Assembly: GCA_030666795.1 (NCBI GenBank)
Contig: DAOUXC010000001.1
Coordinates: 1 to 46,269, forward strand
Direction of reading: 5' to 3'
Length of the DNA: 46,269 bases
Source: Desulfobacteraceae bacterium
Lineage (GTDB): Bacteria > Desulfobacterota > DSM-4660 > Desulfatiglandales > Desulfatiglandaceae
Part shown: one piece after another, positions 1 to 46,269 of the stretch
Numbering within the stretch: the first letter of the stretch is position 1
Layout of the letters: every line of letters begins with the position of its first letter
Program-made: the position numbers and the translations under genes
The notes under the pieces: model-generated
The model's input: the letters and a program-made list of their open reading frames with translations, nothing else
Told to the model about the DNA's origin: nothing
Database searches by the model: none

Positions 1-11
1 ATACTGCTGCT

Positions 12-428
12 TCACAAACGGGCATTCATCTCCCTTATCACCTGTGTCGCCTGATCCACTAAGTGAGGCAAAGGCTCGTTGCTTACTCCTACAACCCTTA
101 CATTTTCCTGTGTAAGGGGGATCAGGATCTTTCTGGCGTTGCTGGAACTGATGGCCTCTGCCATTTTGGGGGTAAGTTCCCCCATCATAGCATTGGCCAT
201 AAGGATAGCGAGGGGGCCGATGATGACATCCACACCCGGGCTGGTGCGGACCATGGCGTTTTCGCCTGTTGCCCCTTTGTTGGCACCTGCCTTCAGCATA
301 CGGGAGGTGGCAATGGAATTTGTGCCCAAAGCCAGGATCTCCAGTTCATGACCAGTGGCATCCCTCAGACGTTTGATGATGGTGGCTCCAATGCCACCTC
401 CCTGTCCATCCACGACCATCAAAATCAT
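12..428 (-). CDS. DUF3842 family protein
   Basis: 138-aa ORF. MILMVVDGQGGGIG N-terminus plus ALGTNSIATSRMLKAGA, GATGEN and GELTPKMAEAISSS blocks match my recollection of DUF3842. GAGG-type RBS before ATG at 428. Confidence 0.7.
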   Translation of the reverse strand: MILMVVDGQGGGIGATIIKRLRDATGHELEILALGTNSIATSRMLKAGANKGATGENAMVRTSPGVDVIIGPLAILMANAMMGELTPKMAEAISSSNARKILIPLTQENVRVVGVSNEPLPHLVDQATQVIREMNARL

Positions 429-670
429 ATATTTACCTCAAAGTGAAATGATAAAATTCATTTTTGTTGATCGCAACTTAGTAGAAAACACCGTTGATTG
501 TCAATCTGAACAGCATCTCAAGTGCAATCCAAACATTTATAGTTGCATCCAGCCACAAATACGGTATAGATTTTTAAGACTGTGCCGGATGCAAAGTGGT
601 AGGATTAAACGGTTAAAAAACATAGAAACATATAAATTCAAGGCAGTACACTCAAATCAGGGGATAATAT

Positions 671-1657
671 ATGATTATTGTAACAGGTGGTTCCGGTTTT
701 ATTGGAAGTGCGCTCGTGTGGGGACTCAACAAGCGCGGTGTCAATGATATTGTTATTGTCGATCACTTAGGCGAAACGGAGAAGTGGAAAAACCTTGTTC
801 CCCTTCGATTTTCCGATTATTTCGACAAATCTGACTTTATTGAAAAACTTGAAGCCGGATATTTCGGAAACAGTATCAGAGCTATTTTCCATCTTGGCGC
901 ATGTTCTTCCACAACCCAGAAAAATGCTGATTATCTCATTGAAAACAATTACCGGTACACAGCCCGTCTCGCCACATGGCAGGAAGAACACCGCGCCTGC
1001 AGGCTTATATATGCCTCCAGCGCTGCCACTTATGGAGACGGTGAACGGGGTTATCGTGATAAAGAGGATGAATTACACCTTCTTCGTCCGCTAAATATGT
1101 ACGGGTACTCAAAACATCTATTTGATCTCCTTGCCCTTCGCAAAGGGTGGCTTAAACATGTTGTGGGGCTGAAATATTTCAATGTCTTCGGGCCTAATGA
1201 ATATCACAAAGGTGAGATGAGAAGCGTGATAAACAAAGCTTATCCGCTCGTGTGTGATGAAGGGAAGATTTGCCTTTATAAATCATACCGTGATGAATAT
1301 AAAGATGGGGAGCAGCTTCGCGACTTCATCTACGTTAAAGACGCAGTCGATATGACCCTCTTCTTTCTCGACAACCCAAAGATAAACGGCATTTTCAATG
1401 TCGGCACAGGTATTGCCCGGCAGTGGAATCAGGTGGCAGATTCTTTGTTTCAGGCAGTCGGCAGGCCTCTTAACATCGAGTACATCCCCGTGCCTGATAA
1501 GCTGAAGGAAAAATATCAGTACTACACATGTGCTGATATGACAAAGTTGCGATCCGCCGGATACTCACATACCTGTATGGATATTGATACGGCCACAAAA
1601 GAATATGTACGGAATTATCTTAATTCAAACAAACACCTTTCTGTTACCAGAGAATAA
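671..1657 (+). CDS. hldD: ADP-L-glycero-D-manno-heptose 6-epimerase
   Basis: 328-aa ORF. Rossmann motif MIIVTGGSGFIGSAL, SDR catalytic YGYSKHLFD, and length and overall pattern typical of HldD/RfaD. Confidence 0.88.
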   Translation: MIIVTGGSGFIGSALVWGLNKRGVNDIVIVDHLGETEKWKNLVPLRFSDYFDKSDFIEKLEAGYFGNSIRAIFHLGACSSTTQKNADYLIENNYRYTARLATWQEEHRACRLIYASSAATYGDGERGYRDKEDELHLLRPLNMYGYSKHLFDLLALRKGWLKHVVGLKYFNVFGPNEYHKGEMRSVINKAYPLVCDEGKICLYKSYRDEYKDGEQLRDFIYVKDAVDMTLFFLDNPKINGIFNVGTGIARQWNQVADSLFQAVGRPLNIEYIPVPDKLKEKYQYYTCADMTKLRSAGYSHTCMDIDTATKEYVRNYLNSNKHLSVTRE

Positions 1658-1679
1658 GGGTATTATTATCTCTCCCGGC

Positions 1680-1868
1680 TTAAAGCGGTTCAAACACGAT
1701 CTTTCTCTTGGTATTATCATAGAGCTTGAGCCTGGCCTTTAGTGTCTTTTGCTCGCCAAAGATACTGATAAGCTTGACCTCACCCCTCTCTAATTCTATG
1801 AGATCAACGCTTTCCAGGAACATTTCTTCTTCCCCATCTTTCAAAATAAATGCATGAGCTTCACACAT
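1680..1868 (-). CDS. cooT: CooT-family nickel-binding protein (copy 1)
   Basis: Listed ORF trimmed to the internal ATG at 1868, which gives the family-typical MCEA N-terminus (Cys2 is the Ni ligand in CooT). GGGGAGG RBS lies 6 nt upstream of that ATG. About 62 aa, as expected. Confidence 0.75.
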   Translation of the reverse strand: MCEAHAFILKDGEEEMFLESVDLIELERGEVKLISIFGEQKTLKARLKLYDNTKRKIVFEPL

Positions 1869-1901
1869 GGAAAACCTCCCCATTGAATGATAGCCATCGA
1901 A

Positions 1902-2102
1902 TTACTCGAGTGCCTTTAAAGCCTTGCGTAAACATTCAGTGCTTTTTGCCGCCATCTCGATCATTTCCCGGACATAAGCCGCACTATCTTTCTTCCCCGC
2001 CGACTCTAATTGCTCGGCAAACATTTCGTATTCCTCCTGGTGATGATCATTGTGTGTGATCCAGTTCTCCAATCTGATCCTTGCCTTTTCAATAAAATCC
2101 AT
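1902..2102 (-). CDS. small helical His-rich protein (HNDHH motif), unknown function
   Basis: 66-aa ORF with GGGAGG RBS. Predicted all-helical, with ITHNDHHQEE and a lone Cys near the C-terminus. Sits between two CooT genes. Confidence 0.5.
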   Translation of the reverse strand: MDFIEKARIRLENWITHNDHHQEEYEMFAEQLESAGKKDSAAYVREMIEMAAKSTECLRKALKALE

Positions 2103-2197
2103 ATTTAAAGCCTCCCTGTTTTTTCAATTCGCAACCGACTTGTTTGATAGTGATGTTAATCCATTTGTATCCCTCAATTGATAGTTGTCTTATCTAT

Positions 2198-2389
2198 CTA
2201 ATCTTCCACTAACAAAATACAGTGATCAACCAGATTCATCTCCTTGACGTACGCCTTTATCTTAAGACGTTCTCCAAATATGCTCTCAAGATAGATACCA
2301 TCATCCTCTCGCCTTAAAATATCCACACTTTCCATGATAAACATCTTCTCACTCCCGTCCTTTATAAGGTGCACATTTGCCTCACACAT
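2198..2389 (-). CDS. cooT: CooT-family nickel-binding protein (copy 2)
   Basis: 63-aa ORF starting MCEANVHLIKDG, the same fold pattern as copy 1. AGGGGGG RBS upstream. Confidence 0.75.
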   Translation of the reverse strand: MCEANVHLIKDGSEKMFIMESVDILRREDDGIYLESIFGERLKIKAYVKEMNLVDHCILLVED

Positions 2390-2442
2390 AAATAATGCCC
2401 CCCTTTCATTGTCCGCAACATCTTTGTCCGGTTATTCGATCT

Positions 2443-3924
2443 TCATTGGTCTATTACTGCATCAAAAATATCCCTGCGATTGAGATCCTGCCAATAGCTA
2501 ATGGATAGTTCACGGATATGGGCGAAATATTCGGGGTTCAAGCCGCCATATTTCTTCAAGGCTGACTTGATGTCCCCTTTGATCTTGTCGAACCAGAACG
2601 ATTTTAGCCTTAAGGTCAGCTTTTTATTCCTAAATTGAAAAGCAGCCGCCGGACACGGGTTTTCATCAGAAATTTGAATGGCCCCCCGTCCCAGACTCGC
2701 CCCCGTGGCCACCTGGAGACCATCGTTCATGCAGCTCAAGGGAGGACTATTTCCGGCGAATGAAACAACTTGCAATGTATCAAAAGGAGCTTCCAGTATC
2801 TCCCTCGCCCTGACCCCCATCTTGGCCCCGATAAGTGAATAAATACCTAAATGGCGGTGAAACTCGTTGGTCAACAGACACGCCTTCCATTCTTCAAGGC
2901 CATATTTTGCAATGATTTTTTTTACATATGGGCTGACATCCTCCCTGAAGAGTGAAGGATCATCCGGAAAAACCTTTAAGACGACCGCATTACGGGGATT
3001 CAGATGAAAGTCCGCGGCATGTCCCAGGAGTTTCAAATACGTATTATGAACGCCTGCAGCCTTAAAGGCCGAGAGAGACATGACGTGAGCATGATCGGCT
3101 GAGGGTACAAATTTGAATAGTGATGGTCGATTGAGATAAATTACGGTCATTTCATCCCAAACACAAAAATGTTTTTCAGATAAGAGCCTCTGGATGTCAG
3201 GGGGCCGGTGAATTTTTGTCACAAGGCGAGCTGCCTCCGTATCCATGGATTCTATTTGCCTGTAAAGCCCAAAATCAAAGCAAAGCAGTTTTTCCTTAGG
3301 AAGGCTCATGCAATAAATTCTCAAACCTGATCCAAAGACAATGCGTGCGGCACTCAGATCTCGATTGGTATTCCAATCAGGCAGGGCGGCTTCAGGAGGT
3401 GAACCGTAATAGATGAGACGAGAGATCTTATTTTTTATCCGCGGATTTAACCTCAGGGCATCGGCCAGGTTTGTCAGGGGGCCGAGGCAGAGATATAGGA
3501 TAGCCTGGTCCTGAGATTCCAATATCTTTACAATCTCTGCTGCTCCCCTGGGGCCCACGGGAATATTGTCGGGCAATTTCACCTGCTCCGGCCACTTTAT
3601 ATCCTCTGAAAGTGCCCTCCAGGGAGGTGCCGCCTTCTTCAGGAGCCGTCCTTCGGCAATTCCAGTGCCTTTTCTTTCAAAATAACTCAAAAGCGTCCTT
3701 AAATTCCGGGCACCGCCGCAAGGGGATGCTGCTCCGTCCGAAGTGACCATAAGCGGGATATCAAACATGTCCGAGTTAAGGAGCATGACAACGGCCCGTA
3801 TGTCATCCATGGCCATGTCGGTATCGACAATGGCAGATACCCTATAGGTATGGGCATATGCGAAACAGGGAAAAAGGCAAAACAATAAGAACACATATGC
3901 AGTGATGTTTATTTTACGAAACAT
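2443..3924 (-). CDS. secreted fusion: inosine-uridine nucleoside hydrolase-like domain + FmdE-like domain
   Basis: 493 aa. Signal peptide ...FPCFAYA|HTYRV. IUNH motifs DTDMAMDDIRAV and LGPLTNLADAL. C-terminal HRHLGIYSLIGAKMG and SCMNDGLQVATGASLGRG resemble the FmdE (PF02663) core. Confidence 0.72.
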   Translation of the reverse strand: MFRKINITAYVFLLFCLFPCFAYAHTYRVSAIVDTDMAMDDIRAVVMLLNSDMFDIPLMVTSDGAASPCGGARNLRTLLSYFERKGTGIAEGRLLKKAAPPWRALSEDIKWPEQVKLPDNIPVGPRGAAEIVKILESQDQAILYLCLGPLTNLADALRLNPRIKNKISRLIYYGSPPEAALPDWNTNRDLSAARIVFGSGLRIYCMSLPKEKLLCFDFGLYRQIESMDTEAARLVTKIHRPPDIQRLLSEKHFCVWDEMTVIYLNRPSLFKFVPSADHAHVMSLSAFKAAGVHNTYLKLLGHAADFHLNPRNAVVLKVFPDDPSLFREDVSPYVKKIIAKYGLEEWKACLLTNEFHRHLGIYSLIGAKMGVRAREILEAPFDTLQVVSFAGNSPPLSCMNDGLQVATGASLGRGAIQISDENPCPAAAFQFRNKKLTLRLKSFWFDKIKGDIKSALKKYGGLNPEYFAHIRELSISYWQDLNRRDIFDAVIDQ

Positions 3925-3975
3925 TCCTTACCTCGCTAATTCCTGTTGTTTTATTCACTCAATCCATACCTATAA

Positions 3976-4737
3976 TTACTTCACTTTGAAAGTGAAAGAG
4001 GCATTATACCTGTACTTATCACATTCCCTAATATTAATGTAGGGCACCTCGTACATAACATTCGCCATCCATCTTCCATTTCTTGGTATCTTGATATCAG
4101 CAAGGCCTCTTTCATCGGTCTTTGTATTCAAAGCGAATGCATTCGGCAGGTCTGAAAAACCTTCATAAGTAGCGTTCACGTTAATGAAAGGAAGGGGTTT
4201 CCCATCATAAAGCACCTTTACCCGAAAAACATCGCCCTCTTTCAACCCTCTCGTATCTGTAAGAGAAACGATCTCCAGTATATCGCCTGTGGCCCGATCC
4301 GTCATTTTTGCCTTTTCGCCCGCACAGATTATGGCCTTGGCCCGCATATCATAACGGAAGCAACTAATCACATTCTCCAGTCCCTTTTTGGACCGGAGCT
4401 TATATCCATCCGTGGTCTTACTGAGAAAACCCGGATGGATATCCGCCAGTATAATGTACGTGCCCTCTTCTCCGGGGACAAATTCAAACCCGGTTGAAGA
4501 GATCCGTTTAAGAGGAACCTTTTCGTCCTTTGAATCCAGGGCATAAACCTGGTGCAGGAAGTTTGCCTTGATCACCTCATCTTTAGGGAATTTATGTCCC
4601 CAGCCGATCTCAATCCGAACAGACTGACCGACCTTGGCTTGCTCATTATCAATGTTGAGCCACAAGCGGTGAGCATGGGCAATTGGGGTCGAAAAATAGA
4701 ATAGTAATATCAGTGCAAACAAAAGAATCTTTTTCAT
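3976..4737 (-). CDS. DUF4198 periplasmic Ni/Co-uptake-associated protein (copy 1)
   Basis: Signal peptide ...PIAHA|HRLWL, the typical DUF4198 mature N-terminal His-x-x-W. ATG 4737 preferred over GTG 4740 because of GAGGT spacing. Confidence 0.78.
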   Translation of the reverse strand: MKKILLFALILLFYFSTPIAHAHRLWLNIDNEQAKVGQSVRIEIGWGHKFPKDEVIKANFLHQVYALDSKDEKVPLKRISSTGFEFVPGEEGTYIILADIHPGFLSKTTDGYKLRSKKGLENVISCFRYDMRAKAIICAGEKAKMTDRATGDILEIVSLTDTRGLKEGDVFRVKVLYDGKPLPFINVNATYEGFSDLPNAFALNTKTDERGLADIKIPRNGRWMANVMYEVPYINIRECDKYRYNASFTFKVK

Positions 4738-4843
4738 CACGGAATACCTCGTCTGTTATTTAGCATCTCCATTCAAATAAAACTCCCCGAAGGTATTTTA
4801 CGGCGTCATGTTCGGGGAACTCACTCACAAACGTTCTCTGGTG

Positions 4844-5755
4844 TTATTTATTGAGCTTTTCCTGCATCCGTTTCATGGCCGTTTCATATGGCTTGCCCTC
4901 CATAAAACGTCCGACAAGGAGAAGGCCCATGAATCTTTCCTTGTCTTTTGACACTTTTTCTCCCATATCGGCCACTGTCCCTCGCACGATGCGCTCCCGG
5001 TCGGGATAACCGGCCCAATAGACCACGGCGCAGGGCATATCCGGCGGCAGAACTTCCTTTAGTGCTGCAAAAAGACCTTTTGGTTTCCAGAGAGCCATGT
5101 AAAAAACCATGGTAGAAGGATATTTTGCCAGATCCCTTAGAACCTGTCGCTCCTCCATCCGCCATCCAGTCAAAGAAAAAGGGGCGGTTTGTATGACAAA
5201 ATGCGTGTCATGTGCGGGGATGGTGCTTTTACCCAAGGCAGCCATGGCCGCCGCATCGCATCCCATGCCCGGAATAATGACCAGGTCCTCTGAGTCCAAT
5301 TGCTCCGCATACCAGTGGCTCGGGCCGTAAAGGCAGGGATTTCCGGAGTCCAGGAGCCCGATATCTTTTCCCTCTGTCATGAGGCGTTTGAATTGCCCCA
5401 CCCGCTCATCCCGTATCCGGAAACGCTCTACTTTGAATTGGACCAATTCCTCCCTGTTTAACTTCTGCTGCGGCTTCCCTTTGTAGTCCCAAATATCCGT
5501 CCATGGATCAAACAGGACGGGTTTATCGCCTACGTACTCCGCAAACAGCTTCACATGTTGATCCGAGGCCACAATAATGTCCATTTTCTTGATGGTTTCC
5601 AGTGCCTGCAGTGTCGCGGTCCCGGGACCTGCCGGACCGGTCCCGATAACATAGAAATGGCCGCGGCCCCAGGCTGCTGCCTGTGATGGCCACAATACCG
5701 CTGCAACTGACAGGGTGATCACTGCAACAAGAATTATCCGCTTTATTTCCTTCAT
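4844..5755 (-). CDS. exported tetrapyrrole (corrin/porphyrin) methylase-fold protein, CbiF/CobM-like
   Basis: 303 aa. N-terminal K/R-rich plus hydrophobic signal or anchor (…SQAAA|WGRG). TP_methylase motifs VIGTGPAGPGTATLQA and LDSGNPCLYGP. C-terminus VVYWAGYPDRERIVRGTVADM...LLLVG is CbiF-like. Confidence 0.72.
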   Translation of the reverse strand: MKEIKRIILVAVITLSVAAVLWPSQAAAWGRGHFYVIGTGPAGPGTATLQALETIKKMDIIVASDQHVKLFAEYVGDKPVLFDPWTDIWDYKGKPQQKLNREELVQFKVERFRIRDERVGQFKRLMTEGKDIGLLDSGNPCLYGPSHWYAEQLDSEDLVIIPGMGCDAAAMAALGKSTIPAHDTHFVIQTAPFSLTGWRMEERQVLRDLAKYPSTMVFYMALWKPKGLFAALKEVLPPDMPCAVVYWAGYPDRERIVRGTVADMGEKVSKDKERFMGLLLVGRFMEGKPYETAMKRMQEKLNK

Positions 5756-5772
5756 GAGTTTTTCTCCTCATT

Positions 5773-7857
5773 TTAAAACTTAGAGCCAAACTGAAGTCCC
5801 CAAACATACTTGGGCATTTCAAAGCCAGCCTGTTCCTGGTAATCGGTACCGGTCACATTGTTGACAAAGGCTGAGGCCGTCCACTCCACACCATGAAATT
5901 TGAACTTCTGCTCAATGCCTACGTCCACCGTGATATAGTCATCCAGTTCAGGGCCCCGCTGAGAATCCCGACCACCCACATAACGTGAGCTTAACTCCAG
6001 CCATCCATCCGGCCAGACATTATACCGGGCTAATAATTTGATCTTGTGCTTAGGCAAAAGAGCAGGCAGGTAGTATGACCAAGCTGCTTCAAACCCTGTT
6101 TTGTCCGCATCATACTCCTGATAGACATAAGCTGCCGTTGCCCGAAACCTTTTTCCCACATGGATGGCGGCCTCAAGCTCTACTCCGTAAAGTTTGAAAT
6201 GATCAATATTATAGAGGCAGTTACTGCCGAAGGACGGTCCCAGGGCACCTGCGGCTGTGATGCCGTTGTCATTGATGAAGTCCTTGATGTCATAATAAAA
6301 ACCGGCCGTTCTCACGGTCAGAGGTTTAAAATCCTGAATTACCCCGAGTTCATACTCCCAGGCCGATTCCGGTTTTAGTTGAGGGTTATCTAAGGACGCG
6401 CACCGCGCCCACCAGTAATAGTCTCACGGGCACGGGAGCCGGTAGGAACGGCTCACCGCGGCATAGAGGGCCGTTTCAGGAGTTGCCTGGAAATCAACCT
6501 TCATGCTTGGATAGAAACCGGATTCGGTCTGTTCTTTGCCTTCCTGGGGCCAGTTAGCGGGAAACGGACCTTGTGCAAAGTTGGAAAAATACGTATCCAT
6601 GTCAATATGGTAGTAGCGAACTCCGGGTGTAAACCTCCAGCGATCACCCACGCTGATGATATCCTGGATATATGCCGACTGGACTTTGTAGATTATGGGA
6701 TTTTCGTCAGGCCAGCCAAGTTCCTGCCATTCGGCTCCCACTGTTACACTATGGGAATCAAACAGATCAATATCCCGGTACTCGACGATGACACCCTGTG
6801 TCTCATCGTCCGCGAAATCGTCTTTCTGGAATACGCCCATAGAATTGTACATACTGGTCCACCTTCTGCCCACGGTCTGAAAATAGTGGACCTTGGCGAT
6901 TCCGGGACCCATGGGAACGTCAAGAACAGCATCCAGGTAGGTGGTGTCTTTTTCCCATTTCGGGGTTTGTGGCCCGGCAAATTGAGGCCAGTCTATATGT
7001 CTCAACTGGTCACGATTTGCGTAATATTTTGGGTAGTCATCATCATAGTCGGCCCGGGCCGGATCATTTATGACCGGATCACCGTAGACCACTTCGGAAC
7101 GCTTGACTCCAAGGCTGAGGGTGGCATCACCGGGGAGAAAAAAGGTCAGATGCCCGTTAAAGCTATCTGTTTCCTGAAAGTTATTTCTGAGATAACCATC
7201 GCTCTCCTGCGTGCTTACTGAAAAGTTATAGCCCACAAAATTCCCCGCACCGCCTTTAACGGAAGCTGATGCGTTCCAGGTGTTATACTTCCCGTAAGCC
7301 GTCCTGACATCGGCGGCAGGTTTAAGGTCCCCGGTCTTCTTTCCCTTCTTCGTAACGATATTTATCACACCTCCGATGGCAAAGGGATGAAGTACCGAAT
7401 GTCCTCCGCGAATGATTTCAATATGGTCAATATCATCCATATTCAACGTGGACCAGTCCACAATGTACCTGCCGTAATGTCCTGTATGATTGATACGCCG
7501 GCCGTCGATTTCTATTACCAGACGGCCTTCATTAAGACCCCGGATGGATACCTCATCACCAGGGCTTGCCATCAGCGGATTGACACGCTGCACATCAACC
7601 CCGCCGATCTCGGTAAGCACATCGGTCAGGGTGCGAACCTCACCGGGCTTTTTGAATTCATCCATCCTGATAATGGTTTTTTCGGTTGTGATTTCAACGC
7701 CTGGCTGTGGGGCCATAACCGTAATTTTGCCGATATCAATGGCTTCTGAGACGTCCTCCTGGGCAATTGCTGAAATTCCGAACACGCCTGGTGCAAAGGT
7801 AATCGCAGTCAGAATACCTATTATCCAAAAAAAGGTTCTTTTTCTCCTTGATTCCAT
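5773..7857 (-). CDS. TonB-dependent outer-membrane receptor with a single in-frame TGA at 6424-6426 (Sec-recoding candidate or nonsense pseudogene)
   Basis: Listed ORFs 6424..7857 (signal peptide, plug domain) and 5773..6315 (ends ...LQFGSKF) are in the same frame. The gap translates with no further stop and contains the conserved NPQLKPE motif. Confidence 0.8.
6394..6426 (-). other. UGA codon plus downstream GC-rich hairpin (SECIS-like)
   Basis: RNA reads UGA-GACUAUUACUGGU-GGGCGCG-GUG-CGCGUCC. 7-bp stem (one G.U). Apical loop lies 21-23 nt after UGA and begins with G. Confidence 0.4.
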
Positions 7858-8060
7858 TTTTGTTTCACTCCTTCCTCGATTAATGAGTTGAAGATGGCCC
7901 CGGAACGCCTGAAGGGATTGACGGAGGAATACTTCGATGGTATAAAGGAAATTGAAGTATCCCTCATCCCGAGGGACTTCATCCCGGGAGGGCAGCCGGA
8001 TTTCCTTTGGCGAGGAAGGCTGTCCTCCTTTTTGTTATAAGCTTCTTATGTCAATCTGTT

Positions 8061-8088
8061 AGTGAATATATCACTTGTGTGAAATCAC
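8061..8088. promoter_or_regulatory. candidate operator palindromes upstream of the receptor operon
   Basis: AGTGA-atata-TCACT (8061-8075) and GTGA-aa-TCAC (8079-8088) lie between the upstream terminator and the receptor start. No regulator assigned. Confidence 0.25.
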
Positions 8089-8108
8089 CTCCTTTCAACC
8101 TTTGCTCA

Positions 8109-8166
8109 ATAAAAAAAGCCAGGAACGCACTACCGGATTCCGCTCACGGTCTGGCCTTCCTGGCTT
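8109..8166 (-). terminator. intrinsic terminator after tonB
   Basis: 10-bp stem AAGCCAGGAA/TTCCTGGCTT followed on the minus strand by a run of 7 U (A-run 8111-8117 on plus). Confidence 0.65.
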
Positions 8167-8302
8167 ATTGTTTTAGGTCTTATTTTTGAGTAAAGTACTG
8201 GCTAAAATCGCAATTTCTTATTGCGTATTTAATTCGTAGTGTTACTTACATTTCTTGCCATCCATTTGTCAAGAAAAATACATTATCTTTGTGCAGTGTT
8301 CA

Positions 8303-9001
8303 TCACGTAAGCTCAAACACGATTGTCAACTCTAAAGGTATTGATCCTGCGAACAGATTCGCCGGGGGTCTCGGGAAGGGTGATGCCTTTTGAACGGCCC
8401 TGAGAGCTGCCTGGTCCAGGGCCTTGTTTCTTGAACTCCTGACAACCTTCAGACTGATTAACCGGCCGTCGGATGCAATCACAAAGCCGACAACGGCACG
8501 GCCCTCAATCTGTCTGACCCTGGCCGCAGCAGGATATGCTTTATAACGCTCTATCCTGAGCCGCACCATCTCAAAATATTCATTGGAGGTTATGTAGTCG
8601 CTCGTTTCTCCCAATGTCCCAGGCTCCCACGCAGCAATTTCTAACCTTGTATTCTCCAGAATGTCCGGCATGCTTATCCTCTCCACCAGGCTGTCCGGCA
8701 GATCCGTGCCTGCCTTTTCGATCTTCAAAGGTTTAAGTCTCGGGACGACTCTTTTGCGCACCTTCAGCCTTTTGACATCATGCGGCCTTACAATCATTTT
8801 GGGCCGTAAGCGTGGTCTCGGTATGCTTCTTGATGGCGGTTTCGAAATATCCCTGAGAGTCAACTCGATATAGGTCAATGCGCTCGACTTATAAATCCCG
8901 GCAATATGCATGAATATCACTAAATGAATGCCAAAAGAGACACCGATCAGGCCGCGCAGCAACCAGTTGGGTTTTGTTTTGTTTTTCGACACGGATTTCA
9001 C
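8303..9001 (-). CDS. tonB: energy transducer TonB
   Basis: 232 aa. N-terminal TM anchor, Pro/Arg/Lys-rich linker, C-terminal YPAAARVRQIEGRAVVGF...ALDQAALRAV TonB_C pattern. GTG start. Confidence 0.85.
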   Translation of the reverse strand: MKSVSKNKTKPNWLLRGLIGVSFGIHLVIFMHIAGIYKSSALTYIELTLRDISKPPSRSIPRPRLRPKMIVRPHDVKRLKVRKRVVPRLKPLKIEKAGTDLPDSLVERISMPDILENTRLEIAAWEPGTLGETSDYITSNEYFEMVRLRIERYKAYPAAARVRQIEGRAVVGFVIASDGRLISLKVVRSSRNKALDQAALRAVQKASPFPRPPANLFAGSIPLELTIVFELT

Positions 9002-9009
9002 GGATTTCT
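8988..9009. repeat. direct repeat copy A flanking the GxxExxY cassette
   Basis: GACACGGATTTCACGGATTTC (tandem CACGGATTTC decamers). Overlaps the tonB start codon. Confidence 0.7.
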
Positions 9010-9030
9010 CTGATTAAAGAGCTAATTGCT

Positions 9031-9399
9031 TTATTTCTTATCGAATACTTTTCTTTTTATTTGAACGGAATGGCCAAAGTTTATCAACAAACCAACTTCT
9101 ATACCGGTTGCTTTCAAATAATTGACTAATTGAACCTCATGGATCTGTGCCAGATCTTTTACAGCTTTGAGCTCAAGTATCGCTTTATCTTCAACAATTA
9201 TATCTGCCACATATTCACCTACAATTTGATCCCGATAATAGACTTTAATGGGCATCTCGCTACTCGCTTTCAAGCCCATCCTCTTCAATTCAATCATAAG
9301 AGCATTTTGATAGACCTTTTCAAGGAATCCAAAGCCAAGTTCGTTATGGACCTTATATGCTGCGTTTATGATTTTCTCTGTCAGGTCGGAATATTTCAT
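9031..9399 (-). CDS. GxxExxY protein (PD-(D/E)XK-like superfamily)
   Basis: 122 aa. ...AAYKVHNELGFGFLEKVYQNAL... contains the eponymous G-x-x-E-x-x-Y. Typical length. Confidence 0.85.
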   Translation of the reverse strand: MKYSDLTEKIINAAYKVHNELGFGFLEKVYQNALMIELKRMGLKASSEMPIKVYYRDQIVGEYVADIIVEDKAILELKAVKDLAQIHEVQLVNYLKATGIEVGLLINFGHSVQIKRKVFDKK

Positions 9400-9417
9400 T
9401 TAGACTCCTCATCGTTA

Positions 9418-9439
9418 GACACGGATTTCACAGATTTCA
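9418..9439. repeat. direct repeat copy B flanking the GxxExxY cassette
   Basis: GACACGGATTTCACAGATTTC has one mismatch to 8988-9009. The decamer array continues to 9446. Confidence 0.7.
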
Positions 9440-9474
9440 CGGATTAAATTTAATTTTTTTCAAAAAATCCCTGT

Positions 9475-9882
9475 CTAAAAATCCTTCTCCGTGGCCAAGC
9501 AGAGTCTTGCGGCACCTGCCGCCTTTGCCACATCCATCACCTTAACCGCCTTATTGAGAATCACGGCCCTATCGGCCCTGACCACAACTAGCTTATCCTT
9601 CCTCTCGCCGATCATTTCCTTGAGCCGGTCAAAAAGACCGGCAAGCGGAACCTCCTGATTTTCCAGAAAGGCGCGCCCGTCTCTGTCTACATAAACCGTT
9701 ATTTCCTGCTCTGTCTGGGGTGCGGAAGCCTTTGCCTGGGGGAGTTTTATCTTGATCCCCTCATCCACCATAAAGTTGGTGGTCAACAGAAAGTAGACCA
9801 GGAGCAAAAACACGATGTCAATCAGGGAAGTAAGCGGCATCTGCACCTGGAAACGTTCTCCTCGTTTTCTATGAACAAGCAT
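9475..9882 (-). CDS. exbD: biopolymer transport protein ExbD/TolR
   Basis: 135 aa. PLTSLIDIVFLLLVYFLL TM plus the conserved periplasmic domain pattern. AAGGAG RBS. Confidence 0.9.
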   Translation of the reverse strand: MLVHRKRGERFQVQMPLTSLIDIVFLLLVYFLLTTNFMVDEGIKIKLPQAKASAPQTEQEITVYVDRDGRAFLENQEVPLAGLFDRLKEMIGERKDKLVVVRADRAVILNKAVKVMDVAKAAGAARLCLATEKDF

Positions 9883-9894
9883 CGCTTATCTCCT

Positions 9895-10503
9895 TCAGGA
9901 CCGCCGGCCTAAAGCCTTGATGAAGGTTACTGTCCCGTCCTGGAGCTGGGACTCATATCTATCCACACGGGCAACCAGGTAACTGTGGGCCACAATGGTG
10001 GGAAGGGCCACGGCGAGACCTAAGGCAGTAGTCAGCATGGCCTCCCATATGCCTCCCGCAAGGACCGCCGCATTCACCTTGCCGCCCATCTGCTGAATAA
10101 CCATGAATGCCTTTATCATTCCGAGGACGGTTCCCAAAAGTCCTAACAGCGGGGCGATGTTTCCGATGGTGGCCAGTGCCTGAAGATATCGGGAAAGACC
10201 AGTCACTTCCTCATCCGTAGCATGGATAATCACGGTCTCCAAGGTTTCTCTGTCCTGATCCTTGACTTCCATGGCCTGTGCCAGGACACGTCCCATGGGC
10301 GAATCGCTTTTGCCGGCCAGCTCGTATGCCTGATGATCCTCATTGTTTTTGATATGCCGGCCTATTTTTTCCACCAGACCATCCCCCCGAATCCGCACCC
10401 GGGAATACCGGATAAGCCGTTCCAAAAAAATGGCTAATGCGATTACGGAACAAAGAAGGATGGGCACTACAAGAACCCCACCCTTTGATAAAAAATCAAT
10501 CAT
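9895..10503 (-). CDS. exbB: MotA/TolQ/ExbB proton channel protein
   Basis: 202 aa. Three TM segments and LATIGNIAPLLGLLGTVLGMI signature. AAGGAGG RBS. Confidence 0.9.
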   Translation of the reverse strand: MIDFLSKGGVLVVPILLCSVIALAIFLERLIRYSRVRIRGDGLVEKIGRHIKNNEDHQAYELAGKSDSPMGRVLAQAMEVKDQDRETLETVIIHATDEEVTGLSRYLQALATIGNIAPLLGLLGTVLGMIKAFMVIQQMGGKVNAAVLAGGIWEAMLTTALGLAVALPTIVAHSYLVARVDRYESQLQDGTVTFIKALGRRS

Positions 10504-10515
10504 ATTGACCTCCTT

Positions 10516-12321
10516 TTATTTTCTCACCTGCCTACCTGCTATCTCCTCAACATCAGGTTTTCCGTCAAAATTCAGGTCCTTGGACCGTTTGACCAGGGCC
10601 TCTGACTCATCATAGTCCTCCCAGAGATCAGGCTTGCCGTCCCCATTTGTGTCCTCTTCCACTGCGGTCAGCCGGCCTTCTTGATAGTAGTACCAGATAT
10701 CCGTCCTGCCGTCGGAGTTATTATCCTTTTCCGCCCGGATAACCTCTTCGGCCTCGTTGTAAAACCAGGTGATATTTAATCCGTCACTGTTCCCATCTTT
10801 CTCTTCACTTTTCCTAAGTCTGCCCTTTTCATCATAGTATTCCTTTAAATCAATAGTCCCATCCCAATCTTCATCAATCTCCTTGAGTCTCAAAACGCCT
10901 TTTTTGTAGAAACAGCGCAGATCCGCCGACCCATCCCCATCCTTATCCAGTTCCATTACCACGGACCATTCATCCCGGTTGAACCATTGCTCGGTCTCAA
11001 ACCTGCCGTCCTGGTCCTGGTCCCTGACAAGTCTTTGTTTTTTCCCATTCCCATAAAAGACCTTCAAGTCAACCTCCCCGTTTCCACTTTCGTCTCTTTC
11101 GATTCTGGCAAGGAATCCACCCTTATAATATTGCCATGCATCCGTTTTGCCGTTCAGGTCCGTATCGCTCAGAACCCTCTCCTTTTTCCCTTTCCCATTG
11201 AAATACACGCTTATATCAGGCTTTCCATCACGGTTTTTGTCCTGTGTCTGGAGGTGCATATTGCCTTTTCGAAAAAATGATAAGGTTTCCATGTAACCGT
11301 CGCCGTCGGCGTCTGTTTGTGCCTTAACCGGTGCACCCCTGCAATAGGTCCTGATCCTGTCTATCCTTCCGGTGTATCTGGTGTCTTCCTTGATTATTTC
11401 CACCAGGCCCTGTGCGTCGAAATGGCAAAAGAAATCCATCTTTCCATCCAGATTGGTATCTTTTTCCTGGCAAACCGGTTTTCCATTCTTGAAACGCATG
11501 AATATGTCAAAGGATTTGTCACCATTGGTGTCTTTTCGCTGTTCAGATGGAAGGCCGTCCCTGAATTTTGTAATGATCTCAAACCACCCATCCTGATCCA
11601 GGTCCTTTTTTTGCTCAACCAGTTTTCCATGGCTGTAAAAACGGGTCTCTTCCATCTTTCCATCCCCATCCGGGTCGTGACGGCTCTCCTTTGGAAGGCC
11701 TTCGGAATCATAAAAAATGATCCTCTCCACCGTCCCGTCACCGTCATCATCAACTTTTTTCTCAACGGGCTTATCTTTCACATAGGTCTGCCATATGTTC
11801 ACGTTTCCGTCGCCGTCCGAGTCCCTGGTGGAACGGGCCAATCTCCCTTCTTCAAAATAATAAACACTGTCAAACAGGCCGTCTCCGGTGACATCTTTTT
11901 GTATCTTCAATGGCCGTTCCAGGGGGTCAAAGGTTATTATCTGATTAATCTTTCCGGTATCCAGTGACGTCCGCTCCTGCCGGATTCTTTTTCCCGCCTC
12001 AAAATAATCCCGATTATCAATCCGTTGGTCGTGATTCGTGTCTCTGTCTATCCTGATGACCTGCTCATTTTCATAATACTGGAAGCGGTCCATAAACCCG
12101 TTGCTATTACTGTCGATTTCCAGCATGGTGATCTTTCCCTCTTTGTCAAAGTGGGCAATCTGGTCTATGTTACCGTCTTTGTTTGTATCTTTTTTAAGCA
12201 CATCCCCGTTTGCCGAGGCCGCACCAAATCGGTAAAGGCCCACCCAGACCAGCAAGGCCCCGAAAAGGATATATTTGATTCCTGTTTTAAAGAGTCTTTC
12301 TTTTTGTGAACGGGTAAACAA
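10516..12321 (-). CDS. membrane-anchored or secreted DxDxDG (EF-hand-like) repeat protein
   Basis: 601 aa. N-terminal hydrophobic segment, then about 20 repeats of roughly 24 aa of the form [KR]D-x-[DN]-x-DG-x-x-[DE]...[FY]-x-x-G. TTG start with GGGGGA RBS; start is uncertain. Confidence 0.7.
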   Translation of the reverse strand: MFTRSQKERLFKTGIKYILFGALLVWVGLYRFGAASANGDVLKKDTNKDGNIDQIAHFDKEGKITMLEIDSNSNGFMDRFQYYENEQVIRIDRDTNHDQRIDNRDYFEAGKRIRQERTSLDTGKINQIITFDPLERPLKIQKDVTGDGLFDSVYYFEEGRLARSTRDSDGDGNVNIWQTYVKDKPVEKKVDDDGDGTVERIIFYDSEGLPKESRHDPDGDGKMEETRFYSHGKLVEQKKDLDQDGWFEIITKFRDGLPSEQRKDTNGDKSFDIFMRFKNGKPVCQEKDTNLDGKMDFFCHFDAQGLVEIIKEDTRYTGRIDRIRTYCRGAPVKAQTDADGDGYMETLSFFRKGNMHLQTQDKNRDGKPDISVYFNGKGKKERVLSDTDLNGKTDAWQYYKGGFLARIERDESGNGEVDLKVFYGNGKKQRLVRDQDQDGRFETEQWFNRDEWSVVMELDKDGDGSADLRCFYKKGVLRLKEIDEDWDGTIDLKEYYDEKGRLRKSEEKDGNSDGLNITWFYNEAEEVIRAEKDNNSDGRTDIWYYYQEGRLTAVEEDTNGDGKPDLWEDYDESEALVKRSKDLNFDGKPDVEEIAGRQVRK

Positions 12322-12335
12322 AACCGGTCCCCCAC

Positions 12336-12388
12336 AAAAAAAGCCACTAAGACATTACAGGTTTCGGTCCTGTGTGCCTTCGTGGCTT
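12336..12388 (-). terminator. intrinsic terminator/attenuator in the 5' leader of the repeat-protein/exbBD/tonB operon
   Basis: Minus strand AAAGCCAC...(inner ACAGG/CCTGT stem)...GTGGCTTT followed by U7. Ends about 14 nt before the TTG start. Confidence 0.55.
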
Positions 12389-12472
12389 TATAATTAGTCT
12401 TATATTAAAGATAGTAATGAAATTAAACTATGATCTGCCCTGCTCGCACCTTCGAGATGCCCGTTGCGCACA

Positions 12473-12501
12473 TTATTAGAAAATTACGGAAATCATGTCA
12501 A
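12473..12501 (-). promoter_or_regulatory. sigma70-like promoter
   Basis: Minus strand TTGACA-17 nt-TAATAA. Confidence 0.45.
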
Positions 12502-12719
12502 TGTTTTTCATGTGGAGCCCGTTGGATTCACATAAACCCCGGGTTACTTTTGGGAAATAACATTTTTTTTATTCTCAGAATCCTTTCAAAAAAATGGACA
12601 GTTGCATCTTCACCTTCACCCAGTCTCTATCGATTCAAACAAATTAAATGTGACCGTTTTAAGCAAACCAGCGGATGAAGGTCTGATACGGCGTTTTAAA
12701 AGAAGAACTGAAAAAAGCC

Positions 12720-12748
12720 TTGACATTTTATTTGGGATAACGTAATAG
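12720..12748 (+). promoter_or_regulatory. sigma70-like promoter
   Basis: TTGACA-17 nt-TAATAG, about 130 nt upstream of the 12878 start. Confidence 0.4.
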
Positions 12749-12877
12749 TTTTGTCAAGCCTAACATTAACGATTTTTTTATTGATAATATCGATAAAACG
12801 GCAGGATGAACGGCTTTTCCTGAATGGCTAAAGGTTTAATTGGTTTTTATCCACAGCCACAAAAAACGAGGTTAAAA

Positions 12878-13273
12878 ATGACAAAAAGACAGTTGGAGGA
12901 CTCTGTAAAGGAAAAATTCGGAATGGACATGCGTTTGTTTTTAAGAAAGAAGGTAGAAGAGGATTCTCTGTATGATTATGAAATTGCCGCCATGTTAAAT
13001 GTAAGGCCGTCTCTTATCGGGAAACTGAGATTATCCATCGGGGTCAAAAGGTCGAACGGGTTTTCAAGACGGTTTGAGAGGACCTATGGCCGGGGCGCAG
13101 TGGAAACATTCAAGAAAATGATAGAGGATCCGGACAAATCTCTTTCTGATGTGGGGAGGCATTTTGGGTTTTCCAGACAAAACGCCTGGCTGGTTTCCAG
13201 GAAAATCTACGGATATCCATACACGAAAATTTTCATGAAAAAAATACTCACAAAGAAACAGGAGGCTGCCTGA
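12878..13273 (+). CDS. hypothetical protein with two HTH-like segments
   Basis: Listed ORF trimmed to ATG 12878 (ACGAGGT RBS 6 nt upstream). YDYEIAAMLNVRPSLIGKLR and LSDVGRHFGFSRQNAWLVSRK look like helix-turn-helix units. Confidence 0.5.
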   Translation: MTKRQLEDSVKEKFGMDMRLFLRKKVEEDSLYDYEIAAMLNVRPSLIGKLRLSIGVKRSNGFSRRFERTYGRGAVETFKKMIEDPDKSLSDVGRHFGFSRQNAWLVSRKIYGYPYTKIFMKKILTKKQEAA

Positions 13274-13304
13274 GATGTATTGTTAGGGAGATCCGGGCTT
13301 TTTT

Positions 13305-13333
13305 TTGACAATAATGTTAGGAAATCCTAATAA
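13305..13333 (+). promoter_or_regulatory. sigma70-like promoter with embedded TTAGGAaaTCCTAA palindrome
   Basis: TTGACA-17 nt-TAATAA. A perfect inverted repeat TTAGGA/TCCTAA at 13317-13330 sits in the spacer and the -10. Confidence 0.5.
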
Positions 13334-13422
13334 TATGTGGGTAAGCCAAAAAATGTTTCGCTCCGTATCGGACGGATTGTCTTTAAAACGGTATTTGTTT
13401 GAAATTTTAAAAGGAGGGAAAA

Positions 13423-13611
13423 ATGCAAAAAAATAAAATGGAACAAATCGCTAATATCTGGTCGTCAGCAGACAGGATAAAAGGGTATTCAAGGCGCTTC
13501 GGCCTGATAAACATGCGGTCGAGGATAAATGTCAACGGTTCCCTCAGCCGGGAAATCAAGGAACATATAAATAAAATGGGATCAGGAAACAGAGAGAGTA
13601 TTTCAGAATAG
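13423..13611 (+). CDS. hypothetical 62-aa protein
   Basis: Strong RBS AAAGGAGGG 5 nt upstream of the ATG. First gene of an apparent three-gene operon. No family recognised. Confidence 0.45.
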   Translation: MQKNKMEQIANIWSSADRIKGYSRRFGLINMRSRINVNGSLSREIKEHINKMGSGNRESISE

Positions 13612-13649
13612 TCGATTTTGGAGGTTTGATTCAATGTGGAGGTCAGCAT

Positions 13650-14030
13650 ATGCATAAGAATTTCAGGATTGAATGCCGGAGAAGTGTCGGCAATCTTCAC
13701 GTATATCCCAAGGGTATCCTGGATGGAAGTTCGGCCTGTCAGATAATAAACGTGATCAGGGAAAAATATAAAGGAAAAGGAAGGGTCTTTATCAATACCG
13801 ATCAGATTAAAGAAGCACTTCCTTTCGGGACCACAACTCTTGGTTTCCAAATGGGTGAAATCACTATTCCCAGGGACAGAATTTATTTTAAAGGCAAGCA
13901 TGCATTTGTGATGGCACCAAATGGATGTAGAGTCATTGCCGGAAACAACAGGGGTCTTTGCCGGTGTGGTGGTAACTGCGCCGAGTGCTTATGCCGGCGT
14001 CTTGGAAACAGGGCGGAAAAACGGGCGTGA
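13650..14030 (+). CDS. hypothetical protein with Cys-rich C-terminal tail (CRCGGNCAECLC)
   Basis: Listed ORF trimmed to ATG 13650 (GGAGG RBS). 126 aa. No family recognised. Confidence 0.6.
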   Translation: MHKNFRIECRRSVGNLHVYPKGILDGSSACQIINVIREKYKGKGRVFINTDQIKEALPFGTTTLGFQMGEITIPRDRIYFKGKHAFVMAPNGCRVIAGNNRGLCRCGGNCAECLCRRLGNRAEKRA

Positions 14031-14067
14031 AAAATTCTTAAAAAATCAGATTAAGGAGGGATGTATC

Positions 14068-15366
14068 ATGCATGAAGCAATACCCGGTTTGAACAATATT
14101 ATTATGCCGAAGACAGGTTATGGGTTTAAACAATGTCTGCCTGTCTCGAAAAACGGGGTTGAAAAAAATGTCAACATTCCGGACGACCTTGAAGGATCTT
14201 CCCTCAGACATATATGGGAAATCAAGTATTTTCTCAAGTGTCCTGTGGTCGGGACCTGCCTTACCATACAGGAACAAAGACGGATACTGAAAAAGGCCCG
14301 GTATTCAACAAAGGGATTAAAACCCTATCAAATCCACGGGTCCATAATGAATCGTCTTGACTCGAAAAATCCAGTTTCACTGAAGCTTGACAACTATCTC
14401 AAGTATAAATATCGGGGAGAAATGCCTCTGCTTAAGGAACTTAATGAGGACGGATTCATGAGATCATGGCGGCAATTTTTTTTGACAGAGAGAATGGAAG
14501 CCCTGTTCTTTGTTGCCGCTGTAAGAAAAGATATTTCAACGGAATCCATACAGGAGATATTCGGTGAGATCCACATGCTGGGCCATGCCAATCTGCATGA
14601 AGCTTCAAGGCACGGACAGGATCTTATGTTCCAGCTCGAGGCCAACCAAAAGTTGGCAAAACAGTTAAACCGTGCAAAAAAACGCTCAAGGGGATTGCAA
14701 AAAGAGGTTTCGGCCCTCAAAGTATCATTGCGGGAATCCCGAAGCCTTCTGCAAAAAAACAAAGGAGATCGCGACAGGGTTGAGGATGAAAAGGGACATG
14801 AGGCTGCCATTGAACCTGAAAACCAGGCCCTTCAAATCAAGTTTCAAGAATTAAAATCCCATTCTGAAAATCAATCCGAACATCTTCAGGCTTTGGAAAG
14901 GCAAAGACGTCGTCTTGAGATTGAGGTTTTCGATCTCAAAGCCACAAACGGACATCTTTCCAAGGAATTAACGGAACTTGTGGAAAAGGTCTCATCCGTT
15001 GTTGAATGCACGAAATGCCATGAGACAAACTGCCCTAAAACTCAACTGGCTGAGATGCGAATCCTCATTGTGGGCGGCATCACCAAGATGAAGGGTTTCT
15101 ATCAGCGCTTGGTGGAAAAACGCGGCGGCATTTTTGAGTATCATGACGGGTACATGCAGAATGGGCAGGAAGGCCTTGAACAGAGAGTGAAGAGATGCGA
15201 TCTCATCCTTTGCCCCGTGGACTGCAACAGCCATGGGGCCTGTTCAAAGGTGAAAAAACTCGGCCAAAAATACGGGAAGCCCTATAAAATGCTTCGCCGT
15301 TCAAGCCTGAACGCCATATCAAATGCCCTGCTGGAAGAAAAACAGAACGGTATGCTTCTTCAATAG
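14068..15366 (+). CDS. coiled-coil protein with C-terminal DUF2325 domain
   Basis: Listed ORF trimmed to ATG 14068 (AAGGAGGG RBS 7 nt upstream). C-terminus RILIVGG...FEYHDG...CDLILCPVDCNSHGA...VKK matches my recollection of DUF2325. Long heptad region in the middle. Confidence 0.7.
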   Translation: MHEAIPGLNNIIMPKTGYGFKQCLPVSKNGVEKNVNIPDDLEGSSLRHIWEIKYFLKCPVVGTCLTIQEQRRILKKARYSTKGLKPYQIHGSIMNRLDSKNPVSLKLDNYLKYKYRGEMPLLKELNEDGFMRSWRQFFLTERMEALFFVAAVRKDISTESIQEIFGEIHMLGHANLHEASRHGQDLMFQLEANQKLAKQLNRAKKRSRGLQKEVSALKVSLRESRSLLQKNKGDRDRVEDEKGHEAAIEPENQALQIKFQELKSHSENQSEHLQALERQRRRLEIEVFDLKATNGHLSKELTELVEKVSSVVECTKCHETNCPKTQLAEMRILIVGGITKMKGFYQRLVEKRGGIFEYHDGYMQNGQEGLEQRVKRCDLILCPVDCNSHGACSKVKKLGQKYGKPYKMLRRSSLNAISNALLEEKQNGMLLQ

Positions 15367-15536
15367 TTGACGATGAGTTAATCTCATTAAAGCAATTGTC
15401 CTTTTGGGATCCTTTCCTGCCGGCATGGTGACACGCCCTGCTGTGATTAAGTCTATTAGATGCAGATCGGTAGTTCTCTCCCTACAATTTGAATAACCTG
15501 ACCGCAGGGGGGCTACCGTGCCGTCCTGAACCACCC

Positions 15537-15573
15537 TTGACAAAAGTTTAGGATTTTCATAATCTTTTAGGCA
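15537..15573 (+). promoter_or_regulatory. sigma70-like promoter with TTAGGA and TTAGGCA motifs (autoregulation candidate)
   Basis: TTGACA-17 nt-TAATCT. TTAGGA at 15548 and TTAGGCA at 15567. Confidence 0.5.
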
Positions 15574-15614
15574 TACCGAGCAGACAAACTAAAATTTGAA
15601 TGCAGGAGAACCTC

Positions 15615-16373
15615 ATGGAGAAGGGACAATTGCTCACCGCCAGCCAGGAAGATTATTTGGAAGCCATTTTTCATATCGCGTCGGAAAAGCAGGCTGCCAG
15701 GGCCAAGGATATTGCCAAAAGGCTTAAGGTGAATAGCTCTTCCGTGACCGGTGCGCTTCGAGTACTTGCTGAAAAGGGCCTTGTCAACTATGCCCCATAT
15801 GATGTGATTACATTAACGGCAGAGGGGGAAAAAATTGCCAAGGACGTGGTCCGGCGACACGAGGTCCTGCGCGACTTCTTTGTGAGGGTGCTCAGTATAG
15901 ATCCGGTTGAGGCAGACGAGGGCGCCTGCAGGGCGGAACATGCCTTTCCCCGTTCCATTCTGGACAGTCTTATCAAATTCGTGGAGTTTCTGGATGTCTG
16001 TCCACGCGCAGGGATTTCATGGATGGAGGCTTTCAGGGCCTATTGCGAAGGCGGTTTAAACCAGGAAGAATGCGTAAAGTGTACCTTCCGGGCACTGGAA
16101 GAACTTAAAGGAAAAAGAAGGAAAGACGCTGAACTGGGAAAGACGACCTTGACACTTCAGGAATTAGAGCCGGGGCAAAGGGGCAGGGTCATCAAGATAA
16201 AGGCTCGCGGAGAGGTCCGTAACAGGATCCTTGACATGGATATCAGGCCGGGGGCCCTTGTAGAAATGGAGAGTCTGCATCCCGATACCGACCAGGTGGA
16301 AATCAAGATGAGGGGGTATCACCTTTCTCTCAGAAAGGATGACGCCAATAAGATTCTTGTGGAACTGCTGTAA
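15615..16373 (+). CDS. DtxR/IdeR/MntR-family metal-dependent repressor with C-terminal FeoA/SH3-like domain
   Basis: SQEDYLEAIFHI...AKRLKVNSSSVTGALRVLAEKGLV (wHTH) and RRHEVLRDFF dimerisation/metal helix. C-terminal GQRGRVIKI...ILDMDIRPGALVE FeoA-like fold. ATG 15615 is preferred because of the AGGAG RBS. Confidence 0.85.
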   Translation: MEKGQLLTASQEDYLEAIFHIASEKQAARAKDIAKRLKVNSSSVTGALRVLAEKGLVNYAPYDVITLTAEGEKIAKDVVRRHEVLRDFFVRVLSIDPVEADEGACRAEHAFPRSILDSLIKFVEFLDVCPRAGISWMEAFRAYCEGGLNQEECVKCTFRALEELKGKRRKDAELGKTTLTLQELEPGQRGRVIKIKARGEVRNRILDMDIRPGALVEMESLHPDTDQVEIKMRGYHLSLRKDDANKILVELL

Positions 16374-16765
16374 TAAAAGGTTTTTCTCCTCCAATTTAGT
16401 CTACTCTCCGCAATAGCTTGCTACTGAGGACGGGCAGGAGAAGAGGGTGCAAGGATTCCAGGGGGCAAGGGTTCCAGGGTTTGTTTTCTTAATACTTTTG
16501 CCAGACTTCCAAGTCCTTATAATTCTTCAGAGTTTTTGTCCGCCTTTTCGGTGAAGAAACACTCGAATCCCTGGCCCAGACCGATAAACCTTACTGTATT
16601 ATCAATAAAATGCCATCGTTATGAAAATCAGCCTATAAGTTAAGTAGTCATACCGTCGCGACAGGGCGGGCCTTGAATCCTAGACTCCTTGAACCTTTTG
16701 CTGTACTCTATTAGACCAACCAATCAGAAGATGATAATCCTAAAAGATCAACACCCTTTTATCCC

Positions 16766-19150
16766 TTATAACCCCAATCCCAGAAGCATGCCCACCTGCC
16801 TGATGACAAGGGCCACTACGTAGGCGACAATAATGTTGAACCCGATGGAAAATCCCGCCCATTTCCAGGAACTTTCCCTCCGGATCATGATAACGGTCAC
16901 AAAGCAGGGGACATAGAGCATTGTAAAGATGATGAGAGTAAAGGCCAGTAATGGATTCCAGCCCGGTTCTTTTTTCAGCCTCTTGGATAGGGATCCTGCG
17001 TCATCAGGATCCACGTCACCTAACGAATATGCGGTCCCCAAAGCGGATACAACCACTTCCTTAGCGGCAAACCCCCCCACAAGGGCAATGTTGGTACGAT
17101 AATCAAAGCCCAATGGCCTGGTGACTGTCTCCAACTTCTGGCCGATCCATCCGGCCATAGTCCCTTTTAGCCGGGCCTGTTGTTCGCTCATGTCCGTATC
17201 AATCATATCGCTTTTGAAATTTATGTACCGTGCGGCAGCGTTAAGTTGTGCACTGGTTAACTTGTTTTTTGCGAAATCTCCCTTTTCAAGAAAAACGGCC
17301 GCCTTTACAAGGGGAAACAGAGGCTTCTTCTCCAGGTCTTTGACAGCGGCCATGTCCTTTTCGTCCATGGCCTTGTCATAGGAATCAAACAGTTCGTTTA
17401 AATCTGTGAGGGCCTTTTCGTCCTTGAGCATTCCTCTGACATCAGGTGAAGCAAGAAAGGATTTTGTAATCTTCCGGCGATTATCCTCAAAAGACCTTTG
17501 TTTTTCCGTGGAAATTTCCGGAAAGGTCATCATTCCCCATAGGATGATGGAGATCCCCAGTATAACCGTACCCGCCTTTTTGACATACTGCCAGGTCCTT
17601 TCCCATGTATGGATCAAAAGTCCCCTGAGCGTGGGCATACGGTATGGAGGAAGTTCCATGACAAAGGGGGTCTTGGGACCGGTCAGGACCGTGGATCGAA
17701 TGATCTTGGCCGCAAACAGGGCAAAGGCCCAGGAGAGAATTGTGAGTATGAAGAGCATTCGGGCCTTGTGTGCGGAAAAAAAAGCCGCAATGAGCACCGC
17801 ATATATCGGCAGTTTGGCCCCGCAGTTCATAAAAGGGACCACTAAAAGGGTGGCAATCCTCTCTTTAGGGTCCCTCAGTGTCCTTGCGGCCATGACACCG
17901 GGCACGGCGCAGCCGCCGGAGATACCGCCGCTTATGATGAGTGCCATAACGGAATTCCCGTGAAGTCCGAACCAGCGTAATACCCTGTCCAGCATGTAGG
18001 CCACCCGAGCCATGTATCCCGCATCCTCCATGATAGCAATGGCGAAAAACATGAACATGATAAGAGGAACAAAGCCAAGTACACCGCCTACTCCGTCAAT
18101 GATACCGGATACGATCAGGGATTGCATGTATCCTTCCGGAAGCACTGAAGAGATCACCCAACCAAGCCCCTCGAAAAAAGCTTCGCACCATCTGACCGGA
18201 ACCTCGCTAGCCCAGAAAGTAAATTCATAGATTGCATAGAGTATGGCCAACATTATTACCGGGCCGATTACACGGTTTGTCAGGACCTTATCAATCTTGT
18301 CCGAGACATTAATGCGTGATTCAATCTTTCGCCTGATTGCCTTTTTGGTTATACCCGCGATGAAACCATAGCGATGGTCTGCGATAATGCCTTCAGGTTC
18401 GTCCTCAAGGGTATTCATAATGTGCCTGAAGATACGCCGGCAGATGGTATCAATCTGTTCACCCGCTTCAGGATCCCTTTTCAGCAGATCCACGATCTGC
18501 TTGTCCCCTTCCAGGCATTTAAGGGCACGCCATCTGGAAGGATATTTGGGGTCAAAAATCGTAGATTCCCGGATAATCTCCTCTATCTCATCCAGGCTTC
18601 GGTCGATGTCCATACCGTAGGAGATTACAGCAGGACTCCATTGTTCATCGCCATCACCGGCTACCTCGACGACTTTATCCAAGAGTTCCCGAATGCCCTT
18701 GTTTGACCGGGCCACCATGGGTATGACCGGCACGTCCAAGAGTTCGGATAACTGCTTGTGGTCCACGATAATGCCCCTGGATTCCGCAACATCCACCATG
18801 TTGAGGGCAATGACAAGAGGTATACCCAGTTCCCTGAACTGCACTGCCAGATAAAGATTCCTGTCCAGATTGGAAGCATCCACAATGTCAACCACCAGGT
18901 CCGGGCGTTCATTGACCAGAAAATTCCTGGCCACAATCTCTTCTAAGGAATAAGCGGTCAGGGAATAGGTCCCCGGGAGGTCTACCACCTCTATTTCATA
19001 TCCCTTGTGGGCAACTTTCCCGACCTTTTTCTCCACGGTCACACCCGGATAATTAGCGATTTCCTGCCTGGCTCCGGTCATGGCATTGAACACCGTGGTC
19101 TTGCCGGCATTGGGATTTCCTGAAAGGGCAATGGTAAATTTCTTTTTCAT
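16766..19150 (-). CDS. feoB: ferrous iron transporter FeoB (system 1)
   Basis: 794 aa. G-domain GNPNAGKTT, DLPGTYSL, NMVD, and a polytopic C-terminal permease with CAVPGVMA gate motif. Confidence 0.95.
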   Translation of the reverse strand: MKKKFTIALSGNPNAGKTTVFNAMTGARQEIANYPGVTVEKKVGKVAHKGYEIEVVDLPGTYSLTAYSLEEIVARNFLVNERPDLVVDIVDASNLDRNLYLAVQFRELGIPLVIALNMVDVAESRGIIVDHKQLSELLDVPVIPMVARSNKGIRELLDKVVEVAGDGDEQWSPAVISYGMDIDRSLDEIEEIIRESTIFDPKYPSRWRALKCLEGDKQIVDLLKRDPEAGEQIDTICRRIFRHIMNTLEDEPEGIIADHRYGFIAGITKKAIRRKIESRINVSDKIDKVLTNRVIGPVIMLAILYAIYEFTFWASEVPVRWCEAFFEGLGWVISSVLPEGYMQSLIVSGIIDGVGGVLGFVPLIMFMFFAIAIMEDAGYMARVAYMLDRVLRWFGLHGNSVMALIISGGISGGCAVPGVMAARTLRDPKERIATLLVVPFMNCGAKLPIYAVLIAAFFSAHKARMLFILTILSWAFALFAAKIIRSTVLTGPKTPFVMELPPYRMPTLRGLLIHTWERTWQYVKKAGTVILGISIILWGMMTFPEISTEKQRSFEDNRRKITKSFLASPDVRGMLKDEKALTDLNELFDSYDKAMDEKDMAAVKDLEKKPLFPLVKAAVFLEKGDFAKNKLTSAQLNAAARYINFKSDMIDTDMSEQQARLKGTMAGWIGQKLETVTRPLGFDYRTNIALVGGFAAKEVVVSALGTAYSLGDVDPDDAGSLSKRLKKEPGWNPLLAFTLIIFTMLYVPCFVTVIMIRRESSWKWAGFSIGFNIIVAYVVALVIRQVGMLLGLGL

Positions 19151-19160
19151 GTTCCGAGCC

Positions 19161-19388
19161 CTATTCCGGTTCGTCCACTTCCACTAGTATGTTGCTCGCC
19201 TCGTTGTTACGGAGTGTCAGGACATAATCCCTGATCTTGACGGCAACGGGGTCTTTGAGAGGCGCCCGTCCCCGGATCTGGATGGGGGTGTCGGGAACGA
19301 GTCCCATTTCCCTTATCCTTCTTCCCATGTTGCCGGTGGCCGATACTTTCCTTATGATGCCCTTCTGATTATCCGACATCTGTCGCAT
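19161..19388 (-). CDS. feoA: FeoA family protein (system 1)
   Basis: FeoA pattern G..RRIREMGLVPDTPIQI. Start is uncertain (TTG 19412, ATG 19388 or ATG 19379). Confidence 0.8.
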   Translation of the reverse strand: MRQMSDNQKGIIRKVSATGNMGRRIREMGLVPDTPIQIRGRAPLKDPVAVKIRDYVLTLRNNEASNILVEVDEPE

Positions 19389-19617
19389 TTTAATTGTTTT
19401 CTTTGTCCCCAAGTTTTTATACCCCCTGCCCCGTAAAATGTGAGCTTTTTACAAGACATCCATTTTGACTGAATTTCGCATAATGTAATTCTTTTGGCAT
19501 CCATATGCAAGCGCCTTTTTCAAACCCGCATGCAGTCTCATCCCTGTGCTCTTCCCTCTTAAATGTGGCCATATGGATAGGAAATCATTAAAAAATAAAT
19601 ATATTCCAAAAAAGCGC

Positions 19618-19653
19618 TTGACATGATTTAGGACCTGCTTTATAAGTTAGGCA
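19618..19653 (+). promoter_or_regulatory. sigma70-like promoter of feoAB-2 with TTAGGA and TTAGGCA motifs
   Basis: TTGACA-17 nt-TATAAG. TTAGGA at 19628 and TTAGGCA at 19647, the same 19-nt offset as at the dtxR-like promoter. Confidence 0.55.
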
Positions 19654-19745
19654 ACCCAAACTTATTTTGTTTAAATATATATTTTTTGTTAACCAGCATA
19701 TATCTCGATAAGCTTTAAATCCAGAAAGGTAAAAGGAAAACAACC

Positions 19746-19976
19746 ATGAAATTAACATTAGACGATTTGAAACCGGGCATTGAATGTCTTGTCAAGAAGC
19801 TGAACGCCAAAGATAAACTCGGGCAGAGACTCATGGACATGGGAGTTTACCCGGGTCTCAGGTTAAAAGTGGTCCGCAACGCCCCCCTTGAGGACCCTAT
19901 GGAGCTGGAATTGGACGGGTTCTATGTAAGCCTGCGACACGAAGAAGCGAAATATGTAGAGGTGGAGCGGGTATGA
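19746..19976 (+). CDS. feoA: FeoA family protein (system 2)
   Basis: 76 aa. LKPG...V..L......GQRLMDMGVYPGLRLKVV FeoA pattern. ATGA overlap with feoB. Confidence 0.9.
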   Translation: MKLTLDDLKPGIECLVKKLNAKDKLGQRLMDMGVYPGLRLKVVRNAPLEDPMELELDGFYVSLRHEEAKYVEVERV

Positions 19977-22441
19977 AGAGAGAAAAGAGGCTTGTTGCCT
20001 TAGCCGGGCAACCCAATAGCGGAAAATCCACGGTGTTCAATTCTCTTACCGGCGCAAGCCAGCACGTGGCCAACTATCCCGGTGTAACGGTTGAAAAAAT
20101 GACCGGGCACTACAGGCATGAAGGCATCAGGGTGGAGGTTGTTGACCTTCCGGGGACCTATTCTCTGACCTCCTTCTCATTGGAAGAGAAGGTTTCTCGG
20201 GATTTTTTGCTCCATGAAAAGCCGTCCGTTGTGGTCAACGTGGCCGACGCCTCAAATTTGAAACGGAACCTGTATCTTACCTTTCAGTTGCTGGAAATGG
20301 AAATTCCCGTTGTAGTGGATCTCAACATGATGGACGTGGCCGAGAGAAGAAACATCGAAATCGATGTTAAAGAACTGGGCCGGCAGTTAGGGGCAGATGT
20401 TGTCCCTACAGTCATTAAGAGCGGAAAGGGTAAAAGGAGACTCCTCAAGTCCATCCGCACGGCCTCGCTTTCGGAGAAACCCTTTGAGCCCCTGCGCATA
20501 GACTACGGACCAATGGAACCCTTTCTGGCAAAGATCGAAACCAGGCTTTCCATGGAAAAGTCCCTTGCCGGGAAATACCCTTTCAGATGGTTTTCGGTCA
20601 AGCTTATGGAGGGTGATGGCGAGGCCCGGGAATTGCTAAAAAAACACCTTGCAGACCCCGGTCAAGTCCTGGAATTGGCTGACAAAGAAAGAGAGTCCTT
20701 CGAGTCGGAGCATGACGAGCCCCCGGAAAAACATATTGCTTTTCGCAGGCACCTTGTGGCGAATGAAATCAGCAGATCATGCATAAAACCCAAAGAAGGC
20801 AAGAAAACACCCTTGTCGGACAGGGCCGACAAGTTTGTCTGCCACCGGTTCCTGGGCCCTGCTTTCCTGGTTGGGGTTATATATTTGCTCTATTATCTTT
20901 CCATCGTCCAGGGGTATAATATTACAAACTACACATGGCCTTTACTTGCCAGGCTCAGGAGCCTTACCGAGGCGATTCTACCTGCTCAGGGGTTCATAGA
21001 TGAGCCTCTTGTACGTTCTTTTTCCCTGTGGTTCGTGGACAGCATCAACGCCCTGTTAAACTATATCCCTATCTTTTTCATCCTGTTCGGTCTTATCGCC
21101 GTTTTGGAGGACAGCGGTTATATGCCGAGGATGGCCTTTATCCTCGACAGGCTTTTCAACAAATTCGGCCTGCACGGTCAGTCAACCCTGCCCATGGTCT
21201 TAGGCGGTATTTATGTGGGCGGTTGCGCCGTGCCCGGTGTGATGGCCACAAAGGGTATCCCGGACGAAAGGTCCAGGCTGGCGACTATCATGATTATCCC
21301 CCTGTTGAACTGTCTTGCAAAAGTCCCCCTGTATGTTTTGCTGATCAACATATATTTTGCCGGGTATAAGGGCCTGGCAATGTTTTTTATTGCCACCATA
21401 AGCCTCCTGATGGCCCTTCCGGTGGCAAAGCTCCTGACCCTCACGGTCCTGAAAAACAGGGATACTGCTCCATTTATTATGGAGATGCCACCGTACCACA
21501 TACCTACGATCCGGGGAGTTTTAGGCCGCGCAGTGGAAAGGGTCTGGCTCTTTATCCGCAAGATTATCACAATTGTGGCGGCCATAGCGGTCATCATCTT
21601 TGTGCTGCTCCAGTTCCCCGGTCTCAGTGACGAGAGAAAGGCCCATTACACAATGGAAAAGGAAAAGTCCATAACGGCTTTTTACAAAAAGATAAAAGGC
21701 AACCCTTATACGGAAAAACTGGAGGGGGAGAACCTCATGGCCCTGGTCCTTTACTGGGATGAATACAAAACAGCCAAGATGATGACCACAGGCGAAGAGG
21801 CAACAAAGCTCCTGAATCAGAAATTCGAGGAAAAGAACCCGGATTTTTTCAAAATCGTTCAGCCCAAAAAGGACAAGACCGCAAAAAAGGTAAACAGGGC
21901 TTTTAAAAAACTCTTCAAGGCAAGGAAAAAGCTCTTAAGAGAGATAAAAAAGGAGAAGATCGATAACAGTTTCTTAGGACGCCTCGGCCATTCAATAGTA
22001 CCCTTCACACAATGGGCGGGCTTTAACTGGCGTGTCAATGTGTCGCTGCTGAGTGCCTTTGCAGCCAAGGAAAGCAGCGTGGCCACTCTTGGCGCCCTTT
22101 ATCAGCAGGAGGAAGAAGGGGAAACCCTTGAGACGAGAATGGAGAAAGGAGAAGCGGGCTTTACTTCGCTTCATGCCCTGGCCCTGATGCTCTTCATGGT
22201 CCTGTACCCCCCCTGTATCGCCACAACTATTATGGTCAAGGTCCAGTCCGGATCATACCGGTGGATGCTTTTTTCCATGATCTACCCGATTGTCCTCGGG
22301 TTTATGGTAGCAACCCTTGTTTTTACCGGCGGCACGGCTCTGGGACTAAACGGCCTGCAGGCGATGGCTGCATTTTTCGGACTGGCCTTGGGAACTACTA
22401 TTATTATGGGTTTTGTTAAGAATAGGCCCATATCCATGTGA
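19973..22441 (+). CDS. feoB: ferrous iron transporter FeoB (system 2)
   Basis: 822 aa. GQPNSGKST, DLPGTYSL, NMMD G-domain motifs and permease with CAVPGVMA. Confidence 0.95.
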   Translation: MKREKRLVALAGQPNSGKSTVFNSLTGASQHVANYPGVTVEKMTGHYRHEGIRVEVVDLPGTYSLTSFSLEEKVSRDFLLHEKPSVVVNVADASNLKRNLYLTFQLLEMEIPVVVDLNMMDVAERRNIEIDVKELGRQLGADVVPTVIKSGKGKRRLLKSIRTASLSEKPFEPLRIDYGPMEPFLAKIETRLSMEKSLAGKYPFRWFSVKLMEGDGEARELLKKHLADPGQVLELADKERESFESEHDEPPEKHIAFRRHLVANEISRSCIKPKEGKKTPLSDRADKFVCHRFLGPAFLVGVIYLLYYLSIVQGYNITNYTWPLLARLRSLTEAILPAQGFIDEPLVRSFSLWFVDSINALLNYIPIFFILFGLIAVLEDSGYMPRMAFILDRLFNKFGLHGQSTLPMVLGGIYVGGCAVPGVMATKGIPDERSRLATIMIIPLLNCLAKVPLYVLLINIYFAGYKGLAMFFIATISLLMALPVAKLLTLTVLKNRDTAPFIMEMPPYHIPTIRGVLGRAVERVWLFIRKIITIVAAIAVIIFVLLQFPGLSDERKAHYTMEKEKSITAFYKKIKGNPYTEKLEGENLMALVLYWDEYKTAKMMTTGEEATKLLNQKFEEKNPDFFKIVQPKKDKTAKKVNRAFKKLFKARKKLLREIKKEKIDNSFLGRLGHSIVPFTQWAGFNWRVNVSLLSAFAAKESSVATLGALYQQEEEGETLETRMEKGEAGFTSLHALALMLFMVLYPPCIATTIMVKVQSGSYRWMLFSMIYPIVLGFMVATLVFTGGTALGLNGLQAMAAFFGLALGTTIIMGFVKNRPISM

Positions 22442-22510
22442 AAGCCAAAGATTACTGAACGGTTTTTCAAGAATGGACCAAAATCAACAAGATGAAAGGA
22501 GGTGAGTATT

Positions 22511-22831
22511 GTGACAAAGAGGTTTTTTATAATAGGACTATTGGCCTTCGGCCTGTTCTTAGCAGGGCAGGTTTTTGCCCATACCCCGCTTTGCTCGTGT
22601 TACGACAACGGGGATGGAACCGTTACCTGCGAAGGCGGTTTTTCTGACGGTTCCTCGGCGGCCGGTGTGGAAATGAGAGTACTGGATGCGGCAGGAAAGG
22701 TCCTGATAAAGGGTAAAATGGACGATGACAGCGAGTTTACCTTCAAGAAACCGAAAGGGCCTTACAAGGTCCAGTTTGACGCCGGGCCTGGTCATCTCGT
22801 GGAGATCGACGGTAAGGACATTGTAGAGTAA
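22511..22831 (+). CDS. small secreted His/Cys protein (beta-sandwich-like), unknown function
   Basis: GTG 22511 is preferred (AAGGAGG 8 nt upstream). Signal peptide ...GQVFA|HTPLCSCYDNGDGTVTCEGG. About 83-aa mature protein. Confidence 0.6.
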   Translation: MTKRFFIIGLLAFGLFLAGQVFAHTPLCSCYDNGDGTVTCEGGFSDGSSAAGVEMRVLDAAGKVLIKGKMDDDSEFTFKKPKGPYKVQFDAGPGHLVEIDGKDIVE

Positions 22832-22983
22832 AAACCGGCAGACGTCCGAATATAACCGGTGGAGAGCGAGGAGGGGGATGACCTCCTCGCCCTTTTTAAA
22901 AGGCACTCCGGCAATTAAAGGGAGACCTTTGTCATTTTATACCACACTAAAAAATGAAAACACAAGATTAAGGAGGAGGAATA

Positions 22984-23808
22984 ATGAAGAAGATGATGTT
23001 TGTTATTATTGGATTGGCGGTGCTGGCTTTAAGCGTTCCCGCTTATGCCCATTTTCAAATGATCTATACACCCGATGCGGCCCTTACAAAAAGCGCCAAG
23101 ATAAATCTCAAGATGGTATTTACCCATCCCTTTGAGGCAGGACATACCATGGACATCGGGAAAGACGAAAAAGGGAGTATCCACCCCCCCCTCGCCTTTG
23201 GTGAGATGCACAAGGGCAAGAAAAAAGACCTGCTTGACATGTTAAGACCTATTACTTTTGCCAGTCTTACAAATAGCGGAAAGGCATATGAGACCAGCGT
23301 AAGGCTTAAAGGGATGGGAGATCATATCTTCTACTTTGTGCCTGCGCCCTATTATGAGGGGTCGGAGGACATCTATATCCAGCATTGTACCAAGGTCATA
23401 TTAAACATTGCAGGTGCACCAACGGATTGGGATACGCCGGTAGGCGATCCTCTGCCCGTGGAGATTATCCCTCTCGACAAACCCTATGCCCTCTGGGTCG
23501 GTAATGTCTTCCGGGGCATAGTTACATGCAAAGGGAAACCGGTCTCCAATGCCGAGATAGAGGTGGAATACCTCAACCATGATGTGGAGGGAAATTCCTT
23601 TGCCAAGGAGGCCAAAGCAGAGGCACCCAATGATGCCCTGGTTACCATGACCATAAAGGCAGACGTAAACGGTGTTTTCACCTTTGGTATCCCAAGGGCG
23701 GGCTGGTGGGGTTTTGCAGCCCTTGGTGCAGGCGGAGACCTCAAGCACAACGGCAAGGAGCTGTCCCGGGACGCGGTTATCTGGGTCCAGGCCGTGGACA
23801 TGAAATAG
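22984..23808 (+). CDS. DUF4198 periplasmic Ni/Co-uptake-associated protein (copy 2)
   Basis: 274 aa. AAGGAGGAGG RBS. Signal peptide ...VPAYA|HFQMIYTP. Domain pattern as in copy 1. Confidence 0.8.
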   Translation: MKKMMFVIIGLAVLALSVPAYAHFQMIYTPDAALTKSAKINLKMVFTHPFEAGHTMDIGKDEKGSIHPPLAFGEMHKGKKKDLLDMLRPITFASLTNSGKAYETSVRLKGMGDHIFYFVPAPYYEGSEDIYIQHCTKVILNIAGAPTDWDTPVGDPLPVEIIPLDKPYALWVGNVFRGIVTCKGKPVSNAEIEVEYLNHDVEGNSFAKEAKAEAPNDALVTMTIKADVNGVFTFGIPRAGWWGFAALGAGGDLKHNGKELSRDAVIWVQAVDMK

Positions 23809-23864
23809 GTCTTTTGTTCCTCATAAAGCAATCTTTAAATTTCGAAAAGCGGAGGCATAATTTT

Positions 23865-25160
23865 ATGAAAATTCTGATGAAAATGGTTTTGTATATGGTA
23901 GTTTTGGGGGTTGCTTTTTCAGCCCCTGCCTTTGGTGAAAGTCTGTCCAACTATGAACTAATGCAGGAACTGAAGGCTATGAAGTCTCGAATTGAAACGC
24001 TTGAAAAAGAGTTGGCCAAAAAGGATACGGAAATGGAGGCTATGAAGCAGGATATGCACAAGGCCCACATTGCCGGCTCCGGTAAAGAGGCCGGCGCGCC
24101 TGCCGAAGGTGAACCGGAAGGGCCGAAGTGGTATGACAGGATAGAACTTTCAGGTGCCGTTGAGGTAGAGTTCGGCAATATCCATGAAGACTTCAAGGAC
24201 AATACGGTTGCAGGTCTGCCGTCAGACAAGGTCCAGGAGCATGATTTGACCCTTGCGACCGTGGAATTGGGTGTGGATTCCCAAATCAACAAGTATACCA
24301 AGGGACATATCCTTTTCCTCTATGAGGAGGATGAGGATGGTGACAGGGTACGGCTTGACGAGGGGACTATTTTCTTGGGCGGCATTGAAGAGACCTATGG
24401 CTTCTATCTTTTGGCCGGTAAATATTATCCCCATTTCGGTGAATTAAACACATTTCTCGTGTCCGATCCTCTTACCCTGGAGATTTTTGAAATCCGGGAA
24501 TCGGCGGCCCAGGTGGGATGGGAGAATGACTGGTTTTCCGTTGGGGCCGGTGCATTCAACGGGGACGTCCAGGAAGACTTTAACCGGGAAAACAACCGGA
24601 TCAACGGTTTTTTCGCAGATGTAAATATGCATAATCCCGAAGGAACATTAGGAGGCGTCTCATTGCTTATGGGACTCTCTTATCTCAGCAGTGTGGCGGA
24701 CAGCGACACCCTTGAGGGTGAGGTGAACGATAACAACGTTGACGGAAATATCAATGATGTCAGTGACTATGTGGGAGGTATTGCGACATATCTTGTGGCG
24801 GAATACGGGGCATTCAGTTTTGGGGCCGAATACATTGCGGCCCTGGATGATTTCAGGGCAGGAGAGATGGCCTATGCGGTAGACAGACTCGGCGCAGCCA
24901 GAGACACGAGACCTGTTGCATGGAATTTCGAGTTTGCCTACAGGCCCATAGACAATGTCCAGTTGGCCGTCAGGTATGAAGGGTCCGACGAGATGTACGA
25001 TCTCTTCCCGGAAGACCAGTATGGTTTTGCAGTGAGCTGGGAGCTTTTCAAATATACTACGCTTTCGGCGGAATATCTCCACGGGGAATATGAGGATAAC
25101 GGCACGACTGTGGACAGAGACCAGGATATATTTACCATGCAGTTGGCCATTGAATTCTGA
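23865..25160 (+). CDS. outer-membrane beta-barrel porin with N-terminal coiled coil
   Basis: Listed ORF trimmed to ATG 23865 (GCGGAGG RBS). Signal peptide, ELMQELKAMKSRIETLEKELAKKD coiled coil, alternating beta pattern, C-terminal ...MQLAIEF. Confidence 0.65.
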   Translation: MKILMKMVLYMVVLGVAFSAPAFGESLSNYELMQELKAMKSRIETLEKELAKKDTEMEAMKQDMHKAHIAGSGKEAGAPAEGEPEGPKWYDRIELSGAVEVEFGNIHEDFKDNTVAGLPSDKVQEHDLTLATVELGVDSQINKYTKGHILFLYEEDEDGDRVRLDEGTIFLGGIEETYGFYLLAGKYYPHFGELNTFLVSDPLTLEIFEIRESAAQVGWENDWFSVGAGAFNGDVQEDFNRENNRINGFFADVNMHNPEGTLGGVSLLMGLSYLSSVADSDTLEGEVNDNNVDGNINDVSDYVGGIATYLVAEYGAFSFGAEYIAALDDFRAGEMAYAVDRLGAARDTRPVAWNFEFAYRPIDNVQLAVRYEGSDEMYDLFPEDQYGFAVSWELFKYTTLSAEYLHGEYEDNGTTVDRDQDIFTMQLAIEF

Positions 25161-25190
25161 GGGACGTTTTAAAACCTGCTATGTCAAAAG

Positions 25191-25227
25191 GCCTGCGGTA
25201 CGGATAAATATTTCCGTTGCCGCAGGC
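25191..25227 (+). terminator. stem-loop after the porin gene
   Basis: GCCTGCGG...CCGCAGGC (8 bp) plus inner ACGGA/TCCGT. No clear U-tract. Confidence 0.35.
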
Positions 25228-25252
25228 ACAAAATACAAAGAAGAAAAGAGCA

Positions 25253-25414
25253 ATGCCGGCTTTAGGCCTGGCCATTGTTTATGCCATTGTCAGGGACCAT
25301 AACGGCTGGATCGATGTGGAGAGCAAGGCAGGGAAAGGAACCCGTTTCACGATCTATTTCCCGGTCAAGGATCAGGGCGGGCCCATATGCCTGGATAATG
25401 ATCCTTCTTATTGA
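25253..25414 (+). pseudogene. C-terminal remnant of a sensor histidine kinase (HATPase_c G2 box)
   Basis: [35 protein letters not shown] is a kinase C-terminus with nothing upstream. It is followed in another frame (25398-25451) by [12 protein letters not shown], a receiver-domain N-terminus that stops after 17 codons. Confidence 0.6.
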
Positions 25415-25422
25415 GGACAAAG

Positions 25423-26163
25423 ATGAAATCATCACACAGGCTGGCGGATGATGACCATCCTCTGGTTCGAGAGACCGCTGAGAGGCTGACCAGGGGAGAG
25501 ACATCCCCGCTGGGGAAGCTGGAAAGATTGTTTTACTATGTCCGTGACAAAATCCTTTTCGGCTTTCCCAAAGACGGGGACCTGGTGAAGGCATCCGAGA
25601 CCATAAGGCTCGGAATGGGCCAGTGCAATACCAAGGGTACGCTGCTCCTTGCCTTGTGCAGTGCCGCCGGGATTCCCGCGCGCATCCACTTCTCCCTCAT
25701 AAAAAAGGAGATACAGAGGGGCCTCTTCACCCAGATCGGCTATGCCCTGTTGCCGCCTTTGCTCTCCCACAGTTGGGTGGAAGTGGAGATAGAGGGGAGG
25801 TGGCGCAGGCTTGATTCGTTTATCAATGACATGGCGTTCTACAGGGCAGGCAAAAAGGCCCTTGAGGAAAAGGGGTGGGACACGGGATATTCCATTTCAT
25901 TTTCCAGAGGAGAGTCGAGTGCCGACTTCAATATTGAAGACGAAAAATTCGTCCAGATGGATGCGGTTGTCGCGGATCATGGTTTCTGGGATGATCCTTC
26001 AGACTATTACAGAACCGACAACTACAGAAACCGGCCCAATCTCCTGAAAATGCTCCTTTACAGGTTCCTAATCAAGAGGGTCAATTACAGAGTGGCGCGC
26101 ATTAGATCGGCATCCTCCATGGAACATGATGATCTTAACAGGGAATTACATAATGGAGGCTGA
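25423..26163 (+). CDS. transglutaminase-like cysteine protease-fold protein
   Basis: GMGQCNTKGTLLLALCSAAGIPARIHF (Cys) and SHSWVEVEIEGRWRRLD (His/Asp) triad pattern. ATG 25423 is preferred over TTG 25411. Confidence 0.8.
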   Translation: MKSSHRLADDDHPLVRETAERLTRGETSPLGKLERLFYYVRDKILFGFPKDGDLVKASETIRLGMGQCNTKGTLLLALCSAAGIPARIHFSLIKKEIQRGLFTQIGYALLPPLLSHSWVEVEIEGRWRRLDSFINDMAFYRAGKKALEEKGWDTGYSISFSRGESSADFNIEDEKFVQMDAVVADHGFWDDPSDYYRTDNYRNRPNLLKMLLYRFLIKRVNYRVARIRSASSMEHDDLNRELHNGG

Positions 26164-28026
26164 ATGTCTGCAAAAACGTTCATGATTCGGACATTGGTGG
26201 CGTTGACCGCCGTCATATGCCTGGCCATCCATAAATGGACGGCATTTGACCCGGCCATGTGGCTTGGCCTGATTTTTTATTTTATCTGTTTCGGCATGTA
26301 TATGAGGACCTTGTTTTTTGCGCTGACTCAAACCAGAAGGGTTACTGCTGATCTGTTGGTCGTAACGGTCATGGCGGTCTCGTTTTTAGCCGGGCAACCG
26401 ATGAGCGGCGCGCTGGTCGCGTGGTTTATCAGCATGGGGCTTGCCATTTCCTTTACTATTATAGAAAGGACCAGGCGGAAAATCGATGGCCTTACTAAAG
26501 AGAAAGGCAAGGTTGTCCGAGTGGTGAGAGATGAGAAGATCCTGGAATTGCCTGTCGAACAGGTTCGACGGGGTGATGTGGCCATCGTCCCCCAGGGCGA
26601 AATGATACCTGTAGATGGGGAGATTGTGGAGGGGGCTTCTTCCATTAACGAATCCGTGATCACCGGTGAGCCGTTTTCGCTTTTCAAGAAAACAGGAGAT
26701 CGTGTTACTTCGGGGGCCATCAGCGTCACTTCGCAGTTGAAGGTCAGGGTCGCCAAAGCCGGAGACAAGGGGTTTCTTTATGTGATGGCCAAGGAAATAG
26801 AGGCATCGTTGAAAGTCAAACCCCAAATTCATCGAACAGCGGACATGATTGTCCAGGTTTTCATCTCCGGCGTGGTCCTGTACGCATTCGGCGTGTTTCT
26901 CTTTACCGGCGACCTGGAAGGCGATGTCGCCACAGGGCTTATCCGGATGGCCGCGGTGACCGCGGTGGCCTGTCCCTGCGCATGGGCGCTGTCCGTGCCC
27001 ACGGCCTTTGCCGCGGCAATCGGGGGCTTGAGCGGCCGTGGCATTCTGGTGCGTGGCGGCACGCCCCTGGAGGTTGCGGGCCGTGCGGTAAATGTGGTGC
27101 TTGATAAAACGGGGACTGTCACCCTGGGTGAGCCAAAAGTAATGGGCATTGAATCCTTCGGATCACCTCAGAATGAATTGCTTCGGATTGCCGCTTCGGT
27201 TGAATCCGGTTTTAACCATCCCATTGCCAACGCGATCGTATCTTATGCATCGGCCAGGGGAGTGCGTCCTTTGAGGGCGGAGGGGTCCAAGTACCTTCCG
27301 GGTCTTGGCATAAGATCCTCTGTCGGGGGACGCGAGGTGGTTTTAGGGCCTGCTGAAACAGTGAATGCGTTGGGGATGACAGTGCCTTCGGATTTAAAGA
27401 TCAAAGGACGGGCTACCTGGATCGGCATTGACGGTAAAATAGCCGGCGCTGTCGTCATTCATGACGAATTGAGAGACTATGCCGAAGGCCTTGGCCGGGA
27501 GCTTCACTCCTTGGGTATAAAAAGGATCGAACTTGCCACCGGCGACAATGAAGAGTCGGAAGCGCGGCGCGTGGCCCGGCTCATCGGCGCGGATGATTAT
27601 CGTTGGGGATTGAAACCGGAGGATAAGACAGCGATCGTGAAAGAGCTCAGCGCTCAAGGCCCCACAATCATGGTGGGGGACGGGGTCAATGACGCCGTAT
27701 CACTGGCCGCGGCGGATGTGGGGATTTCCGTCGGACGTGCAAAAGCCGATCTGGCCATTAAATCTTCCGATATCATCGTTCTGCGGGACGATGCCACAAG
27801 CCTGTTGACTATTATTCAAACGGGCAAAAAGCTGATCCGTGTCATCAAGCAGAATTATGTCTGGGCCATCGGGTTTAACGCGGCGGGAATTGCGCTGGCC
27901 ACAGCGGGGCTTCTAAGCCCATGGCTGGCGGCCCTGTTTCACCACATAAGTTCCGTGCTGGTCGTCCTCAATTCCGCCAGGTTGGTTCGCAATAAAGGCG
28001 TGGGTGCAGAGCGACATTCCTGGTGA
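26164..28026 (+). CDS. P1B-type heavy-metal-translocating ATPase lacking an N-terminal metal-binding domain
   Basis: 620 aa. CPC in TM (AVACPCAWA), DKTGTVT, NHPIANAI, VGDGVNDA. The start codon abuts the upstream stop (TGAATG). Confidence 0.9.
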   Translation: MSAKTFMIRTLVALTAVICLAIHKWTAFDPAMWLGLIFYFICFGMYMRTLFFALTQTRRVTADLLVVTVMAVSFLAGQPMSGALVAWFISMGLAISFTIIERTRRKIDGLTKEKGKVVRVVRDEKILELPVEQVRRGDVAIVPQGEMIPVDGEIVEGASSINESVITGEPFSLFKKTGDRVTSGAISVTSQLKVRVAKAGDKGFLYVMAKEIEASLKVKPQIHRTADMIVQVFISGVVLYAFGVFLFTGDLEGDVATGLIRMAAVTAVACPCAWALSVPTAFAAAIGGLSGRGILVRGGTPLEVAGRAVNVVLDKTGTVTLGEPKVMGIESFGSPQNELLRIAASVESGFNHPIANAIVSYASARGVRPLRAEGSKYLPGLGIRSSVGGREVVLGPAETVNALGMTVPSDLKIKGRATWIGIDGKIAGAVVIHDELRDYAEGLGRELHSLGIKRIELATGDNEESEARRVARLIGADDYRWGLKPEDKTAIVKELSAQGPTIMVGDGVNDAVSLAAADVGISVGRAKADLAIKSSDIIVLRDDATSLLTIIQTGKKLIRVIKQNYVWAIGFNAAGIALATAGLLSPWLAALFHHISSVLVVLNSARLVRNKGVGAERHSW

Positions 28027-28148
28027 ATTGGGACGCTTTTCTCTGGAGAAGGGAACACGTCCGGTCTTTCCGCCGCGATCAACGGCAAGCCGCAGACAAT
28101 GAAAAACATCTGCCCCATCGCGAGAAGAGTGATTTGGACAAATTTTTC

Positions 28149-28177
28149 TTGACATTATGGTTAAGCGGCTTTACTAT
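28149..28177 (+). promoter_or_regulatory. sigma70-like promoter of marR with operator-like GGTTAAGC-G-GCTTTACT in the spacer
   Basis: TTGACA-17 nt-TACTAT. ATG 28185 is only 7 nt after the -10, so the mRNA is possibly leaderless. Confidence 0.5.
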
Positions 28178-28184
28178 AAACCAT

Positions 28185-28661
28185 ATGGAAACAAAGGAAG
28201 ACCTTATCAAAGACACTATCCGGGATCTCTTGCGAATTGCCAAGATGTATTCGCGCATTGAAGAAATGCCCATACCAATCGATGAAGGTCTGGAAGTGAC
28301 GACCCGGGAAGCCCATACCATCCAGGCCGTTGGAGAGAATGAGCCGATGAGTGTGACTCAGTTAGCCTATTTTCTCGGAATAACAAAAAGCGCGGCCTCG
28401 CAGATGGTCTCCAAGTTGACCATGAGGGGTTTTTTGTTAAAAAAACAGTCTGTTCACAGTAACAAGGAATTTGAGCTGACCCTAACACCTTTGGGGTGGA
28501 GGGCGTTTCGTGCCCATGAAAAGTTTCACGGGAGGGATATGGCCGATTTGGTTGACCGCTTGAGCGCTTTTTCTCTTTCCCAGATCGCCACCTTATCGGT
28601 TCTGCTGCAAGCGCTTGGAAGTGTCATGGATCAACGCCTTTCGCACCGATCAAAAGAGTAA
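28185..28661 (+). CDS. MarR-family transcriptional regulator
   Basis: Listed ORF trimmed to ATG 28185. wHTH MSVTQLAYFLGITKSAASQMVSKLTMRGFLLKK and typical size (158 aa). Confidence 0.8.
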   Translation: METKEDLIKDTIRDLLRIAKMYSRIEEMPIPIDEGLEVTTREAHTIQAVGENEPMSVTQLAYFLGITKSAASQMVSKLTMRGFLLKKQSVHSNKEFELTLTPLGWRAFRAHEKFHGRDMADLVDRLSAFSLSQIATLSVLLQALGSVMDQRLSHRSKE

Positions 28662-28677
28662 TTTTTTTTGGACAAAC

Positions 28678-28694
28678 AGTTAAGCTGCTTAACT
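28678..28694. promoter_or_regulatory. perfect palindrome AGTTAAGC-T-GCTTAACT (MarR operator candidate)
   Basis: 17-nt inverted repeat 24 nt upstream of the MMPL start. Related to the imperfect copy in the marR promoter. Confidence 0.5.
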
Positions 28695-28717
28695 ATTATC
28701 GCTATTGGAGTGAGGAT

Positions 28718-31420
28718 ATGAAAATATTAAAAAATACCTTAATTAATTTCTCGATCAACCATTACAAACTGGCCACATTGTTAATGGCGCTGTTTACGGT
28801 CGCTATGTGCGCCTTTTTTCCAAGGGTTGAAATCGATACGGATCCTGAGAACATGCTTCCGAAGGATGAGCCGAAACGTGTTTTCCACAATGAAACCAAA
28901 AAACAGTTCTCGCTCAGTGAAACCGTTGTGGTGGGCATTGTCAATGAGCGTGATCCTGATGGCGTGTTCAATCCGGCGACTTTGAAGCGCGTTTATGAAC
29001 TGACCGAATTTGCCAAGACGCTTCGCTGGCAGGATGGGGAACGTATAGATCGTTTATCCGGCGTCATTGAGGTGGATATGCTCGGACCGTCCCTGGTGGA
29101 TCACATGAGTCAAGGGGGCCCTGGAGAGATCAAGTTCGAATGGCTCATGTCCAGGCCACCGGAGACAAGGGAAGAGGCCCGGGCAATTCGGGATAAGGCC
29201 TTTTCCAATCCCATGCTCAAGGGCAGGTTATTCTCGGAAGACTGCGAGGTTATCTGTATATACCTGCCTTTGACGGACAAGCATTTAAGCTACCGCATAA
29301 ACACGGAGCTGAACAAAAAAATCGAACAAATGGATGGCGATGAAGAGTACCACATCGCCGGTGTGCCGGTGGCGGAAGTCGCAATCGGCGTTGAGATGTT
29401 TTCCCAGATGGCCGTTGGGTCACCTCTGGCCATGGCGGTCATTTTCTGCCTGATGCTGCTGTTTTTCCGCAAATGGAGACTGGTAATCCTTCCGATGATC
29501 ATTGCCATGTTTTCGGTCATGTCCACCATGGGATTAATGATCGCTTTAGGATTTCAGGTCCATATCCTGAGTTCGATGATTCCGATCTTTCTGATGTGTA
29601 TAGGAACCGTGAGTTCCATACACATTCTTTCGGAATTTTTTGATGTGTACACAAATGAAAAGGGCCGGAAAGAGACCATTAAAGAGGTGATGAACACGCT
29701 ATTTGTGCCGATACTCTACACATCATTAACCACCGCGGCAGGTTTTGCCTCGCTGACGTTTACACCCATTCCCCCTGCCCAGATTTTTGGTGCGTTCCTC
29801 AGCATCGGGGTCATGATCGCCTGGCTCTATACAGTCATCTTCGTGCCGGCTTATATCATGATGATTCCAAAACGAAAACTGGAAAATTTCGGCATGTCCG
29901 CCCGGCAGAAAGAAGACAGGAGCTTGTTGACCAAAACGCTCCGGGCCACCGGCAATCTGACCTACAACCATGCAAAACCGCTTTTAGGGGTAATGACAAT
30001 TGTGGTTGCCGTGGCAATCTGGGGTACTACTCAAATCAGGGTCAATGATAATTATGCCAAGCGCTTTGTCAAAAGCCATCCAATCCGCAAGGCCGACATG
30101 GCTTTGAACAAACACCTCGACGGAACCTATACGGCCTATCTGATACTGGAAGGTCGGAAACCGGACAAACTCACCGAAAAGGAAGCACGGAATATCTCCC
30201 GGAACATGGTTGTTTTTGCCGATCAAATAGAGGCCGAATTCAAAAATGCCCCGGAACTGGCAAGGGGCATTACAAAAATTATTCCGGGACTGGCCGGGCA
30301 AAGCCGGTCTTATGAGGATTTTCTGAACTCGATCATAAGGCATATTGATCAAAGGCGCGAGAACGCTTCGGATGATGATTTCTACGCATATGATGAACTT
30401 CGCACTTACATCGGTGTTGAAAAAGAACGGCTGAAAGTCTTCAAGCGGCCCGAGGTGCTGGAATATATGGCGGCACTGCAGCACCACATGGAAGAATCCG
30501 GACTGATCGGAAAAACCACTTCCGTTGTGGATGCGGTTTGCAAGGTCAATCAGGAGATAATTGACGGAAACCCGGAAAACTTCCGCATTCCGGACAAGCT
30601 GCAGGGAGTCGCGGAATGCTATTTCCAGTTTCAGCAGGGTCACCGGCCGAATGATCTGTGGCACATGGTGACGCCGGACTATATGAGCGCCAATATATGG
30701 ATGCAGTTGAAAAGTGGCGACAGCAGCGACATGAAGAGCGCCGTCAAGGCGGTCGATACGTATTTCAAGGAAAATCCGCCCCCGGTCGATCTGACCCATC
30801 GCTGGGCGGGCCTGCATTATATCAACCTTGTTCTGCAGGATAAGTTGATCCCGACAATGCTTCGCTCGTTTTTAGGAAGCTTTCTTGTTGTCTTTATTAT
30901 GATGTCCTTCCTGTTTCGTTCTCTCAGATGGGGTCTGTTGTGCATGGTGCCGCTGACGATTACCATCTTAACGATTTACGGAATCGTCGGGATTTCCGGA
31001 AAGGATTACGACCTGCCGATTGCAGTTCTGGGAGTTCTGGCGTTGGGCATGGCGGTGGATTTTGCGATTCACTTCCTGCAACGCGGCCGTGGCAAATATG
31101 GCGAAACAGGTTCCTGGAAAGTAACGACGGCCATGATGTTCGGCGAACCGGCCCGGGCAATCAGCCGGAACGTGCTGGTGATTGCAATCGGATTCCTGCC
31201 GCTTCTGGTGGCGCCATTGGTGCCTTATAAGACAATGGGAATTATGCTTTTTGCAATCATGACGCTTTCAGGCGTCATCACACTGCTTGCCCTGCCGGCA
31301 CTATTAACCGTAGCGGAAAAGTGGTTTTTCAAAAAAGTCAGAAAAGCCGCGTCCCCGCCGGTCAAAGGCCCAGGCAAGTTTACTCCAAGTGAAATTTTAA
31401 GTGAAGAAAGCGAGGGATAA
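28718..31420 (+). CDS. MMPL/RND-superfamily exporter
   Basis: 900 aa. Two 6-TM bundles, each preceded by a large soluble loop. Composition and layout typical of MMPL/HpnN-like transporters. Confidence 0.85.
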   Translation: MKILKNTLINFSINHYKLATLLMALFTVAMCAFFPRVEIDTDPENMLPKDEPKRVFHNETKKQFSLSETVVVGIVNERDPDGVFNPATLKRVYELTEFAKTLRWQDGERIDRLSGVIEVDMLGPSLVDHMSQGGPGEIKFEWLMSRPPETREEARAIRDKAFSNPMLKGRLFSEDCEVICIYLPLTDKHLSYRINTELNKKIEQMDGDEEYHIAGVPVAEVAIGVEMFSQMAVGSPLAMAVIFCLMLLFFRKWRLVILPMIIAMFSVMSTMGLMIALGFQVHILSSMIPIFLMCIGTVSSIHILSEFFDVYTNEKGRKETIKEVMNTLFVPILYTSLTTAAGFASLTFTPIPPAQIFGAFLSIGVMIAWLYTVIFVPAYIMMIPKRKLENFGMSARQKEDRSLLTKTLRATGNLTYNHAKPLLGVMTIVVAVAIWGTTQIRVNDNYAKRFVKSHPIRKADMALNKHLDGTYTAYLILEGRKPDKLTEKEARNISRNMVVFADQIEAEFKNAPELARGITKIIPGLAGQSRSYEDFLNSIIRHIDQRRENASDDDFYAYDELRTYIGVEKERLKVFKRPEVLEYMAALQHHMEESGLIGKTTSVVDAVCKVNQEIIDGNPENFRIPDKLQGVAECYFQFQQGHRPNDLWHMVTPDYMSANIWMQLKSGDSSDMKSAVKAVDTYFKENPPPVDLTHRWAGLHYINLVLQDKLIPTMLRSFLGSFLVVFIMMSFLFRSLRWGLLCMVPLTITILTIYGIVGISGKDYDLPIAVLGVLALGMAVDFAIHFLQRGRGKYGETGSWKVTTAMMFGEPARAISRNVLVIAIGFLPLLVAPLVPYKTMGIMLFAIMTLSGVITLLALPALLTVAEKWFFKKVRKAASPPVKGPGKFTPSEILSEESEG

Positions 31421-31421
31421 A

Positions 31422-32249
31422 ATGAAAACAACAATTATTACGGCATGTTTTGGATTATTCATAGGGTTTGCCTGTGTAGAAGGACAGGCAAAAGAACTGA
31501 CAGTAGATGAGATCGTACGGAAAGCCAACCATATGGCCTTATACCAGGGAGCGGACGGCAAAGGCAAAGTCACCATGGTGATAAAGGACAAACAGGGACG
31601 GATACGAAAAAGGGAGTTCAATATGCTCCGGAAAAATGATGACAACAAAGACCGCGACCAGAAGTACTACGCCTTTTTTCAGGCGCCTGCGGATGTGCGC
31701 AAGATGGTCTTTATGGTGCACAAACATGGTGCGCTCGAAAAGGACGATGATCGATGGCTCTATATGCCCAGTCTGGACATGGTTAAACGGATTGCCGCCG
31801 GCGACAAGCGAACCAGTTTTGTCGGCTCGGATTTTTTGTACGAAGATATTTCCGGTCGAAGCCCTGCCGAAGATAAGCATGAACTTATCAAGACAACGGA
31901 TAGGTATTATGTTCTCAAGAATATCCCCCGTAAACCTGATAACGTGGAATTTGAGTACTACCTTGCCCATATCGACAAAAAGACGTTTTTGCCTATGAAG
32001 ATGGAATTTTTCAAGAAGGACGACAGGCTCTATCGGGTTATAGAATCTATCAAAGTGGAAGAAATCCAGGCCGAAGAAAACGGCAAAAAGGTCGCCTATC
32101 CAACGGTGACCGTATCTCTCGCTAAGGACATGGATAACGGCAGTAGCACGGAAATGACCTTTTCCAATGCCCGATACAATATTGGACTCAGTTCTAAGAT
32201 TTTTACGGAACGCTATTTGAGAAGACCCCCAAGGAAAGCAATGCGATGA
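31422..32249 (+). CDS. LolA-like outer-membrane lipoprotein-sorting family protein
   Basis: ATG 31422 is preferred (GAGGG RBS). YQGADGKG...MVIKDKQGRIRKRE...DDRWLYMPSL..VKRI...SFVGSDFLYEDI matches the LolA_like family pattern. Confidence 0.75.
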   Translation: MKTTIITACFGLFIGFACVEGQAKELTVDEIVRKANHMALYQGADGKGKVTMVIKDKQGRIRKREFNMLRKNDDNKDRDQKYYAFFQAPADVRKMVFMVHKHGALEKDDDRWLYMPSLDMVKRIAAGDKRTSFVGSDFLYEDISGRSPAEDKHELIKTTDRYYVLKNIPRKPDNVEFEYYLAHIDKKTFLPMKMEFFKKDDRLYRVIESIKVEEIQAEENGKKVAYPTVTVSLAKDMDNGSSTEMTFSNARYNIGLSSKIFTERYLRRPPRKAMR

Positions 32250-33538
32250 GAAAAACGACAAATACTTACGAGTTATTAGTCCTGATTTTGTTCCTTGTTC
32301 TGATGTTTTTAAAACCCCATGTTCATGCTGCGGAGGGGAATGAGAATTTTTTTCCGGATCAGTTTGCGCCGGTTGAAATACATGGTTTCCTTGAAATGCG
32401 AGCGGGCTGCCGAACACAAAAAGACTCAAATGAAAGAGGAAGGTCTGTGATGGAAGGTAGATTGCAGGCGGAATTCTTTACCTATACTGACTGGGCTGAA
32501 TTCAAATACAAAGGGGATGTTTGGGGTGACGGGGTAACGGAACGGGGTGAGTATGACACGCGCGAAGCCTGGGTGTTTTCAAGACCAACCGAATCCCTGG
32601 ATATCAAGGTCGGCCGCCAGGTTCTGACCTGGGGAACGGGAGATCTGGTTTTTTTAAACGATATGTTCCCAAAGGACTGGCAGTCATATTTTATAGGACG
32701 CGATAAAGAGTACCTCAAGGCTCCGTCTGATGCTGCAAAGATAAGCTTTTTTACAAAACCGGCCAATATTGATGTGGTTTATACCCCGAAATTTGACCCT
32801 GACCGGTACATCACCGGGGAATATATTTCCTATTGGAATGGAACACAGAAAAGCATCGCGGGTCAGGATAAGAGGGTACATTCCAAGAAGCCTGATAGCT
32901 GGTTCCAGGATGATGAGGTTGCCATGCGCGTATACAGAAATATCAATAATTATGAACTGGCTTTATACGGTTATCGGGGTTTCTGGAAACGACCGGGAGG
33001 TCAGACACCTTCGGGAATCGCCATATTTCCCGGGTTGAATGTTTATGGCGCCAGCGCACGGGGACAGGTCGGTCCGGGGATCGGAAATATTGAACTCGCC
33101 TATTATCAGTCCGCTGATGACGAAAGCGGCTCAGACCCTCTGATCAACAACTCGGAAATGCGGTACCTCGCAGGTTATACACAGGATCTGGCTAAAGACT
33201 TTAATGTCAGCCTCCAGTATTACGTTGAGCAACTGCTGGATTATAGTGACTACAAGGCAAGCCTGACCGGTGGCCCGGCCCGGGATCGCGGCAGGCATGT
33301 CATAACCCTGCAATTAACGAAGCTTCTGATGAATCAGAATCTGGAACTGTCTCTATCGTCTTACTATTCACCCAGTGACAGGGATGCCTATCTCCGTCCC
33401 AATATACGCTATAAATACAACGATAAGATTGTCCTGGAGGGGGGAGCCAACATTTTTTTAGGAGAAGAGTCTCACACGTTTTTTGGTCAATTTGAGAATA
33501 ATACGAATATCTATGCGGCTGTTAGATATAGCTTTTAA
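32246..33538 (+). CDS. outer-membrane beta-barrel protein partnered with MMPL/LolA-like genes
   Basis: 430 aa. Signal peptide, alternating beta pattern, C-terminal ...AAVRYSF. 4-nt overlap with the upstream gene. Confidence 0.6.
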   Translation: MRKTTNTYELLVLILFLVLMFLKPHVHAAEGNENFFPDQFAPVEIHGFLEMRAGCRTQKDSNERGRSVMEGRLQAEFFTYTDWAEFKYKGDVWGDGVTERGEYDTREAWVFSRPTESLDIKVGRQVLTWGTGDLVFLNDMFPKDWQSYFIGRDKEYLKAPSDAAKISFFTKPANIDVVYTPKFDPDRYITGEYISYWNGTQKSIAGQDKRVHSKKPDSWFQDDEVAMRVYRNINNYELALYGYRGFWKRPGGQTPSGIAIFPGLNVYGASARGQVGPGIGNIELAYYQSADDESGSDPLINNSEMRYLAGYTQDLAKDFNVSLQYYVEQLLDYSDYKASLTGGPARDRGRHVITLQLTKLLMNQNLELSLSSYYSPSDRDAYLRPNIRYKYNDKIVLEGGANIFLGEESHTFFGQFENNTNIYAAVRYSF

Positions 33539-33771
33539 TCATCAAAAAATGGAGAAAGACATTAAAACATCGGAGAAGTTACCCTATTCACACAGTGAAG
33601 CACCTTCGGACCTGATGCTTCGGCCTGAATGAATTTTATCCTCGTCAAGAAGCAATTATTTCTGATTGGCTGAAATGCATATTGCGGGAAGTTGACGAAG
33701 TCATCAGGTAAAAGATTTATCCATTACAATTTATGCTTAAAAAATTCTAAATCACAAGTGGAATTAATGCT

Positions 33772-34395
33772 ATGCAAGACAATAATAATCACGAGTGTGG
33801 TCAAAATCATTGTAAACAAAGGCGGGGTCCAAGCAGCTTCTGGATGCATGATCCGGAGGTTGTCTTTAATGAGCTTAAGCTTAAAGAGGGAGACTGTCTT
33901 CTTGATCTGGGCTGCGGGCCGGGAGATTACACACTCGAGGCTTCCAGGATCATCGGAAACTCCGGAGCAGTATATGCGATGGATAAATGGCAATATCTGG
34001 TTGATAGTCTGATAGAAGAAGCTGATTCTCAAGGGCTTACGAATATCAGGGCAATGGTCTCTGATATTACCGGCCCATTACCTTTTGAAGACGGTTGCAT
34101 CGATGTTTGTTTGTTATCCACAGTACTCCATATCTTTAATCTTTCTAAAGTTGAAAAAACGATATTCAACGAAATCAGGCGTGTTTTAAAACCGGGAGGG
34201 CGTGTTGCAATTATCGAGTGCAAAAAAGAGGAGCAGCCTTTTGGTCCGCCGAAACATATGAGATTGTCTCCGGATGATATTGAGGATTCCATACAAAAAT
34301 ACGGTTTTGAGAAGTTGAGCTTCTCTGACCTGGGCTATAATTATATGATTCAATTCAATTTGCCAAAAACTGAGGTGCAATCTCAGATGACATGA
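33772..34395 (+). CDS. class I SAM-dependent methyltransferase
   Basis: Motif I LLDLGCGPGDYT, post-I and motif II/III spacing (VLKPGGRVAI). Confidence 0.8.
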   Translation: MQDNNNHECGQNHCKQRRGPSSFWMHDPEVVFNELKLKEGDCLLDLGCGPGDYTLEASRIIGNSGAVYAMDKWQYLVDSLIEEADSQGLTNIRAMVSDITGPLPFEDGCIDVCLLSTVLHIFNLSKVEKTIFNEIRRVLKPGGRVAIIECKKEEQPFGPPKHMRLSPDDIEDSIQKYGFEKLSFSDLGYNYMIQFNLPKTEVQSQMT

Positions 34396-34416
34396 AAGTA
34401 TGAAAGGAACTATGCA

Positions 34417-35009
34417 ATGGAACTATCCGAAATGGAATTTCAAAAACGCAATCCCAGAATAGAGATTATTCAAGCCATAAACGATAAGAATTTGGCCTGG
34501 TGTTTAAATAAAACGGCGGAGATTCATGGCCACTTTTACCCGGGGAGTGCACTGGGGGTCATGGCCTCTGTGTGGGGTCTGGGTCAGTTGGGAAATGGAT
34601 CAATGCATTCCGATGGAATGGAAAACCTTATGGCTGTCGTTGAGATCAATGCCTGCTTTGCCGACGGGATTCAGGTGGTGTCCGGGTGCACCCTCGGCAA
34701 TAACGCCCTGGTATACCGTGATCTTGGTCGCCTTGCAGTAACCTTTGCCATACGTGGAAAAGAAACGGGGGTGCGCGTCAGGGTCAGGCCCGATTTCCGG
34801 TCCTGCATAGTGAAGCTCGTTCCTGAATTTTACCCGCTTTTGAAAAAGGTTATTATGGATAGAGAGGGTGGCCTGGAAGAGGAAACAGCCTTTAAGGAGA
34901 AGGGACGGGAAGCAGCCTTTGCTGTCATTGAACGTCCTTTTGAAGAGCTTCTAATCGCCGAGGAAGTATCCCCCGAGCTGCCCGAATACGCCCCGATCAC
35001 CGAAAGCGT
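34417..35009 (+). CDS. FmdE-family protein, exon 1 (interrupted by group II intron)
   Basis: HGHFYPGSALGVMA and NACFADGIQVVSGCTLGNNAL FmdE core. The unspliced ORF ends 7 codons into the intron (…ESVCARHGT*). Confidence 0.75.
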
Positions 35010-36939
35010 GTGTGCCAGGCATGGCACGTGACTAGCAGGGTGAAAGTCCCTGCACCAGGTGTTCGCGGAGCCTAAGGTTAGGAAAAGGGCAAGGGCGTCG
35101 TCGTGAGGCGGGGTCTGGAGGAAGCCCAATCCAAAGATGCAGGGCGACGAACAGGAACCGGATCTGAGGTGTGGTACATCCGGGACGAGTGGGCACGTGA
35201 CCACGAAGTCCTCCATCCGCAACTGGGGTGTGCTTTATAAATCCGGCGTTTATGCATTGAAAGTTACGTGTCTTACCCTGGGAGATCTCTTATGTGCCCT
35301 GGGATGTCGCGTGCGACGGAAATTGGCTGAGGGGAGAGTAATCGACCCTGACCGCATGAGAGAAGTCAGCAGAAGGCATAGTAGGCGCAAAGCAGGCAAG
35401 GCTAGTGAGACACTCCAATGTCGAAAGACGGAGAAACGGATATGCTGAACCGTAAAGCTGGCGTTCGAAGGCCTGAACGGTTCCCAAAAGGGATTAAATG
35501 ATAGGACTGCAGGACGGAGAGACGAGTGAGCATTAGACCGGCAAAACAATTGTGGTTGCCCTTTGAAATAAAGGGTGGATTGTTCACATTGAAAGCTGAC
35601 ACCGCCAGTCCGGTCGAAGACGAACAGATTATGGAGAAGGTTGTGGACAGGGATAATCTGTTGACAGCCCTCCGTAATGTAAAGCGGAACGGAGGCTCTC
35701 CCGGAATTGATGGTATGACGGTGAAAGAATTGCCCGAATGCCTGAAAAGGAAGTGGCCAAAGATCCGCAGGCAGTTAATGAGTGGAACATATGTTCCACT
35801 TCCGGTAAGGCGAGTTGAAATACCCAAACCCGGGGGAGGGATACGACAGCTGGGTATCCCCACCGTGCTGGACAGATTTATCCAGCAGGCATTATTGCAG
35901 GTACTGCAACAAGAATGGGACGCTACCTTTTCTGAGTTCAGTTATGGATTCAGACCTAAAAGAAGTGCCCATCAAGCCATTAAACAATCTCAAAGGTATC
36001 TCGAACAGGGGTATCGATGGGTAGTTGACATGGACCTTGAGAAGTTTTTCGACCGAGTAAATCATGATAAGCTGATGAGTGAGGTCCAAAAACGTGTTTC
36101 AGATAGAAGGGTAAATACCCTGATCCTGCGTTTTCTGCGATCCGGAATAGAGCATGAGGGCAAGCTTCTTATAACGGAAATGGGAACTCCGCAAGGGGGG
36201 CCGCTTTCACCGTTATTGGCAAACCTGATGCTTGATAATTTGGATCGTGAACTGGAGCATAGAGGCCATCGGTTTGTGCGATATGCAGATGACTGTAACA
36301 TATATATCAAAAGCAAACGCGCGGGATCGAGAGTCCTCCGAAGTATTAGCCTGTTTTTGAGCAGTCACTTGAAGCTTTCAGTTAATGAGGCTAAAAGTGC
36401 TGTAGATCGGCCCTGGAAACGTCAGTTTCTGGGGTTCACCCTCAGCTCTAGGTTGAATAGGCGCATCAGTTCGAAAGCGATCAAACGTTTTAAGAGCAGG
36501 ATTAGAGAAATCACCCGTCGGGTTCGAGGAAGACGCATCGAAGTAATCGTGAGGGAGCTTCGCCGGTTTATGTTAGGCTGGCAGGCGTACTTTAATTTTA
36601 CGGAAGTGCGTTATACCCTAAAAGAGCTGGATTCCTGGATCAAACGGCGTCTTCGATGCTACCTTTGGAAGCAATGGGGACGGCGGGGTTACAGGGAGCT
36701 TCTGAAACGTGGAGTAAGTAGGGATCTTGCTTGGAATACAGCGAAATCGGCGCATGGTCCATGGAGGCTGAGCCGCAGCCCGGGTCTGGCTTTTGCTCTA
36801 CCGGCAAAGTATTTTGCACGTCTAGGATTGCCAAGACTGTTTGTTAAACCGACTTAGTCAACCGAACCGCCGTGGTACGTGATCCGTATGCCCGGTGGTG
36901 TGGGAGGAGGGGAGTCGTGAGGCTCCCCCCTATCCCGAT
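35010..36939 (+). mobile_element. group II intron (ribozyme + RT/maturase ORF), sense orientation in the FmdE-family gene
   Basis: 5' GTGTG at 35010. IEP ORF in domain IV. Domain V-like hairpin about 36865-36898. Domain VI GGGGAGUC-GUGA-GGCUCCCC with bulged A at 36932. 3' end AT at 36938-36939, 7 nt after the bulge. Confidence 0.85.
35526..36857 (+). CDS. group II intron reverse transcriptase/maturase (no endonuclease domain)
   Basis: RT blocks GIDGMTV, RRVEIPKPGGGIRQLGIPTVLDRFIQQA, GTPQGGPLSPLLANL, VRYADDCNIY, plus X/maturase RRFMLGWQAYFNF. Start codon is uncertain. Confidence 0.9.
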   Translation: MSIRPAKQLWLPFEIKGGLFTLKADTASPVEDEQIMEKVVDRDNLLTALRNVKRNGGSPGIDGMTVKELPECLKRKWPKIRRQLMSGTYVPLPVRRVEIPKPGGGIRQLGIPTVLDRFIQQALLQVLQQEWDATFSEFSYGFRPKRSAHQAIKQSQRYLEQGYRWVVDMDLEKFFDRVNHDKLMSEVQKRVSDRRVNTLILRFLRSGIEHEGKLLITEMGTPQGGPLSPLLANLMLDNLDRELEHRGHRFVRYADDCNIYIKSKRAGSRVLRSISLFLSSHLKLSVNEAKSAVDRPWKRQFLGFTLSSRLNRRISSKAIKRFKSRIREITRRVRGRRIEVIVRELRRFMLGWQAYFNFTEVRYTLKELDSWIKRRLRCYLWKQWGRRGYRELLKRGVSRDLAWNTAKSAHGPWRLSRSPGLAFALPAKYFARLGLPRLFVKPT

Positions 36940-37075
36940 TGTCTGCCCCTGCTGCCAAGAGCAGGCCATGGCCACCAAAATTGTGTCGGAAGGGGAGCAT
37001 GCGGGTTTCTGCCTCATCTGCGCGGGCAGGGCACCTCATCAGGTCGAGGGACAGGGGATAGTGGTCGGTCGGTAA
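36940..37075 (+). CDS. FmdE-family protein, exon 2 (C-terminal Cys-rich zinc-ribbon-like tail)
   Basis: Joining 35009 to 36940 gives ...PITES-V-VCPCCQEQAMATKIVSEGEHAGFCLICAGR..., i.e. CxCC...CxxC as expected for FmdE C-termini. Reading frame is restored. Confidence 0.55.
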
Positions 37076-37110
37076 GGGCGCGACAGAAATCGACTGTATT
37101 TTTCAAACGA

Positions 37111-37158
37111 GAGTCTTTACGGGACTGGCTATTTTCCTGTGTTGGAGACTGAAAGTGC
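37111..37158. repeat. direct repeat copy A (left of DUF1007/NicO pair)
   Basis: GAGTCTTTACGGGACTGGCTATTTTCCTGTGTTGGAGACTGAAAGTGC, about 80 percent identical to 38899-38946. Confidence 0.6.
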
Positions 37159-37393
37159 ACAGTATTTGCTTCCGGGACCTTCCCGCCTGTTGTGATCATT
37201 AATCCACGGATTATCCTGAGTTCACATATTTTTTTAATCATGTAGAGGCAGTTTAATCTTTATTTTCTGAGAGTTATTGCCTAATGTGAATAAGAGGGCC
37301 ATGGACAGCAAAGTTCATACTCGAAGGTCTTTGCACGTGTCCCGGGCCGTTACGAAACTTTCTTGAAATTAGGAGGCTATAAATCTCGGGAAA

Positions 37394-37993
37394 ATGAAAG
37401 TTCGACCCCTTATCCTGTCACTTCTCTTTCTCGCATCTGCACTGCCTGAGGCCTACGGGCATCCGCATGTCTTTATCTACAACTCCATAAAAATAGATTT
37501 TGATGAAAAGGGCCTGGCAGGTTTTGAAGTGAACTGGGTTTTTGATGACATGTTCAGTAATATGATCATACATGATTTTGACAAAAACAAAAACGGGCGA
37601 TTTGAACTCTCTGAAATACGGTCTATAAAGAATGGCGCCTTTTCCAATCTAAAAAATTTTGAATATTTTACACATATTAAGATTAACAAAAAAGCGTTTA
37701 AAGTAAAATTTGTTAAAAATTTTTCTGCCGAGATAAAAGATAATATCCTTGTCTATCGATTTTTCGTTCCCTGCCACGTTCGGGCCGCTTCATCATTCAA
37801 GGAAGTCAGGATTTCAATATATGACATCAGCTTTTACAGTAATGTTTTTTTGACAAAGAATCCTGTGGATTTCAGGAACGCGTCACCTTATGAATTGCAT
37901 CACCGAATCGCAAAAAACAAAAAAGATGCCTATTATTATGGACAGGTCTATCCCGAAGAGATCATTATCCGGTTCCGCCGGAAAACTCTTTAA
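37394..37993 (+). CDS. DUF1007 periplasmic protein (partner of NicO/RcnA-like permeases)
   Basis: Signal peptide ...PEAYG|HPHVFIYN, the family-typical mature HPHV N-terminus. 199 aa. Confidence 0.8.
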   Translation: MKVRPLILSLLFLASALPEAYGHPHVFIYNSIKIDFDEKGLAGFEVNWVFDDMFSNMIIHDFDKNKNGRFELSEIRSIKNGAFSNLKNFEYFTHIKINKKAFKVKFVKNFSAEIKDNILVYRFFVPCHVRAASSFKEVRISIYDISFYSNVFLTKNPVDFRNASPYELHHRIAKNKKDAYYYGQVYPEEIIIRFRRKTL

Positions 37994-38888
37994 GGTAATA
38001 ATACTCAGCCTGCTATTACTTCCCTTGTTCTGGCATGCGTTTCCGGCAAAAGCCCAGAATCCCTTTACTTCAAAGCACGACCAACGGCAGGTTTCATCGG
38101 CACCCGGTTTGCCAAATCCATTTCTGGCGAGGATAGCTTTCTGGCAGCAGCAGCTCAAGGAAAAGATGGCCGCACTGACGCGGCAGGCAAAGGAGACGGG
38201 AAGTTTTCGACCCCTGCTCGTCTTGATTATGATCTCCTTTGCTTACGGGGTTTTGCACGCGGCAGGGCCGGGTCACGGCAAGGCAGTGGCCGCTTCCTTC
38301 CTCCTTTCGAGGTCCAGTAAGCCGGGCATGGGCATTTTCTTAGGCAACCTGATAGCCCTTTTTCATGGTTTGTCCGGCGTAGGATTGGTGCTTATCGTAC
38401 ATTTCGCGCTTCAGAAGAGTATTACGGGATCTCTTGAGAGCATGGCCCGCACCACCCAGCTTATTAGTTACAGCCTTATAGTATTACTTGGGACAGTCCT
38501 GCTAACTAAGAGCCTGGTTTCATGGCGCAGGCAAACCGGAAACAAGGGATCGAGCAATAGTGGGCGCTCCGAGGAAAAATTAACGCGTCCAATGGCAGTG
38601 GCCTTTGCCGTGGGTATGGTTCCCTGTCCCGGAATCGTCCTTGTGATGCTTTTCTGCCTGTCTTTGAATGTTATGGGTCTGGGTCTTGTTCTGGCCTTTT
38701 CTGTCACACTGGGAATGGGCATGACTATCTCGGCGGTGGGAATTGTCGTCATTGGGGGCAAAAACCTTGCATTGGGTCTGATGGAACACCGGCGTAAAAT
38801 GGCCGAGAAGATTGAACAGGTCATTGACATAGTCGCCTCCCTCATGGTGATGATATTTGGAATGCTTTTCTTTGCCGCAACAATTTGA
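37926..38888 (+). CDS. NicO/RcnA-like nickel/cobalt transporter (COG2215-type)
   Basis: LHAAGPGHGKAV signature and a second conserved half with MVPCPG, 6-7 TM. Start is uncertain (ATG 37926 or 37938) and overlaps the end of the DUF1007 gene. Confidence 0.72.
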   Translation: MPIIMDRSIPKRSLSGSAGKLFKVIILSLLLLPLFWHAFPAKAQNPFTSKHDQRQVSSAPGLPNPFLARIAFWQQQLKEKMAALTRQAKETGSFRPLLVLIMISFAYGVLHAAGPGHGKAVAASFLLSRSSKPGMGIFLGNLIALFHGLSGVGLVLIVHFALQKSITGSLESMARTTQLISYSLIVLLGTVLLTKSLVSWRRQTGNKGSSNSGRSEEKLTRPMAVAFAVGMVPCPGIVLVMLFCLSLNVMGLGLVLAFSVTLGMGMTISAVGIVVIGGKNLALGLMEHRRKMAEKIEQVIDIVASLMVMIFGMLFFAATI

Positions 38889-38898
38889 ATCCTAATAG

Positions 38899-38946
38899 GA
38901 GTCTTTTAAGGAATGGCTATTTTCCTGCATTGGAGTTTGAAAATGC
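38899..38946. repeat. direct repeat copy B (right of DUF1007/NicO pair; includes the DUF3108 start)
   Basis: GAGTCTTTTAAGGAATGGCTATTTTCCTGCATTGGAGTTTGAAAATGC. Confidence 0.6.
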
Positions 38947-39332
38947 GTCCGGTTTTTATATTAATTGCCATTGCATTTATAGGAGGTATCGGCTTCACCG
39001 AACGATACTGTGCGGCAGAGGACACATTTCCTTTTCATGCCGGTGAAAAGCTTACCCTTCAGGCCAAATGGGGATTTATACCGGCTGGAGAGGCTGTTCT
39101 TGAAGTTCGTCCCGTGGAGAACTTAAATGGCGTTAAATCCCGCCATTTTGTTATGAGCTCAAAGACGTATCCGTTTATTGACTTTTTTTACAAGGTTCGG
39201 GACAGGATCGATTCGTACGTGGACTTGGGAATGACGCATTCCGTTTTTTATAAAAAGCAGAAGCGAGGCAGGAGCAAAAAGGGATTGGGCAGGGTTTATC
39301 CCTGCCCACTAAAAAGAGGCCACTCTGATTAG
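38943..39332 (+). pseudogene. DUF3108-family gene, 3'-truncated
   Basis: Signal peptide plus FPFHAGEKLTLQAKWGFIPAGEAVLEV...FFYKVRDRIDSYVD is the N-terminal half of DUF3108. The ORF then runs into a terminator hairpin and ends at about half the usual family length. Confidence 0.5.
39287..39307. terminator. GC-rich hairpin between convergent genes
   Basis: GGGCAGGG-tttat-CCCTGCCC, flanked by A-runs on plus (T-runs on minus). Confidence 0.5.
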
Positions 39333-39348
39333 GCCTTTGACGGTACCA

Positions 39349-39897
39349 TCATTTTACCGACTTCTGCCATTCCTTTGCAAAGATACCTGCGATTTTGCCT
39401 GTCTGGCTGGGGTCGATTTTCATAGCCTTGGCGACCTCGGCGTACAGACTTTTTCGGTCCCTGTTTTCTGCGTCAACAAGGGCTTTCAGGTTCCTTTTGT
39501 CTTTAAGTCCCAATCCTTTGGTGCTCCCTATGGACAAATACCCGTTTCCCCCCTCTTTAAGCATGCCTTTCCCGTAAAATGGCTTCAATTGGCCGAACCG
39601 GGCTTTCATCTTCTGCTTTAAGGCCCGTATGGTGGGATTGGAAACCGTGACCGCGTCTTCTGCATGGGCAACAGTGCAGAAAAAGGCCAGAATAGTTTGT
39701 CTAAAGAGCGAATCCTTTTGGTTTTTCAAGGATTTGTCTTCTGCACCTCCCTCCTGGCCCCTGATGTCTTTGACAATCTCCCCGGCAACGGATTCCACCT
39801 TTTCCGCAGGGAAATAGATATTAATGGTGACACAGGCAAATATCAGCAATGTGCAAAAAAGGGTAGGAATCCATAAAGTTCTTCGATGAAATTTCAT
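39349..39897 (-). CDS. YdbL (DUF1318)-family protein with an N-terminal YnbE-like lipoprotein module fused in frame
   Basis: The C-terminal 100 aa (TIRALKQKMKARF...VDAENRDRKSLY...IAGIFAKEW) is YdbL-like. Residues 1-65 (lipobox-like LIFAC, VTINIYFP, ...KDSLF) resemble E. coli YnbE. A second signal-like segment ILAFFCTVAHA lies between them. Confidence 0.65.
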   Translation of the reverse strand: MKFHRRTLWIPTLFCTLLIFACVTINIYFPAEKVESVAGEIVKDIRGQEGGAEDKSLKNQKDSLFRQTILAFFCTVAHAEDAVTVSNPTIRALKQKMKARFGQLKPFYGKGMLKEGGNGYLSIGSTKGLGLKDKRNLKALVDAENRDRKSLYAEVAKAMKIDPSQTGKIAGIFAKEWQKSVK

Positions 39898-40054
39898 TTT
39901 AACCCCCTGAAAAAATTATTTGGGACACAGATTTCCGCGGATTCTCTCAGATAAATATTTTTATTTTATCACCGGCCCGCAGGTACACCGCATAATTAAT
40001 TCCGCAGATTGACACCGAGATTGCGGAAAAGGACCATTTCTGGATGGAAACTAA

Positions 40055-43000
40055 CTATTTTATCACCGGCCCCCCGCTTGTAGCAGTAACACGTTTAATC
40101 CTCTTTACCATATCCTTGAAACTGGCGCGATTATCAGGGTTCTGATTTACAATATTTACGCCTGAAAAGCTACCCCTTTTTATTATGTATTCTTTGCCCC
40201 CTTCCCTGATAGTGCCGTTGACCCTGAAAACATCATTCTCCAGAGATGCACGCACACCGATTTTTTTGTAAGGAAACTCCTTAAAAAACGTGGCAAAACC
40301 ACCTGCAATACCCATGAAAGGGCTCTGACCCCCTCCAATCCGGGCGATATTATCCACTGCTTTTACGCTTATCTTTTGGGAAATGCCTTTAGTCTTGACT
40401 GTCTCCAGAAGTAGATCAAATTTCTGCGGTTGGCCGTAGGCCACCTCTAAATTCCTGACATACCCATCGAGGACACCTTCAATCTTCCCGAAGGAGGTTC
40501 CTCCGGTCATTCCAGCCAAACGCAGGGCGTTCATCCGGGCGCTCATTCTAAAAATAGGGGTGGAAGTAAACATCCCTGATGCGCCAAAATCAGAAAGGAT
40601 GATCTCCCCATCAAAAACTCCGGCCTTTATGTTTCCTTGGGTAGTCAAGGTACCCCCTTCAACGTGAATGGGATCCAGTTTTCCATTTATTGTTCCCGTT
40701 ACGGGTTGTTGCCAGATCCCGGACAGAAGGGGTTGAATCTCAACTGCATTCATTGTCAGGCTGGTATTGATTGATGGTTGCGTACCGAAGATATTTTTGC
40801 TTGCCAGGGGGCCGATCCTGGCTCTCCCCCCGGGAATCTTTATTATGGTTGGGGATTTGATTGATAAGGAGTTGGGTCCGGCATTCAATTTCAGGGTCAG
40901 GGGTTGTTCGGGAAGCATGGGAAGGTTCATGGACCGGACGGATAAACTCCCTTTCGTGGTCTCCGTCACCTTTCCACCCTTTTGTGTCCGGTACCAGACA
41001 GGCAGATCAAGCTCAATGCCCTGGAAAGAGAAGTCATTTTCAGTTAATGAAAGCTCCCCGTCATGCCACAGAAAGTGCCCCATGGCCATCAAATCCTTTC
41101 CAATGCCTGTCAGTTTCAGGTCCGCGGAAATGTCGCCTTTTATCTCAAGGGCGGTAAGAACAGGTTTTTCCGTCTGAAAAGGTTCCAGCACAAAAAGGTC
41201 AAAAACCGGTTTCAGGGACGTCTCAGGGATATTAACCGAAAGATCGATTCGTTGATCTCCGGGTCCATGAAAAATGTTCCCATGCATATTAAGCGCCAGG
41301 ATATCTTTTATTCCGAGATTCAGACCGGATAATTGCAGGAATTTCTTAGACAGATCATATGCCGCATCACAGGAACAAAAAAACCGATTGCTGTTCAGGT
41401 CCAGATAAAAACGATCATACAGGGCCTCGCCCCCGTTGACCTCAAGGGAGGCCTTGGCAGTTAGAAAAGTCTTCTTCAGGTCAATCTCACCGGCAATCTG
41501 TGCATTCAGAGAGATTTTTTCTCCCGCACAGCTTGAGTCCCGGTTTTCAAAGCCAACCTCTTGAAGCCCTATTTCAGATATAAACGACCAGGTCTTCTTT
41601 TGTTTTTGACTGGCCCTTATCTGAATGGAATCGATCCCGCTGATTTGCCAGCCATCAGGGATCATGTTCAGGGCACGGGCCGATTCCATGATATGGGTTT
41701 GTTTTCCCTTGATGGCGACAGAGAGCCTTTCCCCTTCAACCCTCAAGGCCAACAAAAGATTTTTCAACAGGGAGGATTCCAGACGGACCTCGGGGAGATG
41801 GAGCGATCTCTTTTTCGCGTCAAGCGTCCCTTTTGTGATATTTATCCCGATATCATCAATCAGGATATCCTTTTCCCCTGTCCGCATTCTTGCCTGGGGA
41901 ATATTCGCTTTTAACTCCTCTATCTCAAAAACCGGATATTTACCGGAAAACGACAGACCCACTGTAGAGGGTTTCAGAACCACCCCTTTGCCCGACAAAA
42001 CGCTTTTATCACTATTCATTTTAACGGCAATCTTTATGTCCGGGAATACCCCTTGAGCCCGAATGTCCCCGGTTATATAGCTACTCATCTTCATCTCTTC
42101 AGCCGCATAGGAAAACCGGTTTTCCTTGACCCGTGCCTGAAGATCACAATCCAGGTCCCATGCCTTTTCTTGCTTCATTCCCTTTATTATGCCGTGCAAA
42201 AGGACGGGTCCTGATAAAGTGACGGGCTTAATTTGCGACTTGAGTTCGGAAGGAACGAAGGGCAGCGCTTTTTCGGGCAAGACATGGCCATCTGAGAGTT
42301 CAAGCCTGAAAAAGGTTTCAGTTCCAAGGCCCGCATTTATTTTGCCCTTGAATCCGGCGACATCGGAAACGGTCAGATGAAAATGGGCAACGTCTAATTC
42401 GGTTTTCCCTACATCAAAATACCCTTGTGTTTTGAGATTCAGATTTAAAGGTGATATCTCTGTTTCAGATGCCTGTTTAAGGACTGCCCCACTAAATAAA
42501 ACGTGCAAGGGCTCAAAGGTCACTATCTTAAGGTTGTGGTTGTAAATGAGTTTTGCCTTTGCCTCAATTTTTCTTATACTCGCATCAGGATTCTTCAGGG
42601 ACATGTCCTTAAAATGGATGCCCGCAAGATCAATGGCCAGGCTTTTTTGGGTACGGTTGAAGATAGCTTTTGCCATTATTCCCATGCTTTTTACGTTGGC
42701 ATCGGGGCTTTGAAAAACTGCTTCTTTTCCCGTCAGGTGACAACGCATTTCCGGATCCACAAGAGATATGGCACGGTCCGTGGTGATAAGAAGATGAGGA
42801 GCTGTGAACCGTATTTCCCGGGAAGGCCATAGAAACTGAGCCTCGCATGAAATCTCTACAAGGTGATCCTCATTCAGATGAGCATGGATTCCGCTGAGCC
42901 GAACGGCCTGTTTGTCGGTTTGGGCTACCATATGGCCATTTGAAATTTGCGCGGCTTGAAACCGGATGTCCCTGAACAGGAAAAAGGCTGCAAGCCTTTT

Positions 43001-43423
43001 TACAACACTAACAAGTGATGTGGGTGGGGTTGTCTTGCTCTCAATTTTCGGCAGGACCATGTCATGAGAGACACGGCAGGAAAACCCGTCAATCTTGAGT
43101 TTTTTAAAGATGAGGCTTTTGCTTCCGAACGTCCCCTCCAGGGTCATATCCGCTGTGAGTTCGGGAATCTCAAGATGGAAACCGCGATGATCCTCGCCCG
43201 GCTCGAACATGATCCCCTCTGCCCTTATCCTCAAGGGTTTGATGGAATAGGACAGTTTCTCGATTTTAAATGAAGTATGTGTGGTGCGGGCAATCGATTT
43301 TTCGATGAATTCCTTTACAGCAGCAGGATGGTGATAAAAATAAAGGCCAATACCGCAAAGAGAGGCAATAAAAAGCAGGACAATAATAAAAAAAGTGAGG
43401 AGGATCTTCCTTTTAATTTTCAT
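40055..43423 (-). CDS. YdbH-like AsmA-family envelope protein
   Basis: 1122 aa. N-terminal TM anchor, long beta-rich body, conserved C-terminal block (...VRASLENDVFRVNGTIREGGKEYIIKRG). Synteny with ynbE/ydbL-like gene downstream, as in E. coli ydbH-ynbE-ydbL. Confidence 0.7.
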   Translation of the reverse strand: MKIKRKILLTFFIIVLLFIASLCGIGLYFYHHPAAVKEFIEKSIARTTHTSFKIEKLSYSIKPLRIRAEGIMFEPGEDHRGFHLEIPELTADMTLEGTFGSKSLIFKKLKIDGFSCRVSHDMVLPKIESKTTPPTSLVSVVKRLAAFFLFRDIRFQAAQISNGHMVAQTDKQAVRLSGIHAHLNEDHLVEISCEAQFLWPSREIRFTAPHLLITTDRAISLVDPEMRCHLTGKEAVFQSPDANVKSMGIMAKAIFNRTQKSLAIDLAGIHFKDMSLKNPDASIRKIEAKAKLIYNHNLKIVTFEPLHVLFSGAVLKQASETEISPLNLNLKTQGYFDVGKTELDVAHFHLTVSDVAGFKGKINAGLGTETFFRLELSDGHVLPEKALPFVPSELKSQIKPVTLSGPVLLHGIIKGMKQEKAWDLDCDLQARVKENRFSYAAEEMKMSSYITGDIRAQGVFPDIKIAVKMNSDKSVLSGKGVVLKPSTVGLSFSGKYPVFEIEELKANIPQARMRTGEKDILIDDIGINITKGTLDAKKRSLHLPEVRLESSLLKNLLLALRVEGERLSVAIKGKQTHIMESARALNMIPDGWQISGIDSIQIRASQKQKKTWSFISEIGLQEVGFENRDSSCAGEKISLNAQIAGEIDLKKTFLTAKASLEVNGGEALYDRFYLDLNSNRFFCSCDAAYDLSKKFLQLSGLNLGIKDILALNMHGNIFHGPGDQRIDLSVNIPETSLKPVFDLFVLEPFQTEKPVLTALEIKGDISADLKLTGIGKDLMAMGHFLWHDGELSLTENDFSFQGIELDLPVWYRTQKGGKVTETTKGSLSVRSMNLPMLPEQPLTLKLNAGPNSLSIKSPTIIKIPGGRARIGPLASKNIFGTQPSINTSLTMNAVEIQPLLSGIWQQPVTGTINGKLDPIHVEGGTLTTQGNIKAGVFDGEIILSDFGASGMFTSTPIFRMSARMNALRLAGMTGGTSFGKIEGVLDGYVRNLEVAYGQPQKFDLLLETVKTKGISQKISVKAVDNIARIGGGQSPFMGIAGGFATFFKEFPYKKIGVRASLENDVFRVNGTIREGGKEYIIKRGSFSGVNIVNQNPDNRASFKDMVKRIKRVTATSGGPVIK

Positions 43424-43508
43424 CAGTTAATGTCTCGTGAATTCGTCAAAAAGTCAGCCACTCTCATATTGACAACCTCATAAAAAGTCGCTCCGGATCT
43501 TTTTACTC

Positions 43509-43600
43509 GGCGGGGGAGGGCTACCCCTCCCCCGCCATTTGAAGTGAATTCAAATGGTTCCACCCCTACCCCAGGCCGGGGCTTAACCGCCCTCGGCCTG
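43509..43600. other. cluster of three strong hairpins
   Basis: GGCGGGGGAGGG/CCCTCCCCCGCC (12 bp), CCATTTGAA/TTCAAATGG (9 bp), CAGGCCGGGGC/GCCC-t-CGGCCTG (11 bp). Confidence 0.5.
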
Positions 43601-43670
43601 TCGATGGACTCTTTACGATTCCATCAATATTGCACATTCTGACCGAGGACCAAAATTTTGGATGTCGGAA

Positions 43671-43864
43671 AGGGTCTTGAGGTCTTTTCTGAGTGACTGC
43701 CGGTAGGCCGCCGTCATTTCATGGAGTTACGGATGGGGGACCCCCTGGCTTCCCGCTTCTTTAGAAGCGGGGAGAACAGGGAGGGGGTAGGCATCACACA
43801 CCCGTAACTCCTTGAAATGACCAGGCCGGGAGACTCGGAATCGAAGAAAAGACCTCAAGACCCT
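43671..43864. repeat. 194-nt nested inverted-repeat element (MITE-like or structured RNA)
   Basis: Perfect 20-bp terminal IR (43671-43690 vs 43845-43864). Second 19/20 IR (43713-43732 vs 43802-43821). Apical part carries GGGGGACCCCC and CCCGCTTCT-tt-AGAAGCGGG. Confidence 0.6.
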
Positions 43865-44956
43865 GCCATCCCGTGAACAGTTGCCAGCGTTTAACCATTT
43901 CCTCGCACTCCCAAGGATATCATCCCCTTCCTCACTGAGGCCCTTAAAAAATGCCAAGGTATCTCTGATTGATTTTCCCTTTTTCTTTAATACAGCCTCA
44001 AAAAGATGAAAATTACGGTGGTAGAGCCCAACGGACATGAGATAGGCATTGTTCATTCCCTTGCTGCCGAAACGTTTGAAACGATTCGTCTTAAACCTGG
44101 CCTTGACATCCATGTAATCCTCAAGGAAAGCTGCAAAGATCTTTTCCCTTCCGGCTAATTTTTCCTGGTAGCTGATTTGGGAGTCGTAAAGATGTTCCAG
44201 CCTGTTAAGCAAGGGACGAAGGGAAGAGCAGAATATGCGTTCATCCTCGATAGATTTTTTTGCCTCCACGGTAAAAGGATGGGATGATCCTAATGTTTGA
44301 TCTAAAAAAAGGAACGCCCCCACCTTGCCCACGAGGACGGCCAGCCCCTCGTTGAATTCGCCCTGCCCTTTTACATACAGGGTGGTGTGCGTCATCTCGT
44401 GCAGGATGGTCTCCACAAGATCCACAGTGGAACCTTCGACTAAATTCAGGGTCACCGGGTCCTTGAACCAGCCTAATGTGCTGTAGGCCTCGGCCATACC
44501 CAGAATCACATCCAGATCCTTTTTTATGAGATTCTCTTTTTCCGCTTTTGCCTTTTCAAGATCAAAAAAGCCCAGATACGGCATGTCTCCAACAACCGGG
44601 AACCACCAGGTTATGCGCGCCAGGCGATCCTTGGGAGAGGCAGAGACAACATAGATAGGCCGTTTATTTGATTCCAGGTACACGGTTTTATAGTTCTCCG
44701 TCTTTTTTAACCCTAATTCCTTTTCCCCGAATTCCTTTATGCCGGCTACCAGTCGAAGACGCTCCTTCTGTTCGTACCCTAAAGAATCCTTTTTCAATGC
44801 ATCTTCAACCGGAATGGAGTCATTGACCAATCGAAACTGACCCGCTGCCACATGGCATATGTAGGCAATCCCGCAACCTGAGCAAAACAACATCAGGATC
44901 ATGGTCGCGGCTATTAATATTCCCGGATTTTTGAAAGCCTTTGTGTTCATACCCAC
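43727..44956 (-). CDS. putative zinc aminopeptidase (COG4324/PF10023-like) with element-derived C-terminal tail
   Basis: Lipoprotein-like N-terminus (LFCSGC), HEMTH zinc motif, EGLA downstream. The last roughly 46 codons are encoded by the inverted-repeat element. Confidence 0.72.
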   Translation of the reverse strand: MGMNTKAFKNPGILIAATMILMLFCSGCGIAYICHVAAGQFRLVNDSIPVEDALKKDSLGYEQKERLRLVAGIKEFGEKELGLKKTENYKTVYLESNKRPIYVVSASPKDRLARITWWFPVVGDMPYLGFFDLEKAKAEKENLIKKDLDVILGMAEAYSTLGWFKDPVTLNLVEGSTVDLVETILHEMTHTTLYVKGQGEFNEGLAVLVGKVGAFLFLDQTLGSSHPFTVEAKKSIEDERIFCSSLRPLLNRLEHLYDSQISYQEKLAGREKIFAAFLEDYMDVKARFKTNRFKRFGSKGMNNAYLMSVGLYHRNFHLFEAVLKKKGKSIRDTLAFFKGLSEEGDDILGSARKWLNAGNCSRDGRVLRSFLRFRVSRPGHFKELRVCDAYPLPVLPASKEAGSQGVPHP

Positions 44957-45328
44957 CCTTCAAATTGTTTAATTCAAGAGAATTTATTGTGGAACACCTT
45001 CTCCCTAAGAGGATGATATTTGATAGGGTTTAAATGATGGAGGAAAAATGATTTAAATTGAAAAGATTATAATTGAAAAAATCAAAGAGGGTCAAACGAA
45101 ATTGACATTCCAACAATAAAGTACCCCACCTCCTAACTATTTGACCATTGTCAGGATATGGGATATCATCCTGTAAAATGATAATAAATATGGGGGAATA
45201 GGCTGCTTTCGTAACTTGAGCCAGGTAAAACAAGAAAGGATGCTAAAAGATGTCTAAATCTTGAAGTGCGCTAAAGTGAACTGAAGTTAAGGAGTTCATC
45301 ACCTATAGGTTGATCCGGGGAGGGGAAA

Positions 45329-46269
45329 ATGGATGATAAACACAAAGTCCTGATCATGCGATGCGAGGAATACGATCCGGATAAGATTGCCGGTATCATC
45401 AAAGAGGGTATGGAAGAGCTGGATGTCCGGCCCACGGGAAGGATTCTCCTCAAGCCCAACGTGGTTATTGCCCACCCCGAAATTTTTCCCCATGCCTTTA
45501 CACGTAAAGAGTTCTTGGATGGGGCGATATCCGCCACAAAGGCCCGGGCCGAGGGAGTCGAGGAAATTGCCATGGGTGAGAGATCGGGTATCACTATTCC
45601 TACACGGTACAATTGCAGGAATGCCGGTTACCCGGCAGTCATAAAGAAACACAGGATAAAGACCTATTACTTTGATGAGGACAAGCAGGTCCCAATCACA
45701 TTGAAAAGAGAGGGGAGACTCAGGGACACGGTCTTTGTTCCAAAGCCGATTGCGCAATGCGACTTTCTCATCAACCTTCCCAAATTCAAGGCCCACCCCT
45801 GGTGCAGGCTGACCCTCAGCCTCAAAAATTTCATCGGGATACAGGATGACAGACACAGGTTAGTGGACCATAACCTTTTCTTAGAGCACAAGATCGCGGA
45901 CCTTCAGGAGGTTATCCAGCCCAAATTTATCGCAATAGACGCGATTACCGCCGGCCAGAAGATGATGCTGACACCGACCCCCTTTCACATGGGCGCCATC
46001 GTTATGGGGACGAATTCCTGTGCCGTGGATACGGTCGGCTGTCACATGGTCAATGTGGATCCCAATGATCTGATTCACCTCCGGTTTGCGTCAGAAAGGG
46101 GTTTTGGCCCCATGGATATAGGCGAAATCGAGGTCTCAGGAGATTTCCCCCTTGAAGAGATCCGGGAAAGAACCAGGGATTTCGAGTTCTGCCTGGAACG
46201 TATCGATGACTATTTCGGGAAAGACAGCAACCTCTCATGTACGGTGGGGACCTTTCCTGAAAAACATTC
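45329..46269 (+). CDS. DUF362 domain-containing protein (3' end outside the window)
   Basis: Not in the supplied ORF track because it has no stop in the window. I translated 313 codons by hand without a stop: MDDKHKVLIMRCEEYD...LLKPNVV...NLPKFKAHPWCRLTLSLKNFIG... GGGGAGGGG RBS. Confidence 0.8.
   Translation, partial: MDDKHKVLIMRCEEYDPDKIAGIIKEGMEELDVRPTGRILLKPNVVIAHPEIFPHAFTRKEFLDGAISATKARAEGVEEIAMGERSGITIPTRYNCRNAGYPAVIKKHRIKTYYFDEDKQVPITLKREGRLRDTVFVPKPIAQCDFLINLPKFKAHPWCRLTLSLKNFIGIQDDRHRLVDHNLFLEHKIADLQEVIQPKFIAIDAITAGQKMMLTPTPFHMGAIVMGTNSCAVDTVGCHMVNVDPNDLIHLRFASERGFGPMDIGEIEVSGDFPLEEIRERTRDFEFCLERIDDYFGKDSNLSCTVGTFPEKH

Follow-up and report, generated by a model that had tools for sequence, protein, structure and literature searches.

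What does a sulfate-reducing bacterium take up through a TonB-dependent receptor whose gene is strung together with those for an exported tetrapyrrole-methylase-fold protein, a DUF4198 protein, an exported nucleoside hydrolase fused to FmdE, and CooT? The locus lies in a window of 46 269 nt, by which we mean the whole stretch of DNA analysed (Desulfobacteraceae bacterium, GCA_030666795.1, contig DAOUXC010000001.1, positions 1 to 46 269). A preliminary description had read positions 1680-7857 as a TonB-dependent uptake operon with an unusual periplasmic toolkit, possibly for nickel, cobalt or a corrinoid. All seven genes of this string lie on the minus strand at the positions first assigned to them, and every domain call was upheld. 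Intergenic gaps within the string are 17-100 nt and no convincing internal terminator was found between 1680 and 7857. Coordinates given below for the operon and its adjoining elements refer to the minus strand.

The receptor is a selenoprotein

The receptor gene (5773-7857, 694 aa) was split into two listed open reading frames (6424-7857 and 5773-6315) by nothing more than an in-frame TGA; the frame runs on unbroken past this codon, and 5773-7857 is one gene. The TGA (6424-6426), which had escaped the preliminary description, encodes selenocysteine at residue 478 in the context R-L-P-C-P-U-D-Y-Y-W-W-A-R-C-A, where codons 6430-6432 and 6400-6402 specify Cys476 and Cys486. The product has a signal peptide, a TonB box (GKITVMA, 7711-7731), a plug and a 22-strand barrel, with Pfam calling the Plug and TonB_dep_Rec domains; the claim of TonB-dependent uptake is upheld. 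On profile scores it belongs to the selenoprotein family NF049947 of NCBIfam ('TonB-dependent receptor, PCPU motif-type'), with 858 bits on its N-terminal part (cut-off 800) and 315 bits on its C-terminal part; passing the cut-off, the PCPU motif and the in-frame TGA make it a member of this family, which has the sister families NF049944-46. A SECIS-like hairpin (6389-6423, GGGCGCG-GUG-CGCGUCC) starts 13 nt past the UGA and shows a compensatory change in the related locus L035.

Could the TGA be a true stop, and the receptor a pseudogene or split gene in a decaying locus? Gene callers do split it into products of 477 and 180 aa, but we find this reading barely conceivable, as 43 orthologous loci, at 54-77% protein identity, all keep a TGA at this very codon with conserved coding sequence on either side, and the curated selenoprotein model matches across the junction. 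Moreover, a hairpin downstream of the TGA is likewise kept in the 43 loci, and there the Ala-Arg-Cys-Ala codons hardly change at their synonymous sites among 38 distinct sequences, whereas flanking codons vary. In a sister receptor class this position holds P-U-I-U-D, encoded with two TGAs. The best 120 homologues listed range from 423 to 544 aa in length, the majority about 470-490, which is what one would expect of gene callers that end the frame at the TGA; no full-length receptor, by read-through or with Cys for Sec, was among these 120 matches. Both a partial AlphaFold model of moderate confidence (pLDDT 67) and a strand count from the C-terminus put the motif where strand 13 reaches its top and extracellular loop 7 begins; Cys-Pro-Sec and one more Cys would lie there and in the loop.

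The first report of TonB-dependent receptors with Sec came from deep-Sep (PMC12013277), and PMC13188914 lists them. In the literature searched, we found the FCYXU type only, and no published function, partners, regulation or Sec position for the PCPU type.

Models for siderophore, haem and B12 receptors all scored far below their cut-offs, BtuB itself at 58 bits against 600. It is thus very unlikely that this is an ordinary iron/siderophore or haem receptor operon set in a metal island with unrelated accessory genes. The window does hold two feoB genes and a DtxR-FeoA regulator, source annotations name homologues 'iron complex outer membrane receptor', and there are weak matches to siderophore and haemin receptor models; however, NF049947 is the model that was passed, the accessory genes are syntenic in about 70 species and partly fused, and no Fur box was found upstream of the receptors.

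Ton genes and a structured leader adjoin the receptor

The genes for TonB, ExbD, ExbB and a repeat protein (8303-12321) had not been noted before, and neither had the leader RNA described below; tonB-exbBD adjoin the receptor directly on its upstream side. This Ton operon begins with a membrane-anchored repeat protein of 601 aa (10516-12321) with EF-hand-like DxDxDG repeats and partial NCBIfam matches to the Lsa25.6 adhesin and lanmodulin families, which also stands upstream of exbB-exbD-tonB-receptor in L008-L011, L017, L018, L038 and L039. ExbB (9895-10503) was recognized from its conserved position and its tblastn orthologues (70-83% identity, same position in nine loci; MotA_ExbB domain called in L003), ExbD (9475-9882) from its conserved position and an ExbD-type N-terminal helix in the translation, and TonB (8303-9001) from TIGR01352 tonB_Cterm (73.6 bits, cut-off 27.1), with Pfam TonB_C called in L001. 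A terminator-like hairpin (8111-8165), read from the sequence as a 9-bp stem, AGCCAGGAA/UUCCUGGCU, followed by a U run, probably ends the tonB transcript; the automatic scan missed it because its loop is long, and the same element aligns in L031, L059, L038, L030 and L006.

The receptor is preceded by a structured 5' leader RNA of 117 nt (7916-8032; helices P1-P4), which scores 115 and 107 bits with covariance models R1 and R2. All 58 copies that we found are in sense orientation, and those with resolved downstream genes all lie upstream of receptor/DUF4198 operons or of variant CobN/ECF or FmdE/ABC operons. Covariation is strong: 83.6% of cells are paired (36-55% with slid partners), double changes occur in 24 of 30 pairs, and none of 500 shuffles reached the observed value. 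The leader has no Rfam family match, the cobalamin and NiCo (czcD) riboswitch families giving none at E<=10, and a search for a known Ni regulator site found none. We propose it as a riboswitch-like candidate. The NiCo riboswitch offers a precedent for a metal-sensing RNA, although it controls exporters.

An exported toolkit is conserved with the receptor

An alignment of the methylase-like protein, used as sole query, retrieved 70 loci of different species. The receptor is directly upstream of the methylase-like gene in 46 of 56 loci, and downstream of it come DUF4198 (27/53) and the IUNH-FmdE gene (20/42), an arrangement far beyond chance. These four form a co-conserved core, against the possibility raised in the preliminary description that the genes are not co-conserved elsewhere, and the methylase-like protein appears to be the receptor's core partner. 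The toolkit around the PCPU receptor is unusual and, in the literature searched, undescribed. Signal-peptide-like N-terminal segments are visible in the methylase-like, DUF4198 and IUNH-FmdE proteins and are kept in their homologues.

The methylase-like protein (4844-5755; TP_methylase PF00590, 113 bits) is a predicted exported class III protein that had been called CbiF/CobM-like. The fold stands, and the precorrin-4 C11-methyltransferase CbiF/CobM (PDB 1CBF, 2CBF), which has the same class III fold, is its closest solved sequence relative (E = 5e-18). The identity does not: the CbiF equivalog failed (80 vs 260 bits), and Foldseek, whose best matches are class III methyltransferases, did not single out CbiF over RsmI-type members. 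Unlike CbiF/CobM, the protein is exported and encoded outside any cob/cbi operon, has an insertion of about 25 residues and invariant Cys and His residues (C141, H147, C242), and shows GPAGP, GNPC and PGMGC in place of GPGDP, GDP and PGVTS. Both SAM-motif aspartates are thereby lost, and it is therefore probably not a methyltransferase.

The nucleoside-hydrolase-fold::FmdE fusion (2443-3924; PF01156 IU_nuc_hydro, 76 bits; PF02663 FmdE, 44 bits) is also predicted to be exported. In 20 orthologues it keeps a predicted mature N-terminal His (AYA|HT) and the motifs DTDxxxDD, WDE, H-x-H and SC..DG.Q..TG; with the Ca/ribose motif DTDxxxDD intact, the hydrolase looks catalytically intact. Database clusters at E<=1e-10 number 861, and 119 of the best 120 listed have the two-domain architecture. 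The possibility had been raised that these are cytoplasmic enzymes of an unrelated pathway; in one genome (L055), IUNH, FmdE and methylase-like domains form a single exported protein.

The DUF4198 protein (3976-4740; PF10670, 137 bits) is a putative NikK-like periplasmic metal-binding protein of what we take to be the NikK-type fold family, although its match to PDB 9GCB, annotated as NikK, reached only E=0.53. Its mature chain is predicted to begin with His (AHA|HRLW); this residue and the His of GWGH, both kept in about 50 homologues, are the counterparts of His1 and His18, through which IsDUF4198 binds Ni with a Kd of 18 nM; IsDUF4198 is stabilized by Zn and Co also (PMC12537917). Zcp, in the same Pfam family, binds Zn (PMC12663993; structures PDB 9MHI series), but its three-His Zn site is absent here. 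The window protein thus appears to keep a Ni-type site, favouring Ni/Co.

The remaining genes belong to the lineage more than to the core. CooT (2198-2389; PF10133, 75 bits) is predicted to be cytoplasmic and starts MCEA, and a second CooT (1680-1883; PF10133, 62 bits) probably starts likewise at its second Met (1868), its L004 orthologue beginning MCEAHAF. Cys2, the residue through which CooT binds Ni (Kd 9 nM; PMC6006190), is conserved. Between them lies DUF8180 (1902-2102; PF26551, precomputed matches), a small His-rich (HNDHH) cytoplasmic protein that we found only in the window, L001, L004 and L009. CooT turns up repeatedly, in three or more distinct arrangements, but in just 7 of 68 loci, and CooT and the HNDHH protein cannot be kept as conserved core. 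A DUF3842 gene (12-428; PF12953, 183 bits), new to this description, is a probable downstream member: it is separated from the string in the window by an opposite-strand epimerase gene (671-1657), directly follows CooT in L004 (4542-4958) and is beside CooT in L029 and L034.

Relatives encode inner-membrane importers

No ABC or ECF importer is encoded within 1680-7857, as first reported, but this does not extend to relatives. Their operon runs on into an APC-family permease (28 loci) and a NikL-like protein, or includes a FecCD/ABC/Peripla_BP_2 importer (11 loci), and in L003/L023 and L029 CbiM (285 bits vs 173), CbiQ and CbiO divergently adjoin the system. The NikL-like protein (159 aa) has an N-terminal His and matches NF058648 ('NikL family nickel/cobalt ECF transporter subunit'), though its 60.9 bits fall short of the cut-off of 100. 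A DUF1007+NicO pair in the window (37394-38888) is a further pointer to Ni/Co.

In the Nik(MN)QO/CbiMNQO ECF systems, NikK and NikL serve alongside the transporter; here, accessory proteins of this type belong to the operon of an outer-membrane receptor instead, and ECF genes are absent from the window. By description, there is also a likeness in nickel import to Helicobacter FrpB4/FecA3 with NiuBDE/CeuE, where TonB-dependent passage across the outer membrane is followed, as in some relatives here, by a FecCD/Peripla_BP_2-type importer. Those receptors lack selenocysteine and methylase-fold, IUNH-FmdE and DUF4198 partners, and are under NikR control rather than that of a leader RNA.

What the operon may import

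The Ni/Co assignment proved the best fit: nickel or cobalt is favoured because of the Ni-type DUF4198 ligands, the NikL-like protein, CooT with Cys2 and the neighbouring CbiMQO. We propose that the leader RNA gates expression of the operon in response to a ligand, and that the Cys-Pro-Sec and Cys residues of the receptor form a soft-ligand cluster that would capture metal where sulfide out-competes ordinary ligands. Sec ligates Ni in the [NiFeSe] hydrogenases. Passage would be driven by TonB-ExbB-ExbD from the upstream genes, after which periplasmic DUF4198, with both its Ni ligands, and in relatives the NikL-like protein through its N-terminal His, may take the metal. The methylase-fold and IUNH-FmdE proteins, fused in one genome, may act as a unit that binds or dismantles an organic carrier. 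Transfer across the inner membrane, not encoded in the window string, would in relatives fall to the APC-family permease, the FecCD-type importer or CbiMQO, and in this lineage the two CooT proteins, DUF8180 and DUF3842 may receive nickel in the cytoplasm. Against nickel, CooT is missing from most loci and DUF4198 members bind Zn too (PMC12663993).

The APC-type amino-acid permease, FecCD/Peripla_BP_2 and the intact-looking nucleoside hydrolase suggest an organic substrate, and a nucleoside-bearing metal chelate is compatible with the last of these and with the chelate-type importers. The preliminary description had gone further, proposing salvage of a metallated tetrapyrrole, corrinoid or other nucleoside-bearing chelate. 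In our rendering of this model the receptor would import the chelate, the methylase fold would bind the macrocycle without SAM, IUNH would cleave the N-glycosidic bond, and CobN-like chelatases or other proteins would free the metal or remodel the cofactor. The fold is that of tetrapyrrole enzymes and CbiF binds cobalt-precorrin-4; the intact DTDxxxDD and WDE motifs, the L055 fusion and the FecCD importers would all suit such a cargo, a variant leader precedes CobN-like chelatases with ECF-like transporters (L082/L105), and the L129 order is receptor, BtuF-type binding protein, FecCD, ATPase, CobN. We nevertheless consider it rather unlikely, as Foldseek gives CbiF no preference, DUF4198, NikL-like and CooT proteins carry metal ions and not tetrapyrroles, and FecCD-type systems such as H. 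pylori NiuBDE import Ni-(His)2 too. For a corrinoid specifically, no support emerged: like BtuB, the receptor operon stands behind a structured leader, but the receptor fails the BtuB models by a wide margin, the CbiF equivalog fails, and Rfam searches of the window and of seven related loci (146 kb) turned up no cobalamin riboswitch.

Another possibility is uptake of molybdenum or tungsten, as thiomolybdate or thiotungstate, or of a pterin-nucleotide cofactor fragment, with Sec and Cys binding thiophilic Mo/W (Sec is the Mo/W ligand in formate dehydrogenases) and FmdE present as in the operons of Mo/W formylmethanofuran dehydrogenase. Besides the fusion there are extra FmdE genes (34417-35031 in the window; exported FmdE proteins in L065 and L027; FmdE with a zinc finger in L055), and two receptor-less loci have the methylase-like gene flanked by a PBP_like_2 binding protein and molybdoenzymes (L062) or near a ModA-type SBP_bac_11 protein and DUF364 (L057), these being ModA/TupA-like neighbours. 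We judge this improbable: it draws on those two loci, FmdE itself has no known function, DUF4198, NikL-like, CooT and CbiMQO all indicate Ni/Co, no Moco riboswitch was found in the window or the seven related loci, and oxyanions normally need no TonB-dependent receptor.

The locus is a genuine TonB-powered uptake operon, widely conserved in sulfate-reducing bacteria of sediments though uncharacterised. Taking gene content and conserved motifs together, we give about an even chance to the reading that it would provide bacteria of sulfidic sediments (Desulfobacterota) with TonB-energised acquisition of a scarce, sulfur-loving trace metal, probably as a small complex and not as the bare ion, with nickel most likely and cobalt second.

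Gene content of the operon and its Ton genes

The gene string that a preliminary description had placed on the minus strand at 1680-7857 is present in full, and each of its genes was confirmed by Pfam. The receptor gene (5773-7857) is followed on the same strand by the gene for an exported tetrapyrrole methylase-fold protein (TP_methylase; 4844-5755), here called the methylase-like protein, a DUF4198 gene (3976-4740; PF10670, 137 bits, cut-off 34), a gene for a single protein with IU_nuc_hydro and FmdE domains (IUNH-FmdE; 2443-3924) and two copies of CooT (2198-2389 and 1680-1883; PF10133, 75 and 62 bits, cut-off 27), between which the small HNDHH protein (1902-2102) was identified as DUF8180 by precomputed hits. 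The genes are separated by 17-100 nt, and a search inside the operon gave no convincing terminator. Directly upstream, tonB (8303-9001, minus strand) is accompanied by exbD, exbB and the gene for a 601-aa repeat protein; tonB-exbB-exbD span 8303-10503 on the receptor strand, so that TonB-ExbB-ExbD is encoded for the receptor, and a hairpin with a U run at 8111-8165 marks the end of the tonB-side transcript. The 601-aa protein (10516-12321), whose gene opens the exbB-exbD-tonB operon and is co-conserved in at least nine loci, carries a membrane helix at its N-terminus and numerous DxDxDG (EF-hand/lanmodulin-like) repeats. In the window a PDDEXK_3 (GxxExxY-type) gene (9031-9399) sits between exbD and tonB, a position at which L008-L010 and similar related loci have no room for it.

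The window's left end is DUF3842 (12-428), which in relatives directly follows CooT and is here split off by an opposite-strand NAD-dependent epimerase gene (671-1657), indicating a local rearrangement. In L004, the closest relative with a long enough contig, CooT is followed by DUF3842, an APC permease and a 159-aa exported protein, and the remainder of the operon (the genes for these last two) may continue past the left edge of the window. A DUF1007-NicO pair at 37394-38888 is a candidate inner-membrane Ni/Co transporter and could serve the operon, whose string in the window has no importer.

The receptor is a selenoprotein

Assignment of the first gene as a TonB-dependent receptor was borne out by a plug domain (PF07715, 54.7 bits), barrel matches in each half of the protein (PF00593, 42.7 and 52.8 bits) and the adjoining tonB-exbB-exbD genes; by reading the sequence, a TonB box, GKITVMA, follows the signal peptide and the C-terminus ends ...GSKF with an aromatic final residue. 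The receptor is listed as two ORFs because of an in-frame TGA alone (6424-6426), across which translation continues as RLPCP-TGA-DYYWWARCASLDNPQLKPES, the residues after the TGA beginning DYYWW. Residues 9-477 match NF049947, 'TonB-dependent receptor, PCPU motif-type', at 858 bits (cut-off 800) and the C-terminal part adds 315 bits; the receptor thus belongs to a catalogued family of selenoproteins. A pseudogene would also present as an interrupted reading frame, and is a very unlikely explanation here: the TGA and both its flanks persist across 43 orthologous loci whose identity is 54-77%. These loci also have a second receptor class, with P-TGA-I-TGA-D at the corresponding position, where their ordinary receptors have GFRAPTLFELY. 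This two-Sec class (R-x-P-U-I-U-D, or PUIUD) was seen in L014, L015, L016-L018, L021, L026, L039, L041, L045, L053, L056, L066 and L071; it shares its loop position with the Sec of the PCPU (Cys-Pro-Sec) type, methylase-like genes follow it, and several copies sit behind the same leader RNA as the PCPU operon.

A hairpin, GGGCGCG-GUG-CGCGUCC, starts 13 nt past the UGA with GGU in its loop. Across 38 distinct sequences the synonymous sites of its Ala-Arg-Cys-Ala codons are near-invariant and adjacent codons vary freely, and L035 has a compensatory change in the hairpin. On this comparative evidence it is the predicted SECIS element downstream of the UGA; folding the region with upstream sequence gave a different, non-significant structure, and the comparative analysis was preferred. 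No tRNA gene was found within the window. The best 120 database homologues of the receptor are 423-544 aa long, mostly about 470-490 aa, as expected if gene callers end at the TGA, and none of these 120 is a full-length receptor, whether by read-through or with Cys in place of Sec.

An AlphaFold model of the N-terminal 477 residues (pLDDT 67) shows the plug and then 13 barrel strands, the last ending at residue 469, and counting strands by hand from the C-terminus independently gives the same result. Taken together, model and count would place Cys476-Pro-Sec478 and Cys486 at the top of strand 13 and in extracellular loop 7; the only solved-structure template was a weak PhuR match with the motif outside its coverage. 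To our knowledge, the outer face of an outer-membrane transporter is an unusual site for a selenoprotein. The first report of TonB-dependent receptors with Sec dates from 2025 (PMC12013277), and a 2026 review names the FCYXU type only (PMC13188914); no published work on the PCPU type or its partner genes was found in the literature searched.

Conservation and importers in relatives

Using an alignment of the methylase-like protein (A1) as query, 70 loci were recovered from species-representative genomes, nearly all of them Desulfobacterota and including strain NaphS2, Desulfonema magnum, Desulfocarbo indianensis, Dethiosulfatarculus sandiegensis and SEEP-SRB2 MAGs; other neighbouring genes were grouped by clustering. 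The core of the gene order held up well, with the receptor directly upstream of the methylase-like gene at 46 of 56 loci and DUF4198 (27/53), IUNH-FmdE (20/42) and the 159-aa exported protein (16/42) downstream of it, whereas CooT occurred anywhere in the locus at only 7 of 68. Many genomes carry tandem cassettes, several per genome. In Desulfonema magnum (L036) there are many methylase-like and DUF4198 paralogues and no leader RNA, and five copies of the Rfam RNA motif Acido-Lenti-1 lie as inverted pairs between cassette genes (9073-20389).

The IUNH, FmdE and methylase-like parts are tied together by a single exported polypeptide at L055 (8579-10885), which comprises a signal peptide, IUNH, FmdE and a methylase-like domain. 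Translation in the frame of the tblastn hits established this triple fusion; an 822-aa ORF in the same locus is in the wrong frame and has no Pfam hits. The gene preceding the fusion encodes FmdE with a DksA/TraR-type zinc finger, and an 878-aa protein that ends in an AhpC/redoxin domain is encoded farther upstream.

Two kinds of inner-membrane transporter accompany the system in relatives. An APC-family permease is present at 28 loci, typically in the order receptor, methylase-like protein, DUF4198, IUNH-FmdE, APC permease and 159-aa protein, and a FecCD/ABC/Peripla_BP_2 importer at 11, in four of which (L065, L067, L068 and L070) the methylase-like gene lies within the importer operon, the L065 copy being without a signal peptide. 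Genes for CbiM, CbiQ and CbiO adjoin the system divergently in Desulfatiglandales genomes. At the receptor-less loci L048, L050 and L051 the methylase-like gene is flanked by an exported protein with a class I methyltransferase domain and an Lcl_C (DUF1566) C-terminus, a second instance of a methyltransferase fold outside the cytoplasm.

Periplasmic and cytoplasmic proteins

The predicted mature N-terminus of DUF4198 is His (AHA|HRLW, cleavage site judged by eye), and this residue and the His of a GWGH motif are both found in about 50 homologues. In IsDUF4198, His1 and His18 are Ni ligands, with a Kd of 18 nM (PMC12537917), and the His pair described here corresponds to them. Neisseria Zcp is a Zn-binding DUF4198 protein (PMC12663993), but the window protein does not have its three-His zinc pocket: aligned to 9MHI and the His-to-Ala variant 9MHK, it has no His at any of the three sites. 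In relatives, the 159-aa protein aligns with the N-terminal half of NF058648, 'NikL family nickel/cobalt ECF transporter subunit' (60.9 bits, under the cut-off of 100), and likewise has His first after its signal peptide. A second DUF4198 gene (22984-23808) lies in a metal-homeostasis island (15600-28661), together with a DtxR-type regulator with a FeoA domain (15600-16373), two divergent feoB genes (16766-19150, minus strand; 19973-22441, plus strand), a P-type ATPase (26164-28026), a 484-aa protein without a Pfam match, a transglutaminase-like protein and a MarR-type regulator. Both CooT copies begin MCEA and so have the Cys2 attributed to them, the Ni ligand of CooT (Kd 9 nM; PMC6006190). 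The linkage of CooT to cooS/cooC was not seen here, no CODH or CooC gene being present among the larger window ORFs scanned.

The methylase-like protein had been described as a CbiF/CobM-like exported fold. It does have the class III methyltransferase fold and a signal-peptide-like N-terminus, but the CbiF equivalog TIGR01465 scores 79.9 bits against a cut-off of 259.65, and GPAGP, GNPC and PGMGC replace GPGDP, GDP and PGVTS. At the SAM-motif positions all 15 aligned members read GTGPAGP and SGNPC, so that the aspartates are gone; Cys141, His147 and Cys242 are invariant. CbiF and CobM are cytoplasmic and found in a cobalamin-biosynthesis context, whereas the methylase-like gene follows a receptor gene. 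As the protein appears to be exported, and SAM is unlikely to be present in the periplasm, we read it as a binding or non-methylating protein.

IUNH-FmdE is, as had been proposed, an exported fusion, and its predicted mature N-terminus is likewise His. The IUNH domain (PF01156, 76 bits, cut-off 34.2) has DTDMAMDD, the DxDxxxDD Ca/ribose motif, which is kept in 20 orthologues, and WDE is also retained; both motifs make a hydrolase site plausible. The RihA, RihB, RihC and UriH equivalogs score 27-57 bits against cut-offs of 382-459, none being reached, and the family forms 861 database clusters with the source names shown being 'nucleoside hydrolase', some adding the FmdE subunit name. The FmdE domain hints at molybdenum or tungsten as an alternative cargo, as do two loci without a receptor that neighbour genes for ModA/TupA-like proteins and molybdoenzymes. 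Positions 33772-35031 encode a class I SAM methyltransferase and, after it, a stand-alone cytoplasmic FmdE, a pairing also seen in the L065 operon; the methyltransferase (33772-34395) was considered as an orthologue of that of L065 and dropped at only 24% identity. Directly after the stand-alone FmdE gene is a group II intron (35097-36857; RF02001 D1-D4, 123 bits) carrying a reverse-transcriptase/maturase ORF (35526-36857).

A corrinoid or tetrapyrrole-type chelate as cargo, the idea of the preliminary description, is a rival reading. The BtuB equivalog TIGR01779 scores 57.7 bits on the receptor against 599.7, and the cobalamin riboswitch RF00174 has no match in the window or the related loci searched.

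A structured leader RNA

Alignment of the regions upstream of the receptors revealed a conserved block, 117 nt long in the window (7916-8032, minus strand), which folds into four helices: P1 (GGAGGACAGCC/GGCUGCCCUCC), a small inner hairpin P2, a short GC hairpin P3 and P4, a 12-bp helix (GAGGGAUACUUC/GAAGUAUUCCUC) with the conserved loop UAUACCAY, followed by CGUCAAUC. Across 59 distinct sequences 83.6% of cells are paired, against 36-55% with slid partners, 24 of 30 pairs have changes on both sides, and none of 500 shuffles reached the observed value on any of five measures. The first covariance model, R1, found about 28 copies in genome loci and about 28 more after a pattern scan of metagenomes; all strong matches are in sense orientation and, where the contig is long enough to resolve the gene behind, precede PCPU or PUIUD receptors, other TonB-dependent receptors or DUF4198-receptor operons. 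Divergent copies score higher once P3 and P4 are added (model R2); the one at L034 (7645-7766, strain NaphS2), for instance, rises from 35 to 68 bits. Variant leaders with a larger P1 insert precede a CobN-like chelatase and an ECF-like transporter at L082 (5376-5507) and L105 (9322-9451), and at L065 (139-270) an exported FmdE, a methyltransferase, a PCPU receptor, FecCD, a methylase-like gene and an ABC ATPase.

Abundant G-U pairs, together with the strict strand bias, favour an RNA over a DNA operator. A conserved, covarying structure in the 5' leaders of functionally related genes is the generic hallmark of a riboswitch, and we regard the leader as a candidate new family. There was no relevant Rfam match to it on 7700-8400 even at E<=10, nor to its variant copies, and searches of the window (gathering thresholds), of 7700-8400 (E<=10), of five variant loci and of seven 20-kb related loci gave no cobalamin, NiCo, Moco or other relevant family, the sole matches being the group II intron of the window and the Acido-Lenti-1 repeats of Desulfonema. 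The 3' arm of P4 has UUCCUC, complementary to GAGGAA of the ribosome-binding site, and this possible pairing may point to translational control. NikR and Fur boxes were sought in 1.7 Mb of loci with consensus sequences and none was found upstream of the receptors, a weak negative. An ordinary iron receptor is a very unlikely reading of the locus.

Likely cargo and significance

Our reading of the locus is a TonB-dependent system for a thiophilic trace metal, most probably nickel and next cobalt, suited to sulfidic habitats and working like known TonB-dependent metal uptake. The Sec/Cys capture site on the receptor would face outward, Ni-type periplasmic carriers would act after the receptor and the methylase-fold/IUNH-FmdE unit would complete the periplasmic set. 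Both the importers of relatives (APC and FecCD-type) and the intact hydrolase motif suggest a role for an organic carrier. A fuller proposal, which we offer tentatively and think doubtful as a whole, is that the leader is a new riboswitch class that senses Ni/Co or the carrier and shuts off a whole group of selenoprotein-receptor uptake operons, that Cys-Pro-Sec ligates the metal directly and that methylase-fold/IUNH-FmdE both binds and cleaves a ribosylated metal carrier. If this were true, the loop-7 Cys-Pro-Sec would let the cell extract metal from sulfide complexes, and methylase-fold/IUNH-FmdE would be a new periplasmic machine and a SAM-independent reuse of the tetrapyrrole-methylase fold. 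Neither the operon as a whole nor its non-canonical methylase-fold partner, the triple fusion or the leader RNA turned up in Rfam 15, other NCBIfam or Pfam names or the literature searched.

Carbon cycling in marine sediments and hydrocarbon seeps is driven by CODH/ACS, hydrogenases and corrinoid enzymes, for which nickel and cobalt are needed, and there is little understanding of how anaerobes acquire these metals where sulfide leaves hardly any of either in free form. The locus provides a testable system, with an outward Sec on a transporter, a conserved periplasmic set and what seems to be a new regulatory RNA, the ligand of which would identify the substrate, and experiments are feasible as strain NaphS2, Desulfonema magnum, Desulfocarbo indianensis and Dethiosulfatarculus sandiegensis are cultured carriers.

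Follow-up and report, generated by a model that had tools for sequence, protein, structure and literature searches.

The UGA at positions 6424-6426 is very probably a real selenocysteine (Sec) codon in the gene of an outer-membrane metal-uptake receptor. It lies in a window (the whole stretch of DNA analysed, 46,269 nucleotides) from a Desulfobacteraceae bacterium, for which the initial annotation had proposed a recoded Sec-containing receptor. This proposal is backed by a UGA present in all the related loci compared, by a natural Cys form of the receptor and by a constrained hairpin behind the codon. The probability that the UGA is decoded as Sec, giving the full receptor of the curated PCPU motif-type family with a putative metal-capture site, is estimated at about 0.85.

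The receptor gene and its in-frame UGA

As first noted, two receptor reading frames lie in one frame and are parted only by a TGA. On the minus strand, TGA 6426..6424 is the sole stop from the ATG at 7857 to the TAA at 5775..5773, and no second lesion exists, all 694 codons being open apart from the UGA. The main features of the gene are:

5773..7857, minus strand: read-through gene of a 694-residue TonB-dependent receptor, predicted PCPU motif-type selenoprotein (translation, Pfam, NCBIfam NF049947)
6424..6426, minus strand: in-frame UGA, predicted selenocysteine codon U478 (TGA at this column in 24/24 related loci)
6430..6432, minus strand: Cys476 codon TGC, the C of the C-P-U dyad, without variation in alignment A3
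6400..6402, minus strand: Cys486 codon TGC, eight residues past Sec, overlapping the hairpin loop and 3' arm
6217..6219, minus strand: Cys547 codon TGC, fourth and last Cys/Sec of the receptor, in predicted extracellular loop L8

Read through the UGA, the protein runs ...SRSYRLPCP-U-DYYWWARCASLDNPQLKPESAWEYELG... over 694 codons in total, and RLPCP-TGA-DYYWW (6424-6438, minus strand) yields a P-C-P-U motif whose U comes from the in-frame UGA. The receptor consists of a signal peptide, a TonB-box-like IGKITVMA (picked out by eye only), a plug, a barrel and the C-terminus ...GSKF. Pfam detected the plug (3.1e-14) and the barrel (1e-37), the latter over residues 222-668 and across the UGA. The plug, a 22-strand barrel in the model of a Cys homologue and the C-terminal aromatic residue (F) are those of a TonB-dependent receptor. 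There are only four Cys/Sec residues in the whole protein (C476, U478, C486 and C547), and the two cysteines that had been pointed out at -2 (C476) and +8 (C486) relative to the UGA are indeed there. TGA is also the normal stop of 10 of the 27 other genes of the window, and a scan of the window for further TGA-split genes gave none that was convincing.

Conservation of the UGA and of the downstream region

Of the closest 120 homologues in the database (54-96% identity), 117 have gene calls that end in ...RLPC(P/G), and when the downstream part was used as the query all 103 matches were fragments of 130-204 aa. Reading at the DNA level showed TGA at this column in 24 of 24 related loci, and TAA or TAG in none. 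In the 15 loci that reach far enough, as well as in the window, 213-219 in-frame codons follow the TGA up to the C-terminal F. In L108a, on a contig with apparent frameshifts, the open frame after the TGA breaks at 131 codons, and for the remaining loci the contig ends before the receptor C-terminus. The downstream part keeps 63-84% amino-acid identity among relatives, close to the upstream part.

Relatives have either UGA or Cys at the column, in line with the recoding first suggested. Arranged in tandem beside a Sec form is the Cys form P0084 (L108b), which reads PCPC, with TGC at the UGA column. Cys is also present in P0224 and P0229, two more distant relatives of full length. In most other TonB receptors the column is a non-Cys residue. 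Furthermore, a two-UGA receptor with a P-U-I-U-D motif adjoins the PCPU gene in L008; this paralogue was assigned to the PUIUD type by its motif and not by an NF049944 score. The metagenome scan used generic plug motifs, and 4 of its 80 loci are family members.

The relatives belong to Desulfobacterales, which are among the lineages richest in selenoproteins (PMC13188914). Desulfonema magnum 4be13 (locus L011) is a cultured carrier of an orthologue. The genes selA, selB and selD and a tRNA-Sec were not found in the 46-kb window or the flanks retrieved, and no tRNA-Sec turned up when the window and 23 loci were searched for one; that the source organism is Sec-competent is an assumption drawn from its relatives.

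A SECIS-like hairpin after the UGA

The bacterial SECIS element is a stem-loop in the coding region just after the UGA, with G and U at the apex and the loop about 21-23 nt away. The SECIS of E. coli fdhF has a loop of roughly 6 nt and a bulged U. The hairpin described in the initial annotation was recovered at the same place:

6394..6410, minus strand: SECIS-like hairpin GGGCGCG-GUG-CGCGUCC (5' arm 6404-6410, loop 6401-6403, 3' arm 6394-6400)

It has a GC stem of 7 bp that begins 13 nt past the UGA, with the loop GUG at nt 21-23. Like the fdhF element, it is a coding-region stem-loop after the UGA with apical G/U and a similar loop distance, but its stem is shorter, it has no bulge and its loop is of 3 nt (GUG or GGU).

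Folded alone, the 71-nt region 6370-6440 was not significantly better than shuffles (z = -1.29). The minimum-energy fold of the single sequence, with the hairpin 5' arm paired to codons upstream of the UGA, was rejected because those codons vary freely in relatives. All Sec-form variants of the hairpin fold at -9.6 to -14.6 kcal/mol. The case that the UGA and the hairpin go beyond chance is comparative, combining the TGA shared by the 24 loci with frozen synonymous sites in the hairpin codons. Codons +6 to +10 after the UGA (A R C A S) are practically one codon each across relatives, with a mean pairwise codon diversity of 0, 0, 0.09, 0.37 and 0.20; among 29 conserved codons elsewhere the median is 0.58 (Mann-Whitney, p = 5e-4). 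The hairpin, whose conservation had been raised as a check, is kept at the nucleotide level more than the protein sequence demands.

In the 7-bp register 93% of cells are paired. Covariation support is thin: L106 alone shows a single compensatory double change, from G:C to A:U. A G-to-C change in five sequences breaks this register, and a one-base shift to a 5-bp stem is needed. The second register (GGCGC-GGU-GCGCC) is 85% paired and has no covariation; it was set aside as the general fold and kept solely for the five G-to-C variants, which probably adopt it. The only CGG to CGT change seen in the loop is that of the Cys form L108b. The PUIUD paralogue presents a homologous stem (GGGCGC/GCGUCC) with another loop, likewise 13 nt past its second UGA.

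Neither a SECIS family nor a riboswitch ahead of the receptor was detected with Rfam, whether at E <= 1 on 5700-8400 or at the gathering threshold on the window plus 13 loci, and the hairpin region matched no Rfam family. A single cobalamin riboswitch was found, in L107, where it belongs to another receptor.

Altogether, the marks of a selenoprotein are found here: a UGA conserved in orthologues with conserved coding sequence beyond it, Cys-containing homologues at the UGA column, and, as the predicted SECIS, a stem-loop that directly follows the UGA and has G/U at its apex.

Decoding of the UGA

It could be argued that the gene is a pseudogene, in which a recent nonsense mutation or a sequencing error left the two reading frames as remnants of a dead receptor. 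The poor fold of the hairpin region of the window relative to shuffles would agree with this, as would the public annotation of the close relative P0001 as a 477-aa protein. This reading is hardly credible, however, given the identical TGA in 24/24 loci that span 54-96% protein identity, the 216 downstream codons that remain open and conserved, the lack of a second lesion and the synonymous-site constraint just downstream of the UGA. It is refuted in practice by the comparative sequence data, and with it falls the "very recent nonsense mutation" that had been kept as an alternative. A use of the UGA without Sec, either through hairpin-stimulated near-cognate suppression by Trp/Cys or as a true stop that leaves two assembling polypeptides, is very improbable as well. 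Stable hairpins following stop codons can promote read-through in general, the Sec machinery is not seen in the window, and start codons have been called for the downstream fragments. Nevertheless, alternation of Cys and UGA at one column is the classical Sec signature, and the stop is invariably TGA. The internal starts of the fragments vary in position, as their lengths of 130-204 aa indicate, and such fragments would miss strand 14 and the conserved NPxLKPE motif. Moreover, the host lineage is rich in selenoproteins (PMC13188914) and the NCBI curation treats the family as a selenoprotein.

For decoding as Sec, we infer that the mRNA hairpin 13 nt past the UGA would show G-U at its apex and recruit SelB with Sec-tRNA(Sec) to the ribosome. 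Incorporation of Se at the UGA would then allow 216 more codons to be translated, completing the 22-strand TonB-dependent receptor. A product made without Sec insertion would miss strands 14-22 and the C-terminal Phe and therefore should not assemble.

Family membership and related receptors

The read-through protein, with U entered as C in the profile query, matches NCBIfam NF049947 ("TonB-dependent receptor, PCPU motif-type"; NF049947.1, release 20.0, June 2026) with 1283.5 bits against a cutoff of 800. The match is full length, with residues 9-694 aligned to positions 3-685 of the 685 in the profile, and includes the P-C-P-U motif, so that at the sequence level there is no difference. The receptor thus belongs to an already curated family and is not a new discovery: the initial annotation knew of no description of the family, yet NF049947 bears the name of exactly this motif and a sister receptor was published in 2025 (PMC12013277). 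The NF049947 model is a naming rule, to which the present analysis adds where the motif lies in the loops, how the hairpin is constrained and which operon surrounds the gene. No mention of the PCPU type or NF049947 was found in the literature searched, and nothing relevant on Desulfonema magnum and selenocysteine.

The sister receptor comes from Desulfosarcina sp. BuS5 and was predicted by deep-Sep to be a selenoprotein of the TonB-dependent receptor class, a prediction for which the deep-Sep authors ask for verification; the same paper names bSECISearch (PMC12013277). It appears as the FCYXU motif-type, NF049945, in PMC13188914. Like the window receptor, it comes from Desulfobacterales, has one in-frame UGA and has both TGA- and Cys-containing homologues, but it is of a different family and motif (CxxU). 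The window protein scores below the cutoffs of NF049945 (245.5 bits, cutoff 825), NF049944 (PUIUD; 508.3 bits, cutoff 850) and NF049946 (CU; 416.4 bits, cutoff 700), and it is a member of none of them. The PUIUD and CU types are homologous and carry a Sec/Cys dyad at the equivalent site, right before the conserved Asp that starts L7, but they do not have the extra Cys486/Cys547 pair of the window receptor. In the literature searched, no report was found of selenium incorporation by experiment for any TonB-receptor selenoprotein.

Predicted location of the selenocysteine in the receptor

The structure was modelled on the natural Cys form P0084, using an alignment that included full-length bridging sequences (pLDDT 89.3, pTM 0.85). 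In this model, the motif falls between strands 13 and 14, that is, in L7; the even-numbered strand connections are all turns of 2-4 residues; and C353, equivalent to Cys547, is within the connection 340-353 (L8). According to this confident model, Sec478, Cys476 and Cys486 are predicted to lie in extracellular loop L7 and Cys547 in L8. This placement of the Sec/Cys residues in extracellular loops, by way of a Cys-form homologue, is new in the present analysis.

In the PDB, Foldseek matched TonB receptors of a generic kind (TM about 0.7), which do not discriminate the substrate. OprC (copper) and ZnuD (zinc) show the same fold (E about 1e-14 to 1e-15, TM 0.69-0.73). Both bind the bare metal ion via side chains, and the OprC site is made of Cys/Met/His. 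However, sequence identity to them is only 12-13%, neither contains Sec, and neither draws its ligand residues from a C-x-U dyad of L7; the likeness can be regarded as a functional analogy and not as membership.

Gene neighbourhood

The receptor gene is surrounded by genes of energy coupling and of exported proteins:

8303..9001, minus strand: tonB (Pfam TonB_C), upstream of the receptor in the same orientation; position kept in L001, L003, L005 and L012
9475..10503, minus strand: exbD (9475-9882) and exbB (9895-10503) (Pfam ExbD, MotA_ExbB), kept in related loci
4844..5755, minus strand: secreted tetrapyrrole-methylase-fold protein directly downstream of the receptor (Pfam TP_methylase 1.7e-32; signal-peptide-like N-terminus)
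3976..4740, minus strand: secreted DUF4198 protein, of a periplasmic metal-binding family (Pfam DUF4198 1.1e-39), kept in L004, L005, L012, L013 and L015
2443..3924, minus strand: secreted nucleoside-hydrolase-like and FmdE fusion, last gene of the cluster (Pfam IU_nuc_hydro and FmdE; signal-peptide-like N-terminus), kept in L004-L010

The tetrapyrrole-methylase-fold gene follows the receptor in 12 of the 12 genome loci (L001-L016) that reach far enough and also in L108, with L106 as an exception to this order; this neighbour could instead hint at a corrinoid or tetrapyrrole substrate. The first characterised DUF4198 member binds zinc (PMC12663993). Further metal genes nearby are two feoB copies, a DtxR-type regulator, NicO and a P-type ATPase, and relatives are flanked by CbiMQO or FecCD-type transporters. 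Judged by gene content, the operon and the window are a metal-uptake island. The suggestion that Sec and Cys could be Ni ligands had also been put forward, and the gene context backs metal uptake generally, not nickel specifically.

Possible role of the Sec/Cys site

From context and chemistry, Sec478, Cys476 and Cys486 of L7 may form, beside Cys547 of L8, a chalcogen cluster where the barrel opens to the outside. In an anoxic, sulfidic habitat, this cluster would capture a thiophilic transition metal (Ni, Co or Zn class), either as such or as a complex, and TonB/ExbBD would drive its import to exported, presumably periplasmic, partners encoded downstream. More specifically, Cys476-Pro-Sec478, Cys486 and Cys547 could be direct ligands that strip the metal (Ni, Co, Zn) from extracellular sulfide complexes, a tentative proposal that falls short of being probable.

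A different possibility, which seems somewhat unlikely, is that Sec is inserted and Cys476-x-Sec478 is a redox or structural centre instead of a metal ligand. L7 might be locked or gated by a selenenylsulfide of this dyad. Alternatively, the dyad might reduce a sulfur-containing ligand or undergo exchange with it, for example cargo bound to polysulfide or thiol, or a carrier of corrinoid or tetrapyrrole type attached through a disulfide. Sister families retain just a two-residue dyad (U-x-U in the PUIUD paralogue, C-C in P0224/P0229), as is typical of redox-active pairs and fits a redox role equally well, and the additional pair C486/C547 could be a plain disulfide. The secreted tetrapyrrole-methylase-fold neighbour suggests an organic cofactor as cargo, and known selenoproteins are mostly redox enzymes (PMC13188914). 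On the other hand, no evident source of electrons exists beyond the outer membrane, the nearby genes are metal-ion systems (DUF4198, NicO, Feo and the DtxR-type regulator, with CbiMQO in a relative), and a cobalamin riboswitch ahead of the receptor is absent in the window and 13 relatives.

Implications

Regarding annotation, the gene is best called as one 694-residue selenoprotein; public records of close relatives (e.g., P0001) give a 477-aa receptor, and many databases keep orphan C-terminal fragments. The family is experimentally approachable because a cultured carrier, Desulfonema magnum 4be13, exists.

In this receptor family, selenocysteine is predicted to face the cell exterior at the outer membrane, within the loop that closes over the ligand in well-studied receptors. 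The carriers are sulfate reducers living where metals are sulfide-bound. If metal capture is confirmed, this would be a surface-exposed selenoprotein that employs selenium as a metal-capture ligand and not as a redox catalyst, and trace-metal acquisition in sulfidic sediments would be tied to selenium supply. Binding of cargo by the Sec/Cys site would thus represent an unusual non-redox use of selenium, linking the selenium and trace-metal economies.

Receptor gene and read-through product

Translation of the window bore out the initial annotation, in which two receptor ORFs lie in one frame and are parted by TGA 6424-6426 alone: the TGA (6426..6424, minus strand) is the sole stop inside the receptor frame.

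7857-5773, minus strand: receptor read-through gene, ATG 7857 to TAA 5775..5773, 694 codons with one interruption

The read-through product (...AAVSRSYRLPCP-U-DYYWWARCASLDNPQLKPESAWEYELG..., 694 codons) carries a signal peptide and a TonB-box-like IGKITVMA at its N-terminus, and its Pfam matches are a Plug domain and a single TonB-dependent-receptor barrel match (residues 222-668) that spans the UGA. It ends in ...GSKF, the aromatic ending typical of outer-membrane barrels, which the receptor gains by reading through the UGA and would lack otherwise. Cys476 and Cys486 flank the predicted Sec478, as had been noted earlier, and the Cys/Sec residues of the receptor are four in total (C476, U478, C486 and C547).

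Conservation of the UGA

Searching with the read-through protein gave 120 homologues among the matches listed (54-96% identity), all of 423-544 aa and covering only about 60-70% of the query. For 117 of them the C-terminus is ...RLPC(P/G), which means that the gene was called up to the codon where the receptor has its UGA and no further. Conversely, a search with the 216 residues beyond the UGA returned 103 proteins, every one a fragment of 130-204 aa. At the DNA level, 24 related loci were compared (16 from GTDB genomes, four from metagenomes and four found through exact-protein look-ups), and the Sec column is TGA in all 24, with TAA and TAG at zero. Past the TGA, 213-219 in-frame codons lead to a C-terminal ...F wherever the contig is long enough, except in L108a, a tandem TGA copy that stays open for just 131 codons, its contig showing apparent frameshifts. 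The amino-acid identity downstream of the UGA is 63-84% across relatives, similar to that of the upstream part.

A recent nonsense mutation, which the initial annotation had kept as the alternative to recoding, is excluded by these data, since a UGA present in 24 of 24 loci and followed by a still conserved downstream part is not a lesion. Moreover, TGA terminates 10 of the 27 other Pfam-supported genes in the window, hence the genetic code is standard and the recoding of the receptor must be site-specific.

As to whether relatives carry Cys or UGA in this column, a point raised by the initial annotation, one Cys form was found beside the 24 TGA loci: L108b has TGC at the Sec column, its product P0084 reads RLPCPCDYYWWARC at the motif, and the gene stands in tandem with a UGA-containing paralogue on one contig. 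The nearest uninterrupted full-length relatives are just 28-33% identical according to an exhaustive search of cluster representatives; two of these, P0224 and P0229, present Cys-Cys aligned to the P-U positions, and most other receptors carry unrelated residues at the Sec column.

The L108 contig (ENA ERZ21862645 ctg29805l) holds its tandem receptor paralogues at 904-3017 and 4391-6503, one with TGA and one with TGC in the same column, and each copy precedes a TP_methylase gene. Further along are a FecCD/ABC/Peripla_BP_2 transporter, a methyltransferase and an FmdE gene. The apparent frameshifts of this contig probably come from long-read assembly.

A SECIS-like hairpin under constraint

The hairpin GGGCGCG-GUG-CGCGUCC reported by the initial annotation is present 13 nt past the UGA, exactly where it had been placed.

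6410..6404, minus strand: 5' arm GGGCGCG, beginning 13 nt past the UGA
6403..6401, minus strand: loop GUG
6400..6394, minus strand: 3' arm CGCGUCC

In its geometry (apical loop G/U about 21-23 nt past the UGA), the window hairpin agrees with the fdhF element of E. coli and with the consensus used by bSECISearch, in which a stem-loop with an apical G/U likewise comes soon past the UGA. No Rfam model matched the hairpin region. Taken alone, the window sequence is unremarkable: the 71-nt region has z = -1.29 versus shuffles, and its single-sequence optimum fold pairs differently from the described hairpin.

Comparison of 22 distinct Sec-form sequences bore out the conservation of the hairpin. Codons +6 to +10 (Ala-Arg-Cys-Ala-Ser, 2- to 6-fold degenerate) are nearly invariably GCG-CGG-UGC-GCG-UCC, with a mean pairwise codon diversity of 0, 0, 0.09, 0.37 and 0.20, versus a median of 0.58 at 29 other codons whose amino acids are conserved to the same degree (Mann-Whitney p = 5e-4). 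Every Sec-form variant gives a hairpin with a 3-nt loop (-9.6 to -14.6 kcal/mol), and in the GGGCGCG/CGCGUCC register 93% of cells pair. One compensatory double change, G:C to A:U at the apical pair, occurs in the related locus L106 (GGGCGC-A-GUG-U-GCGUCC), and a G-to-C change in five sequences breaks one pair and is followed by refolding one base over (GGCGC-GGU-GCGCC). Both registers are possible because of the palindromic GCGC core, and either has G-U at the apex. As covariation is thin, the main weight falls on the frozen synonymous sites, and on these comparative grounds selection acts on the hairpin as RNA. Just one sequence shows drift of the loop codon CGG (to CGU), and it is L108b, the single Cys form recovered; this fits a SECIS.

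In L008 (MAG JAJSZT010000018.1), the PCPU gene and its methylase-fold partner are immediately succeeded by a second receptor (9130-11238), a paralogue with a tetrapyrrole-methylase-fold gene of its own behind it. Two TGAs interrupt the frame of this paralogue at RMP-U-I-U-D, the motif after which NCBIfam called its PUIUD type and on which the likeness to that type is based. Its hairpin, 13 nt past the second UGA, shares the stem with the PCPU receptors (GGGCGC/GCGUCC) and differs in its 5-nt loop AGGCU; the homologous stem likewise fits a SECIS.

The conserved UGA, the Cys form and the RNA-constrained hairpin support the recoded, Sec-containing receptor proposed initially. Decoding of the UGA as Sec is thus strongly supported by comparative evidence, with a probability of about 0.9. 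Sec machinery was absent from the 46-kb window and the fetched flanks.

Family assignment

With NCBIfam release 20.0 and its curated bit-score cutoffs, the receptor matched NF049947.1 (TonB-dependent receptor, PCPU motif-type) over the full model, with 1283.5 bits (cutoff 800). It fell below the cutoffs of NF049944 (PUIUD; 508.3 bits, cutoff 850), NF049946 (CU; 416.4, cutoff 700) and NF049945 (FCYXU; 245.5, cutoff 825). The initial annotation had not known the family to be described; however, this match places the gene, as judged from its sequence, in an already curated, computationally predicted selenoprotein family. The literature search found no mention of the PCPU type or of accession NF049947. 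The FCYXU type corresponds to a TonB-dependent receptor of Desulfosarcina sp. BuS5 predicted in 2025 as a new selenoprotein by deep-Sep, whose authors say that it still has to be verified by experiment (PMC12013277). In a 2026 review (PMC13188914), the FCYXU receptor is listed, together with another outer-membrane barrel selenoprotein, and Thermodesulfobacteriota are counted among the most selenoprotein-rich organisms.

Gene neighbourhood

The cluster order is kept in relatives: a 601-aa EF-hand-like protein, exbB, exbD, tonB, the receptor and three secreted proteins (tetrapyrrole-methylase-fold, DUF4198, and a nucleoside-hydrolase-like and FmdE fusion, in this order).

10516-12321, minus strand: 601-aa protein, EF-hand-like repeats at residues 408-501
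9031-9399, minus strand: GxxExxY / PD-(D/E)XK family gene, between exbD and tonB
4844-5755, minus strand: tetrapyrrole-methylase-fold protein, signal peptide, intact GxGPG-like motif
2443-3924, minus strand: nucleoside-hydrolase-like (inosine-uridine) and FmdE fusion, secreted, 493 aa

The 601-aa protein, which matches the Lsa25.6 adhesin family and lanmodulin below threshold, is also immediately upstream of exbB in L001, L003, L005 and L012. The GxxExxY gene is missing from its spot in L001, L005 and L012 and is a mere 27-residue remnant in L003, which suggests a recent insertion. In every one of the 12 genome loci (among L001-L016) that reach far enough, and in L108, the methylase-fold gene comes after the receptor; L106 is the exception. 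As SAM is not expected to be available in the periplasm, export of a methylase fold to that compartment suggests that the protein serves in binding and not in catalysis. The fusion is kept at the cluster end in L004-L010. The first characterised DUF4198 protein is periplasmic and zinc-binding (PMC12663993).

Outside this cluster the window forms a dense metal-homeostasis island, whose genes between 13921 and 38888 include a regulator of the DtxR type carrying a FeoA domain, two FeoB genes in divergent orientation, another DUF4198, a P-type ATPase, regulators of the MarR type, a DUF1007-NicO pair, an MMPL/RND pump and its LolA-like partner, and a separate methyltransferase and FmdE pair (33772-35031). 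The receptor adjoins CbiM-CbiQ-ABC genes in L107 and a FecCD/ABC/periplasmic-binding-protein transporter in L108.

Rfam gave no riboswitch ahead of the receptor, and the 445-nt non-coding stretch from tonB to the receptor start (7858-8302) had no match even at E <= 1. A group II intron lies just past the FmdE gene (35097-36857, plus strand), with domains D1-D4 matching RF02001 at 123 bits (35097-35271) and a reverse-transcriptase/maturase ORF at 35526-36857. In L011 (Desulfonema magnum NZ_CP061800.1), the gap of about 1 kb from the receptor to its methylase-fold partner holds two inverted Acido-Lenti-1 RNA matches (8119-8164, minus strand, and 8264-8309, plus strand; 44 and 42 bits, gathering score 37), which may mark where a small inserted element begins and ends.

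Position of the predicted Sec and possible function

The structure was modelled on the natural Cys form P0084, without plug and first strands, from an alignment including bridging full-length sequences (mean pLDDT 89.3, pTM 0.85), with strand numbers assigned backward from strand 22 at the C-terminus. The 23-residue connection between strands 13 and 14 is made up of the motif region: LPCPC, then a short helix and the third Cys. Even-numbered connections are all turns of 2-4 residues, whereas the odd-numbered ones (L2-L11) are long (8-41 residues) except L4, with 2 residues. This confident model therefore supports placing C476, U478 and C486 in extracellular loop L7 and C547 in L8. In the sister families only the dyad of the first two positions is kept, either as U-x-U or as C-C. 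Foldseek returned generic TonB receptors, including FecA, ZnuD and OprC, and did not tell them apart as matches. By analogy only, L7 and L8 of FecA close over ferric citrate, and OprC binds copper via a Cys/Met/His site.

In the mechanism considered most likely, when the ribosome reaches UGA 478 the hairpin would be bound by SelB carrying Sec-tRNA(Sec) and Sec would be inserted; export of the full-length precursor would come next, and then its folding in the outer membrane. Together, the dyad Cys-x-Sec and the extra Cys pair could form a soft-ligand site at the barrel mouth that would take a thiophilic metal, or a metal complex, scarce in sulfidic habitats, and its passage to the periplasmic partners would be energised by TonB/ExbBD. 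The role of the Sec/Cys site as a metal ligand is a tentative reading, to be given somewhat less than even odds, and its main functional rival is a Sec acting in redox chemistry or as a structural selenenylsulfide. Since the gene belongs to an already curated kind of selenoprotein, what remains of interest is the predicted Sec on the extracellular face of a metal-uptake receptor.
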